Notes under the pieces: model-generated
Databases searched by the model: none
Told to the model about the DNA's origin: nothing
Seen by the model: only the letters and a program-made list of their open reading frames with translations
Assembly (NCBI GenBank): GCA_031459715.1
Contig: JAVKIA010000004.1
Span: 2,755-66,754 of the forward strand
DNA length: 64,000 nt
Direction of reading: 5' to 3'
Source of the DNA: Candidatus Humicultor tengchongensis
GTDB lineage: Bacteria > Sysuimicrobiota > Sysuimicrobiia > Sysuimicrobiales > Humicultoraceae
Made by a program: the position numbers and the translations under genes
Part shown: positions 1 through 64,000 of the stretch, piece after piece
Layout: every line of letters begins with the position of its first letter
Position numbering within the stretch: position 1 is the stretch's first letter

Positions 1-800
1 CCGGCCTCCTCCCAAGTCAGGGCCAGGAGCGAGCGCACATCGTCGAGGCGGTCTTCCGCCGTGGGGAAGAACGTCGGCCCTGGCAGGCCCGCTGCGCCCG
101 CGGAGTGTCGCGCGATCAGGGTGAGGGTGCGCTGCGGGCCACCGGCGAGCTCCAGGTGCAGCGTCCCCGTCCAGCGGGTGGCGTCGCTGTTTGGCCGCTC
201 GCCAGAGGTGCCCAGCACCTCTGCGCCGAGCGCGATCCGGCCCCCGGGCCAGACGCGTCCCAGGCGAAGACGCGCTCCGGCGCTCCCGAAGCTGCCGCCT
301 CCCACGGAGTAGCCGGACCGCGCGGACGATCGCGTCCGCACCGAGATCACCCCGCCCAGCGCGTTCCCATAGATCGCGGAGTAGGACCCGCGCAGCACCT
401 CTATCCGTTCCACCTCCGCGAGGGAGATGGTGCTCAGGTTGACCCCGAACTGGGCGGTGGCGTTCAGGGGCACGCCGTCGACCAGCACCAGCACCTGCTG
501 TGGGGTGGAGCCGCGGATGGAGGCCTGGGTGAACCCACCGGGGCCACCGCCGGCGGCGCGGGTGGAGACCTCCGCCAGGAAGCGCAGGGCGTCGCCCAAC
601 GTGGCGAACCCCAGCCGGCGCAACTCCTCCCCGTCCAGGACGCTGACGAGGGCGGGCGTCGTGGTCGAGAGCTGGGGACGAAGGCCGGGGACGGTCACCT
701 CCTCCCCCTCGAACGTGGGGACCTGGCCCCGGGCCGGGGCCACCAGGAAAAGCAAAATACCCACGACGGCAATCCCCGTGGGCACAGTACATAGAGCCAT
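1..800 (-). CDS. TonB-dependent outer-membrane receptor, BtuB-like, N-terminal part (runs off the left edge; 3' end outside window)
   Basis: Not in the ORF track because there is no stop in the window. My own translation of the minus strand from the ATG at 800-798 gives a signal peptide (MALCTVPTGIAVVGILLFLVAPARGQV), a TonB-box-like EEVTVPG, and a classic plug domain (…DGVPLN…IERIEVLRGSYSAIYGNALGGVISV…). A Shine-Dalgarno GGAAAGGGGAG lies upstream. It is preceded by a cobalamin riboswitch. Confidence 0.8.
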   Translation of the reverse strand, partial: MALCTVPTGIAVVGILLFLVAPARGQVPTFEGEEVTVPGLRPQLSTTTPALVSVLDGEELRRLGFATLGDALRFLAEVSTRAAGGGPGGFTQASIRGSTPQQVLVLVDGVPLNATAQFGVNLSTISLAEVERIEVLRGSYSAIYGNALGGVISVRTRSSARSGYSVGGGSFGSAGARLRLGRVWPGGRIALGAEVLGTSGERPNSDATRWTGTLHLELAGGPQRTLTLIARHSAGAAGLPGPTFFPTAEDRLDDVRSLLALTWEEA

Positions 801-820
801 CGGACCCACTCCCCTTTCCG

Positions 821-1000
821 CGAAGGTGTGAGGGCCACGGCGGCAGGCAGGTCTTCTGGCTCCGGTTCATCGCGCGGCCGGCCTTCCCGGGCGGCAGGGT
901 GATCGCCCTCGCCCAGTGGCCCCCTGGCCACACTCCCCGTTACAGCGGCGGGACCGCGCCGGATTCCCTGCGACCTCCGCAAGGCCTGCAGGTCACCGGC
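821..1000 (-). ncRNA. Cobalamin (B12) riboswitch in the 5' leader of the TonB-dependent receptor
   Basis: The minus-strand sequence contains GGGAAUCCGGCGCGGUCCCGCCGCUGUAACGGGG, then GGCCACUGGG, CCCGGGAAGGCCGG and GAAGACCUGCC. These match, in the same order, the conserved blocks of the E. coli btuB leader as I recall them (AGGGAAUCCAGUGCG…GCGGUAAGG, GCCAUUC…GGGAAGUC, GAAGACCUGCCGGCC). The element ends about 20 nt before the SD/ATG of the receptor gene. Boundaries are approximate. Confidence 0.75.
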
Positions 1001-1158
1001 TTCCCTCTTCCGACGGAGCGGCGCTCCGTCAACCTGCGCCGTTCACTGGGGTATTCCCGGCCGGGTGGCCGATTCCTCCCGGGGAGTTATCTCAGCGTGG
1101 ATGTGGCGCATCACCGTGCCCGTTGACGACTTGCCCGTAGGGAACCGCCTCGCCTGGG

Positions 1159-2088
1159 TCAGATGCGCGGGCGGAAAGAGACGCGCAGGGGGCCGACGGT
1201 GTATACGTCCTGCGTCACCACCACGTCCACACGAACTGGGCGGCGGGCCTGGGTGATGGCGCTCACCACGCGGCGCAGGGCGTCCAGCTCCGTCTCCACC
1301 AGCGGGGGGTCGGTGATGCGGGCGAACGGCGGCGAGAGGACCTCGCGGCGGGCGGCGGGGGCAGACTGGTCGAGCAGTTCCAGCAACTGTCGCCCCACCT
1401 CGTCACGGGAGCGCCGACCGTCGACCTGACCCGACCCCAGCACCCGGCCCCGCGGGAAGACCAGCCGGTTGTCCACCAGTTGAACCGAGACCTCCAGGGG
1501 CTCGCCCACCAGGGTGTTCTCGTTGGCCACGATGCGCACCACGGTCTCCCCTGGGTGCTGCTTGACCAGCTCCGCCACCTGGTCCCAGGTCAGGGCGGGA
1601 GGAAAGAGGCGCAGCACCGACCCCGTCGTCCCGTCGACGCCGATGCCGCTGGCCAGCGCCTGGTCCACCGCGCGCAGGCGCAGCGTGTCCACCTCTACCG
1701 CCACCTGTACCAGGGGGAGGCGGGCGTCGATGATCCCCCGCAGCACCTCCTGGTTGCGCAGGTAAGCTATGTCTCCCTGCTTCAACTGCTTCAGCCGACT
1801 CTCCGCCCCCCGGATTTCCCCCTGCAGGCTGTCGAGCTGGGCCTGGAGGCTGCGGAACTGGAAGAGCGCCTGGCGGGCGTCCTGCGAGACCAGCAGCACC
1901 GCGGCCACGGTGAGGACGGTGATGAGCATGCCGGTGGCCACAGTGATGATCTGGGCGGTGTGGCGGGGGCGCAATCCGAGGAGGGTGAGCCGGCGCCGCC
2001 CGATGGCCCGGCCGACCAGGTTTCCCACGAAGGCGATCCCCCCGCTAACCAGGATGAGCAGGGGAACCAGGATGATGCCGAACTCCAT
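1159..2088 (-). CDS. DUF3084-like membrane protein (N-terminal TM helices plus coiled-coil); last gene of the long minus-strand operon
   Basis: 309-aa ORF with N-terminal hydrophobic segments (MEFGIILVPLLILVSGGIAFVGNL…, ITVATGMLITVLTVAAVLLV) followed by a coiled-coil stretch (LQAQLDSLQGEIRGAESRLKQLKQ). Its start overlaps the stop of the upstream GT2 gene at 2088. Confidence 0.5.
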   Translation of the reverse strand: MEFGIILVPLLILVSGGIAFVGNLVGRAIGRRRLTLLGLRPRHTAQIITVATGMLITVLTVAAVLLVSQDARQALFQFRSLQAQLDSLQGEIRGAESRLKQLKQGDIAYLRNQEVLRGIIDARLPLVQVAVEVDTLRLRAVDQALASGIGVDGTTGSVLRLFPPALTWDQVAELVKQHPGETVVRIVANENTLVGEPLEVSVQLVDNRLVFPRGRVLGSGQVDGRRSRDEVGRQLLELLDQSAPAARREVLSPPFARITDPPLVETELDALRRVVSAITQARRPVRVDVVVTQDVYTVGPLRVSFRPRI

Positions 2089-2777
2089 CAGCGGGAGACC
2101 AGCAGGCGGCCGAGCAGCCGCAGGTAGGCGATGACCTCTCGCGGTGAGAGTTTGCTGCGCCCGGTGGCGCGGTCGGTGAAGGTGTAGCCCACCTCCACCA
2201 CGGTCAGCCCGGGGTTGCGCGCCAGGATCTCCAGCAGGATCTTGAACCCCAGGCCCCAGTAGTCGCCGGCGAGCACCTCACGGCGTGCGGCGAAGTAGCC
2301 CGAGAGCGGGTCGCGCACAGCCAGGCGCAGGAGGAGGCGTGCTCCGGCCGTCGCCACCATGCTGGCCAGGCGCCGCCAGGCGGGCCACCGCTGGATCCTC
2401 CCGCCCGGCACGTAGCGCGAGGCCACCGCCAGATCCGCGCCTCTCTGCACCGCCGCCACCAGGGCCGGCAGGACCTCCGGAGGGTGGGAGCCGTCGCAGT
2501 CCATCACCGCGACCACCGGCGCGGAGGCGACCGCCGCTCCCGCCAGCACCGCCGAGGCCAGCCCCGCCTTCCCCGGCCGGCGGATCACACGTATGGGCAC
2601 GGGACCATCCGCGGCCAGGGCCGCGGCCACCTCCGCCGTCCCGTCGGGGGAGGCGTCGTCCACGACGATCACCTCCAGGTCCATCACCGGGACCAGCGGA
2701 CGCAGGGCGGCCACCAGCCGGGGCAGGGCCTCTCGCTCGTTGTAGGTGGGCAGGATCAGGGCGGTCCGGGCCGTCAT
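2088..2777 (-). CDS. GT2 polyprenol-phosphate glycosyltransferase (Dpm1/Ppm1/ArnC-like)
   Basis: The true start is the ATG at 2777 (MTARTALILPTYNEREALPRLV…); the 292-aa track ORF carries an N-terminal extension. It has a DxD-type motif (VIVVDDASPDGT), a CDGSHPP motif and …SRYVPGG…, typical of dolichol-phosphate mannose synthase and ArnC. ATGA overlap with the upstream GT39 stop (2774-2777). Confidence 0.8.
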   Translation of the reverse strand: MTARTALILPTYNEREALPRLVAALRPLVPVMDLEVIVVDDASPDGTAEVAAALAADGPVPIRVIRRPGKAGLASAVLAGAAVASAPVVAVMDCDGSHPPEVLPALVAAVQRGADLAVASRYVPGGRIQRWPAWRRLASMVATAGARLLLRLAVRDPLSGYFAARREVLAGDYWGLGFKILLEILARNPGLTVVEVGYTFTDRATGRSKLSPREVIAYLRLLGRLLVSR

Positions 2778-4420
2778 GGCGAGGCGCACGGAAGGGGCTG
2801 CGCCGTCCGCAGCACAAGCAGCTCGCCCCTCGATGCCATCGGTACCAGCTCCCCGGCAAAGGCCCGCCGCGCCCAGCGGTCGTAGTCGCCGCGCTCGAGT
2901 ACCAGGAAGGCGCGTCCCGGGCCGCACAGTGCCCGCCGGGCTTCCGCCTCGCGAGGCGCGACCCACCGGACCGGGTGCCCGCTGTAGAAGACCAGGGAGG
3001 CCCGATCGCTCAGGCCGGCAGCGACGATGCGGTCACCCGGCTGGATCCGGGCCCCCAGTACCAGGGCCAGCGGCTTCATCGGCTTGAGGGTCTCCGCCGC
3101 AGGGAGGACGACGAAGACCAGGACCCCCAGGGTGACCGCCATGGTGGTAACCAGGGCGGCCAGAGCAGGCGCGTGCCTCCGCCAGGCCATCAACCCCGCT
3201 GCCACCGCCACGCCCCCGACCACCGGGAGGGCCAGCAGGCGGAGCTGCAGCCGCAAGGAGGCGTAATGCGCCGGTGATTGCCGCGCGCCCAGCACTGCCA
3301 CAGCCACGACCAGAAACCCGGCAACGGACAGCAGCACCGCGCCGCTCCAGCGCAGGAGGCCATCGGCCCGGGGGTCGCCCTCCCACAGCGCAGCAGCACA
3401 CAGGCGGGCGACGGCGACGGCGGCCACCGGCAGGAGAGGGAGGATGTAGTTAGGCAGCTTCGTACCCGCGGCGGAGTAGAACAGGAGCACAGTCCCCATC
3501 CACAGCAGCAGGAGGAGGCTGCTGTCCTTCTGGCGGGCCCTCCGCCAGTGGTAGACGCAGGCTGAGGGCAGCAGCGCGCTCCAGGGAAAGGCGCCGGCGG
3601 CCAGCACGGGCAGGTAGTAGTACCAAGGCCCGGGCTGGTTCTCCACGACGCCGAAGAAGCGGGTGAACAGGTAATAGCCCACCGCCGTGCGCAGGAACGC
3701 CCGGCCGTGGAGGGCGGTCTCGATGCCGTACCAGGAGAGGCCGATCAGGCCGTAGAGGAGCAGGCCCTCCCAGGGAAGCTCCCGCAGGCGCTCCCGAAGC
3801 CTTCCCCGCACCAGCCACCAGATCCCCAGCGCCATCCCCGGCAGCAGCAGGGCGATCGGACCTTTGGTCAGCGTCCCCAGGCCAGCCCAGACGAACAACC
3901 AGCGGTAGGCGCTCCTCCGATCCGGCCCGCTCCTGGCCTGCTCCGCCGCCACCGCCATCGAGAGTGCCAGAAGCATGAAGACCACAAGCGGGACGTCGAA
4001 GACGGCCATGCGGGACAGCAGGAAGTACTCCAGCATGGTCATCAGGATCAGCCCGGCCAGCAGCCCCGTGCGCAGGTCATAAAACCGGCGGGCAAGCAGC
4101 ACGGTAACGAGCACGCCGGAGGCCCCAAAGAGCGCCGACCAGATCCGCGCGGTGAACTCCGTGAAACCAAACAGAGCACCGGTGGCGGCAACCAGCCACA
4201 TATACAGAGGCGGGTGGACGAACCAGGGTGCGCCGTTGCTGTACAGGGTGAAGGGATCTCCCCGCTGGACGATGGCGCGGGCCACCTCGGTGTATTTCGC
4301 CTCGTCCTGGTCCCACAGGCTCCCCTGCCCCAGGGCAACAGTGAAGAAGGCCAGGGCGGCCGCCGCCAGCAGCAGGGGAGCAGCCCGCTCCGGCAGCCGG
4401 ACGGTCAGCGCACCCGCCAC
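2774..4420 (-). CDS. ArnT/PMT-family (GT39/GT83) polytopic membrane glycosyltransferase using a polyprenol-phosphate-sugar donor
   Basis: The C-terminal ~550 aa of the 780-aa track ORF show multiple TM helices and PMT_2/ArnT-like motifs (…DEAKYTEVARAIVQRGD…, YYYLPVLAAGAFPWS, KLPNYILPL). The N-terminal Pro/Arg/Gly-rich 230 aa is an artefactual extension. My proposed start is the GTG at 4420 (VAGALTVRLPERAAPLLLAAA…), 16 nt inside the LptFG 3' end; the start is uncertain. Confidence 0.7.
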   Translation of the reverse strand: MAGALTVRLPERAAPLLLAAAALAFFTVALGQGSLWDQDEAKYTEVARAIVQRGDPFTLYSNGAPWFVHPPLYMWLVAATGALFGFTEFTARIWSALFGASGVLVTVLLARRFYDLRTGLLAGLILMTMLEYFLLSRMAVFDVPLVVFMLLALSMAVAAEQARSGPDRRSAYRWLFVWAGLGTLTKGPIALLLPGMALGIWWLVRGRLRERLRELPWEGLLLYGLIGLSWYGIETALHGRAFLRTAVGYYLFTRFFGVVENQPGPWYYYLPVLAAGAFPWSALLPSACVYHWRRARQKDSSLLLLLWMGTVLLFYSAAGTKLPNYILPLLPVAAVAVARLCAAALWEGDPRADGLLRWSGAVLLSVAGFLVVAVAVLGARQSPAHYASLRLQLRLLALPVVGGVAVAAGLMAWRRHAPALAALVTTMAVTLGVLVFVVLPAAETLKPMKPLALVLGARIQPGDRIVAAGLSDRASLVFYSGHPVRWVAPREAEARRALCGPGRAFLVLERGDYDRWARRAFAGELVPMASRGELLVLRTAQPLPCASP

Positions 4421-5475
4421 AGGAGGGCACCCCCCAGCGAGGCCAGCAATAGGTTGGGCGTCCACGCGGCCAGCAGGGGCGGCAGGCGACCGGTCTGGCC
4501 CAGGGCAAGTGTGGCGTTGGTCAGCAGGTAGTAAATCAGGATGATCAGCACGGTCAGGCCCAGGCCGATGGAGGGCCCGCCGCGGTGCGGACGCAGCCCC
4601 AGGGGGATGGCCAGGAGGGCAAAGGGCAGGCTGCTGCTGGGCAGCGCCATCCGGGCGTGCATCCACACCAGGTACTCGACGACGACCTCCCCCGTACGCC
4701 GCAGGACGGCGATATAGGCGCGCAGCTCCCGGATGGTCATCTGCGAGGGGTCTTTGTGCTGGGCCAGGATCTCCCGCGGCGTGCGCCGGATCTGGGCCTC
4801 CAGGCGGTGGAAGCTCATCTCCACCGGTGGGCTCGCCGAAAGCAGGTGGACGGTCCCCTCCTCGAACTCCCACCGGCCGCCGCTGTAGCGGGCCCGCCTG
4901 GCCTCGATGACCCGGACCAGGCGCTCCGCCTCGAACTGGTTGACCACCAGCCCTTCCAGGACCTCGCCGCCCCCGGCCATGCGGCGGGCGTAGTAGACGG
5001 AGACGCGGGAGCCTTCCACCTCGCGGAAGAGGACGTAGCCGCGTGGAGACGGGGGCTGCCTGGTGGCGCGGCTTATCTCCTGGGCGAAGCGATCCTCCGC
5101 CAGGGGTACCGTCCACTCGCCAAGCACCGCTCCCCCTACCGCCACCAGCGCCGCCACCACCAGGACCGGCAGGCTCATCCTTCCCAGGCTGATCCCTCCT
5201 GTGCGCATGGCCACCACCTCGTTGTGCTCTGAGAGGCGGCCCGCGGTCATCAGCACCGCCAGCAGCAGGGCCATGGGCAGGGAGGCCACGGCCAGGTTGG
5301 GCAGCCGCAGCAGGAGCAGCCGCAGGACGGTGGGGAGGGCGATGTGCTGGCTGACGGCGATCCGCACCAGCCCGAAGATGTCGTTCACCGCCAGCAGGAC
5401 GGTGAACAGGCCCACCCCAAAGAGGAAGAGGCCCAGCACCTGCTTCAGGATGTACCGATCCAGGATGGAGATCAC
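4405..5475 (-). CDS. lptF: LPS export ABC permease, LptF/LptG (YjgP/YjgQ) family
   Basis: 356 aa beginning MISILDRYILKQVLGLFLFGVGLFTVL…, with a periplasmic beta-jellyroll insert followed by C-terminal TM helices, typical of LptF/G. 4-nt overlap with upstream lptB. Confidence 0.8.
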   Translation of the reverse strand: MISILDRYILKQVLGLFLFGVGLFTVLLAVNDIFGLVRIAVSQHIALPTVLRLLLLRLPNLAVASLPMALLLAVLMTAGRLSEHNEVVAMRTGGISLGRMSLPVLVVAALVAVGGAVLGEWTVPLAEDRFAQEISRATRQPPSPRGYVLFREVEGSRVSVYYARRMAGGGEVLEGLVVNQFEAERLVRVIEARRARYSGGRWEFEEGTVHLLSASPPVEMSFHRLEAQIRRTPREILAQHKDPSQMTIRELRAYIAVLRRTGEVVVEYLVWMHARMALPSSSLPFALLAIPLGLRPHRGGPSIGLGLTVLIILIYYLLTNATLALGQTGRLPPLLAAWTPNLLLASLGGALLWRVR

Positions 5476-6188
5476 AGCTGGAAGGTCTCTCCCAGGTAGA
5501 AGCGCCGTGCCTCCTCGCTCTCCATGATCTCCCGCGCTGTACCCGCCAGGAGGACGGAGCCCTGGTGGATGATCATGGAGCGGTCGGTGATGGCCAGGGT
5601 CTCCCGCACGTTGTGGTCGGTGACCACCACACCCAGGCCGCGGGCCCGCAGACCGCGCACCACCTCCTGGAGCTCCGACACGGACTTGGGGTCGATTCCG
5701 GTAAACGGCTCGTCCAGCAGGATGTAGGACGGCTCCATGGCCATGACCCGGGCGATCTCCACGCGCCGCCGCTCCCCTCCGGAAAGGGAGACTCCCACCT
5801 GGCGGCGCAGGTGGGTGAGGCCGAACTCCACCAGCAGCCGCTCCACCGTCTCCCGCCGCGCGGCGCGCGGCCGCCCGGCGGCCTCCAGGACGATGAGGAT
5901 GTTCTCCTCCACGGTGAGCCCGCGGAAGATCGAGGGCTCCTGGGCCAGGTAGCCGATGCCCAGGCGCGCCCGCCTGTGCACGGGCAGGTGAGTCAGCTCC
6001 AGACCGTCCAGCCAGACCTCCCCGGCATTGGGCCGTACCAGGCCTACCATCATGTAAAAGGTCGTGGTCTTCCCGGCGCCGTTGGGCCCCAGCAGGCCGA
6101 TGATCTCACCCCGCTCCACCTCCAGCGTCACGCCGTTGACCACGGTGCGCGCCCCGTACCGTTTGACCAGGTTGCGTGTCCGCAGCAC
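5472..6188 (-). CDS. lptB: LPS export ABC transporter ATP-binding protein LptB
   Basis: 238 aa with Walker A GPNGAGKTT, signature LSGGERRRVEIARV, Walker B ILLDEPF and an LptB-like C-terminus. Confidence 0.85.
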   Translation of the reverse strand: MLRTRNLVKRYGARTVVNGVTLEVERGEIIGLLGPNGAGKTTTFYMMVGLVRPNAGEVWLDGLELTHLPVHRRARLGIGYLAQEPSIFRGLTVEENILIVLEAAGRPRAARRETVERLLVEFGLTHLRRQVGVSLSGGERRRVEIARVMAMEPSYILLDEPFTGIDPKSVSELQEVVRGLRARGLGVVVTDHNVRETLAITDRSMIIHQGSVLLAGTAREIMESEEARRFYLGETFQL

Positions 6189-6207
6189 GGCCGACCACTC
6201 CCCGGGG

Positions 6208-7149
6208 TTACTGCCCCGGCCCGCCCAGAGTCAGACGGGGACCGCCGGTTGCGGTCACCCGCCGCGCCCGCAGCTCCACTCTCACCACCTCGGCGGTCAG
6301 GGTATGGGAGCCGCGGCGCACCACCACCCCGCCGCTCAGGGTGACCACTCCGGCACGCCCGTCCGCTACCGCCAGCGGCGCGCGCGCCAGCAGCTCCCCG
6401 GCGGTGAGGCGGACGTCGTCCACAGCCGTCGCCCGCTCCTCCGCAAGGCGGGCCTCTACCCTACCCGCCTGCAGGCGCCCCTCCGGAAGGGTGAGGTCCG
6501 CGTCCCCGGCGGCGGTCCCCACCTCCGCCGCCGCGTCAAACTCCAGCCGCCGCCCTGCCAGCCGCATTTGCCCGAAGGTGAGGAGGGGACTGCCCTCGGC
6601 CATCACCCGCCTCCTGGCCAGGTCCACCTCGATCCGCCCCGCCGTCAGACGCACCAGGTCGGCGCCGCGCTGCGCGGTCACCTCCACGCCCTCCTCAGCC
6701 ACGACAAGGTTGCTCCGCAGCCAGGCTGCGGTACGGGACGCCCGCAGGACCAGCGTCTCCTGCCGCAGGACCACGCCGCCGGACGCTTCCACCAAACCCC
6801 GCCGCTCATCGTAGCGAACCTCCGGGGCCTCCAGCCTGGCCGGGCCCCAGGCCACTACCACCGGGAAGCCTCGCAGGAGCCAGGTGCCGGCAGCACGGTC
6901 GTACTCGGCGTACGAGGCGCCGGTGACCTCTACGGGCGGTCCTCCCTGGGCCGCGGCGGGCTGGCCTGCGGCAAACGGCGCCCTCGCCGCAGCAGAGGGG
7001 CTGGCGGCACAGGTCAGGGTGGCCGCGAGCACCAGGGTGGCGGCCAGGGCCAGGGTGCCAGTGAGGGTCAGGGCCGCACCCGGGAGTGGAGCAGCGGCCA
7101 CAGCGGTGCGCGACGAGACTGCGGGGGCGGGGAAAGGGCGACCGCGCAC
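6208..7149 (-). CDS. LptA/OstA-like periplasmic LPS-transport protein (start uncertain)
   Basis: The C-terminal ~250 aa of the 435-aa track ORF has a signal-like segment (AVAAAPLPGAALTLTGTLALAATLVLAATLTCAAS) followed by an OstA-fold-like beta-rich region (…LRGFPVVVAWGPARLEAPEVRYDERRGLVEASGGVVL…, …VRLTAGELLARAP…). A candidate GTG start at 7149 abuts the LptC-like stop. Confidence 0.55.
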   Translation of the reverse strand: MRGRPFPAPAVSSRTAVAAAPLPGAALTLTGTLALAATLVLAATLTCAASPSAAARAPFAAGQPAAAQGGPPVEVTGASYAEYDRAAGTWLLRGFPVVVAWGPARLEAPEVRYDERRGLVEASGGVVLRQETLVLRASRTAAWLRSNLVVAEEGVEVTAQRGADLVRLTAGRIEVDLARRRVMAEGSPLLTFGQMRLAGRRLEFDAAAEVGTAAGDADLTLPEGRLQAGRVEARLAEERATAVDDVRLTAGELLARAPLAVADGRAGVVTLSGGVVVRRGSHTLTAEVVRVELRARRVTATGGPRLTLGGPGQ

Positions 7150-7151
7150 AG

Positions 7152-7766
7152 CTACTCCCGCACAGTCACGCGGATGTTCCCGCTCAGCCTGGCCCTGCGT
7201 AGCTCGATGTCGCTCTCCAGGCGGTCGGCGCGGACGGTAATCCGGTCCTGCACCAGCACCACGCCGCCGGTCGCCACTAGGAGGCGGCGAGCGGGCAACC
7301 ACTGCACGCGCCCCGCCGCCAGAGACCGTCCCTGGGCACGGGCGCGTACCTCGCCCCACAGCGTCAGTACCTGCGCCCCAATAGAGAAGACGGCGCTGGC
7401 CGCGGCAACCGTCAGCACCGCCCTGCCCCGCTCGTAAAATGTTCCGTCCACGCCCTCCAGCCGCACCTCCTGTCGGGCGGCATCCGTCTCCAGAGTCCTG
7501 GCCCGCAGCTCCCACCGGATAGTGCCCGCCGCATCACCTCCGGTGAGGCGGCCGCCCACAACGGAGACCTCCGGCGGGGCAGTTTCAGAGGTGGGCGCGG
7601 GCGCACCGCGTACCGAGCCAGGCGCAGGCGTGGAAACAGGCGCAGGTGGGGAGGCGCCGGACGACGGGCCGGGATCGCCGGCGGACCCTCCGCGGCCCAG
7701 CCAGGTCAGGCCGGCCAGCCCCAGCACGGCGACCACCGCTGCGGCCGTCCACCACCTCACGCGCAT
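7152..7766 (-). CDS. LptC-like membrane-anchored OstA-fold protein
   Basis: The ATG at 7766 gives MRVRWWTAAAVVAVLGLAGLTWLG (a TM anchor), a Pro/Ser-rich linker, then a beta-rich domain ending …DRITVRADRLESDIELRRARLSGNIRVTVRE, which is LptC/LptA-like. It sits between lpxB and lptA/lptB. Confidence 0.55.
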   Translation of the reverse strand: MRVRWWTAAAVVAVLGLAGLTWLGRGGSAGDPGPSSGASPPAPVSTPAPGSVRGAPAPTSETAPPEVSVVGGRLTGGDAAGTIRWELRARTLETDAARQEVRLEGVDGTFYERGRAVLTVAAASAVFSIGAQVLTLWGEVRARAQGRSLAAGRVQWLPARRLLVATGGVVLVQDRITVRADRLESDIELRRARLSGNIRVTVRE

Positions 7767-7824
7767 CTGTGCCGGGGCTCCGTCTCCCCGCCTGAGCCGG
7801 CTCGTCGCCCTCTCCCCGCAGTCG

Positions 7825-9012
7825 TCAGATCGTCTGTATGGTACTCGAGCCCTCTCTGCCCAGCAAGCGCGCCAGGCGGAGGACCTCTGCTGCGGCGCGC
7901 TCCGCAGCGCCACCGTCCGCCAGCCCCAGGCGAAGCGCCCGCAGCTCCTCCTGCTGGCGGGTGCGCCGCGGCGTATCCGCCAGCCAGTCCGCTAGCGTCG
8001 CGGCCAGACGTCGGGGCGTCAGAGCGTCCTGCAGCAGCTCCGGCATCACCTCCCGTCCGGCCAGGAGGGAAGGCAGGCCGGCCCACTGCACAGCTGCGAT
8101 CCGCCTGGCTATCCAGTAGTCCAGGCGGGAGGTCTTGTAGATGACGACGCCGGGGATGCCCAGGCAGAGCGCTTCCAGCGTGGCGGTCCCTGAGGCGATC
8201 ACAGCGAAGTCGGAGGAGGCCAGGGCGTCGTATCCCGCCTGCGTCCCGCCCTCCACGACGGTGACTTGAAGACCCGCAGGCCGCAGCGCGGCTTCTACCT
8301 GCGTCCTGTAGTGGGGCGCGGCCAGCAGGAGGACAGCACGCAGCGCAGGGAGGCGCGCCCGAACGGAGGCCAGGGCGCCGGCGATGACGGGGAGGTGGCG
8401 GCGCAGCTCCTGGCGGCGGCTTCCTGGCAGAAGCGCCAGCAGCGGCGCCTGCAGGGGAATCCCCAGGCGACTGCGGACTACCTCGGGCGGTGCAGACGGC
8501 CGGACGCGGTCAACGGCGGGATGGCCGACGTAGCGGACGTCGGCGCCCGCCGCGCGGTACGCCTGGGCCTCGAAGGGAAAGGCCGCCAGCAGGCGCAGGC
8601 CCAGCTTGGCCACCCCACAGGCCCGCCGCCCTCGCCGTGTGGAGACCATGGGTGGCAGGAAGTAGGCGACGGGCACCCTGCCCTGAAGGCGACGGGCCAG
8701 GGCCAGGTTGAAACCGGGGAAGTCGATCAGGACCACCGCCCGGGGAGCGGCGGCGGCGATCGCCCGATGCACCCGGGAGAGCCGGGCCAGAAAGGCCGGC
8801 AGGCGAGGGAGCACCTCCAGCCACCCCACCACGCCCCACCCGGAGCTGTCCAGCAGCAGGCGCGCGCCCGCCGCAGCCATCCTCGGCCCTCCCACCGCTG
8901 GCAGATCCACATCGGGACGGAAGCGGCGCAGAGCGGCGACCAGGTCAGCCCCGTAGATGTCTCCCGAGACCTCTCCCGCCACCAGGAAGATACGGGGCCC
9001 CACTGCGGCCAT
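7825..9012 (-). CDS. lpxB: Lipid-A-disaccharide synthase LpxB
   Basis: From the ATG at 9012: MAAVGPRIFLVAGEVSGDIYGADLVAAL…, with GT19 motifs (…FLPPMVSTRRGRRA…, …GTATLEALCLGIPGVV…). Confidence 0.85.
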   Translation of the reverse strand: MAAVGPRIFLVAGEVSGDIYGADLVAALRRFRPDVDLPAVGGPRMAAAGARLLLDSSGWGVVGWLEVLPRLPAFLARLSRVHRAIAAAAPRAVVLIDFPGFNLALARRLQGRVPVAYFLPPMVSTRRGRRACGVAKLGLRLLAAFPFEAQAYRAAGADVRYVGHPAVDRVRPSAPPEVVRSRLGIPLQAPLLALLPGSRRQELRRHLPVIAGALASVRARLPALRAVLLLAAPHYRTQVEAALRPAGLQVTVVEGGTQAGYDALASSDFAVIASGTATLEALCLGIPGVVIYKTSRLDYWIARRIAAVQWAGLPSLLAGREVMPELLQDALTPRRLAATLADWLADTPRRTRQQEELRALRLGLADGGAAERAAAEVLRLARLLGREGSSTIQTI

Positions 9013-9076
9013 GGACTGCCCTGGGACAGTGTGACCGCTCACCTCTGCCTGGGGCCCAGGGGGAACGAGGGCCCGC

Positions 9077-9913
9077 TCACTCGGCGCCCGACGCCCAGCG
9101 AACCACGCCGCGCGGCCGCTCGCGGGCGGCGCGGAGGAAGGCCACCAGCTCCCCCACCAGCGGGTGATCGCCCAGCTCGGCCTGCAACCGCTCCAGCGCC
9201 TGACCCAATCCCAGCGCGGACTGGTACAGGATGCGAAATGCCCGGCGCAGCACGGCGCGGTCGCCCGCACTGATTCCCTGCCGCTGCAGGCCGACGCGGT
9301 TCAGACTGCGGCAGCGCGCGGGACGCCCTTCCGCCAGCATGAACGGCGGGCAGTCCTGGCGCAGCAGGCTGAATCCGCCGATCATGGCCAGGCGGCCGAT
9401 GTGCACGAACTGGTGGATCCCGGTCATCCCGCCGATGTACGCGCCGTCGTCCACCTGCACGTGCCCGGCCATCTGCACGCCGTTGACCACCACAACCCGA
9501 TCCCCCAGACGGCAGTTGTGCCCGATGTGGGCGGAGCACATGATGAGGCACTCGTTGCCCACCACGGTGGCCGCACCCTCCCCGGTGGCCCGGCTGATGT
9601 TCACGTACTCCCGGATGCGGTTGCGGTCGCCGATCACCAGGTAGCTGCGCTCGCCCTGGAAGTGCCGGTCCTGCGGAATGGTGCCCAGGGTGGCACCGCT
9701 GGAGATCTCGTTGTCCATCCCGATGCGCACCCCGTCCTCGATGACCACGTGGGGGCCGATGCGGGTCCCCGGGCCGACGACCACGTCGCTGCCGACCACG
9801 GCGTAGGGCCCTACCACCACGCCGGGGTGCAGGCGGGCGCCGGGATGGACCACGGCGGTCGGGTGCACCTCCACCGAGTCCCGAGCATGATCCCTTCCCC
9901 GGGGGGTGCTCAT
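9077..9913 (-). CDS. lpxA: UDP-N-acetylglucosamine O-acyltransferase LpxA
   Basis: 278 aa with left-handed beta-helix hexapeptide repeats ([26 protein letters not shown]…) and an LpxA-like C-terminal helical domain. Confidence 0.85.
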   Translation of the reverse strand: MSTPRGRDHARDSVEVHPTAVVHPGARLHPGVVVGPYAVVGSDVVVGPGTRIGPHVVIEDGVRIGMDNEISSGATLGTIPQDRHFQGERSYLVIGDRNRIREYVNISRATGEGAATVVGNECLIMCSAHIGHNCRLGDRVVVVNGVQMAGHVQVDDGAYIGGMTGIHQFVHIGRLAMIGGFSLLRQDCPPFMLAEGRPARCRSLNRVGLQRQGISAGDRAVLRRAFRILYQSALGLGQALERLQAELGDHPLVGELVAFLRAARERPRGVVRWASGAE

Positions 9914-9929
9914 AGTGAGTGCAACCCCA

Positions 9930-10829
9930 TCACCGCGCCTCCCCCGGCCGTGGCCCCAGCGGCGAGGCCTCTACGGCGAACACGCTGATCCCCGCCTCCT
10001 CCGCACGGGCGGCCAGCCGCAGCCGCTCCAGGACGATGGTGCGGAAGGCCTCCACCGCCAGCACCCGTGCCCGTCCCGCCCGCATCACCTCCACGGTTTC
10101 CGGACCCACGGTGGGAAGATCGAAGCGGGGGTCTTGCTGCGGCCGGCTCACCTTCACCACTACTGCGCCCGGTGCCATGGCCGTGCCCCGCCGGATGGCG
10201 GCATCGGTCCCCTCCGCCGCCTCCACGGCCAGGATCGCCCCGTGCTTGAGAACCACGGTCTGGCCCACTTCGTGGGCCGCCAGTGCACGGCCCACGGCCA
10301 GGCCGATGCGCACGTCGCGCTCTTCCGCAGGGCTAAGTGGGGTGCCGGCCAGCAGCCCGGGCGGGGCCACAAGGTCGGGGACGTAGGCGAGCTGGTCCAG
10401 GACGCGGATCCCCTGCGCGGCCAGGCGGCGGGCCAGGGCGTCCAGGATCTGCTGGTCACCCCGTTCCGGCAGTCGCTCCAGGAACCCGCGCAGGTCGGAC
10501 CCGGAGGCGAGCAGCCGCGCCACCATCTCTCCGCGGCGAAACCGCCCGGCCAGCAGTACCTCGCGCACTGCATGCCGGTGCCACAGGGCCTCCAGCTCCT
10601 CCCACTGCTCCGGGGCCAGCCTGGCGAAGACGTGGGCCAGGTGCTCCAGAGCCGGAGTCTCCCCCGCCATCTGCACGCAGACGAGGCGGCGGCCCCGCGC
10701 CCGCACCGCCCTGGCCAGCACCTCTGGCAGGCGCCCCTCGCCCGCCAGCAGTCCCACGGCACCGCGCAGTGCCTCCCCACCGCCTGGGGCGGCCCTGGGG
10801 AATCGTCTCTGGGGCCGGGCCGCGGTCAC
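9930..10829 (-). CDS. lpxI: UDP-2,3-diacylglucosamine hydrolase LpxI (DUF1009)
   Basis: DUF1009/LpxI-like core ([27 protein letters not shown]…[25 protein letters not shown]). The start GTG at 10829 overlaps the fabZ stop in a GTGA overlap that I checked in the DNA. The 397-aa track ORF is an N-terminally over-extended artefact. Confidence 0.7.
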
Positions 10830-11332
10830 CTCTCGCCGACCAGCGGCTCCGCGGAGGGTGCGGGCGCCACCTGTTCCTCCGGCAGGAGGGCAGTCGCCGT
10901 CTCTTCCCGGGGAAGGGCAAACGCGATCTCCGCTTCTGCCGCCACCTCCTCCCCCACCCGGGCCACTCCCCAGACCTTTCCCAGCCGCCCGCGCAGGGCC
11001 CGCACCTCCACCTCGATGCGCAGGGTGTCGCCGGGTACCACCGGGCGGCGGAAACGACAGCGGTCGATCCCGGCCAGGTAGGCCAGGTGCCCGCGCAGGC
11101 GGGGGACGTTGAGGATCAGGCACGCCGCCACCTGGGCCATCGCCTCCACCACCAGCACCCCCGGCATAACCGGATAGCCCGGGATGTGACCGGCGAAGAA
11201 GGGTTCGTTGACGGTCACGTTCTTGATGCCGACGATGCGCCGCTCCTCCATCTCCACGATCCGGTCCACGAGGAGAAAGGGGTAGCGGTGGGGCAGGATG
11301 GCAAGGATCTGCTCAAGGCTCAGTGCGGGCAT
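10826..11332 (-). CDS. fabZ: 3-hydroxyacyl-ACP dehydratase FabZ
   Basis: From the ATG at 11332: [60 protein letters not shown]…, the canonical FabZ hot-dog fold. 20-nt overlap with the lpxC 3' end. Confidence 0.9.
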
Positions 11333-12149
11333 TTCTCTCCCCCCAGCGGCGCGCAATCTCCCGGGCCAGGGCCACGTGCAAGGCGTGGCCTCCGCGGACG
11401 ACCTCCACGTATCCATGCAGGCGAGCACCCAGCAGGGCCAGGTCCCCCAGCAGGTCGAGGATCTTGTGCCGGACCGGCTCGTCGGCGAACCGGGGCGGGT
11501 TCAGGTAGCCGCCCGCGGCAATGACCAGGACGTTCCCCGGCCCGGCCCCCCGAGCCAGTCCCGCGGCGCGCAGCGTCGCGGCTTCGTCAACAAATCCCCA
11601 GGTCCGCGCCGGAGCAATCGCGGTGGCGAACACCGAGAGGTCGGCGGTGGCCACCTGACGGCCCAGGGGCGGCGGCAGGTCCACGATGTAGCGGACGCGG
11701 AGCTCGCCGCCCGCCCGGGTGACGGCGCGGGCATCCCCGACCGTCACCTCCACCTCGCCGAGTTCGATCACCCGGGCAGGCTCTTCCTGCTCCACGATGC
11801 CGGCCCCGGCCAGCGCCTCCACGTACCCGGCCGCGCTGCCGTCGAGGGCAGGCAGCTCCGGCCCTTCCACCTCCACCTGCAGGTTGTCGATGCAAAGACC
11901 CGCCGCCGCCGCCAGCAGGTGCTCCACGGAGGCCACGGTCACGCCGTCTCCCAGGGTGACCCCGCGGCGCGTGCTGCGCACGTTCTCCAGTGTCGCCCGA
12001 AGGGCGCCAGGGCCGAGGTCGCAGCGGGAGAAGATGACACCCGCACCGGGAGGCGCGCCCAGAAGGCGCACGCGTACCGCCGCGCCGCTGTGTACCCCCA
12101 CGCCACTTAGGGAGACGGCTCTAGTGATGGTGCGCTGGCGGATGGGCAT
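11313..12149 (-). CDS. lpxC: UDP-3-O-acyl-N-acetylglucosamine deacetylase LpxC
   Basis: From the ATG at 12149: [29 protein letters not shown]…, with LpxC motifs (…[18 protein letters not shown]…, …[14 protein letters not shown]…). Confidence 0.85.
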
Positions 12150-12165
12150 CCTCCCCCGGGCGATG

Positions 12166-13968
12166 CTACTCCTTCGGTCGCAGCAGGAGGCGCACAGGGT
12201 AATAGGAGCCGGCCGCGGGCATGGTAACGACGCCGACCTGCACGCTCTGCCCAGCCGGCACGGTGAGGGTACCAAGGACGCGCTCCTCGCCCGGCCGGTA
12301 GATGGCGATCTCCACCGGGCGGCCATCCACCAGGAAGGTTCCGCGCGCCGGACCGCCGGCGGCGACGGCCACCAGCTCCGCCTGCACCTCGGTCGGCCCG
12401 CCGGCCACTGTGAGCAGCAGGCGGTAGACGACGCCGTAGTCTCCCACCAGCGGCTCGGCCGTGCGCACGTCCTGCAGTCCGGCCGCCGCCCCCAGGTCCA
12501 CCAGGGGCACCGGCCCGCCCAGCTCCACCCGTCGATGGACGGTCACCGTGGGCAAGGGGAAGACGCCCCGGGGATGGGGGTAGGCCACCTGGTACACGGG
12601 CAGGGGGACCGTGCCCTCCAGCAGCCAGGGGAGGCGGACTTGCACCCGGACCTCGAGCTCCTCTCCCCGCAGCAACTGGAGCTGCAGGATACCCGAGACC
12701 AGCTGCCGGGGAGCCATCGTCTGGACGGTGAAGGCATAGGCGGAGTTTGGCGGAACCTCCAGCACGTAGCCCCGGCCGGCAGCCAGGTTCCGCAGGAAGC
12801 GCGCCGCGGCGGCATGCCCCACAAACAGAGAATCGGGGGAGGGACCGGCCAGGCCACTGATCAGCAGCATCTCTGAGGGCTGCGTGCTGCGGTTCCACAG
12901 CATAACGGAGAGGATGCGAGGGCACGCCGGGGTCCCGTTCATGTGGTGGTAGAGCAGGCGGATCGGGTGGCGCGCGTCTACCGCTTCGGAGAAGAGGATC
13001 CCGTCGGCGTCCACGACCTCGGGTCGGTTGCTCACTAACAGCAGTGCCGGATCCGCCACCTGCACCCGTTCCCGCAGCACAACCACGCGCGCCACCCCGT
13101 CCACCGGCAGCGCATATGGGCTGCGTACCACCACCGGGACGGCCAGCTCCACCCGGTCGGCGTCCGCGGCCATCCCCTCCAGGGACGGGAAGGGACCCAC
13201 GGCCAGCGTGGCCCCGGGCCCCCGGCGCACCACCTGGTCGATGCGCCGCCGTACCGCCTCCCTGATCAGTGCCGCATCCGTCAGGTCGCCGCTGACCCGT
13301 ACCGTAACCTCCTCGGGGATGGTTCCGGCAAGCGGTCGCACCACCACCGGCAGCAAGACCCGCCCTCCTCCCACGGCCACCGGCACCACCGTGGAGCCCA
13401 CCGCACGGGCCTCCACCACCACAGTGCCTCCTTCCACCCGCACAGAAGCGATGCGCCGGTCGAAAGGCCCAAGCCTCACCGCTCCCGGGAGGAAGGCCTG
13501 GACGGAGACGCTTGCCCTCTCTCCGGGCGAAAGCCGCAGCAGCGGCGGAAACAGACGGACGGTGTTGCGGGCCAGGGCCTGCTGCAGCCGCGCCGCCCAC
13601 TGCGCGGCCAGCGCCTCCGGGGTGGTCCGGTTGAGCCGCGCCAGCTCTCCGTCGGCAGTGACCAGGTGCCGCTCGTTCACCAGCAGGTCCGCGGCTCCGG
13701 GACGGGGGCGCACGGCGACGGTGTATGGGCCCCCCGCCGCTACCAGCGCGCCGAGTCGGCGCACCACTTCCGCCGCCCGCAGCGCCGCCCCCGGCCCGCG
13801 CACCCGTAGCACCACCACCTCCTGCAGGACGACCGCCACCGCAGGCTCCGCACCGGTCTGCGGGAGCAGACGCACCGGAGCCTCCGCCCTCCCCCCGGCG
13901 GCGAGGAGGGTGAGGCTCACCGTGCAGGCCAGGAGGGTCGTCAGAGGCAGCCGCAGGGACAGCATCAC
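12166..13968 (-). CDS. Hypothetical secreted protein (600 aa) inserted between lpxD and lpxC
   Basis: N-terminal signal peptide ([30 protein letters not shown]), then a long beta-rich, Val/Arg/Pro-rich sequence with no motif I recognise. Its coordinate spans overlap lpxD by 4 nt upstream and leave 16 nt before lpxC downstream, so it appears to sit in the lpx operon. Confidence 0.6.
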
Positions 13969-15005
13969 CGCTTCGAGCGGGAGCGCGCGCGCCGGGTCGC
14001 CAGCTCAGCCAGGCGCCGTTGCAGCGCCTCAAATCCGGCGAAAAGCTCGGGCAGCCGCCGCAGGTATGCCTGCACCCGCAGCTCCTGCCGGTGCGGCCAG
14101 GCCGGGAAGCCGGAGACGACCTGCCGCGCGGGGATGTTCTTGGTCACCCCGGCCTGAGCCAGCACCGTGGCTCCGGCGCCGATGCGGGTGTGGTCCCGCA
14201 CTCCCACCTGCCCGGCCAGGACAGCGCCGTCCTCCACGGTCACGCTGCCGGCCAGGCCCACCTGGCCGGCGATCAGCACCCCGCGGCCGATGCGCACGTT
14301 GTGGGCCACCTGCACCAGGTTGTCGATCTTGGTGCGCGCCCCGATGCGCGTCTCCCCCAGGGTGCCCCGGTCCACCGCGGTGTTGGCTCCGATCTCCACG
14401 TCGTCCTCAATGACCACCCGGCCCAGGTGAGGGATCTTCACCGGCCCGCTCTCGCCCTGCGCATAGCCAAACCCGTCGCTACCCACCACCACCCCCGGGT
14501 GAAGGATGACGCGGTGGCCGAGGACGCAGCCGGCGCGCACGGTCACCTGGGGACCGAGGATACAGTCCTCCCCCACACGCGCGTCGCTCTCCACCACGGT
14601 TCCGGCCAGCAGCGCGCTGCGCGCCCCCACGCGCGCCCGATCGCCAAGCACCACGTGCGGCCCCACGTGCACGCCGTCCCCCAGGACGACATCGGTCCCC
14701 AGCACCGCGGTGGGATGGACTCCCGGAGGATAGGCAGGCGCGGGGGAGAAGAGGGCCAGCAGGCGGGCAAAGGCCAGGCGGGCGTTAGCCGCGCGGATCG
14801 CCGGCTTTCGCCCGGGAGGCAGCTCCGCAGGGAGGAGGACGGCGGCAGCGGCGCTGGCCTCGGCCGCGCGCAGGGCGTCGGCATCAGCGGCGTAGACGAT
14901 GGTCCCCGGGCTCGCCGCCTCGGGCTCCCCCACCCCGCTGATCTCCACGGCGGGGTCGCCGGCCAGAGTACCGCCCAGGTGAGTGGCCAGGTCGCCCAGT
15001 CTCAT
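13965..15005 (-). CDS. lpxD: UDP-3-O-acylglucosamine N-acyltransferase LpxD
   Basis: 346 aa with an N-terminal LpxD domain ([25 protein letters not shown]…) followed by extensive hexapeptide repeats. Confidence 0.85.
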
Positions 15006-15011
15006 CGCCGG

Positions 15012-15449
15012 TCACCGCAGTCTGGCGATCACCTCTTCGGTGATGTCGACGGTACGGCCGGGGAGAGCGTACACCACGGGGCTCTTCACCAGCACGGCGC
15101 CCCGCAGCCCTCGCTCCCGAACTATCTGGCCCACCACGTCGCGGATCTCCTTGTTCAGCCGGTCCTCCAGCTCCCCCTTCAGCTGCGCCAGCTCCCGCAG
15201 GTACTGGTTGCGCCGCGCCTCCAGATCCGCGGGGGAGAGCTGCCCTGCTAGCAGCTGCAGATCCAGGGCCATGGCCTTCTCTCGCTCGTCCAGCTGTCGC
15301 TGGTAGGAGAGCGCCCGAACGCTCTCGTTGAGGATGCGGTTTGTGTCTACGAGGGCGAGCCTGCCCCCGCCGCAGGCAGCCAGCCCCACGGCGGCCGAAA
15401 GCAGGAGCACCATGGCCGTGACCATCGAGGTGCGGCGCCGCGCAGGCAC
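15012..15449 (-). CDS. OmpH/Skp-family periplasmic chaperone, possible lipoprotein
   Basis: 145 aa with a signal peptide and an LAAC lipobox-like motif, then an OmpH-like coiled coil (…NESVRALSYQRQLDEREKAMALDLQLLAGQL…). Confidence 0.65.
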   Translation of the reverse strand: MPARRRTSMVTAMVLLLSAAVGLAACGGGRLALVDTNRILNESVRALSYQRQLDEREKAMALDLQLLAGQLSPADLEARRNQYLRELAQLKGELEDRLNKEIRDVVGQIVRERGLRGAVLVKSPVVYALPGRTVDITEEVIARLR

Positions 15450-15453
15450 GGTC

Positions 15454-16563
15454 CTACCGCTTCAGCCGGGCGAGCACCTCGGTGGTGAGGTCCTCGCCCG
15501 TCAGGTTGCTCAGGTAGCGGGTCAGCACTACATCGAAGCCCCGGGCGGCAGCCAGGGCGGCCACCTCGATCTTCACGTCGGAGAGGATCACGTCCTCCAG
15601 GCGGGAGCGCTGCTCGGTGAGCGCCTGCCGCTCTGCCAGGAGCTGCTGCTCCCGCTCCCGCAGCCCCTCCGCATACCGGTTCTGGGCGGCGGCCAGCTGG
15701 CCTTCGGCCAGGCTGAGCAGGCGGCGACGGAAGGCCTCCAGCTGCGCCTCGAAGGCCCGCTGCCTGGCCGTCATCAGGCGTCGTGTCCCGGCCTCCAGCT
15801 CCTGCCTCTTTGCCTCCACCATCCGGGCGAACTCTCGCTCCGCCTCCCGCTGCGCCCTGGCCAGCCGGCCGTTGGCCTCGGCCACGCGGGCCTTCTCGAA
15901 GTCGCGCAGGATCACCTCCACCAGCTCAGCCCTGGCGCGGACCTTGGCATCCCGCTCTGTGAGCAGCCGGTCCAGCTCTTCCGTGAGCTGGCGCAGCTCC
16001 TCCTCCGAGGCCACGCCGATGACGGCCGCCTTCAGCCGCAGGTTGGCGATGGGGAAGCGGTACTCGTCCAGGACCTCGGCCTCATAGCGGCGCAGCTCGG
16101 CACGCAGCTCCGCCGCCCGGGCCTCCACCGCCTGTTTCAACTCCGCGTGTATCTGCGCGCGCAGCCGCTCCAGCTTCGCCGTCTGCTCCTCTCGCAGGGA
16201 AGCGGCGTAGCGCTCCAGGGCGGCCTCCTGCCGCTGCCGCAGGGAAGCCATCTCCGCCTGGAACTCCGCCTCCAGGCGCTTGGCCTGGGTGCGCAGCTGC
16301 GCCTCCAGGCGGTCCTGCAAAAGCGGCGGAGCCTGCGGCGGGACGGCGAGCTGCGCCTCCAGGTCGGCCAGCTTTGTATTCAGGGCGTCCAGCTCCGGCC
16401 AGCGTGGATGCGCCCGTGCCACCCGGTCCACGTCCACGACGCCCACACGCAGCCCCCCCCTGCCTGTGGGCGTCGGCTGCGGCCGGACCGCCGCGCCCTG
16501 AGGCCGACAGCCAGCCGCCCCCAGGAACGCCAGGAGCAGGAACACGGAGAGGCGCCGGAGCAT
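15454..16563 (-). CDS. Long OmpH/Skp-like coiled-coil periplasmic protein (369 aa)
   Basis: Signal peptide MLRRLSVFLLLAFLGAAGC, an OmpH-type N-terminus (VGVVDVDRVARAHPRWPELDALNTKLADLEAQ…) and about 250 aa of Arg/Glu/Ala/Leu-rich coiled coil, with a second OmpH-like C-terminal segment (…VKIEVAALAAARGFDVVLTRY…). Confidence 0.6.
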   Translation of the reverse strand: MLRRLSVFLLLAFLGAAGCRPQGAAVRPQPTPTGRGGLRVGVVDVDRVARAHPRWPELDALNTKLADLEAQLAVPPQAPPLLQDRLEAQLRTQAKRLEAEFQAEMASLRQRQEAALERYAASLREEQTAKLERLRAQIHAELKQAVEARAAELRAELRRYEAEVLDEYRFPIANLRLKAAVIGVASEEELRQLTEELDRLLTERDAKVRARAELVEVILRDFEKARVAEANGRLARAQREAEREFARMVEAKRQELEAGTRRLMTARQRAFEAQLEAFRRRLLSLAEGQLAAAQNRYAEGLREREQQLLAERQALTEQRSRLEDVILSDVKIEVAALAAARGFDVVLTRYLSNLTGEDLTTEVLARLKR

Positions 16564-16567
16564 GCGG

Positions 16568-17047
16568 CTACTTGCCCGCCACCTTCTGGATCACCTGATC
16601 GGTGAGATCCACCCCGCCGAAGAGCACCACCGAGCGCTCCAGGACAATGGCCACCCCCTGCGCCCTGGCTACCTCCTCGATCGCCGCGCGGATCTCCCGG
16701 TCCAGGCCACCGAACAGCTCCTGGCGCTTGGCCAGCACCTGCTGCTGCAGCTGCCGGTCCAGCAGCTGCCGCTGCTCCGCCGTCATCCCCTTGGATCGCT
16801 CCCGGAACTCCCGCTGCTTGGCCGCAAAGAACTCCTGCAGGGCGCGCTCGGAGGCCGCCCGCCGCGGGTGCGCGTCCAGCGCCCGCTGCATGTCCACGAT
16901 GCCGATGGCGAAGCTCTGGCCGAAGGCGGGCACTCCACCTCGGGACAGCGTCCACACCACGGCCGCGACCAGCAGCAGCACTCCCCCGCCGAGGGCGAAC
17001 CACCAGCTCCGCCGCAGCGTCCGTACGCCATCCAGCCGCGTCCTCAC
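16568..17047 (-). CDS. OmpH/Skp-family periplasmic chaperone
   Basis: 159 aa with an N-terminal TM/signal segment, then IGIVDMQRALDAHPRRAASERALQEF…KRQELFGGLDREIRAAIEEVARAQGVAIVLERS, an OmpH signature. Confidence 0.7.
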   Translation of the reverse strand: MRTRLDGVRTLRRSWWFALGGGVLLLVAAVVWTLSRGGVPAFGQSFAIGIVDMQRALDAHPRRAASERALQEFFAAKQREFRERSKGMTAEQRQLLDRQLQQQVLAKRQELFGGLDREIRAAIEEVARAQGVAIVLERSVVLFGGVDLTDQVIQKVAGK

Positions 17048-17128
17048 CTTTCTCCCTCCCTCCTGGGCCGCCGGTAACTACCGGCGGTCAAACACTCCAA
17101 TTGTAGCCGCCGTCAAGGCCGGCCGCAG

Positions 17129-18430
17129 CTACAGGTTGCTGATCAGGCGCACCCAGTACTCGCCCCCCGACCTGCCGACAATCTCGCCGGAGAGGAATTC
17201 GGTGAAGCGGTATCGCACGCTCCCCTCCACCTGCTGGGCCGGCAGCAGGTATGCCAGGCGCACGCTCACATCCGGCCCCACCCGGTAGGTGACGAACCCG
17301 GTGACCTCCCCGGTGTTCAGCGTATAGGCCGCCCCCAGGTCCCAGACCGCATCCGGCGCGTAGCGCAGCCCCAGGTCGTAGCGGGCGGAGAGGGTGTTGG
17401 GCAGCAGCCCCACCTCGGCGAACGTCTCCAGGCGGCCGAAGAGACGGCCGAGGTGGGCCCGCAGTTCCGGACCCGGGGCCCGCGTGCCCACGTTGAGCTG
17501 CGCCTCGACCCGCCCCAGCCAGAGGAGCGAATCGGCCACCACGGTCACATACGTCGTCTCCCCCACGGAGAGGACGGGCCGGGCCACGACGCGGTACTCG
17601 GCCGCAGGTGGATATGCCCGCAATCGCTCTGCCAAAAGCCGCTCCAGCGTTTCGCGCTGCCCCTGGACGAAGGCGACGGGCAGTCCGCGGATGGGCCCGG
17701 CCATGGACAGGACCGCCGGGGCGTGCTGCTCCAGCAGGAGGAACGGGATGGAGCTGGAGCGGAAGCGCACGCCGATGTCCCGCACCACGCGGCCATCGCG
17801 GGGCAGGAGGTCCACATCCACTCGGGCCACCCTCCCCGCCCGCACCCGCGCCGCTCCGCTGAACCCGGGCAACGCCTCCTCTACGGCGCGGCGGACCTCC
17901 TGGGCGACAAGCGGCCCGGCCCAGTCCAGGGACTGCACCGGCAGGCCCACGAGCATTGCCCGCACAGCCGACGCCACCGCCTGCTGCACCGGCTGCAGGA
18001 CCAGGGGGGCCACGGCGGAATCCACGTCGCTGTGCGGGAGGACCTCGACCTCGTGGACCAGCGGCGGTGCGGGGCGCAGGCGCACCGCCACCACGGCGGT
18101 GGGCCCCACCTCCACGCGGGCCTCGGCGACGGTGTAGCCGCCCACCACCCGGTCCACCACTGTGGTCAGCGTGGCCCGCAGCTGCGTCAGGCCCGGACGG
18201 AGCTGGTCCACCGGGCGGCCGACCAGCAACCGCTGCGCCACCGTCTCCACGGTGCTCTGCAGGCGGGCCTGAACCACGGGGGGGACGCCGCCGTCCACGG
18301 CCAGGTGCACTTCCACCGCCTCGACCACCGCGCCGCTGGCTGCGGCCCACGGGACCAGCAGCAGGAGCAGGGCCAGGCTGCAGACCGCTCGCCCGGCCGC
18401 GGCTAGAACGGGTGTCCCAGGTTGAGCCAC
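17129..18430 (-). CDS. Hypothetical secreted/envelope protein immediately downstream of bamA (start uncertain)
   Basis: This is the frame of the 473-aa track ORF 17129..18550, which gives a coherent protein (signal-like AAAGRAVCSLALLLLLVPWAAASG, then Val/Arg/Ala-rich repeats). The overlapping 527-aa ORF 17088..18671 in another frame is compositional junk. A candidate GTG start at 18430 lies 28 nt inside the bamA 3' end. No family assignment. Confidence 0.45.
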   Translation of the reverse strand: MAQPGTPVLAAAGRAVCSLALLLLLVPWAAASGAVVEAVEVHLAVDGGVPPVVQARLQSTVETVAQRLLVGRPVDQLRPGLTQLRATLTTVVDRVVGGYTVAEARVEVGPTAVVAVRLRPAPPLVHEVEVLPHSDVDSAVAPLVLQPVQQAVASAVRAMLVGLPVQSLDWAGPLVAQEVRRAVEEALPGFSGAARVRAGRVARVDVDLLPRDGRVVRDIGVRFRSSSIPFLLLEQHAPAVLSMAGPIRGLPVAFVQGQRETLERLLAERLRAYPPAAEYRVVARPVLSVGETTYVTVVADSLLWLGRVEAQLNVGTRAPGPELRAHLGRLFGRLETFAEVGLLPNTLSARYDLGLRYAPDAVWDLGAAYTLNTGEVTGFVTYRVGPDVSVRLAYLLPAQQVEGSVRYRFTEFLSGEIVGRSGGEYWVRLISNL

Positions 18431-20331
18431 GTCTGGGTCCCGGCGGGGCCAAAGGCGAAGTCCAGGCGGAGCACGCCCAGGGGAGACCTGAAGGCCACGC
18501 CCACGCCGTAGTTGGCCACGAAACCGGGGGTGCTGAGCGCCGTCCCCCACGCCGCCCCGCCGTCGACGAAAACGATGCCGGTGAAGTCCTTGAAGAAGGG
18601 AGCGATGCCGCCAAGCGGCGCGCGGTACTCGACGTTGGCCAGCGCCATGGCGGTACCGCGGTACTGGCCACCGCTGAACCCGCGCAGCGTGGTGGGGCCG
18701 CCCAGGGCGAACAGCTCCTGCCCGGGGATGGCGCCGCTGCCCAGCCCGGCGCCGACCCGCCCCGCGATCAGGGATTCCCCGCCCAGGGGGATGTACTGGA
18801 CGTACTCGGCAAAATACTTCTGGAAGTTGAACTCACTGCCCAGCGGCGGCAGGGCGAACTCCAGGGAGAGCATCTGCCGGCTGCCTCGGGTGGGGTTGAT
18901 GCGGCTGTCCCGCAGGTCCCTGCTCCCGCTTACCGTCACCGACACTGTCCGCCCCGGGGAGAAGAAGGCGGGCGGAGCGCAGGGGTCGGGCGGGCAGGTC
19001 CCGCTGGGGTCGATGGGCAAGGGGGTGATGGCGGCGCGCTCCGAGCGCAGCCGCAGGCTCACGGTGGTGTGGGCGTCCATCGGCCGCATCACCTCAGCCA
19101 GGCTGCCGACCCGCTCCAGGTCGAAGCGGGCCGTCGTCGCCCCCCCGCTGACCTCAGTCTGCGTGGCCACGGTCTGGTAGAGGTTGAGGTCCAGCGAGGT
19201 CTGGTGTGGGTCCAGGAACGGCTCGCGGAAGCTCAGGACGAAGGTGAACTTGGCGGCCTGGGTTGCCGTGGGGGAGAAACCCCGCTCCGCCCTCAGGGCG
19301 ACGGTCTGCGCCCGTCCCCGCCAGTTCCGCTCCCGGTATGCGATCTGCCCCGTCAATCCTTCGGTGGTACTGTAGCCGGCACCGAAGCTGAGCTCGCCGG
19401 TGCGGGCCTCTTTCACTTCGATCTCGATGACGGCGGCCTCGGGGGTGGACCCTGGCTGGGGGCGGGCCTGTACCGACTCGAAGAGGCCCGTCTCGAAGAG
19501 GCGCTGCAGGTCGGCGTTCATCTGCCGCACGTTGAAGACGTCGCCCCGCTGCAGCCGCACATAGCGCCGGGCCACGGCGGGCCGGGTCTTGGTCAGCCCG
19601 CGGAAGACCACATCCTCCACCCGCCCCTCGGCCAGGCGCACGCGGAGCCGGCCGTCGTCCGCGGGGTCCAGCCCGATATCCACCACGCGGGCCAGCACAT
19701 ACCCCCGTTCTTCGTAGAGCTTCTCCACGGCGCGCACCCCGTCGCGGGCGCGCTTCGTGTTCAGCACCTCCCCCATGGGAATGTCCAGGGCCCGGACGAT
19801 ATCCGCCGTGGCGACCACCGTGTTGCCCTGCACCACCACCGCCACCACCCGCGGGTTCTCCACGACCAGGAAGACCACCCGCAGGCCCGCCGGGTCGGTC
19901 TCCACGCGGACGGAGACGTCGGCGAACCATCCCAGGTCTGCAATAGCCTGAACGTCCCGCCGCAGCTGCTCGGGGGTGGGTACATCGCCCACCTTGATGG
20001 TGACCACCGCCAGGATCTGCGCGGTGGGAATGTACCTGTTGCCCACCACCTCAACGGCCGCCACCCGCGGAGATGGCGTGGGTGAAGGGGCCGGTGTGGG
20101 CGATTGCGTCGGCGCCGGTGTGGGTGCAGGGACGGGAGCCGGTGCAGACTCCGGCGCGGGCGAAGGTGGGGGCACGGGCGACGGTGAGGGTACGGGCGAC
20201 GGTGACGGCGCGGGCGATGGCGCCTGCGCGTGGGAGGTGGAAATGATCCCCGGCGCCGCCAGTAGGAACAGCAGGGCGATCAGGGCACAGGACACATGAA
20301 GCGCGCAGCGCCGGCAGAGGAGGACAGGCAT
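18403..20331 (-). CDS. bamA: Outer-membrane protein assembly factor BamA (Omp85) with a Pro/Ala/Ser-rich linker
   Basis: 642 aa, in order: a signal peptide; a 51-aa low-complexity linker (PSPAPSPSPVPSPSPVPPPSPAPESAPAPVPAPTPAPTQSPTPAPSPTPSP); POTRA-like repeats (…VAAVEVVGNRYIPTAQILAVVTIKVGDV…); a beta-barrel with the Omp85 VRGF-like motif (TLRGFSGGQY); and a C-terminal aromatic residue (…WLNLGHPF). Confidence 0.85.
   Translation of the reverse strand: MPVLLCRRCALHVSCALIALLFLLAAPGIISTSHAQAPSPAPSPSPVPSPSPVPPPSPAPESAPAPVPAPTPAPTQSPTPAPSPTPSPRVAAVEVVGNRYIPTAQILAVVTIKVGDVPTPEQLRRDVQAIADLGWFADVSVRVETDPAGLRVVFLVVENPRVVAVVVQGNTVVATADIVRALDIPMGEVLNTKRARDGVRAVEKLYEERGYVLARVVDIGLDPADDGRLRVRLAEGRVEDVVFRGLTKTRPAVARRYVRLQRGDVFNVRQMNADLQRLFETGLFESVQARPQPGSTPEAAVIEIEVKEARTGELSFGAGYSTTEGLTGQIAYRERNWRGRAQTVALRAERGFSPTATQAAKFTFVLSFREPFLDPHQTSLDLNLYQTVATQTEVSGGATTARFDLERVGSLAEVMRPMDAHTTVSLRLRSERAAITPLPIDPSGTCPPDPCAPPAFFSPGRTVSVTVSGSRDLRDSRINPTRGSRQMLSLEFALPPLGSEFNFQKYFAEYVQYIPLGGESLIAGRVGAGLGSGAIPGQELFALGGPTTLRGFSGGQYRGTAMALANVEYRAPLGGIAPFFKDFTGIVFVDGGAAWGTALSTPGFVANYGVGVAFRSPLGVLRLDFAFGPAGTQTWLNLGHPF
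20095..20250 (-). repeat. Short imperfect tandem DNA repeats encoding the BamA Pro/Ala/Ser-rich linker
   Basis: Repeated units such as ggtgagggtacgggcgacggtgacggcgcgggcgatgg are visible on the plus strand. They lie within bamA codons. Confidence 0.6.
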
Positions 20332-20346
20332 CTCGCTGGATACTGC

Positions 20347-21051
20347 CTACCGGCGCTCCCCGCGAAGCGACCGCTCCGCTGCAATGACCAGATCGATGAG
20401 CTCGGCATCGGAGACCAGGGTGGGAGGCGCCGAGGTCAGGGTGGCCGCAGCGGCGGTCCGGGGTGTCGGCGCCGGCCTGGCAGCAGGCCGCATGGAGGGA
20501 CGCCCAACCCGCTTCACCTGCAGGGGCGACGCGACCCGCGCCTGCGGCACCACGCGCGGAATAGGGGCCGCGACGGCCGGCGGGGCAGCCGTCTCCTCCG
20601 GGGTAAGCACCGCCGGCACCAGCGCCAGCATGATGCCCGGCTGCCTGAACCTGACCACAGCGGGCGGGGGAGCCAGCCCGGGAGCCACCTCTACCCGGGT
20701 AGCCAGCAGCGACCGGCCGCCCAGGAGCAGGGCCAGCAGGGCAGCGGCGCCCAGCACCGTCATCACCGCCGGGGAGCGAGGAAGCACCTCCTCCCGTGCA
20801 GGGAAGGTGCGCTCGCGGGCGTGGTGCACCTCCGCTTCGGCCAGCAGCAAGGTGAGGATGCCGCGGGCGAGCCGCCCGTCCGTCACCTCCTGCCTGGCCC
20901 GGGCCAGCCACCGTTCGGCGAAGCCGATGTGGCGCACCAGGTGCTCCTGCGCAGCGTCTCGCTCACTGGCCTGTGATTGCACAGCGCCTCCCTCCTCAAC
21001 GGTAGCAGGCAGGCGAACCTTCCGATAGTTACTATCCGCAGGCGGCGCCAC
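20347..21051 (-). CDS. Putative membrane-anchored anti-sigma factor / hypothetical protein downstream of the sigma factor
   Basis: 234 aa with a cytoplasmic N-terminus, a single TM (VMTVLGAAALLALLLGG) and a Pro/Ala-rich extracytoplasmic tail. It lies 35 nt downstream of the sigma gene in the same orientation. The anti-sigma function is inferred from context only. Confidence 0.4.
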   Translation of the reverse strand: MAPPADSNYRKVRLPATVEEGGAVQSQASERDAAQEHLVRHIGFAERWLARARQEVTDGRLARGILTLLLAEAEVHHARERTFPAREEVLPRSPAVMTVLGAAALLALLLGGRSLLATRVEVAPGLAPPPAVVRFRQPGIMLALVPAVLTPEETAAPPAVAAPIPRVVPQARVASPLQVKRVGRPSMRPAARPAPTPRTAAAATLTSAPPTLVSDAELIDLVIAAERSLRGERR

Positions 21052-21085
21052 TCAATCGCATATCGGCTGCAGCACTCCCGCGCGG

Positions 21086-21715
21086 TCAGGAGGTCTCCGG
21101 CCGCGGCGCCGAGGGGTTCAGCGCAGCCCTGACCCGGGCGATAGCCTGCTTCTGCAGCCGGTAGAAGTGGGAGAGGCTGATACGCAGCGCACCGGCCACC
21201 TGTCGTGGGTCCTGGCGGGTGAGGAACGCCCGCAGGATGGCCCGCTCCCGCCCCGGGAGGTCGGCCACGACCGCCCGGATCTGCTCGTAGAGGACCCGAT
21301 CCTCCACCCGCAGCAGGGAGAGCTCCGCCTCCAGGTCGCCCAGCGCACCCCCCGGCACCAGTTCCTCCGCCAGGAGCTGGTCCAGGGAAAGCTCGCCGGT
21401 GCGGCGGGCGAAGGCGTTGAGCATGCGGCCGCGAATGCGGTAGGCAGCGAAGGTGCTGAAGCGGACCCCGCGGCCCGGGTCGAAGCGCTCCACCGCCTCG
21501 ATCAGGCCCACTGTCCCCTCCTGAATCGTGTCCATCAGGAGCGCCTGCGGCGGACGCAGCTGCATGGCCAGCTTGAAAACCAGCGGCTGGTAAGCCTCGA
21601 TCAGGCGGAGGCGACTGGCCGCATCGCCGCTGCGGTACTGCGCCCACAGCCCTGCCTCCTCATCGGGGCGGAGCAGGTTGACCTTTTGGAGCTCACGCAG
21701 ATACTCCTCAAACAT
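21086..21715 (-). CDS. Sigma-70-family RNA polymerase sigma factor (group-3 / sporulation- or FliA-like size)
   Basis: 209 aa with region 2 (LIEAYQPLVFKLA…DTIQEGTVGLIEAVERFDPGRGVRFSTFAAYRIRGRMLNAF) and a region 4 HTH (RQVAGALRISLSHFYRLQKQAIARVR). Confidence 0.75.
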   Translation of the reverse strand: MFEEYLRELQKVNLLRPDEEAGLWAQYRSGDAASRLRLIEAYQPLVFKLAMQLRPPQALLMDTIQEGTVGLIEAVERFDPGRGVRFSTFAAYRIRGRMLNAFARRTGELSLDQLLAEELVPGGALGDLEAELSLLRVEDRVLYEQIRAVVADLPGRERAILRAFLTRQDPRQVAGALRISLSHFYRLQKQAIARVRAALNPSAPRPETS

Positions 21716-21799
21716 GGCGCGCCTCTGTGCGCCTGTCCTCTCCCGCTTGGGGCGAATTCGTCCGCCCGGGGCGAAATCCTGCGCCCGGGCCCGCCGGAA

Positions 21800-24700
21800 T
21801 CAAAAGCGGAGGGTGTACTGGAGCAGGGCGCCGCTCCGGCCGGCGTTGTCCACGGAGAACGCCAGCATCACGTTGCGCAGGAAGCGCCACTCCAGGGACC
21901 AGACGAAACGGGTCTCCTGCTCGAAGATGGTGGTCAGCCGCAGGTAGAGGTCGCGCACCAGCAGCCGGCCCACGCGCAGTTGCAGCGGCCGGGCGAAGTC
22001 GTACTGCACGGTGAACTCGCCGAGCCCCAGAGCGCGGGCGATGGCCGCCTCCACCCCGCCGAACAGCGCCCGCCCCAGCTCGGCCCGCAGCAGCGCCTGC
22101 ACGTCGGCACCTGGCTCTGCCACCGCGCCACCGGCCAGTAGCCCGACGATCTGCTCCCGACTGTGTGGGGGATCCGACCGCAGGACCACCCGGTCGACGA
22201 TCTCTTCGGGGAAGACCTGCCGCGCTTCCAGGAAGACCTTGGTGGTGCTGCCGTCCGCCAGCAGGAGGTCCGTCTCGGCATCCAGCGAGATCAGGGGGCG
22301 CATCCCCAGCTGCGGGAGGAAACGAGCTTCCCCTTCGCGCAGGGTGAAGGTGCGACCGAACACGGTCACCGCTCCCCGTTGCGCCGTCAACCGTCCGGTG
22401 ACGCTGGGCTGGCGTAGGGTCCCGCCCACGGAGAGCGTATCTCCCGGGGCAAGCTCCACGCGCATCCGCCCCAGGTGCACGGTCAGGTCCTCCCCGCTGG
22501 TCAGGCGCAGGTCGCGCAGGCGCAGGTCCGGGCCCCGGGAGGCGGCCTGCCGCCCTGGCGCGGGCAGCAGCCCCAGGGCGTCCAGGTCGCCCCGCTTCAC
22601 CGTCACCTCCCCGGTCAGCTCGGGCGGGGCCTGCGCACCGGTGAGGGATCCGGTGAGGACGAGGTCGGCATCCACCGCCCCGGTGAAGAACGGCGGCGCC
22701 TCGATCCGGGCGTCGCGCGCCCGCACCGCCAGCCGCTCCACCCGGTCCGGTCGGAAGTGGGCGATGGCCACAGACCCCGTGGCCTCCAGCCTCCCCTCGC
22801 CCAGGCGGGCAGTGAAGGATGAGAGCGAGAGGCGATCCTGGCTGAAGCTGATCCCGGCCTGCACCGCCTCCAGCGGGGGGTTCAGGCCGCGCAGGCGGAT
22901 GTGCCCGTCACGCACGGTCATCCCGCCGCTCATTACCGGGCGGCCGGGGGTCCCTGAGAGGAGCACCTGCCCCTCCAGCCTGCCGGTGGACTCCTGCACC
23001 GGGGGGAGGAGCAGCGCCAAGATGCTGAGGTCGGCCTGCACCAGGGAGACTTCAAAGCGCATGGGCCGTTCGGCCAGGACCCCGCGCCCCGGGCCAAGAG
23101 GGATGACCCCCACCCCCTTGACCCGGTGCCCGTCCTGGCTGAGCAGCGCCTGCTCCACGTGGAGCTGCCCGTCCCGGTAGAAGGCGTTCGCCACCAGCGA
23201 GTCGAACCGCAGGCCGTTGACGCTGCCGCGGCGCACGTCCAGGGACAGCCCGACCTCCGGGTCCTGCCAGCGGCCGTTGATCTGCGTGGTGAAGGTGAGC
23301 GTGCCGGCCAGCGGCCGCTCCGGGCGCAGCAGCGGCCGGAGCAGCGCCAGGTTCAGGTCGGTGCCCCCGACCTCCAGCTGGCTATCCCCGTGCAGTACCA
23401 CCTGCCCCCGCGCAGCGAAGATCCCCTCTCCGGAGCGCCCGCGCAGCCTGTCCACCCTGACCACGTCGTTGCGGAAGCTGAGCCCGACGTCCACTTCATC
23501 GATGGGCTGGTCGCCCAGCCTACCCCGGGTCAGGCGCGCCTGCAGCGCCGCCGACGGGCGGGCCCGCGTCCCCTGCACCGTGACGATGCCGTCGAGGCGC
23601 CCATCCAGCGGGACCGGCGCCCGCAGCCGCCCCAGGGAGAGCAGCGTGGCCAGGCTGCCGCGGGAGACCTCACCGTGCAGGTCAAGCACAGGGGGGCGCA
23701 ACCCCAGGATCCCGCGGACGGTGTATGTGCCCTCGCCCTGGGAGAGCGTGACGGGCTCGAGGGCCAGCCGGCCAGAGGCCCAGCGCACGACGCCGTCGGC
23801 GCGGTCGAACGGCTGCCGGTTCAACACCAGGTCCCGCGCCGAAAACGCGGCCACTACCGCCGGATCAGCGGCGGTGCCCTCGACGCGCCCCTGCAGGTCC
23901 AGGTGCCCTGCCATCTGGACCACCTCAGCGGGCAGCGCGGTCAGGTGCTTCAGGTCCAGGTCCCGCACGGCGAAGCTGAGGCTCAGGGCTCCCGTCCGAT
24001 CCACAGTGCCGCGCGCCGTGAGCACGGAGTCCCCCACGCGGGCGCGTAGCGCCTCCAGGGTCAGCGCTCCACCCTGCCAGCGAAACGTGGCCGCGGCTTC
24101 GTCTACCCGCTGCCTCTGGACGCTGCCCTCGAGCAGGGTCACCCGGCCGCTGGCCAGGGGCCGGGTCACCGTTCCTCCGACGGTGAGCCGGCCGGAGAGG
24201 CGGCCGGTGAGGTGCAGCGGCACGGCGGCGGAGCGGATCAGGCTGGCTGCGGGGATGCCCTCTGCCTGAACCGTGAGTGCCACGGAAGATGGGTCTTTCC
24301 ATCGCACCGTTCCCGACACCAGGTAGGTCCCCCTCCCCTCCCGCAGCACCAGGCCGGGCGTGGCCAGGGCGTGACGGGACACCCGCAGCGGCCCCTGTGC
24401 GCTGTCGAACTCCAGCGAGGCCAGGGTCCCGGGGCCAGAGAGGACGGTGCCGTTGAACACTGGCTCGGACCGCGTCCCGGTTACCCTCCCGGCAGCCTCC
24501 ACCGTCGCCTGCAGGCGCGGAGGCGCCCCGATCTGGCGAGCGACCTCCCGCAGGTCCAATCCGGTGGCCGCGGCGTCGACATCCAGTATGCCCCGGCGCG
24601 AGACGGAGCCTGCTGCACGCAGCACCGTCTTGCCGCGGCCGGCGACGAGATACGGGAAGGCGACCTCGGCGTCCGCGTACCACCCGCCGGCGCGCAGGTA

Positions 24701-26263
24701 GTCCACGTGCAGCCCGCCGGCCTGGCCCGGGCCCATCCTCCCCGCAGCCTCCGCGAACAGTGCCTTGGGGGCGCGGCCCAGCACGACGCTCCCCTGCAGC
24801 CGACCGCTCAGGGGGAGGCGCAGCCCGGCACGGGCCAGCAGCTCCGGCGGGAGGTTCTCGACCTCCGCCGCGGCCAGCAGCGTCCCGCCGCTGCCCATGG
24901 CCAGGCGCAGCTCGCCCTGCAGGCGGGCGTCTCCTGCCACCGCGGTGACGTCCCGCAGGACGAGGAGGTCGCCCAGGAGGGAAAGCCCCGCCGACTCCAC
25001 GGCCACGGGCTGTCGGTTCACCGCGCCACGAGCCCTGATGATCGTCCCCTGAATCAGCGGAGCGGACCAGGAGCCGGTGATGCGCACGTCCGCGCCCGTG
25101 GTGCCCTCAAGGCGGACTCGCGCTGTGGGGAAGAGGAGGCGCTGCACCGCGGCCAGGTCCAGCCGCGGCGAGGTCACCACCAGGTCCAGCCGGCGGCCGA
25201 AGCGCAACGCCGCTTCCCCGCGTAGACGTAGCCACGACCCATCGACCTTAAGGCTCAGAGCGTCGGTAGCCACACGGTCGTTGTCCACACGGAGCAGGCC
25301 GGACATCCCGTACAGGCGGGTCCGCTGCGGCAGCAGCGTTGCCGCCCCGTCCACAAGGCGCACGCTGCCCCGGTAGTCCAGAGTACGCCTCCCTCCCCAC
25401 GGCGCCCTCAGCAGGTGGAGTTGCGCGTCCGCTGCCCCCCCGGTGAAGACCAGGGCTGGCGTGCGCACGAGGTACGGCCCCCACTGTACCAGGGGGGCGC
25501 CCTCCGCCCGCAGGTCGGCGTCCAGCACGCCGCGGTCGAGGAGGTACCTCCCCTGCAAGGTGACCGGCGTGCGCCTGCCCGTGTGCAGGCTGACCAGAGC
25601 CGCCTCCAGCTCCACGGTCGGCGCCAGGCGGAAGTCTGCCCGGCCGCTGACCTGGACGAAACGCGCGCGGAACGGATACGGCGGCCCGGAGTGGTCGGTG
25701 AGAGTAACCCTCCCATCCCGCACGACGACCAGAGGCGCCAGGCCCGCGCCCTTCATGGCCGGGGCACCCGGCTGGGCTACCAGGTCCAGCACGTTCCACC
25801 GCCCGGCGGAGGAGATCTCCAGCCAGATCTCCGGACGGACCAGGGTGATGGTGGTGATGCTGCGCAGGACACCGCGGCGGCGCAGCAGGTCGCCCAGCAG
25901 GGCGGCGGGACGGAAGGAGACGACGATCTGCGCGGCCGTAATGATGGCACCCTCGGCCGTGGGCTCTCTGCGGCCGACGGTCACCCCTTCAAGGACCACG
26001 CCTCGCAGCGGGTCGCCGCGCAGGGCGCCGATCTGCACCGGCCGCTGGAACTGGCGCGCGGCCGCCGCCTGCACCGCCCGGCGGGCCTGCTCGTGCAGCC
26101 GCCCCGAAGTCGCGACGGCGTACAGGACGGCTCCGCCCGCGGTTAGGAGGACAACGGCCAGGACGAAGGATCGACGAAACATGGGCGGCTTGGCTCCACC
26201 AGACACTATGCCCTGCTGTCCTGAAAACGGAACTCTGCGCCCGCCTTTCAGAAAAACGGCCAC
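21800..26263 (-). CDS. tamB: TamB/AsmA-like translocation-and-assembly module protein (1487 aa)
   Basis: Giant ORF with an N-terminal TM anchor (FRRSFVLAVVLLTAGGAVLYAV), a long repetitive beta-rich body and a DUF490-like C-terminus (…FTVQYDFARPLQLRVGRLL…SLEWRF). It lies directly upstream of the sigma gene, anti-sigma candidate and bamA, on the same strand. Confidence 0.8.
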   Translation of the reverse strand: MAVFLKGGRRVPFSGQQGIVSGGAKPPMFRRSFVLAVVLLTAGGAVLYAVATSGRLHEQARRAVQAAAARQFQRPVQIGALRGDPLRGVVLEGVTVGRREPTAEGAIITAAQIVVSFRPAALLGDLLRRRGVLRSITTITLVRPEIWLEISSAGRWNVLDLVAQPGAPAMKGAGLAPLVVVRDGRVTLTDHSGPPYPFRARFVQVSGRADFRLAPTVELEAALVSLHTGRRTPVTLQGRYLLDRGVLDADLRAEGAPLVQWGPYLVRTPALVFTGGAADAQLHLLRAPWGGRRTLDYRGSVRLVDGAATLLPQRTRLYGMSGLLRVDNDRVATDALSLKVDGSWLRLRGEAALRFGRRLDLVVTSPRLDLAAVQRLLFPTARVRLEGTTGADVRITGSWSAPLIQGTIIRARGAVNRQPVAVESAGLSLLGDLLVLRDVTAVAGDARLQGELRLAMGSGGTLLAAAEVENLPPELLARAGLRLPLSGRLQGSVVLGRAPKALFAEAAGRMGPGQAGGLHVDYLRAGGWYADAEVAFPYLVAGRGKTVLRAAGSVSRRGILDVDAAATGLDLREVARQIGAPPRLQATVEAAGRVTGTRSEPVFNGTVLSGPGTLASLEFDSAQGPLRVSRHALATPGLVLREGRGTYLVSGTVRWKDPSSVALTVQAEGIPAASLIRSAAVPLHLTGRLSGRLTVGGTVTRPLASGRVTLLEGSVQRQRVDEAAATFRWQGGALTLEALRARVGDSVLTARGTVDRTGALSLSFAVRDLDLKHLTALPAEVVQMAGHLDLQGRVEGTAADPAVVAAFSARDLVLNRQPFDRADGVVRWASGRLALEPVTLSQGEGTYTVRGILGLRPPVLDLHGEVSRGSLATLLSLGRLRAPVPLDGRLDGIVTVQGTRARPSAALQARLTRGRLGDQPIDEVDVGLSFRNDVVRVDRLRGRSGEGIFAARGQVVLHGDSQLEVGGTDLNLALLRPLLRPERPLAGTLTFTTQINGRWQDPEVGLSLDVRRGSVNGLRFDSLVANAFYRDGQLHVEQALLSQDGHRVKGVGVIPLGPGRGVLAERPMRFEVSLVQADLSILALLLPPVQESTGRLEGQVLLSGTPGRPVMSGGMTVRDGHIRLRGLNPPLEAVQAGISFSQDRLSLSSFTARLGEGRLEATGSVAIAHFRPDRVERLAVRARDARIEAPPFFTGAVDADLVLTGSLTGAQAPPELTGEVTVKRGDLDALGLLPAPGRQAASRGPDLRLRDLRLTSGEDLTVHLGRMRVELAPGDTLSVGGTLRQPSVTGRLTAQRGAVTVFGRTFTLREGEARFLPQLGMRPLISLDAETDLLLADGSTTKVFLEARQVFPEEIVDRVVLRSDPPHSREQIVGLLAGGAVAEPGADVQALLRAELGRALFGGVEAAIARALGLGEFTVQYDFARPLQLRVGRLLVRDLYLRLTTIFEQETRFVWSLEWRFLRNVMLAFSVDNAGRSGALLQYTLRF

Positions 26264-26392
26264 CCGCGGGCGCCGGGTTCGGGCCGGCGCAGCACGAAGG
26301 GACGGAGGCGACCGCCCCCGTCCCTAGTGTCCGCAGGCTAACCTTCCCGCCCTCGCCGCCCGGGCGGGGCCGTGCCCGGGCGGCCCGCCGCC

Positions 26393-28225
26393 TCAGCGCA
26401 CATGAATGGGGACCCGGAACTCCCCCTGGATCACCCAGTTGGTCCGGATCAACCGGCCGGCGAAGACGTCGAACTTAGTGAACTCCGCTCCGGTCGCCGG
26501 CAGGCCGAAGGGGACCAGGCGGATCAGGATCTGGTTGTTGGTCCCCAGGCTCTCAAAGATCTCCACCGCCTCCTCCAGGGTGTCCCCGGGGAAGGGGGGC
26601 TGCTCGGTGAGCAGGTCTCGTACGATCACGTCTTCCGGGCTGGTTCCAGTCAGGTCGATCCCCGCCGAGCTGACGAGGAGCACCGCCGGGCCCCGCGGGT
26701 AATTCCGCGGCACAGGGACCTCGATGACCCGAGAGACCTGCTGGTCCTGCTGGTAGGGGCGGACGGTGATCCGGACGCGGATGGTCCCTCCCGGGTCGAC
26801 CTCCCGTGTCTCCGCCTCAACGTTGGTGATCTCCGCTGTCTCCCGCTTGCGGGAGAGGGTCATCTCCACCTTCAGGTCAAACGGGTCCAGGTCGGCGAAG
26901 GGATTGAAGAAGAGGAACTGGACTGCCGTGGAGATGTCCAGTACTGAGGCCAGGGCCACGTCCTGCTGGCTGTAGAAGATATTCTCCCGGGAGATGACTC
27001 CGGGCAGCCGCCTGGCGCGCACCGCCATCTTTACCCGGGCCGACCCCTCCCCCTGGACCTGGTCGCGTCCCCGCTCTGCGGCGACGAAGGCCACCAGGGG
27101 CGCGAAGAGGCGCACCAGATCGGCGCGGCGCACCACCTGGGCCGCCCGGCTCACCGTCTTTCCTGAGTCGGCGTCGTTGACGGTGACTCGGACGGTGAAC
27201 ATGCGGGGGAACTTCCCCACCAGGCCGCGGATGCCTGGCCCGCGGTCCTCGTCGATCTGCCCGACCAGCGGTCCCAGGTTGCCCTCCAGGAAGGGACGCT
27301 GCAGCGTCTGCACCACGGTGACGATCTCGGCGGTGGTCAGGCCGTAGGCCACCGACCCCAGGTTCTCCCAGGGGTGACCGCAGATGAGCAGCTTGCTCCC
27401 CACCCGCAGCGTCGTGGTGCAGATGCCGCCGAACTCCACGTCGCCCAGCACCTGGAGGATCCCCACCGGCGAGCCGGCGCGGATCTGCGCCGCCTCCCCG
27501 GCGGCCTGCCCTCCGCCATACTGCACCAGCGGCCGCTGGGCCAGCCGCTCGCCCATCACCTTCTGCAGGAGGGTGAAGGCGCGGGGGGTCAGGCCTCCGG
27601 CCAGGGTCACCGGCTGCGCCGGGAGGAAGGCCAGGGTGCCGGGCAGTGCCGCCGCCTGGCGGGCCTGGGCGGGAGTGCGGGCCACCACCACCCGGTGGAC
27701 CGGCTTCCCGTCCACCACCAGCGGGGTGGTGGGGGAGAAGACGGTGGGCCAGGGAGCGGCTGCAGCCTGCGGCTGCTCCAGCAGCGGCAGCATGTACTCG
27801 ATGGGGGTGCCCAGCCCCAGGTCCTTCCTGGTCTGGAAGAGATAGCTGGCGCTGTGGGCGCCCACCAGCTTCCCGTTGATGTACAAGGGGCTGCCGCTCA
27901 TCCCCGCAGCGGTGCCGCCTGTCTGCTCCATCAGGGGGCCGTAGGTCCGGTAGAGAATCAGGTGCTTCACCGGGATGGCGCCGCCACCTCCCGCCAGCAG
28001 CGCCATTACCTCGAAGTTGAACTCCGCGATCTGCGGGCTCTTCACCGTGGTCCGGCCCACGCCCCGCATCCCCGGCTTGATCTCCGCCACCTTCATGATC
28101 GGGGGCAGCCCCTCCTGGGCGCTGCCCACCGCCGCCGGCGGCAGGAGGACCGCCAGGGCCAACCCGCATACCATGACCGCTCGCCACACACGTGTCACGT
28201 CCCTCTCTCCTCTCTCACTCCCCAC
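26393..28225 (-). CDS. SpoIVB-like peptidase S55 family protein (610 aa), secreted
   Basis: Signal peptide, then the S55/SpoIVB-type serine motif GMSGSPLYINGKLVG, and a long C-terminal extension. It is the gene immediately upstream of tamB. Confidence 0.6.
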   Translation of the reverse strand: MGSERGERDVTRVWRAVMVCGLALAVLLPPAAVGSAQEGLPPIMKVAEIKPGMRGVGRTTVKSPQIAEFNFEVMALLAGGGGAIPVKHLILYRTYGPLMEQTGGTAAGMSGSPLYINGKLVGAHSASYLFQTRKDLGLGTPIEYMLPLLEQPQAAAAPWPTVFSPTTPLVVDGKPVHRVVVARTPAQARQAAALPGTLAFLPAQPVTLAGGLTPRAFTLLQKVMGERLAQRPLVQYGGGQAAGEAAQIRAGSPVGILQVLGDVEFGGICTTTLRVGSKLLICGHPWENLGSVAYGLTTAEIVTVVQTLQRPFLEGNLGPLVGQIDEDRGPGIRGLVGKFPRMFTVRVTVNDADSGKTVSRAAQVVRRADLVRLFAPLVAFVAAERGRDQVQGEGSARVKMAVRARRLPGVISRENIFYSQQDVALASVLDISTAVQFLFFNPFADLDPFDLKVEMTLSRKRETAEITNVEAETREVDPGGTIRVRITVRPYQQDQQVSRVIEVPVPRNYPRGPAVLLVSSAGIDLTGTSPEDVIVRDLLTEQPPFPGDTLEEAVEIFESLGTNNQILIRLVPFGLPATGAEFTKFDVFAGRLIRTNWVIQGEFRVPIHVR

Positions 28226-28333
28226 GCTTCCGCGCCGGGTTGGAAAAAAATTCGGGAAGAGAGGACCTCTCCCCTACGCCGCGGACCTGTGCCCCTGGAT
28301 GTCACACCACCGTCACCCCGGCGGGAAACTTTC

Positions 28334-28642
28334 TCACCTGGGCCGCAGGTGGGCGACCACCATCCCCCGTTCCCGGATCTGCTGCCCCGGGCGCACCAGC
28401 ACCTCCACCACCGTGCCGTCAGCGGGCGCGCGGGCGGCAACCGCCCTGCCCACCAGGGCACGGACGTAGACCAGGGGGTCGCCGTCGCGCACCTCCTGTC
28501 CGGGCCGGACCAGGCCGTCCGCCAGCACCTCGCCCGTGAGGGTGGCCCGCACCTCCAGCACACCCGCCGCAGCCGCAGCGGCCGAGGCCAGCGGCAGGAG
28601 CAGCGAAACGCCAAGGACAAGGATGCGCACCGGTCTCCTCAT
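28334..28642 (-). CDS. Small secreted protein with a biotin/lipoyl-attachment-like (HlyD-type hybrid) beta domain
   Basis: 102 aa with a signal peptide (MRRPVRILVLGVSLLLPLASAAAAAAG), then …GEVLADGLVRPGQEVRDGDPLVYV…APADGTVVEVLVRPGQQIRERGMVVAHL, a lipoyl-like hammerhead pattern. Confidence 0.5.
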   Translation of the reverse strand: MRRPVRILVLGVSLLLPLASAAAAAAGVLEVRATLTGEVLADGLVRPGQEVRDGDPLVYVRALVGRAVAARAPADGTVVEVLVRPGQQIRERGMVVAHLRPR

Positions 28643-28648
28643 CCTCCA

Positions 28649-29845
28649 TTATGCCCGGCGACGGGCGGCGCGGCTACGCTGGCTCGGCCGGGGTGCGGGT
28701 TGGCCAAACTCCTCCGGCGGGGAGGGCCGGCGGCCGAAGTAGAAACGCAGGGCCTCCACGATCCGTTCGGCAGCCCGCCCGTCGCCGTAGGGGTTCTGCC
28801 TGCGGGCCATCGCCTCGTACGCCGCCGGGTCGGAGAGCAGCCGACCGGCCTCGGCCACGATGCGCGCCCGGTCCGTTCCCACCAGGCGGGCCGTTCCCGC
28901 CTGGATTCCCTCCGGTCGCTCCGTCACCTGTCGCAGGACGAGGACGGGCTTGCCCAGCGCGGGCGCCTCCTCCTGGATGCCTCCGGAGTCGGTGAGGATG
29001 AGGTGGGCGCGGCGCATCAAGGCTACCCAGGGGACGTACTCCGGCGGCTCCAGCAGGTGCGCCCGGGGGTGGCCGCGCAGGACCTGGTGCACCACGCGGC
29101 GCACCGCCGGGTTGGGGTGCACGGAGAAGACCAGCTCCACGTCGGGATATCGCTCCAGCAGGTCCAGCAGGGCCAGGTAGATCTGACGCAGCGGCTCTCC
29201 CCAGTTCTCCCGGCGGTGAGTGGTCACCAGCAGGAGGCGGCGGCCCTCCAGCGGCGGGATCTGCGGGGGCAGCGCCCCGGTCGCACGTGTGGCTACAGCC
29301 TGCAGGGCGTCGATCACCGTGTTGCCGGTGACAAAGATGCGCCCGGGGTCCACCGCTTCGCGCAGCAGGTTCTGCCGCGCCTGCTCGGTGGGGGCAAAGT
29401 GCAGGTCGGCCAGCACCGAAACCAGCCGCCGGTTCATCTCCTCGGGGAAGGGCTGGTACTTGTCGGCGGTGCGCAACCCCGCCTCCACGTGCCCAACCGG
29501 CAGGCGGTGGTAGTAGGCGGCCAGCGCGCCCACGAAGCAGGTGTGGGCGTCCCCCTGCACCAGGACCATGGCCGGCCGCAGCCTTTCCAGCAGGGATGAC
29601 AGCCCCTGCAGCGACCGGGTGACGATGTCGCTGAGGCCCTGTTCGGGGAGCATGATGTCCAGGTCGTGGTCGGGGACGATGTCGAAGACGGAGAGCACCT
29701 GGTCCAACATCTCCCGGTGCTGCCCGGTGACCACCACCAGGGGCTGGAAGTCGCCGCACTGACGCAGCGCCTCTACCAGCGGGGCCATCTTCACGGCTTC
29801 GGGCCTTGTGCCGAAGATGGTGACGACGCGCAGGGGGTCGGGCAC
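28649..29845 (-). CDS. wecB: UDP-N-acetylglucosamine 2-epimerase (non-hydrolysing), WecB/MnaA
   Basis: 398 aa: MPDPLRVVTIFGTRPEAVKMAPLV…HVEAGLRT…DSGGIQEEAPALGKPVLVLR, which is diagnostic. Confidence 0.9.
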   Translation of the reverse strand: MPDPLRVVTIFGTRPEAVKMAPLVEALRQCGDFQPLVVVTGQHREMLDQVLSVFDIVPDHDLDIMLPEQGLSDIVTRSLQGLSSLLERLRPAMVLVQGDAHTCFVGALAAYYHRLPVGHVEAGLRTADKYQPFPEEMNRRLVSVLADLHFAPTEQARQNLLREAVDPGRIFVTGNTVIDALQAVATRATGALPPQIPPLEGRRLLLVTTHRRENWGEPLRQIYLALLDLLERYPDVELVFSVHPNPAVRRVVHQVLRGHPRAHLLEPPEYVPWVALMRRAHLILTDSGGIQEEAPALGKPVLVLRQVTERPEGIQAGTARLVGTDRARIVAEAGRLLSDPAAYEAMARRQNPYGDGRAAERIVEALRFYFGRRPSPPEEFGQPAPRPSQRSRAARRRA

Positions 29846-29848
29846 GCG

Positions 29849-30979
29849 CTACGCCGGGCGGCCTCCGCCGCGGGTGTCCCGCACCGCCGCCGCCTTCCGC
29901 TCCAGCAGCCCCATGCGCCGCGCCCCGACGTACAGGGCGGCGGCGATCACCGCCAGGGTGACCACCGAGGCCGTGCGGTTGACGCCGGCCACCGCCAGCG
30001 CACCCACGCCGAAGAAGGCGCTGACCAGGTAGAGGAGGAGGACCGTCTGCCGCTGGGAGAGCCCCCGGTCCAGCAGCCGATGGTGCAGGTGCCCGCGGTC
30101 CGGCAGGTAGATGGGCTGGCGGCTGCGGAAGCGGCGGACGATGGCGAAGGCGGTATCCACGATGGGCACGGCCAGCGCCAGCAGGGGGACCGCCAGAGAG
30201 AGGGCGGTGTAGGACTTGTACAGGCCCATCACCGAGATGCCGCCCAGGACGTAGCCCACGAACATGGAGCCGGAGTCGCCCATGATGATGCGCGCCGGGT
30301 TGAAGTTGTGCCGCAGGAAACCCAGCATGCTGCCGATGAGGCACGCCGCCAGGAGCATGGAGGTGGCGTCCCCCTTGACCATGGCCGTGAGCAGGAGCGT
30401 GGTCCCGGCGATGGCGGCGATGCCCGAGGCCAGGCCGTCCACCCCGTCGATGAAGTTGGTGGCGTTGACCACTCCCACCACCCAGACGATGGTGAACAGC
30501 GGCCCCAGCGGACCTACCGCCACCGTCCGCCCCGTCAGGGGGTGGGTGACGAACTGCGTGCTAAGTCCGAAGGGGATGAGCACGGCCCCCGCGGCCACCT
30601 GCAGCAGGAATTTGAGAGCCGGATGCAGCCCCCTGGCGTCGTCCCAGATCCCCACCAGGAAAAGGAAGGTCGATCCCAGGAGGATCCCCAAGACCGCCTG
30701 GTCGGCGCGCGGGCTGAGGGGGATGCGGATGGTGAGGACGTCGCCGCGGTGGGTGAAGACGATGTCCCGCGTGATGACCGTAGCCACCAGGAGGGCGGCG
30801 AGGAAGCCGACGTAGATGGCCACCCCGCCCAGCCGCGGCATGGGGCGCACGTTGATCCGCCGCCCGCCGGGGTAGTCTATGGCACCGATGCGCCGGGCAA
30901 AGCGCCGCAGCCCCGGAGTCAGGGCGTTGGTCACCACCAGGGCGACCAGGGCGGCGGCAATCCAGGAGGGGAGGATCAT
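29849..30979 (-). CDS. Undecaprenyl-phosphate N-acetylhexosamine-1-phosphate transferase (WecA/TagO, GT4 MraY-like)
   Basis: 376 aa polytopic membrane protein with NATNFIDGVDGLASG and the HHRLL motif (DRGHLHHRLLDRG). Confidence 0.85.
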   Translation of the reverse strand: MILPSWIAAALVALVVTNALTPGLRRFARRIGAIDYPGGRRINVRPMPRLGGVAIYVGFLAALLVATVITRDIVFTHRGDVLTIRIPLSPRADQAVLGILLGSTFLFLVGIWDDARGLHPALKFLLQVAAGAVLIPFGLSTQFVTHPLTGRTVAVGPLGPLFTIVWVVGVVNATNFIDGVDGLASGIAAIAGTTLLLTAMVKGDATSMLLAACLIGSMLGFLRHNFNPARIIMGDSGSMFVGYVLGGISVMGLYKSYTALSLAVPLLALAVPIVDTAFAIVRRFRSRQPIYLPDRGHLHHRLLDRGLSQRQTVLLLYLVSAFFGVGALAVAGVNRTASVVTLAVIAAALYVGARRMGLLERKAAAVRDTRGGGRPA

Positions 30980-31011
30980 GGCCAGACCATTGTACCGTTT
31001 CTGGGGTGGCC

Positions 31012-31980
31012 CTAGACCGGCTGGGGCTGCGGCCGGGCCTCGAAGAGGTCGCTCACCGAGCGGTCCTCGTGGATGCGACGGATGGCCTCCCCCAGCAGCG
31101 GAGCCACGGAGATGACGCGGATCTTCTCGCCGCGCTTCTCCGCCGGCAGGGCCACGGTGTTGGTCACCACCAGCTCGCGCAGCGGGCTCTGGGCGATGCG
31201 CGCCAGCGCCGGCCCGGAGAGGATAGCGTGGGTCACGTACGCCGCCACCTCCTCCACGCCACGCCGCAGCAGGGCCTGCGCGGCCATGGTCAGCGTCCCC
31301 GCTGTGTCGGCGATGTCGTCCACGATGACAGCCCGGCGGCGGTAGACCTTGCCGATGACGTGCACCACCTCCCGCACCTGGTTGGGCTGGTCCCGCCGCT
31401 TGTCGATGATGGCCAGGGGAGCGCCCAGCAGCGCGGCGAACTCCCGCGCCCGCTGCGTCCCCCCGATGTCTGGGGAGACGATGACCAGGTTCTCCGGCCG
31501 CTGCCGCCGCAGGTCTTCAGCCAGGAGCATACGCGAGGGGAGGTGGTCCAGCGGGATGTCGAAGAAACCCCAGATTTGGCCGGCGTGCAGGTCCACGGCC
31601 AGGATGCGGTGCGCCCCGGCGGCGACAAGCAGGTTGGCCACCAGCTTGCTGCTTATGGGTTCGCGCGGCCGGATCTTGCGGTCCTGCCGCGCGTAGCCAA
31701 AGTAGGGTATCACCGCCGTGATCCGCGCCGCAGAGGCACGGCGCAGCGCGTCGATGATCACCAGCAGCTCCATCAGGTGCTCGTTGACCGGCGGCGACGT
31801 GGGCTGGATGATGAAGACATCCTCGCCGCGCACGCTCTCCTCGATGGTGATACGCACCTCGCCGTCGGCGAAGCGGGCCAGGGTGATCTCCCCCAGAGGG
31901 ATGTCCAGGTAGTCGGCCACCTCCTGAGCCAGCGCCGGATTGGCCGATCCGCTGAAGACCTTGAGGGTGCGCCCACCCAT
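31012..31980 (-). CDS. prs: Ribose-phosphate pyrophosphokinase
   Basis: 322 aa: MGGRTLKVFSGSANPALAQEVADYLDIPLGEITLARFADGE…DLHAGQIWGFFDIPLDHL…, with the PRPP-binding motif VIVDDIADTAGTL. Confidence 0.95.
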   Translation of the reverse strand: MGGRTLKVFSGSANPALAQEVADYLDIPLGEITLARFADGEVRITIEESVRGEDVFIIQPTSPPVNEHLMELLVIIDALRRASAARITAVIPYFGYARQDRKIRPREPISSKLVANLLVAAGAHRILAVDLHAGQIWGFFDIPLDHLPSRMLLAEDLRRQRPENLVIVSPDIGGTQRAREFAALLGAPLAIIDKRRDQPNQVREVVHVIGKVYRRRAVIVDDIADTAGTLTMAAQALLRRGVEEVAAYVTHAILSGPALARIAQSPLRELVVTNTVALPAEKRGEKIRVISVAPLLGEAIRRIHEDRSVSDLFEARPQPQPV

Positions 31981-31987
31981 GGCCCCC

Positions 31988-33346
31988 TCACCTGCCCACC
32001 CGGCTGTGCCGGATTACCCGCGCGGGGACCCCCACGGCCACGGCGCCGGCGGGGACGTCCCTGGTCACCACCGAGCCCGCACCCGTGCTGGCCCCCCTGC
32101 CGATACGCACCGGCGCCACCAGCATGGTGTCGCTGCCGATGAAGGCCTCGTCCTCGATGACCGTGGGCCATTTCTTCCCGGAGCGGTCGCGCAGGTTGCA
32201 GGTGATGGTACCCGCGCCGATGTTCACCCGCTCCCCCACGGTGGCGTCCCCCAGGTAGGACTTGTGGTGCACCTTGGTCCCGTCGCCGATGGTGCTGTTC
32301 TTCACCTCGGCGAAGTTGCCGATCTCCACCCGCCGCCCGATGCGCGAGCCGGGGCGGAGGTGGCTGTAAGGGCCGACGCGGCTGCCCTCGCCCACCGTAG
32401 ACTGCACCACGGTGGAGGCCACCACGGTCACCCTGTCGGCGATGACGGCATCAACCAGGCGGGCCTGCGGACCGATGGTGCAGCCGCGACCGATGCGGGT
32501 CTGCCCTTCCAGGGAGCTGCCCGGGTGGATTACCGTCTCCTCCCCCACTACCACCCCCGCGTGGATGTAGGTGGCCTGGGGGTCCACCACGGTGACGCCG
32601 CCGTCCATGAGACGCTCCAGCAGCCGGGCGCGCATGGCCGCCTCCGCCCGGGCCAGATCGCGTCGCGAATTCACGCCCAGCACCTCCAGGGGGTCGTCCG
32701 CCGCCAGGGCGTCCACCCGGGCGCCGACCCGCAGCGCCCAGGCGACGACGTCGGTCAGGTAGTACTCGCCCTGGACATTGGCCGGCCGCACGTGTCCCAG
32801 CCCTTCCCGCAGAAGGGCCAGGTCGAAGACGTAGGTGCCGGCATTGATCTCCTGAATGGCCCGCTCCCCAGGGGTGGCGTCGGCCTCCTCCACGATGCGC
32901 TGCACCCCTCCGCCGGAGTCGCGGAGGACGCGGCCGTAGCCGGTAGGGTCGGACAGGTGGGCCGTGAGCAGGGTGATCCCGGGCCGGGCGTCCTCATGGT
33001 GCGACACCAGGCGTCGCAGCGTCCGGGCGGTGAGCAGAGGGACATCCCCGTAGAGCACCAGCACGGCCTCCGCCTCCTCCACCGCCTGCAGCCCCACCAG
33101 CACCGCGTCTGCTGTCCCTTTCTGCTCTGCCTGCACGACGAAGGAAGCACCGTCGCCGACCTCCGCCTGTACCGCCTCTGCGCCCCGGCCGACGACCACC
33201 ACCGGCTGGATCAGGCCCGCCTCTTCCAGGGTCGCCAGGACGTAGCGGACCATCGGCCGCCCGCAGATGGGGTGCAGAACCTTGGGAAGGCTGGAACGCA
33301 TGCGCTTGCCCACGCCGGCGGCAAGGACGATGGGACGGACGGTCAT
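31988..33346 (-). CDS. glmU: Bifunctional GlmU (GlcNAc-1-P uridyltransferase / GlcN-1-P acetyltransferase)
   Basis: The true start is the ATG at 33346 (MTVRPIVLAAGVGKRMRSSLPKVLHPICGRPMV…). It has an N-terminal nucleotidyltransferase domain plus a C-terminal hexapeptide acetyltransferase domain. The 737-aa track ORF is an N-terminal over-extension. Confidence 0.9.
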   Translation of the reverse strand: MTVRPIVLAAGVGKRMRSSLPKVLHPICGRPMVRYVLATLEEAGLIQPVVVVGRGAEAVQAEVGDGASFVVQAEQKGTADAVLVGLQAVEEAEAVLVLYGDVPLLTARTLRRLVSHHEDARPGITLLTAHLSDPTGYGRVLRDSGGGVQRIVEEADATPGERAIQEINAGTYVFDLALLREGLGHVRPANVQGEYYLTDVVAWALRVGARVDALAADDPLEVLGVNSRRDLARAEAAMRARLLERLMDGGVTVVDPQATYIHAGVVVGEETVIHPGSSLEGQTRIGRGCTIGPQARLVDAVIADRVTVVASTVVQSTVGEGSRVGPYSHLRPGSRIGRRVEIGNFAEVKNSTIGDGTKVHHKSYLGDATVGERVNIGAGTITCNLRDRSGKKWPTVIEDEAFIGSDTMLVAPVRIGRGASTGAGSVVTRDVPAGAVAVGVPARVIRHSRVGR

Positions 33347-33548
33347 CTGTGGAAGGCCTTTACGGGAACCTCCTGCCGCACAGAAGTTCTTGACCCCCCG
33401 GAGCAATCCTTCCCCAGCCCGCCGCCCCCCGGCGGCAGGTCTTCCGCCAAGCCTGACGCCGCCGCAGCACCGGCACCGCTTGCCGCCGGCGGGAAATCGG
33501 CTATCCGCCCGATAGCGGAGCCTTACCGCCATTTCTAAACTCCACGGC

Positions 33549-34090
33549 GTGCGCGGGCTTGCTGCTGCGGTCATCGTCTTGCTGCTTTCCGCCTTGAACT
33601 TCCCGGCATCTGCCGGCGACGATTCCGCGCGTCCTGCCTCCCTGGAGGAGCGCATGGCCGGGCTTGCGGTGCGCACTGGCGCCCGGGCCGTGCTGCTCCT
33701 GCTGTGCTGCACGCCCTGTCCCGTCAGGAGGTAGGCGTTCGCCACCAGCCCGACGCATTGGACCGGGCACTGGCCGCCAGCGCCTACGCCCGGCTGGCCG
33801 AGGAGATTGCGGCGGCCATGGGTGAGGCCCTGCGCGACTTGGGACACCCGGTGCTGGAGTCGCTGGCGGAGGCAGCCGGCCGGCTGCTGGACGACCTCGT
33901 TACCTTCGTGGAGGGAGCGGACTTCATCGGCGAGGACGCCCGAGAGTGGACAGCTTCCGACCTGCTGGCCCTGGCCGCGGGGTCGGGGTCGCGCAGCGAG
34001 ACTCTCTACCTGCTGTACAACAACCGGAATGGGGATACCGGCGGGTACGCTGTGGACCTGACGGTGACCGCCCGCCAGGCCACGCCGTAG
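33549..34090 (+). pseudogene. Small secreted hypothetical protein split over two frames (possible frameshift or two tiny ORFs)
   Basis: The 33549..33734 ORF encodes a signal peptide (MRGLAAAVIVLLLSALNFPASAGDDS…). The 33704..34090 ORF (GTG start, another frame) continues with a soluble domain. The two would join across a ctgctcctgctgtgctgc repeat tract. This is the only plus-strand coding signal in a 200-bp interval flanked by minus-strand genes. Confidence 0.35.
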
Positions 34091-34307
34091 GCAGGACCGG
34101 GGCGAAGGGCCCCTGGCCAGGATCCCGGTAAGGAAGCGCTTTGGGCACAGGCAGAAGCGTGGCTGGGGGGGCAGGCTTCGATCCTGCGCTGCCGGAGTCA
34201 AAGTCCGGTGTCCTCCCGATTAGACGACCCCCCAGCGCACCTGTATTGTCCTGAGGAGCGGGAAGCCGGTCAACCCCTGGGGGCCCGGTGGGGCGGGCCC
34301 GTCCTCA

Positions 34308-34706
34308 TCATGTGACCCGCCCCTCTCCCGCAAGGGCGACCACGTCTATCTCCACCAGCGCCCCGCGCGGCAGGCGGCTGACCGCCACCGTGGTCCGCGC
34401 CGGCGGCTCCTCCTGGAAGAACGCACCGTATTCCTCGTTCATCGGACCGAAGTCGTCCATCTGCGCCAGGAAGACCGTGCACTTGACCACGCGCCGCAAC
34501 GACGACCCCGAGGCCTCCAGGATGGCCCGGACGTTCTCCAGGACCTGACGGGTCTGCTGCTTGATGTCCGTCCCCACCAGCTGGCCGGTCTGGGGGTCCA
34601 GGGCGATCTGGCCCGAGAGGAAGAGCAGTCCTCCTGCCCGCACCGCCTGAGCGTAGGGGCCGATGGCCCGCGGCGCCCGGTCCGTGCTGATGATCTCCCG
34701 CTGCAT
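34308..34706 (-). CDS. ridA: RidA/YjgF-family reactive-intermediate deaminase
   Basis: 132 aa: …APRAIGPYAQAVRAGGLLFLSGQIALDPQTGQLVG…TVFLAQMDDFGPMNEEYGAFF…RTTVAVSRLPRGALVEID. Confidence 0.9.
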   Translation of the reverse strand: MQREIISTDRAPRAIGPYAQAVRAGGLLFLSGQIALDPQTGQLVGTDIKQQTRQVLENVRAILEASGSSLRRVVKCTVFLAQMDDFGPMNEEYGAFFQEEPPARTTVAVSRLPRGALVEIDVVALAGEGRVT

Positions 34707-34854
34707 ACCTCAAACCTCCCCGTGTGACCTGGAGCAGGACCCGGCACAGGCCGTCTCCCGCCGCGTCGATTATACGCGCGACGCGTCACCGCGCGCACGA
34801 TGCACGATCCCGACGCGCGCACCGGTGCACCATGGGAAAGGGCAGAGGGGGTGG

Positions 34855-35088
34855 CTACAGGGCCTGCAGCATGGCCTGCAGGCGGCGGCGCAGCGGCTCT
34901 GGGGCGGGCCGCCCCGCGCACCGCTGCCTGATGACCTCCCGGAGCCTCAGCTCGAACTCGTGGCGCGGTCCGCAGTCGCGGCACAGCCGCAGGTGTTCCT
35001 GGATCAGGTGGGAGGTCTGGGGATCGAGCTCCCGGTCCATGTACTGCCACAGCAGACGCACGACCTCTTCGCAGTGCACCGCGCTCAT
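34855..35088 (-). CDS. Zinc-binding (ZAS, HX3CX2C) anti-sigma factor, RsrA-like
   Basis: From the ATG at 35088: MSAVHCEEVVRLLWQYMDRELDPQTSHLIQEHLRLCRDCGPRHEFE…, with the HLIQEHLRLCRDC ZAS motif. ATGA overlap with the ECF sigma gene stop. Confidence 0.8.
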   Translation of the reverse strand: MSAVHCEEVVRLLWQYMDRELDPQTSHLIQEHLRLCRDCGPRHEFELRLREVIRQRCAGRPAPEPLRRRLQAMLQAL

Positions 35089-35693
35089 CGCCCCTCCCCT
35101 CCCTCGCCGGAGGGAAGCCGCCGCGCCCGCAGGGCGTACTCCCAAAGCGCCCGCTGCAGCAGCCATCGTCCGCGGAAGAGGCGGGACATCACCGTGCCAA
35201 TGGGGACTCCCAGGATGCGGGCGATCTCTTTGTAGGTGAACCCTTCCAGGTCCGCCAGGATGACCGCGGTGCGGAAAGCCTCCGGCAGCGAGGCCAGGGC
35301 CGCCTCCACGTCGGCGTCCATGATCGTCTGCAGGATGACCTCTTCCGGGTTCCCCTGGCGGCGCAGCTCCTCACTGGCCCGGACGCGGCTGTAGAGGTAC
35401 TGTGTCTCCATGTCCTCCTGGTCCACCACCTCTGGTTCGCGGTCCGTCTTGCGGTAGGCGTCGATGTAGGCGTTCATCAGGATGCGGTACAGCCAGGCGC
35501 GGGCGTTGGAGCCCGGCTGGAAGGTGTGAAAGGAGCGCCAGGCCTTGAGGAAAGTCTCCTGCACCAGGTCCTCCGCGGCGTCCCGGTCGCGGGTTAGGCG
35601 CAAAGCCGCGCTGTAGAGACGGTGGAGGTGCTCCTCCGCCAGCGCCGCAAACTCCCGGGCGGCCGGGGTCTGTGGCGAAGGCTGGTTCACCAT
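35085..35693 (-). CDS. ECF (group 4) RNA polymerase sigma factor, SigR/SigE-like
   Basis: 202 aa with region 2 (…LVQETFLKAWRSFHTFQPGSNARAWLYRILMNAYIDAYRK) and region 4 (EAFRTAVILADLEGFTYKEIARILGVPIGTVMSRLFRGR). Confidence 0.9.
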   Translation of the reverse strand: MVNQPSPQTPAAREFAALAEEHLHRLYSAALRLTRDRDAAEDLVQETFLKAWRSFHTFQPGSNARAWLYRILMNAYIDAYRKTDREPEVVDQEDMETQYLYSRVRASEELRRQGNPEEVILQTIMDADVEAALASLPEAFRTAVILADLEGFTYKEIARILGVPIGTVMSRLFRGRWLLQRALWEYALRARRLPSGEGGEGR

Positions 35694-35988
35694 CGGTGAA
35701 GGGGACCCCCCAGCGACCTCCCCACGTCCCGCTCAACGTGCGGCTGCGGGAGAAGATTCCAGGACTGCGGCGGGCGGATAACGGAAAGGACAAGGCACCC
35801 CCGACAATCGCGCCCATTTGGGGCCCTCGCCCCGCCCTTTGATGGTCGGGCCAGACCTGCGTGTCCGGGGTGCCCTGCCCTGCTATGAACCTTCGACCAG
35901 GGGGGAGCGTTGTCCTGCCGCAGGTAGGCCGGCGGGCATAGCCCAGCCCCCGGCAGGCATCGCGGTCCTCAGGCGGGAGATTTGGGCT

Positions 35989-36411
35989 CTACTCTGCGCC
36001 GGGGGCGTGCCCGTAGATCATGTCGTGCAGGGTGAGGCGTTCCAGCACCCCTTCAGCCGCGGCCTTCATGGCCATCCAGATGGGGCGGATGCCGCAGCCC
36101 GGGAGGTAAGCGCAGTTGGGATCCTCCACCCCCACGCACCACCACGGCGCTGCTCCCTCCTCCAGGACCTCGAAGGCCTCCCGCAGGGTAATCTGGGCTG
36201 GAGGGCGGGAGAGGGTGTGTCCACCGGCCGGCCCCCGTTTGCTGGCCACCAGCCCGGCCCGGCGCAGCGAGGCCATGATCTGGTTGAGGTAGGATTCGGG
36301 CAGGCCCTGCCGGGCGGCGATCTCGTGGCTCTGGACGTACCCCTCGCCGTAGTGGCGGGCCAGATCCACCAGCGCGCGCAGGCCGTACTCTGCGCGGCTG
36401 CTCACCTTCAC
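35989..36411 (-). CDS. Rrf2-family transcriptional regulator (IscR/CymR-like)
   Basis: The GTG at 36411 gives VKVSSRAEYGLRALVDLARHYGEGYVQSHEIAARQGLPESYLNQIMASLRRAGLVASKRGPAGG…, a canonical Rrf2 wHTH. It lies just downstream of the Cys/sulfur-carrier operon. Confidence 0.8.
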   Translation of the reverse strand: MKVSSRAEYGLRALVDLARHYGEGYVQSHEIAARQGLPESYLNQIMASLRRAGLVASKRGPAGGHTLSRPPAQITLREAFEVLEEGAAPWWCVGVEDPNCAYLPGCGIRPIWMAMKAAAEGVLERLTLHDMIYGHAPGAE

Positions 36412-36446
36412 CGCGCGTGCGCCGTGATCGATCCGGGTACGTACCC

Positions 36447-36848
36447 TCACTGCACGACCACGTCCTCTTCGCTCACCCGGCCGTCGACAATGCGGAAGCC
36501 CCGCACCTCTGGCCGCTGCGCCTGTTGCAGCGATATTATCACATAGACCGCCTCCGGGTAGAATGCCCTGGCCACGTCCGTGCGCGAGGGCGCGGCCTGG
36601 CTGGCGGTGTGCGAGTGGTAGATGCCCACGATCTCCAGTCCTTCCCGGTCCATCTCCCGCAGGAACTGCAAGAGCTGCCGGTCGTCCAGTCGGTAGGTGT
36701 AGGGGCTCTGATCGACGTTGTGCCCGCGGTAGACGCGGAGGACCTGCCCGTCCCGCCCTGCCAGCAACCCACAGCACTCCAGGGGAAAGGTCTCCCGCGC
36801 GTGGGCGATCATCTCTTCCAGGTGCTCCCGCGTCAGCCGCAGCGTCAT
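36447..36848 (-). CDS. JAMM/MPN+ metalloprotease (Mec+-like, sulfur-carrier C-terminal peptidase)
   Basis: 133 aa with JAMM motifs E…(ECCGLLAG)…HSHTASQAAPSRTD, i.e. HxHx7Sx2D. Its start codon abuts the cysM-like stop. Confidence 0.85.
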   Translation of the reverse strand: MTLRLTREHLEEMIAHARETFPLECCGLLAGRDGQVLRVYRGHNVDQSPYTYRLDDRQLLQFLREMDREGLEIVGIYHSHTASQAAPSRTDVARAFYPEAVYVIISLQQAQRPEVRGFRIVDGRVSEEDVVVQ

Positions 36849-37802
36849 CTATCCGAACACCCCGGTGGAGAGGTAGCGGCCGCCGCCGTCGGGCAGAACC
36901 ACCACAATCACCCCCTGGCCGATCTCGCGGGCCACCTGCAGCGCCGCCAGCATGGCCGCGCCGGCCGAGGGGCCGACCAGCCAGCCTTCCTCCCGTGCCA
37001 GGCGCCGAGTCATGGCGTAGGCGGCCTCGGTGGTAACGGCGATCACCCGGTGGTGCACGGAGGGGTCATAGATGCCCGGGACGATGGAGGTGGCCATGTG
37101 CTTCAGCCCCTCCAGGCCGTGCAGCGGGCCGTCGGGCTCCACGGCGATGATCTGCACGTGTGGCCGCTCCTCCCGCAGCCGCCGTCCCACCCCCACCAGG
37201 GTGCCCGAGGTGCCCAGGCCGGCGATGAAGTGGGTGAGGCGGCCCTCGCTCTGGGCGATGATCTCCGCTCCCGTGGTCTCGTAGTGGGCGCGCCAGTTGG
37301 CGGGATTGTTGTACTGATCCAGCAGGAGGTAACGGTACGGCGCGGCGGCAAACAGCTGCCGCGCCAGGCGGATGGCTCCGTCGGACCCCTCCAGCGGGTC
37401 GGAGGGGATGACCGTGGCCCCGAAGGCCTGGATGATCCGCCGTCGCTCCACGCTCACGTTCTGCGGCATGACCAGCTCCACCCGGTAGCCCTTGGCCGCT
37501 CCGATCATGGCGTAGGCGATGCCCGCGTTCCCCGAGGTGGCATCCAGGAGGACCTTCCCCGGGGTGAGCCGGCCCTCGCGCTCCGCCTCCTCGATCATCC
37601 GCAGCACGGGCCGGTCCTTCACCGACCCTCCGGGATTGAACCACTCCGCCTTGGCCAGGATCTCCACCCCGGGGGGGACACCGCCCAGGCGCGTCACCCG
37701 CAGCAGCGGCGTGCGACCGATGCACCCCAGGAGGTGGCTGCCGAGACGGTGGGCGGGCGAGACCGGGCGGGTGGACACTCCTGCCGTCACCTCAGTCGTC
37801 AA
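36849..37802 (-). CDS. cysM: Cysteine synthase B-like PLP enzyme (CysM / CysO-dependent type)
   Basis: 317 aa: …LLRVTRL…ILAKAEWFNPGGSVKDRPVLRMIEEAEREGRL…TSGNAGIAYAM…, PLP fold-type II. Confidence 0.8.
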   Translation of the reverse strand: MTTEVTAGVSTRPVSPAHRLGSHLLGCIGRTPLLRVTRLGGVPPGVEILAKAEWFNPGGSVKDRPVLRMIEEAEREGRLTPGKVLLDATSGNAGIAYAMIGAAKGYRVELVMPQNVSVERRRIIQAFGATVIPSDPLEGSDGAIRLARQLFAAAPYRYLLLDQYNNPANWRAHYETTGAEIIAQSEGRLTHFIAGLGTSGTLVGVGRRLREERPHVQIIAVEPDGPLHGLEGLKHMATSIVPGIYDPSVHHRVIAVTTEAAYAMTRRLAREEGWLVGPSAGAAMLAALQVAREIGQGVIVVVLPDGGGRYLSTGVFG

Positions 37803-38631
37803 AGAGGACCGTGGGCTCCGGGTAGAGACGCACCCGATGGGCCAGCAGGCGCGCGTGGATCAGATCGCGCAGGGCGGCGTTCTTCTCCTCCACCGTGCCG
37901 GGCGCACGCAGCACCTCCAGCGGCAGGTTGACTCGCAGCGCGCGGTTGGGGATGACATGGCGGGTGATCCCGGTGGGCAGCTTCTGCGGGAGGACGGCCA
38001 GCCGCAGGATCTGCGCCTTGGTGAAGCGCGGGAAGACCACCAGCACGCCGATCCGGTCGTATTCGGCACGCAGGAGGCGGCGGTCCGTGGTCAGGACGCG
38101 GTAGATGGGTACGCGTCCGTTGTAGGCGTCCACCACGGCGCGCATGGCCCCCACCCGCGCGGTGAGGGACCGCTCCGCCCGCACACCCAGCACCCCCTGC
38201 TCCCAGATCAGGCCGCAGGCCAGGCGGCCGTTGCGCAGCGCGCCGGCCAGCCGGGCGGTGCTGTCCAGGGGAACCAGCGGTAGCTGTGGAAGCAGGCGCG
38301 CCAGCGCGGGGCCATCCTCCCGCAGCAGGTGGTGCCACACCTCCACGCGCACCGCAGCCGCGCCGTAATCCACGACCTGAAGGAGGTGGTGCGGGAGGCC
38401 CAGGCGCTGCAGGGCGCAGGTGCGGTTCGCCCCGTCCAGAATCACGTAGCCGCCATCCGGCAGCGCCGCGGCCAGCGGCGGGTTGCGCAGCACCCCCTCC
38501 TGCTCCAGCTGCTCCACCAGCGCGGCGACGCGCCTCGGATCGGCGTCCTCGTGCAGGTGGACCTCCGCCGCCGGGACGATGCGCAGGGTGGGGAGGACCT
38601 GGGCGGAGGAGGAACGGGCGGGAGGCGTCAT
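37792..38631 (-). CDS. ParB/Srx-like (sulfiredoxin-fold) domain protein of unknown function, embedded in the sulfur-carrier operon
   Basis: 279 aa. The N-terminal region shows a ParB/Srx-type motif (GGYVILDGANRTCALQRLGLPHHLLQVVDY). There is an 11-nt overlap with the downstream cysM-like gene and a 4-nt overlap with the upstream CBS-like gene. Confidence 0.5.
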   Translation of the reverse strand: MTPPARSSSAQVLPTLRIVPAAEVHLHEDADPRRVAALVEQLEQEGVLRNPPLAAALPDGGYVILDGANRTCALQRLGLPHHLLQVVDYGAAAVRVEVWHHLLREDGPALARLLPQLPLVPLDSTARLAGALRNGRLACGLIWEQGVLGVRAERSLTARVGAMRAVVDAYNGRVPIYRVLTTDRRLLRAEYDRIGVLVVFPRFTKAQILRLAVLPQKLPTGITRHVIPNRALRVNLPLEVLRAPGTVEEKNAALRDLIHARLLAHRVRLYPEPTVLFDD

Positions 38632-40028
38632 GGGCGACCGAGGACCCTGGCCAGGTGGTCGATGACGTCGATCTTGGTGACGATGCCGACGACGCGTCCG
38701 CTGTCGATGACCACAGCCGCGTTGGCGCTGAGGAAGATCTCCGCCAGCTCGCCCACCGGCGTCTCCGGCGTGACCACCGGGGCGCCGGGGTTAACCAGAA
38801 GGGTGATGGGGTCGTCGAGGCCGCCTCCGCCCTCCAGCAGGTAGGAGAGCAGATCCACCTCGCTGACCATGCCCACCAGGCCGCCGTCAGCCACCACCGG
38901 CAGCTGGGAGACGTCGTACTGCTTCATCTTGGCGATCACCGCGCGCACCTGCTCGTCGGGCGTCGCGGTGATCAGCGGCAGGCCCTTGGCCCGCAGCAGG
39001 TCGGCCACGGTGCCCAGCTCCGCCTCCAGGTAGCCGTTCTCCCGCATCCAGTCGTCGTCGAAGACCTTGGAGAGGTAGCGAAACCCGGAGTCGGGCAGGA
39101 TGACCACAGCCCGCTTCCCCTCTCCGTGGTCGGGCAGACCGCGCAGGTAGCGCAGGGCCCCGGCCACGGCGCTGCCGCTGCTGCCTCCGCAGAACAACCC
39201 CTCTTCCCGCACCAGGCGACGGGTCATGAGGAAGGATTCCCGGTCGGTGACCTGGACCACCTCATCCACGACGCGGAAGTCCATGGTTCCGGGAAGGAAG
39301 TCCTCGCCGATCCCTTCCACCTTGTAGGTGTGCGCCTCCCCCAGCGTGCCGCTGCGGAAGTAGTGGCTGTACACCGAGCCCACCGGGTCCACACCCACCA
39401 CCTTCACCTGAGGGTTGCGCTCCTTAAGGAAGCGTCCCACTCCGGAGATGGTCCCCCCGGTGCCCATGCCACAGACGAGGATGTCCACGCGGCCGCCGCT
39501 GTCCTCCCAGATCTCCGGGCCGGTGGTTTCGTAGTGAGCGGCGGGGTTGTCCGGGTTGTGGTACTGGTCGGCGTACCAGGCGCCGGCGGTCTCCTCCGCC
39601 AGCCGCCGGCTGACGCTGTAGTAGGAGCGCGGGTCCTGGGGCGCCACCGCCGTGGGCGTGATCACCACCCTGGCGCCGAAGGCGCGCAGGAGGCGGATCT
39701 TCTCCTCGGACATCTTATCCGGCATCACGAAGATGCAGCGGTAGCCGCGCACGGCTGCCACCAGGGCCAGGCCCATGCCGGTGTTGCCCGAGGTGGCCTC
39801 AACGATGGTCCCCCCCGGCCGCAGCCTCCCCTGCGCCTCCGCCACAGCCACCATGCGCACGCCGATGCGGTCCTTCACCGACCCTCCGGGGTTGAGGAAC
39901 TCCAGCTTGGCCACCACGTCGGCGCGCACGCCCCGGGCCACCCGGTGCAGGCGCACCAGCGGGGTCCCTCCCACCACCTCCAGGATGCTGTCGTGGATGC
40001 GTTCGCCGGCGCGCACCTGCGTCCTCAC
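38628..40028 (-). CDS. Cystathionine beta-synthase-like PLP enzyme with C-terminal tandem CBS domains
   Basis: The true start is the GTG at 40028, in a GTGA overlap with the cysO-like stop that I checked. It contains …SILEVVGGTPLVRLHRV…KLEFLNPGGSVKDRIGVRMV…TSGNTGMGLAL…, and the C-terminus has two CBS motifs (…VRAVIAKMKQYDVSQLPVV…, …GVVGIVTKIDVIDHL). The 571-aa track ORF is over-extended. Confidence 0.8.
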   Translation of the reverse strand: MRTQVRAGERIHDSILEVVGGTPLVRLHRVARGVRADVVAKLEFLNPGGSVKDRIGVRMVAVAEAQGRLRPGGTIVEATSGNTGMGLALVAAVRGYRCIFVMPDKMSEEKIRLLRAFGARVVITPTAVAPQDPRSYYSVSRRLAEETAGAWYADQYHNPDNPAAHYETTGPEIWEDSGGRVDILVCGMGTGGTISGVGRFLKERNPQVKVVGVDPVGSVYSHYFRSGTLGEAHTYKVEGIGEDFLPGTMDFRVVDEVVQVTDRESFLMTRRLVREEGLFCGGSSGSAVAGALRYLRGLPDHGEGKRAVVILPDSGFRYLSKVFDDDWMRENGYLEAELGTVADLLRAKGLPLITATPDEQVRAVIAKMKQYDVSQLPVVADGGLVGMVSEVDLLSYLLEGGGGLDDPITLLVNPGAPVVTPETPVGELAEIFLSANAAVVIDSGRVVGIVTKIDVIDHLARVLGRP

Positions 40029-40327
40029 CCCTCGGCCTCCCCCGCCGTCCCCCCGGCCATGGCCGGAATGATGGACACCTCGTCCTGCGGCCCCACCGGG
40101 GTCTCCTCCCCGCGCAGGGTGCGCATCTCGTCGCCGTTGACGAAGATGTTGATGTAGGCGCGCACGTGCCCCTGGTCGTCCAGCACCTGGGCGCCCACCC
40201 CCGGGTAGGCCGCGTGCAGGTTCGCCAGCACCTCCCGCACCGTGCTTCCCGGGATCTGCACCCGGCTCTGCCCGCCGGTCTGCCGCCGCAGCGGCGCGGG
40301 CAGGTAGACAGTTGCCATGGACATCAC
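40025..40327 (-). CDS. MoaD/ThiS/CysO-family sulfur-carrier protein with a C-terminal extension after the Gly-Gly
   Basis: 100 aa: …VRAYINIFVNGDEMRTLRGEETPVGPQDEVSIIPAMAGG-TAGEAEG*. This is a beta-grasp carrier ending in GG followed by a 7-residue tail. A JAMM protease is encoded in the same operon. Confidence 0.75.
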   Translation of the reverse strand: MMSMATVYLPAPLRRQTGGQSRVQIPGSTVREVLANLHAAYPGVGAQVLDDQGHVRAYINIFVNGDEMRTLRGEETPVGPQDEVSIIPAMAGGTAGEAEG

Positions 40328-40393
40328 CTCCTACGCACCCCACGAATTCTGTCCGCGAATTCGTGGGGACCCCCGGAACTCATCTCCCCCTTC

Positions 40394-41545
40394 CTAGGAC
40401 CCCAGCGCCTGGTCCAGGTCCGCCATCAGATCCTCCGGGTGCTCCAACCCCACCGAGAGGCGCAGCAGCCCCTCCTCCACCGCCAGGGGTGTCCCCGCCA
40501 CGCTGGCGTGAGTCATCGACGCCGGGTGATCGATCAACGACTCAACCCCGCCCAGGCTCTCCGCCAGGAGGAACAGTCGGGTCGCGGACGCGACCCGACG
40601 GGCTTCCGCCTTCCCGCCGTGGACCACGAACGAGACCATGCCGCCGAAGCAGCGCATCTGCCGCGCGGCCAGCTCGTGGCCGGGATGGTCGGCCAGCCCC
40701 GGATAGAGGACCAGGCTGACCCGCGGATGCCGGCGCAGGAAGTGAGCCACCTTCGCCGCGTTCTGCGGGTGCCGCTCCATGCGCACCGCCAGGGTGCGCA
40801 GCCCGCGCAGAACCAGCCAGCAGTCCAGCGGGCCGGGGACGGCGCCCACCGCATTTTGCAGGAACTTCAGCCGCTGGTACAGGTCGGCGCGGGAGGTGAG
40901 CACCGCCCCGCCCACTACGTCGCTGTGGCCCCCCAGGTACTTGGTCGTGGAGTGGACCACCAGGTCGGCGCCCAGGCGCAGCGGCTGCTGCCCGTAGGGG
41001 GTGGCAAAGGTATTGTCCACCGCCACCAGCGCCCCGGCGGCGTGGCCCAGCTCCGCCAGGCGGGCGATGTCCAGGATGTGCAGGTAGGGGTTGGTGGGCG
41101 TCTCCAGGAAGAGCAGCCGGGTGCTTTCCCGCATCGTCCGCTCCACCGTGGGAAGGTTGCGCATGTCCACGAAGGTGGTCTCGATGCCATAGCGCTGCAG
41201 GACACGAACGAAGAGGCGGTGTGTGCCGCCGTAGACATCATCCGGGGCCACCACGTGGTCCCCGGGGGCAAGCAGCAGGGCCACTGCGGTGATGGCCGCC
41301 ATCCCCGAGGCGAAGGCCAGCCCGTACTCCGCCTCCTCCAGAGAGGCCAGTGCCCGCTCCAGGGCGGTGCGGGTGGGGTTGGCGGTGCGGGAGTAATCGT
41401 ACCCCCGGTGCTCCCCTGGAGCCTGCTGCACGTAGGTAGAAGTCTGGTAGATGGGAGGGATCACCGCCCCGGTGGTGGGGTCGGGCGCCTGGCCATCGTG
41501 GATGGCCCGCGTCTCGAAGCGGTGGGAGGACGGCATCAGGAGCAC
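40394..41545 (-). CDS. Cys/Met-metabolism PLP enzyme (cystathionine gamma-synthase / gamma-lyase family, MetB/MetC-like)
   Basis: 383 aa: …FETRAIHDGQ…SRTANPTRTALE…, with the conserved PLP-lysine region (…HSTTKYLGGHSDVVGGAV…). Confidence 0.85.
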   Translation of the reverse strand: MLLMPSSHRFETRAIHDGQAPDPTTGAVIPPIYQTSTYVQQAPGEHRGYDYSRTANPTRTALERALASLEEAEYGLAFASGMAAITAVALLLAPGDHVVAPDDVYGGTHRLFVRVLQRYGIETTFVDMRNLPTVERTMRESTRLLFLETPTNPYLHILDIARLAELGHAAGALVAVDNTFATPYGQQPLRLGADLVVHSTTKYLGGHSDVVGGAVLTSRADLYQRLKFLQNAVGAVPGPLDCWLVLRGLRTLAVRMERHPQNAAKVAHFLRRHPRVSLVLYPGLADHPGHELAARQMRCFGGMVSFVVHGGKAEARRVASATRLFLLAESLGGVESLIDHPASMTHASVAGTPLAVEEGLLRLSVGLEHPEDLMADLDQALGS

Positions 41546-42243
41546 ACCGTCTCCGCCGCCAGCGGGGCCAGCCGCTCTTCCACCTCCGGCCGCCCCACCG
41601 GCAGCAGCTCCAGGGCGTACACTTCGGCGAACCGTCGTGCGTAGGCATCGGCCACCGCGGCAACGGAGACCTCCTGGCCCAGCAGACGGCTCATGGAGGT
41701 GACGGGGCGGTTCAGGCCGCAGGGGTTGATCCAGGTGAAGGGCTCCAGATCTGTGGTGACGTTCAGGGCCACCCCATGCATGGTCACCCGCCGCTTCACC
41801 GCCACGCCCACGGCGGCCAGTTTCGCCTCGCCTACCCAGACGCCGGGGAAGCCGCGCATCCGGACGGCGTTGATCCCGAAGTCGGCGACGGTTCGGATCA
41901 CCGACTCCTCCAGCGCTCGCATGAAGCGCACCACGTCCTCATCCATGGCCCGCAGGTCGAGGATGGGATACGCCACCAGCTGCCCCGGCCCGTGGTAGGT
42001 GACCCCGCCGCCGCGCTCGATCTGGTAGATCTCGACGCCGCGCTGCCGCAGCACCTCGGGAGGCAGCAGCAGGTGCCCCCGATCCCCGGACCGCCCCAGG
42101 GTGATCACCGGGTGATGCTGCAGCAGCAGGACCACGTCGGGGATGGCTGCCCGCTGCCGGGCGGCGACCAGCCGCCGCTGCAGCGCCCAGGCGTCGGCAA
42201 AGGGCGTCAGCCCTTCAAGGGTCACCAGCCATGCATCCCGCAT
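41536..42243 (-). CDS. lipB: Octanoyltransferase LipB
   Basis: From the ATG at 42243: MRDAWLVTLEGLTPFADAWALQRRLV…HHPVITLGRSGD…GGGVTYHGPGQLVAYPIL…, with the LipB catalytic Cys region NPCGL. Confidence 0.85.
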   Translation of the reverse strand: MRDAWLVTLEGLTPFADAWALQRRLVAARQRAAIPDVVLLLQHHPVITLGRSGDRGHLLLPPEVLRQRGVEIYQIERGGGVTYHGPGQLVAYPILDLRAMDEDVVRFMRALEESVIRTVADFGINAVRMRGFPGVWVGEAKLAAVGVAVKRRVTMHGVALNVTTDLEPFTWINPCGLNRPVTSMSRLLGQEVSVAAVADAYARRFAEVYALELLPVGRPEVEERLAPLAAETVCS

Positions 42244-42481
42244 CTTGGCTCCTATTCTAGCCGCATGCCCACGGCCAGGCGTGACCGCAGGCAGCAACGA
42301 CCCGGCACGGTCGGACGCTCATGGCAACGTCGTCTGGGCTGGTCGGGCCTGTGCAGCCCGACGGGAGGGCGAAGGCCGCTAGGCCTCCGCCCGGAGACAG
42401 ATGCAGGAGCGAGGGCGCGGAGCCAGGGGGTGCGCAGGTACTGGGCGCACAGACATGACAGCAGGCATCATAGCACGACAT

Positions 42482-43548
<1,067 letters not shown>

Positions 43549-43552
<4 letters not shown>

Positions 43553-45183
43553 CCCTCTCCCCTCCACCGCTCCTGCGCCAGCAGCAGCCACAGGGAGAGG
43601 GAGGAGAATCCCAGCAGCATCAGCGCGGGAGCGGCTGCCCGGGCGAAGAACCCTTCGGTGGCCGTGGACCAGATGCGCGTGGCCAGCGTCTCGAAGCCCG
43701 TGGGGCCAAGCAGCAGCGTCGCCGGCAGCTCCTTCATCGTGGTGAGGAAGACCAGCGCCGCCGCTGCCACCACCCCCGGGCGGACCAGCGGCAGGGTAAC
43801 GGTGCGCAGGACCTGGAAGGGGCTGCGCCCCAGGGTCTGCGCCGCCTCCTCCTGTGAGGGGCTCACCTGCGCCAGGCCCGCACGCAGCGGGCCCAGTGCC
43901 TGGGGCAGGAAGTGAACGGCGTAGGCGAAGATCAGTAGCCCCAGCGTCTGGTAGACGAACGGCAGATAGCGTGCGGCGAAGAAGACCAGCGATAGCGCCA
44001 GGACGATGCCGGGAAGGGCGAACCCGGCGTAGGTGAGGCGCGAGATCAGGCCGGCCAGCCACCCCCCGTGGCGCACGGAGAGGATGGCCACGGGCAGCGC
44101 CGCCACCACCGTGACTCCCGCCGCCAGGACGGAGGCATACAGGGAGCGAAAGGCGGGGCGCAACGCCAGAGCCAGGGGCTCACCCTGCCGTACTCCCACC
44201 ACCAGCCAGTAGCCGATGACCCCTACAGGGACAAGCACGCCCAGCACGGTCGCCAGCCCGCACAGCGTCAGGGCCGGCCACCGCCAGGGGCCCAGCCGCC
44301 GGGGGGGAAGGGCACGGGAGGTCCCCCGCAGGCGGTAGAACCGGCCCCGCCCTTGCCGATCCTCCAGGAGCACTATCAGCGAGGCCATGGCTACCAGCAC
44401 CAGGGAGAGGACGGCCGCGTAGTGCCGGTTGAAGGACGCCTGATACTGCAGGTAGATGGCCGTGGTGAAGGACTCGAACTGCATCATGGAAACGGCACCG
44501 AAGTCGCTGAGCACGTACAGCGCCACCAGCACGGCACCCGCGCCCACCCACGGCCTCAAGTGGGGGACGGTGACGCGGCAGAAGGCGCGCCAGCCTCCAT
44601 CGCCCAGGGTGCGCGCTGCCTCCTCCAGGGCCGGGTCCATCCCGCGCAGGCCCGCCCGGGCGCTTAGCAGGACGTAGGGATAGGTCACCAGGGTGAGGGT
44701 GATCCAGGCACCGGGGAACCCGTAAAGGCCCCCTGGCCGCAAGGCGATCCCCAGGCGGTCTGCCAGGTGGTGCACCACCCCCCACGGCCCGAAGACGGTA
44801 GCCACGATGATCCCGCTGATGAAGGAGGGTACCGCCAGCGGCAGAACGGTGAGTGTACTCCACAGCCGCGCGCCCGGCAGGTCGGTGCGGGTGGTCACCC
44901 AGGCCAGGGGCAGGGCGACGGCCACCGCGCTGGCGGTGACGGCCGAAGCCAGAAGCACGGTGCGCAGGAGGATGCGGAGTGTACGGGGCTGCACCAGCAG
45001 GCGCCAGATCCCTTCGTCCGCGCCGGCCGCACGCACTCCCAGGTAGAGCACGGGCAGCAGCAGCGCCCCTGCCACCAGCAGCGAGGGTAGCAGAACTAGA
45101 GGGCCGGGAGGCCGACGACGGACCGGACCGCGGACCGGGCCCTCCCTGCGCAGCGTCAGGGCAGACGGCAGGGCCACAGCCAT
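43549..45183 (-). CDS. Fe3+ ABC transporter permease, fused two-domain (FbpB-like)
   Basis: 544 aa with about 12 TM helices and two EAA-like loops (…ARTLGDGGWRAFCRVTVPHLRP…, …AAQTLGRSPFQVLRTVTLPLVRP…). Confidence 0.8.
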
Positions 45184-45188
45184 GGCCG

Positions 45189-46223
45189 CTACAGGATACC
45201 TGCCTCCCGCAGCAGGCGGAGGGTCTCCTCCAGAGCCTGCAGGTGGTTGAGGTCCACGGGCGGGGTGCTGATCTGCGCCAGCGGCCGCAGCAGGGGGTGG
45301 GCGGGAATGCCGGCGACCAGCGGGTACTCGAAAGTCTCAGTGGCGAAGTAGCGCTGCGCCTGGGGGGATAGCAGGAACTCCACCAGGCGCAGGGCCGCGG
45401 CACTGCGCGCAGTGTCTATAACGCCCACGCCGGCCACGTTGATCAGGTTGCCGGCGTCAGGCCCGGGGAAGAAGTAGTTACGCACCGGGAAGCCCTCCCC
45501 CCGCTCCTGCAGGAAGCGGAAGAGGTAGTAGTGGTTGACGAATCCCACGTCGATCTCGCCCGCGCCCAGGGCAGCGACGATGGCGGTGTTGTTGCGGTAG
45601 GCCCGTGGGGCGTTGGCCCTCATTCCCAGGAGCCACGCCCGCGTCCGCTCATTCCCCCACAGCAGGCGCATGGCCGTCACGTGCGCCTGGAAGGACCCGT
45701 TGGTCGGCGCCCAGCCCATGCGCCCCCGCCAGCGGGGGTCTGTGAAGTCGCGGATAGAGGCGGGAAGATCGCGGGGGGAGAGGCGACGCGTGTTGTACGC
45801 GACGACGCGGGCCCGGCCGCTAATCCCCACCCACAGCCCCTCGCCAGAGCGAAAGCGGGGTTCCACCTTCTGCAGAAGCCCCTCCGGCAGGCGCTGCAGC
45901 CGGCCGGCGTAGGCCAGCGCCCCCAGCGCACCGGCATCCTGAGCGAAGTAGACGTCCGCAGGACTGTTGGCCCCCTCCTCCATGATGGTGGCGGCGAGCT
46001 CGGCCGTCTCCCCGTAACGGACGCGTAACCGGACTCCGCTGGCCTGAGCGAACCGCTCCAGCAGCGGCCCCACGAGCTCCTGATTGCGTCCGGAGTAGAC
46101 CGTGACCGTGGCCGGCTGCGCTCCCAGAGTGGCGAAGGACCCGAGGAGGAACGGCAGGAGGGCCACCAGGAGGACTATGGGGCGCGCGCACCGCAGGCAG
46201 GCACCGCTCATGGCCTCTCCCAT
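45189..46223 (-). CDS. Fe3+ ABC transporter periplasmic substrate-binding protein (FbpA/AfuA-like)
   Basis: 344 aa with a signal peptide, then …TVTVYSGRNQELVGPLLERFAQASGVRLRVRYGETAEL…, an SBP_bac_1/iron-binding fold. Confidence 0.75.
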   Translation of the reverse strand: MGEAMSGACLRCARPIVLLVALLPFLLGSFATLGAQPATVTVYSGRNQELVGPLLERFAQASGVRLRVRYGETAELAATIMEEGANSPADVYFAQDAGALGALAYAGRLQRLPEGLLQKVEPRFRSGEGLWVGISGRARVVAYNTRRLSPRDLPASIRDFTDPRWRGRMGWAPTNGSFQAHVTAMRLLWGNERTRAWLLGMRANAPRAYRNNTAIVAALGAGEIDVGFVNHYYLFRFLQERGEGFPVRNYFFPGPDAGNLINVAGVGVIDTARSAAALRLVEFLLSPQAQRYFATETFEYPLVAGIPAHPLLRPLAQISTPPVDLNHLQALEETLRLLREAGIL

Positions 46224-46310
46224 CCCTCCCCTGCTCCCGAGAGCAGGCGGACTTGGATCGCTCCGCGCGTTACGCTATCCTAATTCTTGACCATGGAACA
46301 ACAGAATCCA

Positions 46311-46327
46311 CCAACAATCGTTGTTGG
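46311..46327. promoter_or_regulatory. 7-3-7 inverted repeat CCAACAAtcgTTGTTGG in the divergent fbpA/fur promoter region: candidate Fur-family operator
   Basis: A perfect 7-bp inverted repeat centred about 20 nt upstream of the fur ATG (46342), within the 118-bp intergenic region shared with the divergent iron ABC operon. Confidence 0.4.
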
Positions 46328-46341
46328 GTACACCGTGCGGC

Positions 46342-46770
46342 ATGATCAGCGCCGCTGAGCTGCGCCAGCGCCTCCGGGAGGCCGGCCGGCGGGTCACGCC
46401 CCAGCGCGACCTGATCTTCCGCCTGCTGGAGGAGACCCAGGCCGACCACCCCTCCGCCGAGATGCTCCACCTGCGGGCCGCGCGCCAGATGCCCTCCATC
46501 TCCCTGCGCACGGTCTACGCAGTGCTGGCCGAGCTACAGGAGCTGGCCGTGGTGCGGCCCCTGGACCTGGGCACCGGCAGCACGCGATTCTGCACCAACG
46601 TCCGCAACCACCACCACCTGGTCTGCGAACGCTGCGGCCGGGTAAAGGACGTCTTCATGGAGCTGGCCTCGCTGGAGGTCCCCGAGGAACAGCGCAGCGG
46701 GTTTCTGGTCAAGGAGCAGTCGGTGGTCTTCCGCGGCCTGTGCGCCGGGTGCCGGGGCGCGGGCGCCTGA
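46342..46770 (+). CDS. fur: Fur-family metalloregulator (Fur/Zur/PerR)
   Basis: From the ATG at 46342 (the track ORF starts at an upstream TTG): MISAAELRQRLREAGRRVTPQRDLIFRLLEE…HHHLVCERCGRVKDV…, with HHH and CxxC metal sites. Confidence 0.85.
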   Translation: MISAAELRQRLREAGRRVTPQRDLIFRLLEETQADHPSAEMLHLRAARQMPSISLRTVYAVLAELQELAVVRPLDLGTGSTRFCTNVRNHHHLVCERCGRVKDVFMELASLEVPEEQRSGFLVKEQSVVFRGLCAGCRGAGA

Positions 46771-46796
46771 CCCCGGTCCAGAGGGTGCTGCCCCTT

Positions 46797-48155
46797 CTAC
46801 GGCTGCAGCGCCGCCAGCTCCCGGGTGGCCGCGGCCACCGCCTCTGCGGGATAGGCGTAGTCCTCCAGACGGCCGCTCAGGTACTCCTGGTAGGCCTGCA
46901 GGTCGAAGTGGCCGTGCCCGCTGAGGTTGAACAGGATAACCCGCGGGACCCCCAGCTCCCTCGCCTCCAGGGCCTCGTCGATGACCCGGCGCACGGCATG
47001 CGCCGACTCGGGCGCGGGGACGATCCCCTCGCTGCGGGCGAACTGCACCGCCGCCTCGAAGACCGCGCGCTGGCCGTAGGCTGCGGCCTCCACATACCCG
47101 GCATCGTAGAGCAGGCACAGCGACGGCGCGTCGCCATGGTAGCGCAGGCCGCCGGCGTGGATCCCCGGGGGGATGAAGGTGTGTCCCAGGGTGTACATCT
47201 TGAACAGGGGGGTGGTGGCCGCGGTGTCGCCGAAGTCGTAGAGGTAGCGGCCGCGGGTGAGCGAAGGGCAGGCCTCGGGCTCCACGGCCACGAAGCGGAC
47301 GTCCTTGCCCTTGAACCGGTCCCGCAGGAACGGGTAAGCCAACCCGGCGTAGTTGCTCCCCCCGCCCACGCAGCCGATGACCACGTCGGGGTACTCACCG
47401 GCCAGCTCCATCTGCCGCCTGGCCTCCAGGCCGATGACGGTCTGGTGCAGGAGGACGTGGTTGGCCACGCTGCCGATGGAGTACTTGGTGTCGTCATGCG
47501 TGGCCGCGTCCTCCACCGCCTCGCTGATGGCGATGCCCAGACTCCCCGGAGAGTGCGGGTCCCGCTGGCGGATCGTCCGCCCGGCATGGGTCCTCTCGCT
47601 GGGGCTGGGCAGGACCTCCGCCCCCCAGGTCTCCATGATCACCCGGCGGTAGGGCTTCTGCTCGTAGGAGACCCGCACCATGTACACGGTGCACTCCAGG
47701 CCGAAAAGGCGGCAGGCCAGGGCCAGCGCGCTGCCCCACTGTCCGGCGCCGGTCTCCGTGGTCAGGCGACGCACCCCCGCCTCCCGGTTGTAGAAGGCCT
47801 GGGCCACCGCGGTGTTGGGTTTGTGGCTGCCCGCGGGGCTGGTGCCCTCATACTTGTAGTAGATGTGCGCCGGCGTCCCCAGGGTCCGCTCCAGGCGGTG
47901 GGCACGGTATAGCGGCGTGGGGCGCCACAGCTGGTAGATCTCCCGCACCGGCTCGGGGATTTCCACCTCCCGCTCGGTGGAGACCTCCTGCTGGATGATC
48001 TGCGGGGGGAAGAGCGGCGCCAGGTCATCCGGACCGATGGGCTGCTTGGTGGCCGGATGGAGCACCGGGGGGAGCGGTAGCGGCAGGTCGGCCAGGATGT
48101 TGTACCAGGCCCCAGGCAGGTCGCGCTCGTCCAGCACGAATTTGGTCTGCGGCAT
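46797..48155 (-). CDS. TrpB2-type tryptophan synthase beta-chain-like PLP enzyme
   Basis: From the ATG at 48155: [25 protein letters not shown]…[18 protein letters not shown]…, the TrpB2 (indole-salvaging) subgroup. Confidence 0.8.
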
Positions 48156-48331
48156 GCAGCCTCCACCTCCGGACAGGGAATGCGCTGGATGTAGTGCCGA
48201 AGACAACGGATAGCGGTTCGTCTCCGTGAGGGGAAATCCCTGCGCCGGATGGCGGGGAGCGGACCCAGGAGCTTCCGTCCCCTGCGGCCCTCGTCCCCAG
48301 AAATCCGCGGCACCGGACTGCCGGGGTGGGC

Positions 48332-50053
48332 CTACTCCATCTGGCGCACAGCCAGGGTGCGCAGGCGGTTGATGGCGGCGGCCAGCTCGTAGCGACGGGG
48401 CAGAGCGTAGTCGCCGGGGTGCCCCTCAAACCCCGAGAGGACCTCCAGACCCCGCTGCGCCACGTCCGCCAGCACCATATCCAGCACCGCGCCCAGGGGG
48501 CGCTCGCCGTCGAAGTAGCCTTTCTCCAGCGCGTAGAAGATGGCGTCGCCGATGGCACGGGTCTGGCTGGGATCCACCACCTGCTCCACCGCCGAAAGGT
48601 CGATGGTCTCGCGGCCGAAGACGATGGTGCGCAGCCCCTTGGCGTCCACGCGCAGGCGTCGTTCGCGGTAGGGATTAAACCCATGGGGCAGGGGGATGCG
48701 GGAGCGCACGCGCTCGAAGGGCCGTCCCTCGCTTGCCCGCCCGGAGGGCCGCGCGGCGGCGATGCGCCGCGCCTCCTCGGTGACCACGCGGGGGGCGAAG
48801 CTCTCCATTAGGATGACAGTGTCAGCCACCGCGAAGTAGTCACCCGAGCCGCCCATGACCAGCACCGTGGAGACGCCGTGGGCCTGGTAGAGGTGCCGCA
48901 CCTGGTCGATGAAGGGGGTGATGGGTTCCAGGGCCTTGGGTACCAGCCGCTGCATGGCCTCGTCGCGAATCATGAAATTGGTGGCGCTGGTGTCCTCGTC
49001 GACGAGCAGGACTCGCGCCCCCACCTCCAGCGCCTCCATGATGTTGGCCGCCTGGGAGGTGCTGCCGCTGGCGTTGTCCGTGGAGAAGGCCTGCGTCTCC
49101 TGCCCGAAGGGGAGGTTGGTGATGAACGGGCTGATGTCCACCCGGGCAACCCGGCGGCCGTCCTCGGCGCGGATCTTCACCGTGTCGGGGTGCGTGGCCA
49201 CGTACTCCCGCCCGTCGCCGGGGATGTGGGGGTAGATGCCGCGGGCCAGAGCGGCCAGCAGCGTGGACTTGCCGTGGAAGCCACCACCCACGATCAGGGT
49301 GATCCCCGCGGGGATGGCCATGCCGCTGACCGCACCGAGGTGCGGCGCCTGCAGCGTCACCGCCAGCTGCGGAGGGGCCCGGAAGGGGACAGCCCGGTGG
49401 GCCGGAAGGGGAAGGTCGGAAGCGCCGCTCTCCCGGGGGAGGATGGCCCCGTCGGCGATGAAAGCAACCAGCCCTCTGGCCCGCACAGCCTCCTGCAGGG
49501 CAGCATGATCCTCCGCCACCTCCACGTGGCGCCGCGCCGCCCGGGCGTCCAGGTTCGCCCACATCAACGCCCCTTCCACGGCGGCCGGGAGATCTTCGAA
49601 GAAGATGGCCAGCGCCTGCCTGGCCTGGATCTTCCGCCCCTCCGCGGGCAGGCCCAGGGCCAGGCGCAGCTCCACGAAGTCCTCGTGCAGGCGACAGGCG
49701 GTCCGCGGCAGGATTTCCTGTCCGCCGGCGTCCACCAGGAGCACGCCGCTGCGACCCGGCCCCCCGCCGCGCCGTCCCTGGCGGCGGGTCACCTCGCGGA
49801 AGCGGCGGGCCAGGAAGTCCTCCAGGGCCACGCGCCGCACGACCCCGTCGCGCAGGTCGGGGGGAATCTGCGCCTCTGCCATGTCCACCCGGACGCGCAG
49901 CAGGGAGGGCGGGGCGAAGGGGTCGGGCTGCACGTGATCGATGAAGAGGACGAAACGGGGGAAGCGGTAGGCCCCGGCGATGGCCTTGTAGGCGGCGTAC
50001 CCTTTGCCCTCCAGCGTCAGCAACTTGTCCCGCAGGCGGTCGGCCGGCAGCAT
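48332..50053 (-). CDS. Predicted ABC-class ATPase of unknown function (COG3044 / ABC_ATPase family)
   Basis: 573 aa. The N-terminus [50 protein letters not shown]… is characteristic of this family. Walker A-like GGFHGKST. Confidence 0.6.
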
Positions 50054-50075
50054 GGTCAGCAGGGGCGGCTCGGCC

Positions 50076-51281
50076 TCACCGCTGCGGCCGGAGCAGGCGC
50101 GCCGCCACCTGCGCGTAGAACTTCGCCGCCATCACCGCCTCGTCCAGGTCCACGTACTCGTCGGCGGAGTGGGCCAGGTCGGGGATGCCCGGCCCAAAGA
50201 GGATGGTGGGGATGCCGCGGGCGGCGAAGAAGCGGCCGTCGCTGGCCTGCTGGTAGCCCACCGGAGTGGAGTCCAGCCCCAGCCCGGCGGCTACCTCTCG
50301 GGCGGCGAGCACCAGCGGCGCGTCGGCCGGGGTTTCGATGGGCGGTCCCTGCTGCAGCGGCTCCACGGTCACGTCCAGGTCGGGGTCCTCCTCCCGCAGC
50401 CTGGCCACCACCCGATCGATCTCCGCCAGGGCCTCGGCCGGGTGCTCGTGGGGCAGGGTGCGCCGGTCGACGGTGGCCTCGCAGCGGTCGGGGACCACAT
50501 TGGTGGCGATCCCGCCGCTGATGGTCCCCACGGAGAGTGAGGGAGGCGGGGTGAGCGGATGCCTCTCCCGGGCCAGCCGCGCGCCGATCTCCTGCTCCAG
50601 GGCGGTGAGCACCTTGACCATGGAGCGGATGGCGTTGACCCCGCGCCACGGAGTGGAACCGTGGGCGGTGCGGCCGCGAGTGACCAGGCGCACCCACAGC
50701 AGACCTTTCTCCGCGATGGCGATGCGGTTGTGGGTGACCTCGCCGACGATGACCTGGTCGGGCCGCAGCAGACCCCGCTCCACCAGCATCTCTGTGCCCC
50801 TGGCCCCGCCCACCTCCTCGTCGCTTACCAGGGAGAGCAGCAGCGACCCCGCCAGCGGTACCTCCAGACGCAACAGCGCCTCCACCGCCGTTACCATGGC
50901 CGCCACCGATGCCTTGGGGTCGGCCGCCCCCCGGCCGTAGAGGCGCGTCCCCTCGATCTGCGCACCCAGGGGGTCGTGGCGCCAGGCGCGGCGGTCTCCG
51001 GGAGGCACTGTGTCCAGGTGGCTGTTCAGCAGGAGCTCCGGGCGTCCCGACCCCAGGCGCAGCAGGAGGTTGGGCTTCTTGGGCTCCTCCGCCAGGACCT
51101 GGAAGTCCACCCCCAGCCTGCGCAGGCGTGCCCCAATCAGGTCCACGGCGCGGCGGGTGTCGCCCGGAGGGTTGGTGGTGTCAGTGCGCACCAGCGAGGC
51201 AAGCAACCCCACCAGGGAGGACCGCTGCCGCTCGACCTCCCCGGTCAGCACGGGGGCATCGGAGGGCGTCGCAGAGCTCAT
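50076..51281 (-). CDS. M20-family metallopeptidase / deacylase (ArgE/DapE-like)
   Basis: From the ATG at 51281. It contains …NSHLDTVPPGD…, …GRGAADPKASVAAMV… and …SDEEVGG…, the M20 metal-binding motifs. Confidence 0.8.
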   Translation of the reverse strand: MSSATPSDAPVLTGEVERQRSSLVGLLASLVRTDTTNPPGDTRRAVDLIGARLRRLGVDFQVLAEEPKKPNLLLRLGSGRPELLLNSHLDTVPPGDRRAWRHDPLGAQIEGTRLYGRGAADPKASVAAMVTAVEALLRLEVPLAGSLLLSLVSDEEVGGARGTEMLVERGLLRPDQVIVGEVTHNRIAIAEKGLLWVRLVTRGRTAHGSTPWRGVNAIRSMVKVLTALEQEIGARLARERHPLTPPPSLSVGTISGGIATNVVPDRCEATVDRRTLPHEHPAEALAEIDRVVARLREEDPDLDVTVEPLQQGPPIETPADAPLVLAAREVAAGLGLDSTPVGYQQASDGRFFAARGIPTILFGPGIPDLAHSADEYVDLDEAVMAAKFYAQVAARLLRPQR

Positions 51282-51327
51282 CGGGCCAGAAGTAGGTTCT
51301 CCGCAGGCGGGAGCGTTGCCTGCGGGG

Positions 51328-52677
51328 TCAGCGGGTGGGAGCCGGGGCGGGCGGGGAAGTGGCCGGGCGGGCCACCCGCTGTCGGGCAATCTCCACTGCC
51401 TTCGCCAGCTGGGCATCGTGGCCGCGAAGGAAGTCCTCCGAGGTGAGGTCGAGGATCACATCCGGGGTCACCCCCGCCCCTTCCAGCCGCCGCCCCTTCC
51501 CGCTGGTGAGCCGGCGGATGGTCACGCTGAGCGCGGAGCCGTCGGAGAGCTCGAACAGCGTGCTGGCCTCCACCGCTCCCGCGGTCTTCACCCCCACCAG
51601 CGTCCCCCGCCGGTGCTCCACCACCGCCGCCGCCAGCAGCTCCGCCGCGGAGGCGGTCCCTTCGTTCACCAGCACCACCAGGGGAGTGGCCCCAGGCAGC
51701 AGGGGGCCGCGCTCGGTGTACACCACCTCCGTCCCCCGGCTGGTGACCTGCTGGTAAATGGGGAGACCGCGGGGGACAAGCAGGTTCAGGGCCTCCCGCA
51801 GCTCGTGGAGGAAGCCGCCGATGTTGCTGCGCAGATCCAGCACCAGGGCGCGCATCCCCTGCCCCAGCAGGCGCTGCAGCGCGGTGCGCAGCTCTCTCGC
51901 CGAACCCTGCGTGAACTCGTAAAGGTAGATGTAAGCAATCCCCGGCTCGACCATCCGCGCGGCGAACAGCGGCGGGACCACGATGGGCGCCCGGGTGATG
52001 GCGCGCATCAGCGGTGCCGGGTAGCCGGGACGTTCGAAGGTAACCGTCACGGTGCTGCCGGCGGGGCCGCGGATCATGTTGACCACCTGCTCGGCGGTGA
52101 GGCCCCCGGTGGGCGTGTCGTTCACGCGGACGATTCGGTCGAACGGACGCACGTCCAGGCGCTGCGCCGGACTGCCCGGTATGACCTGCCACACGTAGAA
52201 GCGCCCGTCCTTGGGCAAAAGGACCATGCCCACGCCGGCGAAGCCGGCCTGCTGCCGCTGCCGGGCGATGCGCTCGCGGTACTGCTCGGGGGTGAGGAAA
52301 CCGGTATGCGAGTCGTTGAGGCTGGCGGTGACCGCGGTGATGGCGGCGTAGGCCAGATCACGGGCCGACACCTTGCCCTGCGCAGCGGTGAGGGCTGCGG
52401 CAAACGCGGCACGGAAGATCCTCTCCGCCTCGTCGGGAGCGGTGCCCCTGGGGATGACGGCGAACCGGGCGGGGACGCCGGCGCTGCTCAGAGACGCCGT
52501 GATCCCCTCCAGGGCGGCGTTGAGCAGGCGCACCCGGTCCACCAGTGCCTGCTCCACGTACTCCGCATCCAGCACCTGGATCGCTTCCAGAACCAGCCCG
52601 GCGTCGGCGGCAGCGCGCGCGGGAGCGGGCAGCACGGCCACCGCTGCCACGACAGCCAGCAGGAGCAGGCGCTTCAT
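51328..52677 (-). CDS. ctpA: C-terminal processing peptidase, S41 family (CtpA-like) with PDZ domain
   Basis: From the ATG at 52677: signal peptide MKRLLLLAVVAAVAVLPAPARA; a PDZ domain (…GVGMVLLPKDGRFYVWQVIPGSPAQRLDVRPFDRIVRVND…); and the S41 catalytic region (…LVLDLRSNIGGFL…, …LVNEGTASAAELLA…). Confidence 0.85.
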   Translation of the reverse strand: MKRLLLLAVVAAVAVLPAPARAAADAGLVLEAIQVLDAEYVEQALVDRVRLLNAALEGITASLSSAGVPARFAVIPRGTAPDEAERIFRAAFAAALTAAQGKVSARDLAYAAITAVTASLNDSHTGFLTPEQYRERIARQRQQAGFAGVGMVLLPKDGRFYVWQVIPGSPAQRLDVRPFDRIVRVNDTPTGGLTAEQVVNMIRGPAGSTVTVTFERPGYPAPLMRAITRAPIVVPPLFAARMVEPGIAYIYLYEFTQGSARELRTALQRLLGQGMRALVLDLRSNIGGFLHELREALNLLVPRGLPIYQQVTSRGTEVVYTERGPLLPGATPLVVLVNEGTASAAELLAAAVVEHRRGTLVGVKTAGAVEASTLFELSDGSALSVTIRRLTSGKGRRLEGAGVTPDVILDLTSEDFLRGHDAQLAKAVEIARQRVARPATSPPAPAPTR

Positions 52678-52728
52678 CCTCGCGGCGAACCTCAGGCGCA
52701 TACCTCCACCCTCAGTCTGGCCATCCGC

Positions 52729-53448
52729 TCACAGCGCCGGACGGAACGGCACCAGACGCAGGATCCAGGTGTTCAGGACAAAGAGAGCGTCGCTGGCCAG
52801 GGCCAGGCCCATGATCAGGAGGAAGACGCCGCTCAGGGTGGTGATGGACCGGCTGTAGCGGCGCAGCCAGGAGAGGTCCAGGGTCAGCGTGAGCAGCAGG
52901 GCCGCCAGCAGGAAGGGTACACCCATACCCAGGGCATAGGTGAACAGGAGGAGCGCGCCGCGCTGCGTGCTCTGCTCCTGCGCCGCCAGCGTCAGCACCG
53001 CGGTGAGCACCGGACCGATGCACGGCGTCCAGGCGAAGCCGAAGGCCATCCCCACGGGGACCGCTCCTGCCAGGCCCCAGGGGCGGCGGCTGAAGTGGAA
53101 GCGGTGCTCCCGGTACAGCAGGGGCGCCCGCAGCAGGACGGCCAGGCCCAGGGCGATGATCAGCAGGCCGCCGACACGGCTGAGCCAGATGCGGTTGGAC
53201 AGGACGAAACCGCCCAGCAGCGACGCCGAGGCCCCCAGGGCTGTGAAGACGAGGGCGAAGCCCCCGACGAACAGCCCGGTGGCCAGGAGCACCCGCCCTG
53301 CGTGGCGGCGCCTCTGGGCCGCTTCCATCTCCTGGAGAGAGAGCCCGGAGACGAAGGAGATGTACCCGGGGATCAAGGGGACGACGCAGGGCGAGAGAAA
53401 CCCCAGCACGCCTGCGGCGAACGCAACGGGAAAGCTGACATCAGGCAC
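52729..53448 (-). CDS. ccdA: Cytochrome c-type biogenesis / thiol-disulfide electron-transfer membrane protein CcdA (DsbD-beta-like)
   Basis: The GTG at 53448 is a candidate start. It has the motifs FLSPCVVPLIPGY and WTPCIGPVL in a six-TM protein. Confidence 0.75.
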   Translation of the reverse strand: MPDVSFPVAFAAGVLGFLSPCVVPLIPGYISFVSGLSLQEMEAAQRRRHAGRVLLATGLFVGGFALVFTALGASASLLGGFVLSNRIWLSRVGGLLIIALGLAVLLRAPLLYREHRFHFSRRPWGLAGAVPVGMAFGFAWTPCIGPVLTAVLTLAAQEQSTQRGALLLFTYALGMGVPFLLAALLLTLTLDLSWLRRYSRSITTLSGVFLLIMGLALASDALFVLNTWILRLVPFRPAL

Positions 53449-53498
53449 CGCACCGTCTCCGCCTTGGGCCCATTGTACATTCCCCCAAACGCCCGCGC

Positions 53499-54290
53499 CT
53501 ACGCCCTTCTTCTCCTGCGCAGCGGATGCAGGCGCACAGCCGATCCGGCGCGAAGGCCGGTGCGCGTCGCAGCGCTGCCCTCGCGCACAGCGATCTCCAG
53601 CAGGCCCTCGCTGCCGGGGAGGAGGAGGAGCTCTCCCCGCCTGCCGCTGCCGTAGGTGGCCTGCAGGCGGAGGGGCCATGCGCCGCGGGCGGTGCGCAGG
53701 GTGAAGGCAGGGTGCGGCGCGGCCAGCTCCGGCGGGATGCTGGTGACCAGGTTGCCGAAAGGGTCGACGTAGAGGATCTCACCGACCAGCACCTCCCCAC
53801 GCCACTCTGCGTGCGGTGCGGGCAGCTCCACCGGATCATCGATAGGACGGCCCAGACGGGCAGGCGGTTCGCCCAGGAGCAGCCGGGCCGCCGCCGGCGC
53901 GAAGAGGTCGCGACCGTGGAAGGTGCTGGAGGCAGACGGCAGGGCGACCGCGGGGTCGAGGTGAAAGACCCGCGGCCACCCCAGGCGGCGCGCCGCAGGC
54001 AGGAGCAGACCGTTGTCGGGCCCGACGAAGCACTGCCCGCCCGAAGCCACCACCAGCGGGCGCCGCTCGGTACCCACGCCCGGATCGACCACGGCCAGGT
54101 GGACGGTGCCGGCCGGGCAGAATGGCGCCACGGCGGCCAGCAGGAACGCCCCCTGCCGCACATCGTGACGGCGCACATCGTGGCTGATGTCCAGGAAGCA
54201 TGTCTCCACGCGCGCCGCCACCACCGCCTTCATGGCGGCGGGGTAGGGGGAGCGGCTACCGAAGTCGGACAGCAGGGTCAACAGGCGCAT
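53499..54290 (-). CDS. SAM hydroxide adenosyltransferase (DUF62; fluorinase/chlorinase-related family)
   Basis: From the ATG at 54290: MRLLTLLSDFGSRSPYPAAMKAVV…HLAVVDPGVGTERRPLVV…GPDNGLL…, a DUF62 signature. Confidence 0.75.
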   Translation of the reverse strand: MRLLTLLSDFGSRSPYPAAMKAVVAARVETCFLDISHDVRRHDVRQGAFLLAAVAPFCPAGTVHLAVVDPGVGTERRPLVVASGGQCFVGPDNGLLLPAARRLGWPRVFHLDPAVALPSASSTFHGRDLFAPAAARLLLGEPPARLGRPIDDPVELPAPHAEWRGEVLVGEILYVDPFGNLVTSIPPELAAPHPAFTLRTARGAWPLRLQATYGSGRRGELLLLPGSEGLLEIAVREGSAATRTGLRAGSAVRLHPLRRRRRA

Positions 54291-54360
54291 GGCGTCGTCG
54301 CAGCACTGCCGGACTGTCTGCCGGGCCCGCCGCTCCTGAGCCGGCTGAAGGGTCCGTCGC

Positions 54361-55515
54361 TCATCCCTCCTCCGCCCAGGAGACCACAAACCGGGCCAGC
54401 ACCTCAGCGGTGGCCGCCACCGAGGCCAGGTCCACCCACTCCTCCGCAGCGTGCGCACCCGACCCTGCAGGACCGAAGATCACCGTGGGGATACCGGCGG
54501 CGGCCAGCAGCGCCGAGTCCATCCAGGGGGAGGCCCCCACCAGGGCCGGTTCCCGCCCCAGCACCGATCTGGCGGCACGCCGCAGCGCGCCGACCAGCGG
54601 CGCCTGCGGAGGACTCTCCAGGCCGGGGCGAAAGAGCGACAGCGACCAGGTGGCCTCAAAAGAGGGGTCTGCCCGGCGTAGCTCCGCCAGCAGACCCTCT
54701 ACTTCCGCGGTGACGTCCTCCGGACGCTCTGCCGGCAGAGTCCGCCGCTCCACCTGCAGCCGGCAGCGCTCCGGGTAGGTGCTCAGGCCCTGCCCTCCGG
54801 TTATCAGTGAGGCATGCACCGAGGGCCGCCCCAGGAGCGGGTGACGGCGACGCGGGTAGTGCTCGCGCTCCAGCCGCTCCAGCGCTGCCAGCACGCGGCC
54901 CATGCGGACGATGGCGTCCACACCCTCGTCGTGGCGGCTGCCGTGCGCTGCGCGGCCCGCGGTCTCGATGGTGATCCAGGCGAAGCCTTTGTGGGCGATG
55001 CACACCTCCAGGGCCGTGGGCTCGGTGACCACGGCCGCTCCCGCCGTCACCTCCCGGACGACGGCTTCGGTTCCGCGGCTGGCGTACTCCTCGTCGGCCA
55101 CCATGGCCAGCACCACGTCGCCCGGTGGGGGTCCGGCGGCTGCGGCGGCCAGCGCCGCCTCCACCATGGCCGCCACCCCTCCCTTCATGTCGAAGGCGCC
55201 ACGCCCGTACAGCCGCCCCTCGCGGATGACCGGCTCAAAGGGGTCGACGGTCATCCCCTCCACGCCCACCGTGTCCAGGTGGCCGTTCAGTAGCAGAGGG
55301 GGCCGCTCCCCCCGTCCGCGCAGGCGCGCCAGGACGCTGGCCCGGCGGGGCCCCACCTGCCGTACCTCCGCCTCCAGCCCGGCGCTGCGGCAGTACTGGC
55401 AGAGGAAGGCGGCGATGGCTTCCTCTCCGGGTGCTCCGGGGACCAGATCTGGGTTCACGGAGTTGTGGCGCACCAGGTCGGCGAGCAGGCGGATCAGGCG
55501 CTGGGAGTCGATCAT
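54361..55515 (-). CDS. M20-family metallopeptidase / deacylase (second paralog)
   Basis: 384 aa: …NGHLDTVGVEGM…GRGAFDMKGGVAAMV…ADEEYASRG…. Confidence 0.8.
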   Translation of the reverse strand: MIDSQRLIRLLADLVRHNSVNPDLVPGAPGEEAIAAFLCQYCRSAGLEAEVRQVGPRRASVLARLRGRGERPPLLLNGHLDTVGVEGMTVDPFEPVIREGRLYGRGAFDMKGGVAAMVEAALAAAAAGPPPGDVVLAMVADEEYASRGTEAVVREVTAGAAVVTEPTALEVCIAHKGFAWITIETAGRAAHGSRHDEGVDAIVRMGRVLAALERLEREHYPRRRHPLLGRPSVHASLITGGQGLSTYPERCRLQVERRTLPAERPEDVTAEVEGLLAELRRADPSFEATWSLSLFRPGLESPPQAPLVGALRRAARSVLGREPALVGASPWMDSALLAAAGIPTVIFGPAGSGAHAAEEWVDLASVAATAEVLARFVVSWAEEG

Positions 55516-55588
55516 GCGTGCTCTGTGGTCACAACCGGGAGAAGCTCGAGCACGTCGGACCTCCTACTTCACGAGCACGTTGGACCTC

Positions 55589-56446
55589 CTACTTCAACAG
55601 GCGGGAGAGGCGCCGGTCGGCGTAGACCTTCCCGCCGGTCTGGCAGCCAGGGCAGTAGGAGGTCTCCCGTTCCTGGAAGTAGACGGCGGCCAGCCGCCCA
55701 CCGCAGCGAGGGCATTCTTGGCCGGCCCGACGGTGGATGCGGAAAAGGTCTTCTGGCTCGCGCAGCGGCAGGGTCTGGCCGAACCGGGCGCGGTGCTCCT
55801 CGATGGAGCGCTGCAGAACCTCGCGGATCGCCGTGTGCAGGCGCTGCTGCTCCTCCGGCTGCAGGGATCCCGTGAGGGCAAACGGCGAGAGGCGGGCTTC
55901 CCAGAGGATCTCGTCGGCCCAGGCGTTGCCGATGCCGGCCAGGTAACGCTGGCTGGTCAGGAAGCGCTTGAGCTGCATCTGCGCCTGGGCCAGCATCGCC
56001 GCCAGCACGGGGGCGGAGAACGCTTCGTCCAGCGGCTCCAGGCCCAGCGTGGACAGCGGCTCGGTCCCCTCCACTTCCTCCGCCCGCCGCAGGTACAGAC
56101 CGGCACGCTTCTTCGGCCCCCGCTCCACCAGCCGCAGGTCATTGCCGTCGTCCAGAGCGAGGGCTAGGGCCACGTCCTTGGCCAGGCGCTGTCCAGAGGG
56201 GACCACCTGCAGCCGGCCGTCACGGCCCAGGTGTACGATCATGACCAGCCCGCCGGAGAGGTCGAAGAGCAGCAGTTTCCCCCTGCGGCGCACGTCCTGG
56301 ACGGTCGCCCCCGCGAGGGCCTCAAGCGGCGGGTGAACCGACTTCAACAGGGCGGCGCTGTGCAGGTGCGTCGCGCGGATCGTCCGCCCTGACACTTGGG
56401 GCCTGAGGGCGGCGACCAACGCCTCCAGCCAGGGAATCTCAGGCAC
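55589..56446 (-). CDS. mutM: Formamidopyrimidine-DNA glycosylase (Fpg/Nei family)
   Basis: MPEIPWLEALVAAL… (N-terminal Pro2), an H2TH region (…GIGNAWADEILWEARLSP…) and a C-terminal zinc finger CPRCGG…CPGCQ. Confidence 0.85.
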   Translation of the reverse strand: MPEIPWLEALVAALRPQVSGRTIRATHLHSAALLKSVHPPLEALAGATVQDVRRRGKLLLFDLSGGLVMIVHLGRDGRLQVVPSGQRLAKDVALALALDDGNDLRLVERGPKKRAGLYLRRAEEVEGTEPLSTLGLEPLDEAFSAPVLAAMLAQAQMQLKRFLTSQRYLAGIGNAWADEILWEARLSPFALTGSLQPEEQQRLHTAIREVLQRSIEEHRARFGQTLPLREPEDLFRIHRRAGQECPRCGGRLAAVYFQERETSYCPGCQTGGKVYADRRLSRLLK

Positions 56447-57650
56447 CCGCCAGCTCCGCCGCAGCCCAGCTACTTGCCGCCTGCAGCGCCGCCGCCACCG
56501 CGCCCTCTACGATGCCCTGGGCGAATTCCGGTCTCCCCCCACCCCGCCCCCCGTACTGACGGAGCGTCCGCTGCAGCAGCGCGGCCACATCCACCCCCAC
56601 ATCGGGTGAGCGGGCGAAGACCACATGTCCCTCCTCCGTGGCCAGCAGGACAACCAGGCCGCCCTCCGAGACCAGCGCCCGGGCCAGGCCCCGCACCTCA
56701 TCGAGGGGTCGCCCCCCGAGCACCTCCGTCACCACCGCCGGGGCCTGGACGTCCCGGCGGCGCAGGCCGGCCTCCACGGCCAGGAGCCGCTGCAGCGTCT
56801 CTTCCGCCCGCCGCGCCGCCTCCTGTTCCCGCGCAGCCAGCCGCTGGACCGCGGCCACCACCTCCTCCTCCCCCGTGGAAAGCAGGCGCAGGAGGTCGGC
56901 CAGGAGGCGGCTCTGCCGGCGGCGATCCCGCAGGGCGCGCCAGCCGCAGAGGAACTGGACGCGGGTCCCACCCTTGTATCGCTCCCAGCCGGTGACGGCC
57001 ACCATCCCCACCTCGCCCGTGGCCCGCACGTGCGTCCCACCGCAGGGGGAGCGGTCGAACCCTTCGATCTCCACCAGGCGAATCGTCCCGGACTTCTGCG
57101 GCGGGCGGCGCAGCCCCCAGCGGCCCACCTCCGTCTCGTCCACGAAATGGAGGCGCACCGGCCGGTTCTCCATCACCACGGCGTTGGCAGCATCCTCCAG
57201 CCGCGCCGCCTCCGCCGGGCCGAACTGCGCGGCATCCAGGTCGACCGTGCAGCGCTCGGCGCCCAGGTGGACGGCCAGCGTGGTTGCACCCAGCTCCCGT
57301 AATGCTGCCTGGGAGAGAAGGTGCTGGCCGGTGTGCTGCTGCATGTGGTCAAAGCGGCGCTCCCAGTCCACGCGGCCCTCCACCACCTGCCCGGGGAGAG
57401 AGGCGGGATCGCCTCCGTCCAGACGGTGGAGGACGCGGCCGTCATCGGTCTCCGTCACCTCCAGGACGGGCAGGCCTCCCAGGAGGCCTGTGTCGTGCAG
57501 CTGCCCGCCGGAGGTGGGATAGAAGGCGGTGCGGTCCAGCTCCACCAGCACCCCGCCAGAGACGGGGCGTGCGGCCTGCACGCGCGCCTGAAAGGTGCGC
57601 AGGTAGGCGTCGGTCAGGTAGAGCCGTTCGGTCATCTGTGGGAGCGCCAT
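56439..57650 (-). CDS. alaX: Alanyl-tRNA editing protein AlaX-L (tRNA_SAD plus DHHA1-like C-terminus)
   Basis: 403 aa with the motifs HMQQHTGQHLL and CGGTHV, which form the AlaRS editing-domain zinc site. 8-nt overlap with fpg. Confidence 0.75.
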   Translation of the reverse strand: MALPQMTERLYLTDAYLRTFQARVQAARPVSGGVLVELDRTAFYPTSGGQLHDTGLLGGLPVLEVTETDDGRVLHRLDGGDPASLPGQVVEGRVDWERRFDHMQQHTGQHLLSQAALRELGATTLAVHLGAERCTVDLDAAQFGPAEAARLEDAANAVVMENRPVRLHFVDETEVGRWGLRRPPQKSGTIRLVEIEGFDRSPCGGTHVRATGEVGMVAVTGWERYKGGTRVQFLCGWRALRDRRRQSRLLADLLRLLSTGEEEVVAAVQRLAAREQEAARRAEETLQRLLAVEAGLRRRDVQAPAVVTEVLGGRPLDEVRGLARALVSEGGLVVLLATEEGHVVFARSPDVGVDVAALLQRTLRQYGGRGGGRPEFAQGIVEGAVAAALQAASSWAAAELAGA

Positions 57651-57655
57651 GCTGC

Positions 57656-58306
57656 CTAGCGTTTCAGGCTGAGCGTCAGGCCGTCCCGCAGCGGCAGGAG
57701 CACCGAGTGCAGACCGGGGTGGCCGAAGGCCAGCCTGTTGTACTGCCGGACCCCTTCACGGTCGGCGGCAGACCAGCGTCCCTCGGGCGCGCCGGGGACC
57801 ACCTCCCCGCCCAGCAGCGCGTTGTCGGCGACCAGCAGGCCCCCATCGGCCAGCAGGGGGAGGACCAGGTCGAAGTATGCCGGGTACTCGGTCTTCACCG
57901 CATCCAGGAAGACGAGCCCGTAGGTCATCCCGCGCAACGTCGGCAGCACCTGCAGCGCGGCGCCGGGCAGGACCTCCACCAGGTCGGAGAGGTCCGCCCG
58001 GGAGAGGTTTGCCTGCGCCCGGGCGACGCGCTCCGGGCGCAGCTCGACAGTCTGCAGCCGCCCTCCATACTCCCGCAGCGCCCGACCCATCCAGATGGCG
58101 GAGTAGCCGATGGCCGCCCCCACTTCCAGGACGCGGGAGGGACGGGCCAGGCGCACCAGCAACGCCAGGAGGCTACCCACCTGGGGGCCGCAGATGGGGA
58201 TGCGCTCCTCCCGCGCCTGCGCCTCCAGCTCCACCAGCAGTGGGTCGCGCGGCGGCAGCAGGTCGTCCAGGTACTGCAGGACCCGGCCAGACAGGAGTTC
58301 GGGCAT
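57656..58306 (-). CDS. Class I SAM-dependent O-methyltransferase (caffeoyl-CoA OMT / YrrM-like)
   Basis: 216 aa with SAM motif I (VLEVGAAIGYSAIWM) and …VFLDAVKTEYPAYFD…. Confidence 0.75.
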   Translation of the reverse strand: MPELLSGRVLQYLDDLLPPRDPLLVELEAQAREERIPICGPQVGSLLALLVRLARPSRVLEVGAAIGYSAIWMGRALREYGGRLQTVELRPERVARAQANLSRADLSDLVEVLPGAALQVLPTLRGMTYGLVFLDAVKTEYPAYFDLVLPLLADGGLLVADNALLGGEVVPGAPEGRWSAADREGVRQYNRLAFGHPGLHSVLLPLRDGLTLSLKR

Positions 58307-58488
58307 CAGCTCGTCAGCATCCCCAATGTGTCGTACAAGAGCGTAGCGTATTCCACCCCTGCAGGTACAGCGCCGGGAAGGCCACCTGAGGGTTCGTGTT
58401 TACTTCCAGCCAGGCCTGTGCTAGACTGCGCGGCGGCAGGTAGGGCGCAACGCGCAGTATCTGTACGTTTACAGAAGGGAGAAGGGTC

Positions 58489-58692
58489 TTGATGGCCACA
58501 GGCACGGTCAAGTGGTTCAGTGCGGAGAAGGGCTACGGCTTCATCTCCGTGGAAGGCGGCAAGGACGTCTTCGTGCACTACACCGCGATCCAGTCTGACG
58601 GCTTCCGCACCCTCCAGGAGGGGCAGGCCGTACAGTTCGACATCGTGGAAGGCAAGAAGGGTCCGCAGGCGGCAAACGTCACCATCCTCTAG
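58489..58692 (+). CDS. cspA: Cold-shock protein (CspA family)
   Basis: [63 protein letters not shown], with RNP1/RNP2 motifs. Confidence 0.95.
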
Positions 58693-58799
58693 ATCACGCT
58701 CGCCAGCGCCAGACGGCAGCCCGGGTATTCCCCGGGCTGCCGTGTTTCTGGCCGAAAAGCCCCAGGGGAGACCGCGGCCTGCCGCGAATCTGCATCACC

Positions 58800-59063
58800 G
58801 TGGCACTGCTTGCCCTGGTGGACTATCTCTTCCTGTTCCTCTACCTGGCACTATTGGTGCGCGTCATCCTCTCGTGGGTGCCCGGCGCGATGGACAGCGG
58901 CGCCGCCCTTTTCGTCTACAGGATCACCGACCCGCTCCTGGCCCCGCTGCGGCGGGTGATTCCCCCGGTGGGCGGGCTGGACATCACACCGCTTATCGCC
59001 TTCCTCATCCTGGGCGCGGCGCAGCGCATCGTCCGCGAGATCCTGCTTAGCCTGATGTTCTGA
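58800..59063 (+). CDS. yggT: YggT-family small membrane protein
   Basis: 87 aa with two TM helices and the YggT pattern (…LLVRVILSWVPG…VYRITDPLLAPLRRVIPPVGGLDITPLIAFLIL…). Confidence 0.8.
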   Translation: MALLALVDYLFLFLYLALLVRVILSWVPGAMDSGAALFVYRITDPLLAPLRRVIPPVGGLDITPLIAFLILGAAQRIVREILLSLMF

Positions 59064-59108
59064 TCTGCCTGAAGGGCCGGACCTGATAGGCGCAGCCCCG
59101 GTCGGTGG

Positions 59109-60344
59109 CTACGGCCGGGTGCCCGCGGGGGGATCGTGCCCCTCCCGTCCGCCGGAAGCGGCAAGACCCGCTGCGGCCACAAGCGCCGGCACGTTCAGCG
59201 CCAGGGTCAGCAGGAGTGTGTTCCGCAGGCCAATCACGTCGGCAGTGGCCCCCACCGCCGTGAGCATCAGCCCCCCGATCCCCCAGGCCAGGCCCATGAC
59301 GATGCTGGAGGCCAGGCTGGCGTGCTGCGGCAGGCTCTCCTGCGCCATAGTCACGGTCACCGGCGCGGAGGTGTACAGGAGGATCCCCGCTATGGGGAGG
59401 AGGAGGAAACCCCAGCCCAGCGGCGCCAGAAGGTAGACCGCCATGAGTGGGGCGCTCAACAGCAGCGAGAGCAACAGGACCGCCCGGCGTCCCAGCCACT
59501 CGGCCAGGATGCCGCCGGTGAACCCCCCGGCAGCTCCGATCCCCCCGAAGAGGAAGACTGCGGTTCCGCCCAGGACCAGGGAGAGCCCCCGCTCCCGCAG
59601 CAGCAGCGGCAGGAAGGTGATGAAGGAGATGGAGACGATGCTGCGCACGACCACGTAGATCCACAAAAGGAGCAGGGTACGCCGCTGCGCCCGCAGCGCC
59701 CGGCGGATGGTCCCCGCGCGGGCGGGGCGGGCCGTAGGCCAGCGCCACAGGATTGCGGCCAGGAGGACCATGACCACCGCTCCAGGGAGGCCGGCCGGAA
59801 GGGTCCAGGCGAGCCCCTGCCACTGCACCAGAGCGGCGATGTACAACGGCCCCACGGCGTAGGCCAGCTCGCCGCCGGCGACGAAGATGGCCAGCCCGGT
59901 GGCGCGGCGGGCACCGCTGTGGAACCCGGCGGAGGCCGCGCCCTGCGGGTGGAAGGCGGCCGTGCCCACCCCCGCGCAGAGCAAGGCCACGATCAGCGCC
60001 GGATACGTGGGCAGGACCCCGGTGAGGCTCATGGCCGCCACGGTGAGCAGGGGGCCCAGGGCTACCAGACGGCTGCGGCTCTGGCGGTCTGCCACCAGCC
60101 CGAAGAAGGGCTGGGAGAGCGCCGATGAGGTGTTCAGGATCGTGCCCAGCAGCCCGGCCAGCGCCAGGTTCAGGTTGAAGCGCGGCACCAGCAGCGGCAG
60201 CAGCGGGGAGAGCCAGGCCATGTGGAAGTCGTTTAGGAAGTGGGCCAGGGTAACGCCAAGCAGCCGCCGCTGCTGCATCGGCGGTACGGGAGCCACGGTG
60301 GGAGGCAGGAGATCACGGGCGGGGGCCAGCGGCACGAACGCCAT
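59109..60344 (-). CDS. MFS transporter
   Basis: Start at the ATG at 60344 (or the downstream ATG at 60278). It has 12 predicted TM helices and MFS motif A-like GLVADRQSRSR. It is divergent from the oxidoreductase gene. Confidence 0.7.
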   Translation of the reverse strand: MAFVPLAPARDLLPPTVAPVPPMQQRRLLGVTLAHFLNDFHMAWLSPLLPLLVPRFNLNLALAGLLGTILNTSSALSQPFFGLVADRQSRSRLVALGPLLTVAAMSLTGVLPTYPALIVALLCAGVGTAAFHPQGAASAGFHSGARRATGLAIFVAGGELAYAVGPLYIAALVQWQGLAWTLPAGLPGAVVMVLLAAILWRWPTARPARAGTIRRALRAQRRTLLLLWIYVVVRSIVSISFITFLPLLLRERGLSLVLGGTAVFLFGGIGAAGGFTGGILAEWLGRRAVLLLSLLLSAPLMAVYLLAPLGWGFLLLPIAGILLYTSAPVTVTMAQESLPQHASLASSIVMGLAWGIGGLMLTAVGATADVIGLRNTLLLTLALNVPALVAAAGLAASGGREGHDPPAGTRP

Positions 60345-60407
60345 TATAGCAGAGCAGCTTCCGCCGCCCGGGGGATGAGGTCGCCGCCCCTGCGGCGAAA
60401 AGAGGGC

Positions 60408-63368
60408 ATGCGTACCCGGCTCTCTCCTGTGCGCAGCGTACCCTCCTCCACAGACGCCCTGGCCGCCGGCCTGCGGGCCGCGGTGCGTGGGGAGGTGCGC
60501 TTCGACCACTTCTCCCGAGTCCTTTACAGCACCGACGCCAGCATCTACCAGATCCTCCCCCTGGGCGTGGTCCTGCCGAAGGACGATGAGGACGTGGCGG
60601 CGACACTGCGCCTGTGCGCGGACGCCGGCGTCCCCGTGCTGCCCCGCGGTGGCGGGACCAGCCTGGCCGGGCAGGCCATCGGTCGGGCGGTGATCCTGGA
60701 CTGCTCCCGCCACCTGCGGGCGATCCTCGAGGTCAACCCCGACCGCCGTCTGGCCCGGGTGCAGCCCGGCGTGGTGCAGGACGACCTGAACGCGGCGGCG
60801 TCACCCTTCGGCCTGCGCCTGGGGCCGGACACGGCCACCAGCAACAGGGCCACCCTGGGCGGGATGATAGGCAACAACTCCTGCGGCGCACGTTCCATCG
60901 TCTACGGCAAGATGGTGGACCACGTGGAGCGGCTGCGCGTCCTGCTGGCCGACGGGCAGGAGCTGGTTCTGGGGCCGCTGGACGAGGCCGCGCTTGCGGC
61001 CAAGATCCAGGAGCCCTCGCGCGAGGGGCAGCTTTACCGCACTGTCCTGGAGACGGTCCAGGCGCACCGCGAGGAGATTGAGCGGCGCTATCCCAGGCTG
61101 CTGCGGCGCGTCGCCGGTTACAACCTGCCGGAGATGCTGCTTGCTCCCTTCAACCTCTGCCGGCTGATCGTGGGCTCGGAAGGCACTCTGGCCACAGTGA
61201 CCGAGGCCACGGTGCGCTTGGTCCCTCATCCGGCGCACACGGTGCTGACCGTGCTGCACTTCGCCGACCTGCAGGAGGCGCTGGAGGCGGTTCCCCTCAT
61301 CCTGGCCCACCGGCCTTCTGCGGTGGAGCTGGTCGACCGCTTCGTCCTGGAGATGACTCGGGCGCAGCTGGAGTACGCCCGCCGCATGACCTTCGTCCAG
61401 GGGGACCCCGACGCCCTGCTGCTGGTGGAGTTGGCTGGCGACCATGGCGACGAGGTGCTGGACCGGCTGGCCGCGCTGGAACGCTCCCTGGCCGCCGGTT
61501 CCCGGCCCTACGCCGTGGGACGCGCCGTGGAAGGGGCGGAGCAGGACAACATCTGGCGCGTGCGCAAGGCCGGGCAGGGCCTGCTGCAGGGGATAAAGGG
61601 CGACGCCAAGCCCATCACCTTCGTCGAGGACACCGCCGTCCCCCCGGAGCGCCTCGCCCAGTACATCGCCCGCTTCCGCGGCATCCTGCAGGCGCACGGT
61701 GTGCGCGCCGCCTTCTACGCCCACGCCAGCGTAGGCTGCCTGCACGTCCGACCGCTCATCAACCTGAAGGACGCTCAGCAGGTCCAGACCATGCGGGCCA
61801 TCGCCGAGGCGGTGGGGGAGCTGGTCATCGAGTTCGGTGGGGCCATGAGCGGGGAGCACGGCGACGGACTGGTCCGGGGGTGGTTCCTGCAGCGCTACTT
61901 CGGCCCGGTGATCACCCAGGCCTTCCGTACCATCAAGCAGGCCTTTGACCCCCAGGGGCTGATGAATCCCGGCAAGATCGTGGATCCGCCCCTGATGACG
62001 GAGGACCTGCGGTACGGGCCGGGGTATCGCACCCTGTCCCTGCCCACCCACTTCGACTGGAGCCGCGACGGGGGCTTTGCCGCGGCGGTGGAACTGTGCA
62101 GCGGTGTGGGCGCCTGCCGCAAGACCGGAGAGGGGACCATGTGCCCGTCCTACATGGTCACCCGGGAGGAGGAGCACTCCACGCGCGGACGGGCTAACCT
62201 GCTGCGGGCGGTGCTCTCCGGCGTCCTCCCGCCGGCGGAGCTGACCGGGCGGCGTCTCTACGCGGCCCTGGACCTCTGCGTGGAGTGCAAGGGATGCAAG
62301 GCGGAGTGCCCGGCGAACGTGGACATGGCCAGGCTGAAGGCCGAGTTCCTGGCCGGCTACTATCAGGCACACGGGGTGCCGGTGCGGGCGCGCCTGTTCG
62401 CCCACGTCCACCGGCTGAACCGGCTGGGAGCGGCGCTGGCTCCCTTCTCCGGATGGCTGGTGCGCTCAGCGCCGGCCCGCCTGGCGCTGGAGCGGCTCCT
62501 GGGCATCGACCGGCGCCGTCCCCTCCCCCCGTTCGCCCGCCCCACCTTCGACGCCTGGTGGCGGCGCCGCGGCCCGGGAGGCCCCGCCCCTCCCCAGAGG
62601 GCGCAACCTGCTCAAGCTCCCGCATCCGCAGCCACTCCGCGCGCCCCCGCACCCGCAGGACGCGTCGCCCTCTTCGCGGACACTTTCCTCCGGTACAACC
62701 ACCCGGAGGTAGGGCGGGCCGCGGTTGCCGTGCTGGAACGCCTGGGCTACGACGTGATCGTCCCGGACGTGGTCTGCTGCGGCCGGCCCATGATCAGCAA
62801 GGGGCTGCTCGAGGCGGCGCGGCGCCACGCTGCGGAGAACGTACGCCGGCTGCTCCCTCTGGCCCTGGCCGGCGTGCCCATCGCCGGATGCGAGCCCTCC
62901 TGCATCCTCACGTTCCGCGACGAGGTCCCCGACCTGCTGCCCGGGGAGGACACCCGTCGCCTGGCGGCGCAGACCTTCCTCATCGACGAGTTCCTCCAGC
63001 GCCACATCCGGCAGCGCGGCTGGCCCGCCTCCGACCACAGCGGGCGCGTCCTGTTCCACGGCCACTGCCACCAGAAGGCCCTCGTCGGGACCGGCCCGGC
63101 GGTGGAGGTGCTCAGGGCCGCGGGCTATCAGGTGGAGGTCGTGGACTCAGGCTGCTGCGGCATGGCCGGCTCGTTTGGCTTCGAGCGCGACCACTACCAG
63201 ATCTCCCTGGCCATGGGAGAACGCCGCCTCCTGCCCGCCGTCCGCGCGGCGGCCCCCGAGGTGCAGGTGGTGGCTATGGGCGTCTCCTGCCGGCAACAGA
63301 TCGCCCACGGGAGCGGACGCCGCGCCCGGCACCTGGTGGAACTCCTGGCGGAGGCGCTGGACCGCTAG
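60408..63368 (+). CDS. FAD-linked oxidase fused to a 4Fe-4S / CCG-domain module (GlcD-GlpC/Dld-like, 986 aa)
   Basis: The ATG at 60408 has a good SD (AAGAGGG). It carries an FAD_binding_4 domain (…VVLPKDDEDVAATLRLCADAGVPVLPRGGGTSLAGQAIG…), then an FAD-oxidase C domain, then Cys clusters (CRKTGEGTMCPSY, CVECKGCKAECPANVD) and CCG-type Cys motifs (VVCCGRP, CCGMAG). Confidence 0.8.
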   Translation: MRTRLSPVRSVPSSTDALAAGLRAAVRGEVRFDHFSRVLYSTDASIYQILPLGVVLPKDDEDVAATLRLCADAGVPVLPRGGGTSLAGQAIGRAVILDCSRHLRAILEVNPDRRLARVQPGVVQDDLNAAASPFGLRLGPDTATSNRATLGGMIGNNSCGARSIVYGKMVDHVERLRVLLADGQELVLGPLDEAALAAKIQEPSREGQLYRTVLETVQAHREEIERRYPRLLRRVAGYNLPEMLLAPFNLCRLIVGSEGTLATVTEATVRLVPHPAHTVLTVLHFADLQEALEAVPLILAHRPSAVELVDRFVLEMTRAQLEYARRMTFVQGDPDALLLVELAGDHGDEVLDRLAALERSLAAGSRPYAVGRAVEGAEQDNIWRVRKAGQGLLQGIKGDAKPITFVEDTAVPPERLAQYIARFRGILQAHGVRAAFYAHASVGCLHVRPLINLKDAQQVQTMRAIAEAVGELVIEFGGAMSGEHGDGLVRGWFLQRYFGPVITQAFRTIKQAFDPQGLMNPGKIVDPPLMTEDLRYGPGYRTLSLPTHFDWSRDGGFAAAVELCSGVGACRKTGEGTMCPSYMVTREEEHSTRGRANLLRAVLSGVLPPAELTGRRLYAALDLCVECKGCKAECPANVDMARLKAEFLAGYYQAHGVPVRARLFAHVHRLNRLGAALAPFSGWLVRSAPARLALERLLGIDRRRPLPPFARPTFDAWWRRRGPGGPAPPQRAQPAQAPASAATPRAPAPAGRVALFADTFLRYNHPEVGRAAVAVLERLGYDVIVPDVVCCGRPMISKGLLEAARRHAAENVRRLLPLALAGVPIAGCEPSCILTFRDEVPDLLPGEDTRRLAAQTFLIDEFLQRHIRQRGWPASDHSGRVLFHGHCHQKALVGTGPAVEVLRAAGYQVEVVDSGCCGMAGSFGFERDHYQISLAMGERRLLPAVRAAAPEVQVVAMGVSCRQQIAHGSGRRARHLVELLAEALDR

Positions 63369-63414
63369 AAGCAGCAGGAGCGCCCCGCCTGCAGAGGCGC
63401 CTCAATCGAAACGT

Positions 63415-63879
63415 TCAGGCGCGAGCCTTGGACGACTCCCTGGTGGCGCGGCGCCGCCGTTTCGCCCCGTCCACGCTCCCGGGGAGCGTCTCCTCCCAGG
63501 TGACGATGCTGTGGAAGAAGACCCGGTCGCCTTCCTCCAGCCCGCGCGTCACCTCGGTGATGTGTACGTTGGTGGCGCCGAAGTCGGCCAGGGCCGACTT
63601 GACCGCCGCCTCCGGACGGGCGTCCTGGCCGCAGGTGAAGATGTCCAGGGCGACGTAGCGCAGCTCAGGCCAGGTGTGGACGGAGAGGTGAGATTCGGAG
63701 ATGACGACGACGCCGGAAACCCCGCCCGGGTTAAACCGGTGAAAAGATATGGACCAGACCTGGACCTTGGCCGCCTCCGCGGCCCGCACCAGGATCTGCT
63801 CCACCTGCTCCACCTTGCTGATGATCTCCGGATTGCATCCGGAGGCCTCGACAATGTAGTGGTGCCCGACGGCATCCAT
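63415..63879 (-). CDS. speH: S-adenosylmethionine decarboxylase proenzyme (SpeH-type)
   Basis: 154 aa: …ISFHRFNPGGVSGVVVISESHLSVHTWPELRYVALDIFTCG…, containing the ESH/S self-processing site. Confidence 0.85.
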   Translation of the reverse strand: MDAVGHHYIVEASGCNPEIISKVEQVEQILVRAAEAAKVQVWSISFHRFNPGGVSGVVVISESHLSVHTWPELRYVALDIFTCGQDARPEAAVKSALADFGATNVHITEVTRGLEEGDRVFFHSIVTWEETLPGSVDGAKRRRRATRESSKARA

Positions 63880-64000
63880 CTCCCACCTCCTCCTCCCCCG
63901 CCGCGCGCCGCGCTGGCGGTGTAGGTCCGTTTGCCGGCTCGGAGTATACGGGTGCCGTCAGGGGGTGTCAACGCGATGCGCTGGCTCGGTAGCGCCCCGG

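Follow-up and report, generated by a model that had tools for sequence, protein, structure and literature searches.

The 64-kb window analysed here, a stretch of 64,000 nucleotides from Candidatus Humicultor tengchongensis, carries on its minus strand a compact block of genes in the order cystathionine gamma-lyase (CGL), CysO, cystathionine beta-synthase (CBS), a kinase-like protein, CysM, JAMM protease and Rrf2 regulator. The first of these (40394..41545) encodes a cystathionine gamma-lyase/synthase, a PLP enzyme of Cys/Met metabolism (PF01053, E 2e-148) that passes the cutoff of NF005871 (565.6 bits, cutoff 513). It is followed by a CysO-like sulfur carrier of the ThiS/MoaD fold (40025..40327; PF02597, E 2e-12), the C-terminus of which reads ...PAMAGG and then runs on into a 7-residue tail, TAGEAEG; an extension past the Gly-Gly was found in all CysO homologues examined. 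The true start of this carrier gene is likely the ATG at 40318 (MATVYLP...). The third gene (38628..40028) encodes PALP and a pair of CBS domains and scores 542.5 bits with TIGR01137, above the cutoff of 510; its candidate starts are GTG 40028, in a GTGA overlap with the cysO stop, and GTG 40016.

On the other side of the kinase-like gene lies a CysM-type cysteine synthase (36849..37802; PALP, PF00291, E 2e-71), a PLP enzyme of fold type II with the PLP lysine motif GSVKDRP. Its score is over the cutoff of TIGR01136 cysKM (347.6 bits, cutoff 344) and under that of TIGR01138 cysM (369.5 bits, cutoff 394). The ATG placed directly after the cysM stop opens a gene for a 133-aa Mec-like JAMM/MPN metalloprotease (36447..36848; PF14464 Prok-JAB, E 2.4e-28), with the motif HSHTASQAAPSRTD and thus the pattern HSHx7SxxD (HxHx7SxxD). 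The conserved block ends with an Rrf2-family, CymR/IscR-like regulator (35989..36408; PF02082, E 1.8e-35). The first-pass annotation had described the locus as a sulfur-carrier operon, and the Pfam matches of the CysO-like and JAMM proteins uphold that description.

The surrounding genes, also on the minus strand, are given as context only. A LipB-like octanoyltransferase (41536..42297; PF21948, E 5e-51) is located directly upstream of the block. Downstream, a trio (34308..35693) is formed by genes for an ECF sigma factor (35085..35693), a zf-HC2 anti-sigma factor (34855..35166) and RidA (34308..34706); its order is kept in two related loci (L081 and L082), and sigma and anti-sigma genes recur in others (clusters c2 and c6). 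When the operon region was scanned with Rfam and for promoters and terminators, neither a riboswitch nor any clear signal for the operon came up. The sole Rfam matches were a cobalamin riboswitch (829..1051) and a tRNA (34163..34234).

The kinase-like gene (37792..38631, minus strand) starts with ATG, and its open reading frame translates into 279 aa. Its codon-position GC (0.81/0.46/0.91) has the coding pattern of the genome (71% GC) and its relatives occur in at least 532 species genomes, indicating that the reading frame proposed at first is a real gene. The 4-nt overlap reported with the upstream CBS-like gene is present as ATGA, in which the start of one gene meets the stop of the other, and that neighbour is a true cystathionine beta-synthase. 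The 11-nt overlap reported with cysM stands if cysM starts at TTG 37802, and gives way to a 1-nt gap if it starts at the in-frame GTG 37790; the two genes are closely packed with either start. The protein is composed of an N-terminal ParB/Srx-fold domain followed by a C-terminal domain, and its key residues are H27-E28, D66-G-A-N-R70, W99 and T223-R224-H225. The DGxxR motif recognised earlier is DGANR (D66-G67-A68-N69-R70), invariant across 28 aligned homologues. Among these homologues E28, W99 and R224 are invariant as well as D66 and R70, and T223 is substituted by Ser only.

Pfam gave no match for the 279-aa protein even at E ≤ 10, PF02195 included, and the informative databases were NCBIfam and the PDB. 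The NCBIfam model for SbnI, NF033589, aligns with residues 11–271 over model positions 3–246 of 254 (E 5e-17), and that for SerK, NF053625, also matches (E 3e-8). The scores of 62 and 33 bits lie below the respective equivalog cutoffs of 350 and 380, which points to a separate subfamily with no orthologue-level membership in the SbnI or SerK families. In phmmer searches against the PDB, SbnI (5UJD/6NR6/5UJE) was found with E 1e-11 to 1e-12, and SerK (5X0B and related entries) with E 1e-8. A family profile aligned over the full length with SbnI (E 2.7e-24; positions 18–256 with 5UJE to 16–279 with 5UJD and 6NR6, of 282) and with SerK/PF0380 (E 3e-12 to 4e-11; positions 22–244 with SerK), compared with E 0.3 for canonical ParB. 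Identity to these characterised kinases is 17–22% (SbnI ~21–22%, SerK 17–19%) and, with scores so far under the equivalog cutoffs, substrate specificity could differ.

An AF2 model of the protein (pLDDT 91.8, pTM 0.87) was then compared with the PDB using Foldseek. The best nine matches were exclusively SerK, PF0380 or SbnI (E 1e-16 to 4e-18, TM 0.64–0.83, 243–266 aligned columns), whereas ParB, Noc and Srx aligned over 75–90 columns only, with E ~1e-3 or worse. Matching of both domains was therefore restricted to SerK and SbnI structures. The likeness to sulfiredoxin and ParB/Noc is confined to a nucleotide-binding ParB/Srx fold of ~80 residues with a G-x-x-R loop; the protein has an additional C-terminal domain, common to the serine kinases only, and lacks the HTH and dimerisation domains of ParB/Noc, which are CTP-dependent DNA clamps typified also by a GxxRxxA CTP-binding box. 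The family profile pairs LDGANR with the FGGCHR of Srx (human sequence), so that the catalytic Cys of sulfiredoxin is replaced by A68.

SbnI (S. aureus, S. pseudintermedius; 5UJD, 5UJE, 6NR6), the best sequence match, phosphorylates free L-serine with ATP for staphyloferrin B biosynthesis and has the same two-domain fold (TM 0.67–0.78); both proteins share a C-terminal P-x-G-x-T-R motif. Its loop reads DGVHR rather than DGANR, and no evidence of its DNA- or heme-binding role was seen in our protein. SerK (T. kodakarensis TK0378, P. furiosus PF0380; 5X0B and related entries, 1VK1), an archaeal ADP-dependent free serine kinase, is the best fold match (E 3.6e-18, TMt 0.82) and has the T-R-H motif (T223-R224-H225) in common with our protein. 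E28 aligns with SbnI Glu20 and SerK Glu30, the latter changed by mutation in PDB entries 5X0E/G/J/K, and D66 aligns with SbnI Asp58. A passage of PMC9641203, citing Verstraete 2018, states that the kinase activity of SbnI needs both Glu20 and Asp58. The Foldseek comparison thus bears out the ParB/Srx fold initially assigned to the protein, and use of a nucleotide, as then suggested, is very probable from homology. Its description as a component of unknown function no longer holds, since both domains are homologous to those of SbnI and SerK and the catalytic Glu and Asp are kept.

We then examined the neighbourhood of homologues. Close loci were defined by an identity of at least 45% and flanks of 3 kb or more on both sides (n = 23), and the gene order of the block is conserved among them. 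Rrf2 is present in all 23, a LipB-like gene in 21, CysM and JAMM in 20 each, CysO in 17 and the gamma-lyase/synthase gene in 12; some seemingly absent JAMM genes are fused to CysM. The first-pass annotation had named a lack of conserved co-occurrence with the carrier, JAMM and CysM genes as grounds for refutation; such co-occurrence is present in other genomes, so this test does not refute it. CBS lies immediately upstream of the kinase-like gene in 36 of 80 loci. Several Anaerolineae loci (L054, L057, L071, L076, L078) show CBS-kinase-CysO with no CysM nearby, and kinase-CysM-JAMM without CBS is found in L008, L016, L017, L019, L020, L022, L024, L025 and L081. Distant members (<45% identity; Thermoflexus, Latescibacterota, Eisenbacteria) have mostly unrelated neighbours, and CysM, CBS, CysO and JAMM are all absent nearby in 15 of 25 such loci. 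Overall, the family comprises at least about 1100 sequence clusters (E ≤ 1e-10) from Armatimonadota/CSP1-3-like lineages, Chloroflexota and other phyla, and existing annotations call its members no more than 'hypothetical' or 'ParB N-terminal domain' proteins.

Fusions were counted only where called genes or Pfam domains bore them out. A CysO-kinase fusion occurs as a single uninterrupted gene on two contigs, and a JAMM-kinase fusion was found in one protein (P0143). The kinase-like domain is also fused to 3-phosphoglycerate dehydrogenase in two proteins (P0185 and P0242; TIGR01327, E ~1e-112 to 1e-114), with a weaker third case (P0196, E 1e-47), and a PALP gene lies directly upstream of one of these fusions. 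The dehydrogenase fusions link the family with phosphoserine metabolism. Seemingly long genes, for instance that of L024 (380 aa), were rejected as fusions, CysO and the kinase being in different frames.

Given the homology, fold, catalytic residues, gene order, conserved neighbourhood and fusions, together with the precedent of SerK and SbnI, we consider it probable that 37792..38631 encodes a SerK/SbnI-type free L-serine kinase, which would provide O-phospho-L-serine (OPS) for a CysM/CysO-thiocarboxylate pathway of the M. tuberculosis type. The enzyme would convert L-serine, its predicted substrate, to OPS, with ATP as the likely phosphate donor and ADP as a possible one; E28 would be the catalytic base, with the nucleotide phosphates gripped by the D66-G-A-N-R70 loop. 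The adjacent CysM, of fold type II, would consume OPS via an aminoacrylate intermediate and accept the sulfur that CysO carries on its thiocarboxylated C-terminus. Cysteine would then be freed from the CysO-Cys adduct by the JAMM protease, which would probably have trimmed the tail after the CysO Gly-Gly beforehand. For its thiocarboxylation, CysO would depend on a canonical MoeB/ThiF/MoeZ-type E1 with its gene at another site in the genome.

Such a route has precedents, both characterised relatives supplying OPS to a PLP enzyme of fold type II. M. tuberculosis CysM uses OPS and CysO-thiocarboxylate, and SbnI supplies OPS to SbnA, a fold-type-II PLP enzyme whose gene adjoins its own. The PDB title of M. 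tuberculosis CysM (3DKI) is 'O-phosphoserine sulfhydrylase'. Sections of PMC5120207 report that T. kodakarensis SerK supplies OPS to a cysteine synthase. PDB matches of the operon CysM include both E. coli and M. tuberculosis CysM, and it is nearer to the former (2.5e-71), which is an O-acetylserine enzyme, than to the latter (2.3e-63). The position of M. tuberculosis R220 is Lys in the operon CysM and Lys or Arg in its clade; it is also basic in E. coli CysM (Arg), and therefore does not discriminate between OPS and O-acetylserine. It should be noted that the nucleotide used by the kinase-like family is uncertain, since an archaeal SerK-like protein reportedly bound CTP and not ATP (PMC12704722).

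The large divergence from SerK and SbnI would also suit a kinase of this family that acts on another small molecule, such as threonine, a hydroxy acid or L-homoserine, the last giving O-phosphohomoserine for a cystathionine gamma-synthase-like enzyme. The Cys/Met-metabolism PLP enzyme of the operon does pass a cystathionine gamma-synthase cutoff, and part of bioRxiv 10.1101/2024.10.14.618325 cites a Streptomyces thiocarboxylate pathway that uses O-phosphohomoserine. We nevertheless find this unlikely: the association with CysM and JAMM (20/23 each) exceeds that with the gamma-lyase/synthase (12/23), the 3-phosphoglycerate dehydrogenase-type fusion partner belongs to the serine/phosphoserine branch, and T. 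kodakarensis SerK is described in sections of PMC5120207 as specific for free serine, with threonine and homoserine unused.

Given that the start of the kinase-like gene lies across the stop of CBS, which precedes it immediately in 36 of 80 loci, and that several Anaerolineae loci have no CysM nearby, a serine kinase might pass its OPS chiefly to the CBS-like enzyme (with homocysteine or CysO-SH) rather than to CysM. This appears improbable, as many close loci have kinase-CysM-JAMM with CBS absent, CysM is the established partner of CysO in M. tuberculosis and we know of no OPS-dependent CBS.

If the protein worked chiefly by binding DNA in ParB fashion to regulate the operon, and catalysed little or nothing, it would recall SbnI on the sbn operon: annotations describe SbnI as bifunctional, a transcriptional regulator as well as an OPS synthase, and DNA binding is common among ParB-fold proteins. 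We regard this as very unlikely. The model has no helix-turn-helix or ParB DNA-binding domain, the match to ParB/Noc being limited to the ~80-residue nucleotide-binding fold, and the invariance of the catalytic Glu and Asp argues against a pure regulator. Moreover, an Rrf2 regulator is already present in all 23 close loci, and translational coupling among biosynthetic enzymes, like the fusions to enzymes and carrier, suits an enzyme better.

The role suggested by the first-pass annotation, that of a nucleotide-dependent activator of CysO in place of an E1 (for example by phosphorylation of the C-terminal carboxylate) or of a sulfiredoxin-like repair enzyme, drew on the lack of an E1 in the operon and on the ATP-dependent sulfur chemistry of Srx. 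Srx-fold enzymes do carry out ATP-dependent phosphoryl transfer to sulfur oxyacids, and the occasional fusions to CysO or the JAMM protease could be read in the same way. A search of the 64-kb window for a MoeB/ThiF-type E1, by tblastn with E. coli MoeB (probe checked against 1JW9) and by Pfam scans of ~45 genes, did come up empty. As far as the window goes, the E1 is outside the operon as in M. tuberculosis, where its gene likewise lies apart from cysO-cysM. In related loci, however, canonical MoeB/ThiF E1 genes share clusters with the kinase-like gene (L075, and L044 between CysO and CysM) or lie ~6 kb downstream (L010, L012, L033, L035, L050, L055), and the MoeB probe matched these separate genes, never the kinase-like gene itself. 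An absent E1 in the window therefore lends no support to E1 replacement, and with invariant A68 at the position of the Srx catalytic Cys, a match to serine kinases that extends beyond the Srx-like domain to both domains and the catalytic Glu, and dehydrogenase fusions that point to a small-molecule substrate, we consider this role extremely unlikely. The kinase-like protein most likely activates serine, as O-phosphoserine, and not the carrier protein.

The serine-kinase reading sets the operon beside three known systems. Like the Mec-CysO-CysM system of M. tuberculosis, it combines a Gly-Gly carrier of the ThiS fold, a CysM-type PLP enzyme and a JAMM hydrolase. The OPS of M. tuberculosis comes from the SerA/SerC route and its cluster presumably has no kinase gene, whereas here the operon embeds a serine-kinase homologue, sometimes fused to CysO or the JAMM protease. 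In addition, CysO extends past its Gly-Gly here, and CBS and cystathionine gamma-lyase are part of the block. SbnI acts in siderophore synthesis, in contrast to cysteine synthesis with a sulfur carrier here. To our knowledge, the only characterised free serine kinases are those of the staphylococcal siderophore pathway and of a small number of hyperthermophilic archaea. The SerK route likewise leads from serine through OPS to cysteine via a cysteine-synthase-type enzyme, but is described in sections of PMC5120207 without a sulfur-carrier protein; the same sections of this 2016 paper present bacteria as having no clear SerK homologues.

The family forms a so far unannotated subfamily within a known kind of enzyme, in a context that we did not find described. 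No paper on CysO together with a serine kinase, SbnI or ParB was found, in a search whose incomplete literature coverage makes this weak evidence of novelty. We tentatively propose, at a confidence somewhat short of even, that the operon represents a bacterial route from free serine to cysteine that is self-contained and has not been described before, in which a SerK/SbnI-like kinase is integral to the CysO/CysM/JAMM machinery, which bypasses serine acetyltransferase and SerA/SerC, and which in some lineages involves a JAMM-cut pro-carrier. Carrier and kinase would there first be synthesised as one pro-protein, reminiscent of ubiquitin fusion precursors, and a JAMM cut after the Gly-Gly would free both parts. 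The CysO-kinase fusion thus offers a testable example of JAMM-processed pro-carrier proteins. If the serine-kinase reading is correct, this type of free serine kinase would be widespread in uncultured bacterial phyla, as an additional metabolic branch likely overlooked by Pfam-based surveys of the ParB fold. It would supply these organisms with a source of O-phosphoserine, the missing step of CysO-dependent cysteine synthesis. Metabolic reconstruction of these MAGs would gain from this, as would pathway tools such as GapMind.

The candidate gene (37792..38631, minus strand; ATG start, 279 residues) has codon-position GC values of 0.81/0.46/0.91, the same pattern as confirmed neighbouring genes in this window of 71% GC. 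It belongs to a minus-strand block preceded by a LipB octanoyltransferase gene (41536..42297) and transcribed in the order cystathionine gamma-lyase/synthase (40394..41545), CysO-like ThiS-fold carrier (40025..40327, ending in ...PAMAGG-TAGEAEG), cystathionine beta-synthase (CBS; about 40016/40028 down to 38628), target, CysM-type cysteine synthase (36849..37802), JAMM protease (36447..36848, HSHx7SxxD) and Rrf2 regulator (35989..36408), after which come an ECF sigma factor, a zf-HC2 anti-sigma factor and RidA (34308..35693). The upstream gene, described as CBS-like in the first-pass annotation, encodes a true cystathionine beta-synthase, and its stop codon shares ATGA with the target start, in agreement with the proposed 4-nt overlap. 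The 11-nt overlap proposed with cysM holds if cysM starts at TTG 37802, but gives way to a 1-nt gap if the in-frame GTG at 37790 is used. A tRNA gene (34163..34234, minus strand; Rfam RF00005, 56 bits) lies just downstream of RidA.

Elsewhere in the window, a third fold-type-II PLP enzyme (46797..48206, minus strand, 469 aa; PALP E 3.5e-42) adjoins a divergent Fur-family regulator gene (46321..46770, plus strand), next to a solute-binding-protein/permease/ATPase ABC transporter (42482..46223). A cobalamin riboswitch is found at 829..1051 (minus strand; RF00174, 79.6 bits, E 6e-18). From about 4400 to 26300 (minus strand) extends an outer-membrane/LPS biogenesis cluster with an LptF/G permease and ABC ATPase, LpxA-like and LpxD-like acyltransferases, three OmpH/Skp-like genes, an Omp85/BamA-like gene and a 1487-aa TamB-like protein, a gene content which indicates that the source organism is diderm. 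The ORFs 12166..13968 (600 aa) and 20347..21051 (234 aa) gave no Pfam match.

The target itself has no Pfam match, even at E ≤ 10. It is matched by the NCBIfam SbnI model ('bifunctional transcriptional regulator/O-phospho-L-serine synthase'; E 5e-17, residues 11-271 aligned to 3-246 of the model's 254 positions) and by the archaeal 'ADP-dependent L-serine kinase SerK' model (3e-8), with scores well under the curated cutoffs for both. Since these equivalog cutoffs are missed, the target is, judging from sequence, a subfamily separate from SerK and SbnI. Using phmmer against PDB sequences, the sole matches were SbnI (5UJD, 6NR6 and 5UJE, about 1e-11 to 1e-12) and the SerK group, the free serine kinase of T. 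kodakarensis / P. furiosus (5X0B and related entries, 1VK1; about 1e-8). A profile built from 28 family members retrieved SbnI at 2.7e-24 and SerK/PF0380 at 3e-12 to 4e-11, every alignment being full length, and reached canonical ParB at a best E of 0.3.

Moreover, when the AlphaFold2 model of the target, derived from the 28-member alignment (mean pLDDT 91.8, pTM 0.87), was compared with PDB structures by Foldseek, the nine best matches were SerK, PF0380 and SbnI exclusively (E 1e-16 to 4e-18, TM 0.64-0.83, 243-266 aligned columns). Lower in the ranking, at E about 1e-3 or worse, came Noc, ParB, Atu1540 and sulfiredoxin (Srx), whose alignments cover just 75-90 residues. The ParB/Srx fold recognised earlier is thus supported, and so short an alignment to ParB and Noc rules out a ParB clamp. 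Given that profile and Foldseek matches extend over both domains, the target is predicted to belong among the free serine kinases, and its function need no longer be listed as unknown.

The catalytic residues were compared in ungapped alignments, in which E28 of the target lies opposite SbnI Glu20 and SerK Glu30, and D66 opposite SbnI Asp58. SerK Glu30 is the residue mutated (E30A, E30Q) in substrate and product complexes, according to PDB entry titles, and SbnI kinase activity is described as needing Glu20 and Asp58 in a paper citing Verstraete et al. 2018 (PMC9641203). E28, D66, G67, A68, N69, R70, W99, R224 and H225 are invariant in 28 homologues (down to 45% identity), and a C-terminal P-x-G-x-T-R(H/F) motif is common to the target family, SbnI and SerK. 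The DGxxR motif noted previously is indeed present, as D66-G-A-N-R70. The Srx sequence FGGCHR aligns to LDGANR, which places the Srx catalytic cysteine opposite invariant A68; on this alignment Srx-type chemistry is excluded, and with it a sulfiredoxin-like repair role.

Relatives of the target, sought by scanning one genome per species, were confirmed in at least 532 genomes. The 80 best loci come from MAGs labelled Armatimonadota, CSP1-3 or 'Sysuimicrobiota', Chloroflexota (Thermoflexus, Anaerolineae), Latescibacterota, Eisenbacteria and a few Proteobacteria, the closest relative (90% identical) being in an Armatimonadota MAG. We counted same-strand genes within 5 kb of homologues with at least 45% identity that were flanked on both sides by at least 3 kb (n=23). 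CysM and JAMM were each present in 20/23 loci, CysO in 17/23, Rrf2 in 23/23, and CBS and gamma-lyase/synthase in 12/23 each; co-occurrence with carrier, protease and synthase is therefore conserved within the clade of the window, and the lack of co-occurrence that would have counted against the first-pass proposal was not observed there. Several loci seemingly lacking JAMM carry a CysM-JAMM fusion instead. The associations with LipB (21/23) before the block and with sigma/anti-sigma/RidA after Rrf2 are likewise kept. Anaerolineae loci have the order CBS-kinase-CysO, some of them with CysM as well (L044, L053, L054, L057, L071, L075, L076, L078). Below 45% identity, any operon neighbour was kept in just 10/25 loci, and the Thermoflexus, Latescibacterota and Eisenbacteria homologues lie amid unrelated genes.

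The first-pass annotation also put the target forward as a candidate nucleotide-dependent activating component in an operon lacking an E1 enzyme. An E. coli MoeB probe, checked against 1JW9 (E 3e-164), had no match within the 64-kb window; in M. tuberculosis, E1 is likewise encoded apart from cysO-cysM. E1 genes occur in related clusters, between CysO and CysM (L044, 9910-10653), just after CysM (L075, 8710-9453), or about 6 kb downstream of the kinase gene (L010, L012, L033, L035, L050, L055). As these genes, which have 38-42% identity with E. coli MoeB, share or adjoin the kinase-CysO-CysM clusters, the kinase homologue coexists with canonical E1 enzymes and does not replace them. Nor is the target itself an E1.

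When 1.84 billion representative proteins were searched exhaustively with the profile, the number of clusters was 1751 at E ≤ 1e-3, falling to 1100 at ≤ 1e-10 and to 377 at ≤ 1e-30. Gene fusions were found in the family. In P0050, P0076 and P0085 (about 371-376 aa), a ThiS domain ending in ...PAMAGG is joined through a linker to the kinase. On two contigs P0050 was called as one gene, in the order LipB-[CysO-kinase]-CysM-JAMM-Rrf2-sigma-antisigma-RidA, and such a fusion is the operon's sole carrier gene in L081 (3318-4433) and L082 (857-1972). Among longer members, P0143 is a JAMM-kinase fusion, and the first 255 residues of P0208 (526 aa) have no Pfam match. Only in L026 (8809-10230) did Pfam confirm a CysM polypeptide with a C-terminal JAMM domain (PALP plus Prok-JAB); similar genes of 463-507 aa occur in L033, L034, L035, L038, L050 and L055. 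The N-terminal half of P0185, P0242 and P0196 (582-603 aa) is a 3-phosphoglycerate dehydrogenase catalytic region without the regulatory C-terminus (TIGR01327 E about 1e-112 to 1e-114 for P0185 and P0242, model 1 to about 305 of 525, and 1e-47 for P0196; Pfam 2-Hacid_dh in all three). Such a fusion in L083 (859-2670) has a PALP gene as its immediate upstream neighbour. Because the dehydrogenase catalyses the first step of the phosphoserine pathway, the fusion would make little sense if the family did not act on serine or phosphoserine, and it echoes the adjacency of serK and serA described for Desulfurococcales in the SerK paper (PMC5120207).

We propose that the target phosphorylates free L-serine to O-phospho-L-serine (OPS), with E28 as likely base, D66 and R70 holding the nucleotide phosphates, and ATP, or possibly ADP, as likely donor. 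By analogy, CysM would convert OPS to a PLP-aminoacrylate that captures the CysO thiocarboxylate, and JAMM would free cysteine after an acyl shift, as in the established M. tuberculosis scheme. JAMM probably also matures CysO by cutting after Gly-Gly, for which QbsD/QbsE is a precedent. This is suggested by the CysO-kinase fusions and by the carrier C-termini: of 27 (loci L001-L075 and the window), L037 is frameshifted, and in the 26 intact homologues the conserved PAMAGG is always extended by 1 to about 25 non-conserved residues, none ending at Gly-Gly. Such tails imply that C-terminal processing is obligatory, presumably through the co-encoded JAMM. CBS and gamma-lyase would add transsulfuration as a second way to make cysteine, and the block as a whole is plausibly under the Rrf2 (CymR-like) regulator. 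OPS use by the window CysM is a proposal: this enzyme resembles E. coli CysM more closely than M. tuberculosis CysM, and its Arg220-equivalent position is uninformative on OPS preference. OPS could instead, or in addition, be consumed by the CBS-like enzyme. The kinase substrate could also differ from serine, e.g., homoserine, given about 20% identity to characterised kinases; the dehydrogenase fusions favour serine.

Sharing the defining fold and catalytic residues of SerK and SbnI, the target probably works like them. The 2016 SerK paper states that clear bacterial homologues were not found (PMC5120207), and a 2025 survey of the ParB-CTPase fold describes starting from Pfam PF02195, which does not match the target. 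Our literature search found no paper pairing CysO with a serine kinase, SbnI or ParB. The proposed mechanism is one to be expected once the homology is recognised. The target family would represent a bacterial subfamily of serine kinases, widespread yet lacking annotation, which is integrated into thiocarboxylate-dependent cysteine synthesis and in some cases joined in one protein to other components of that pathway.
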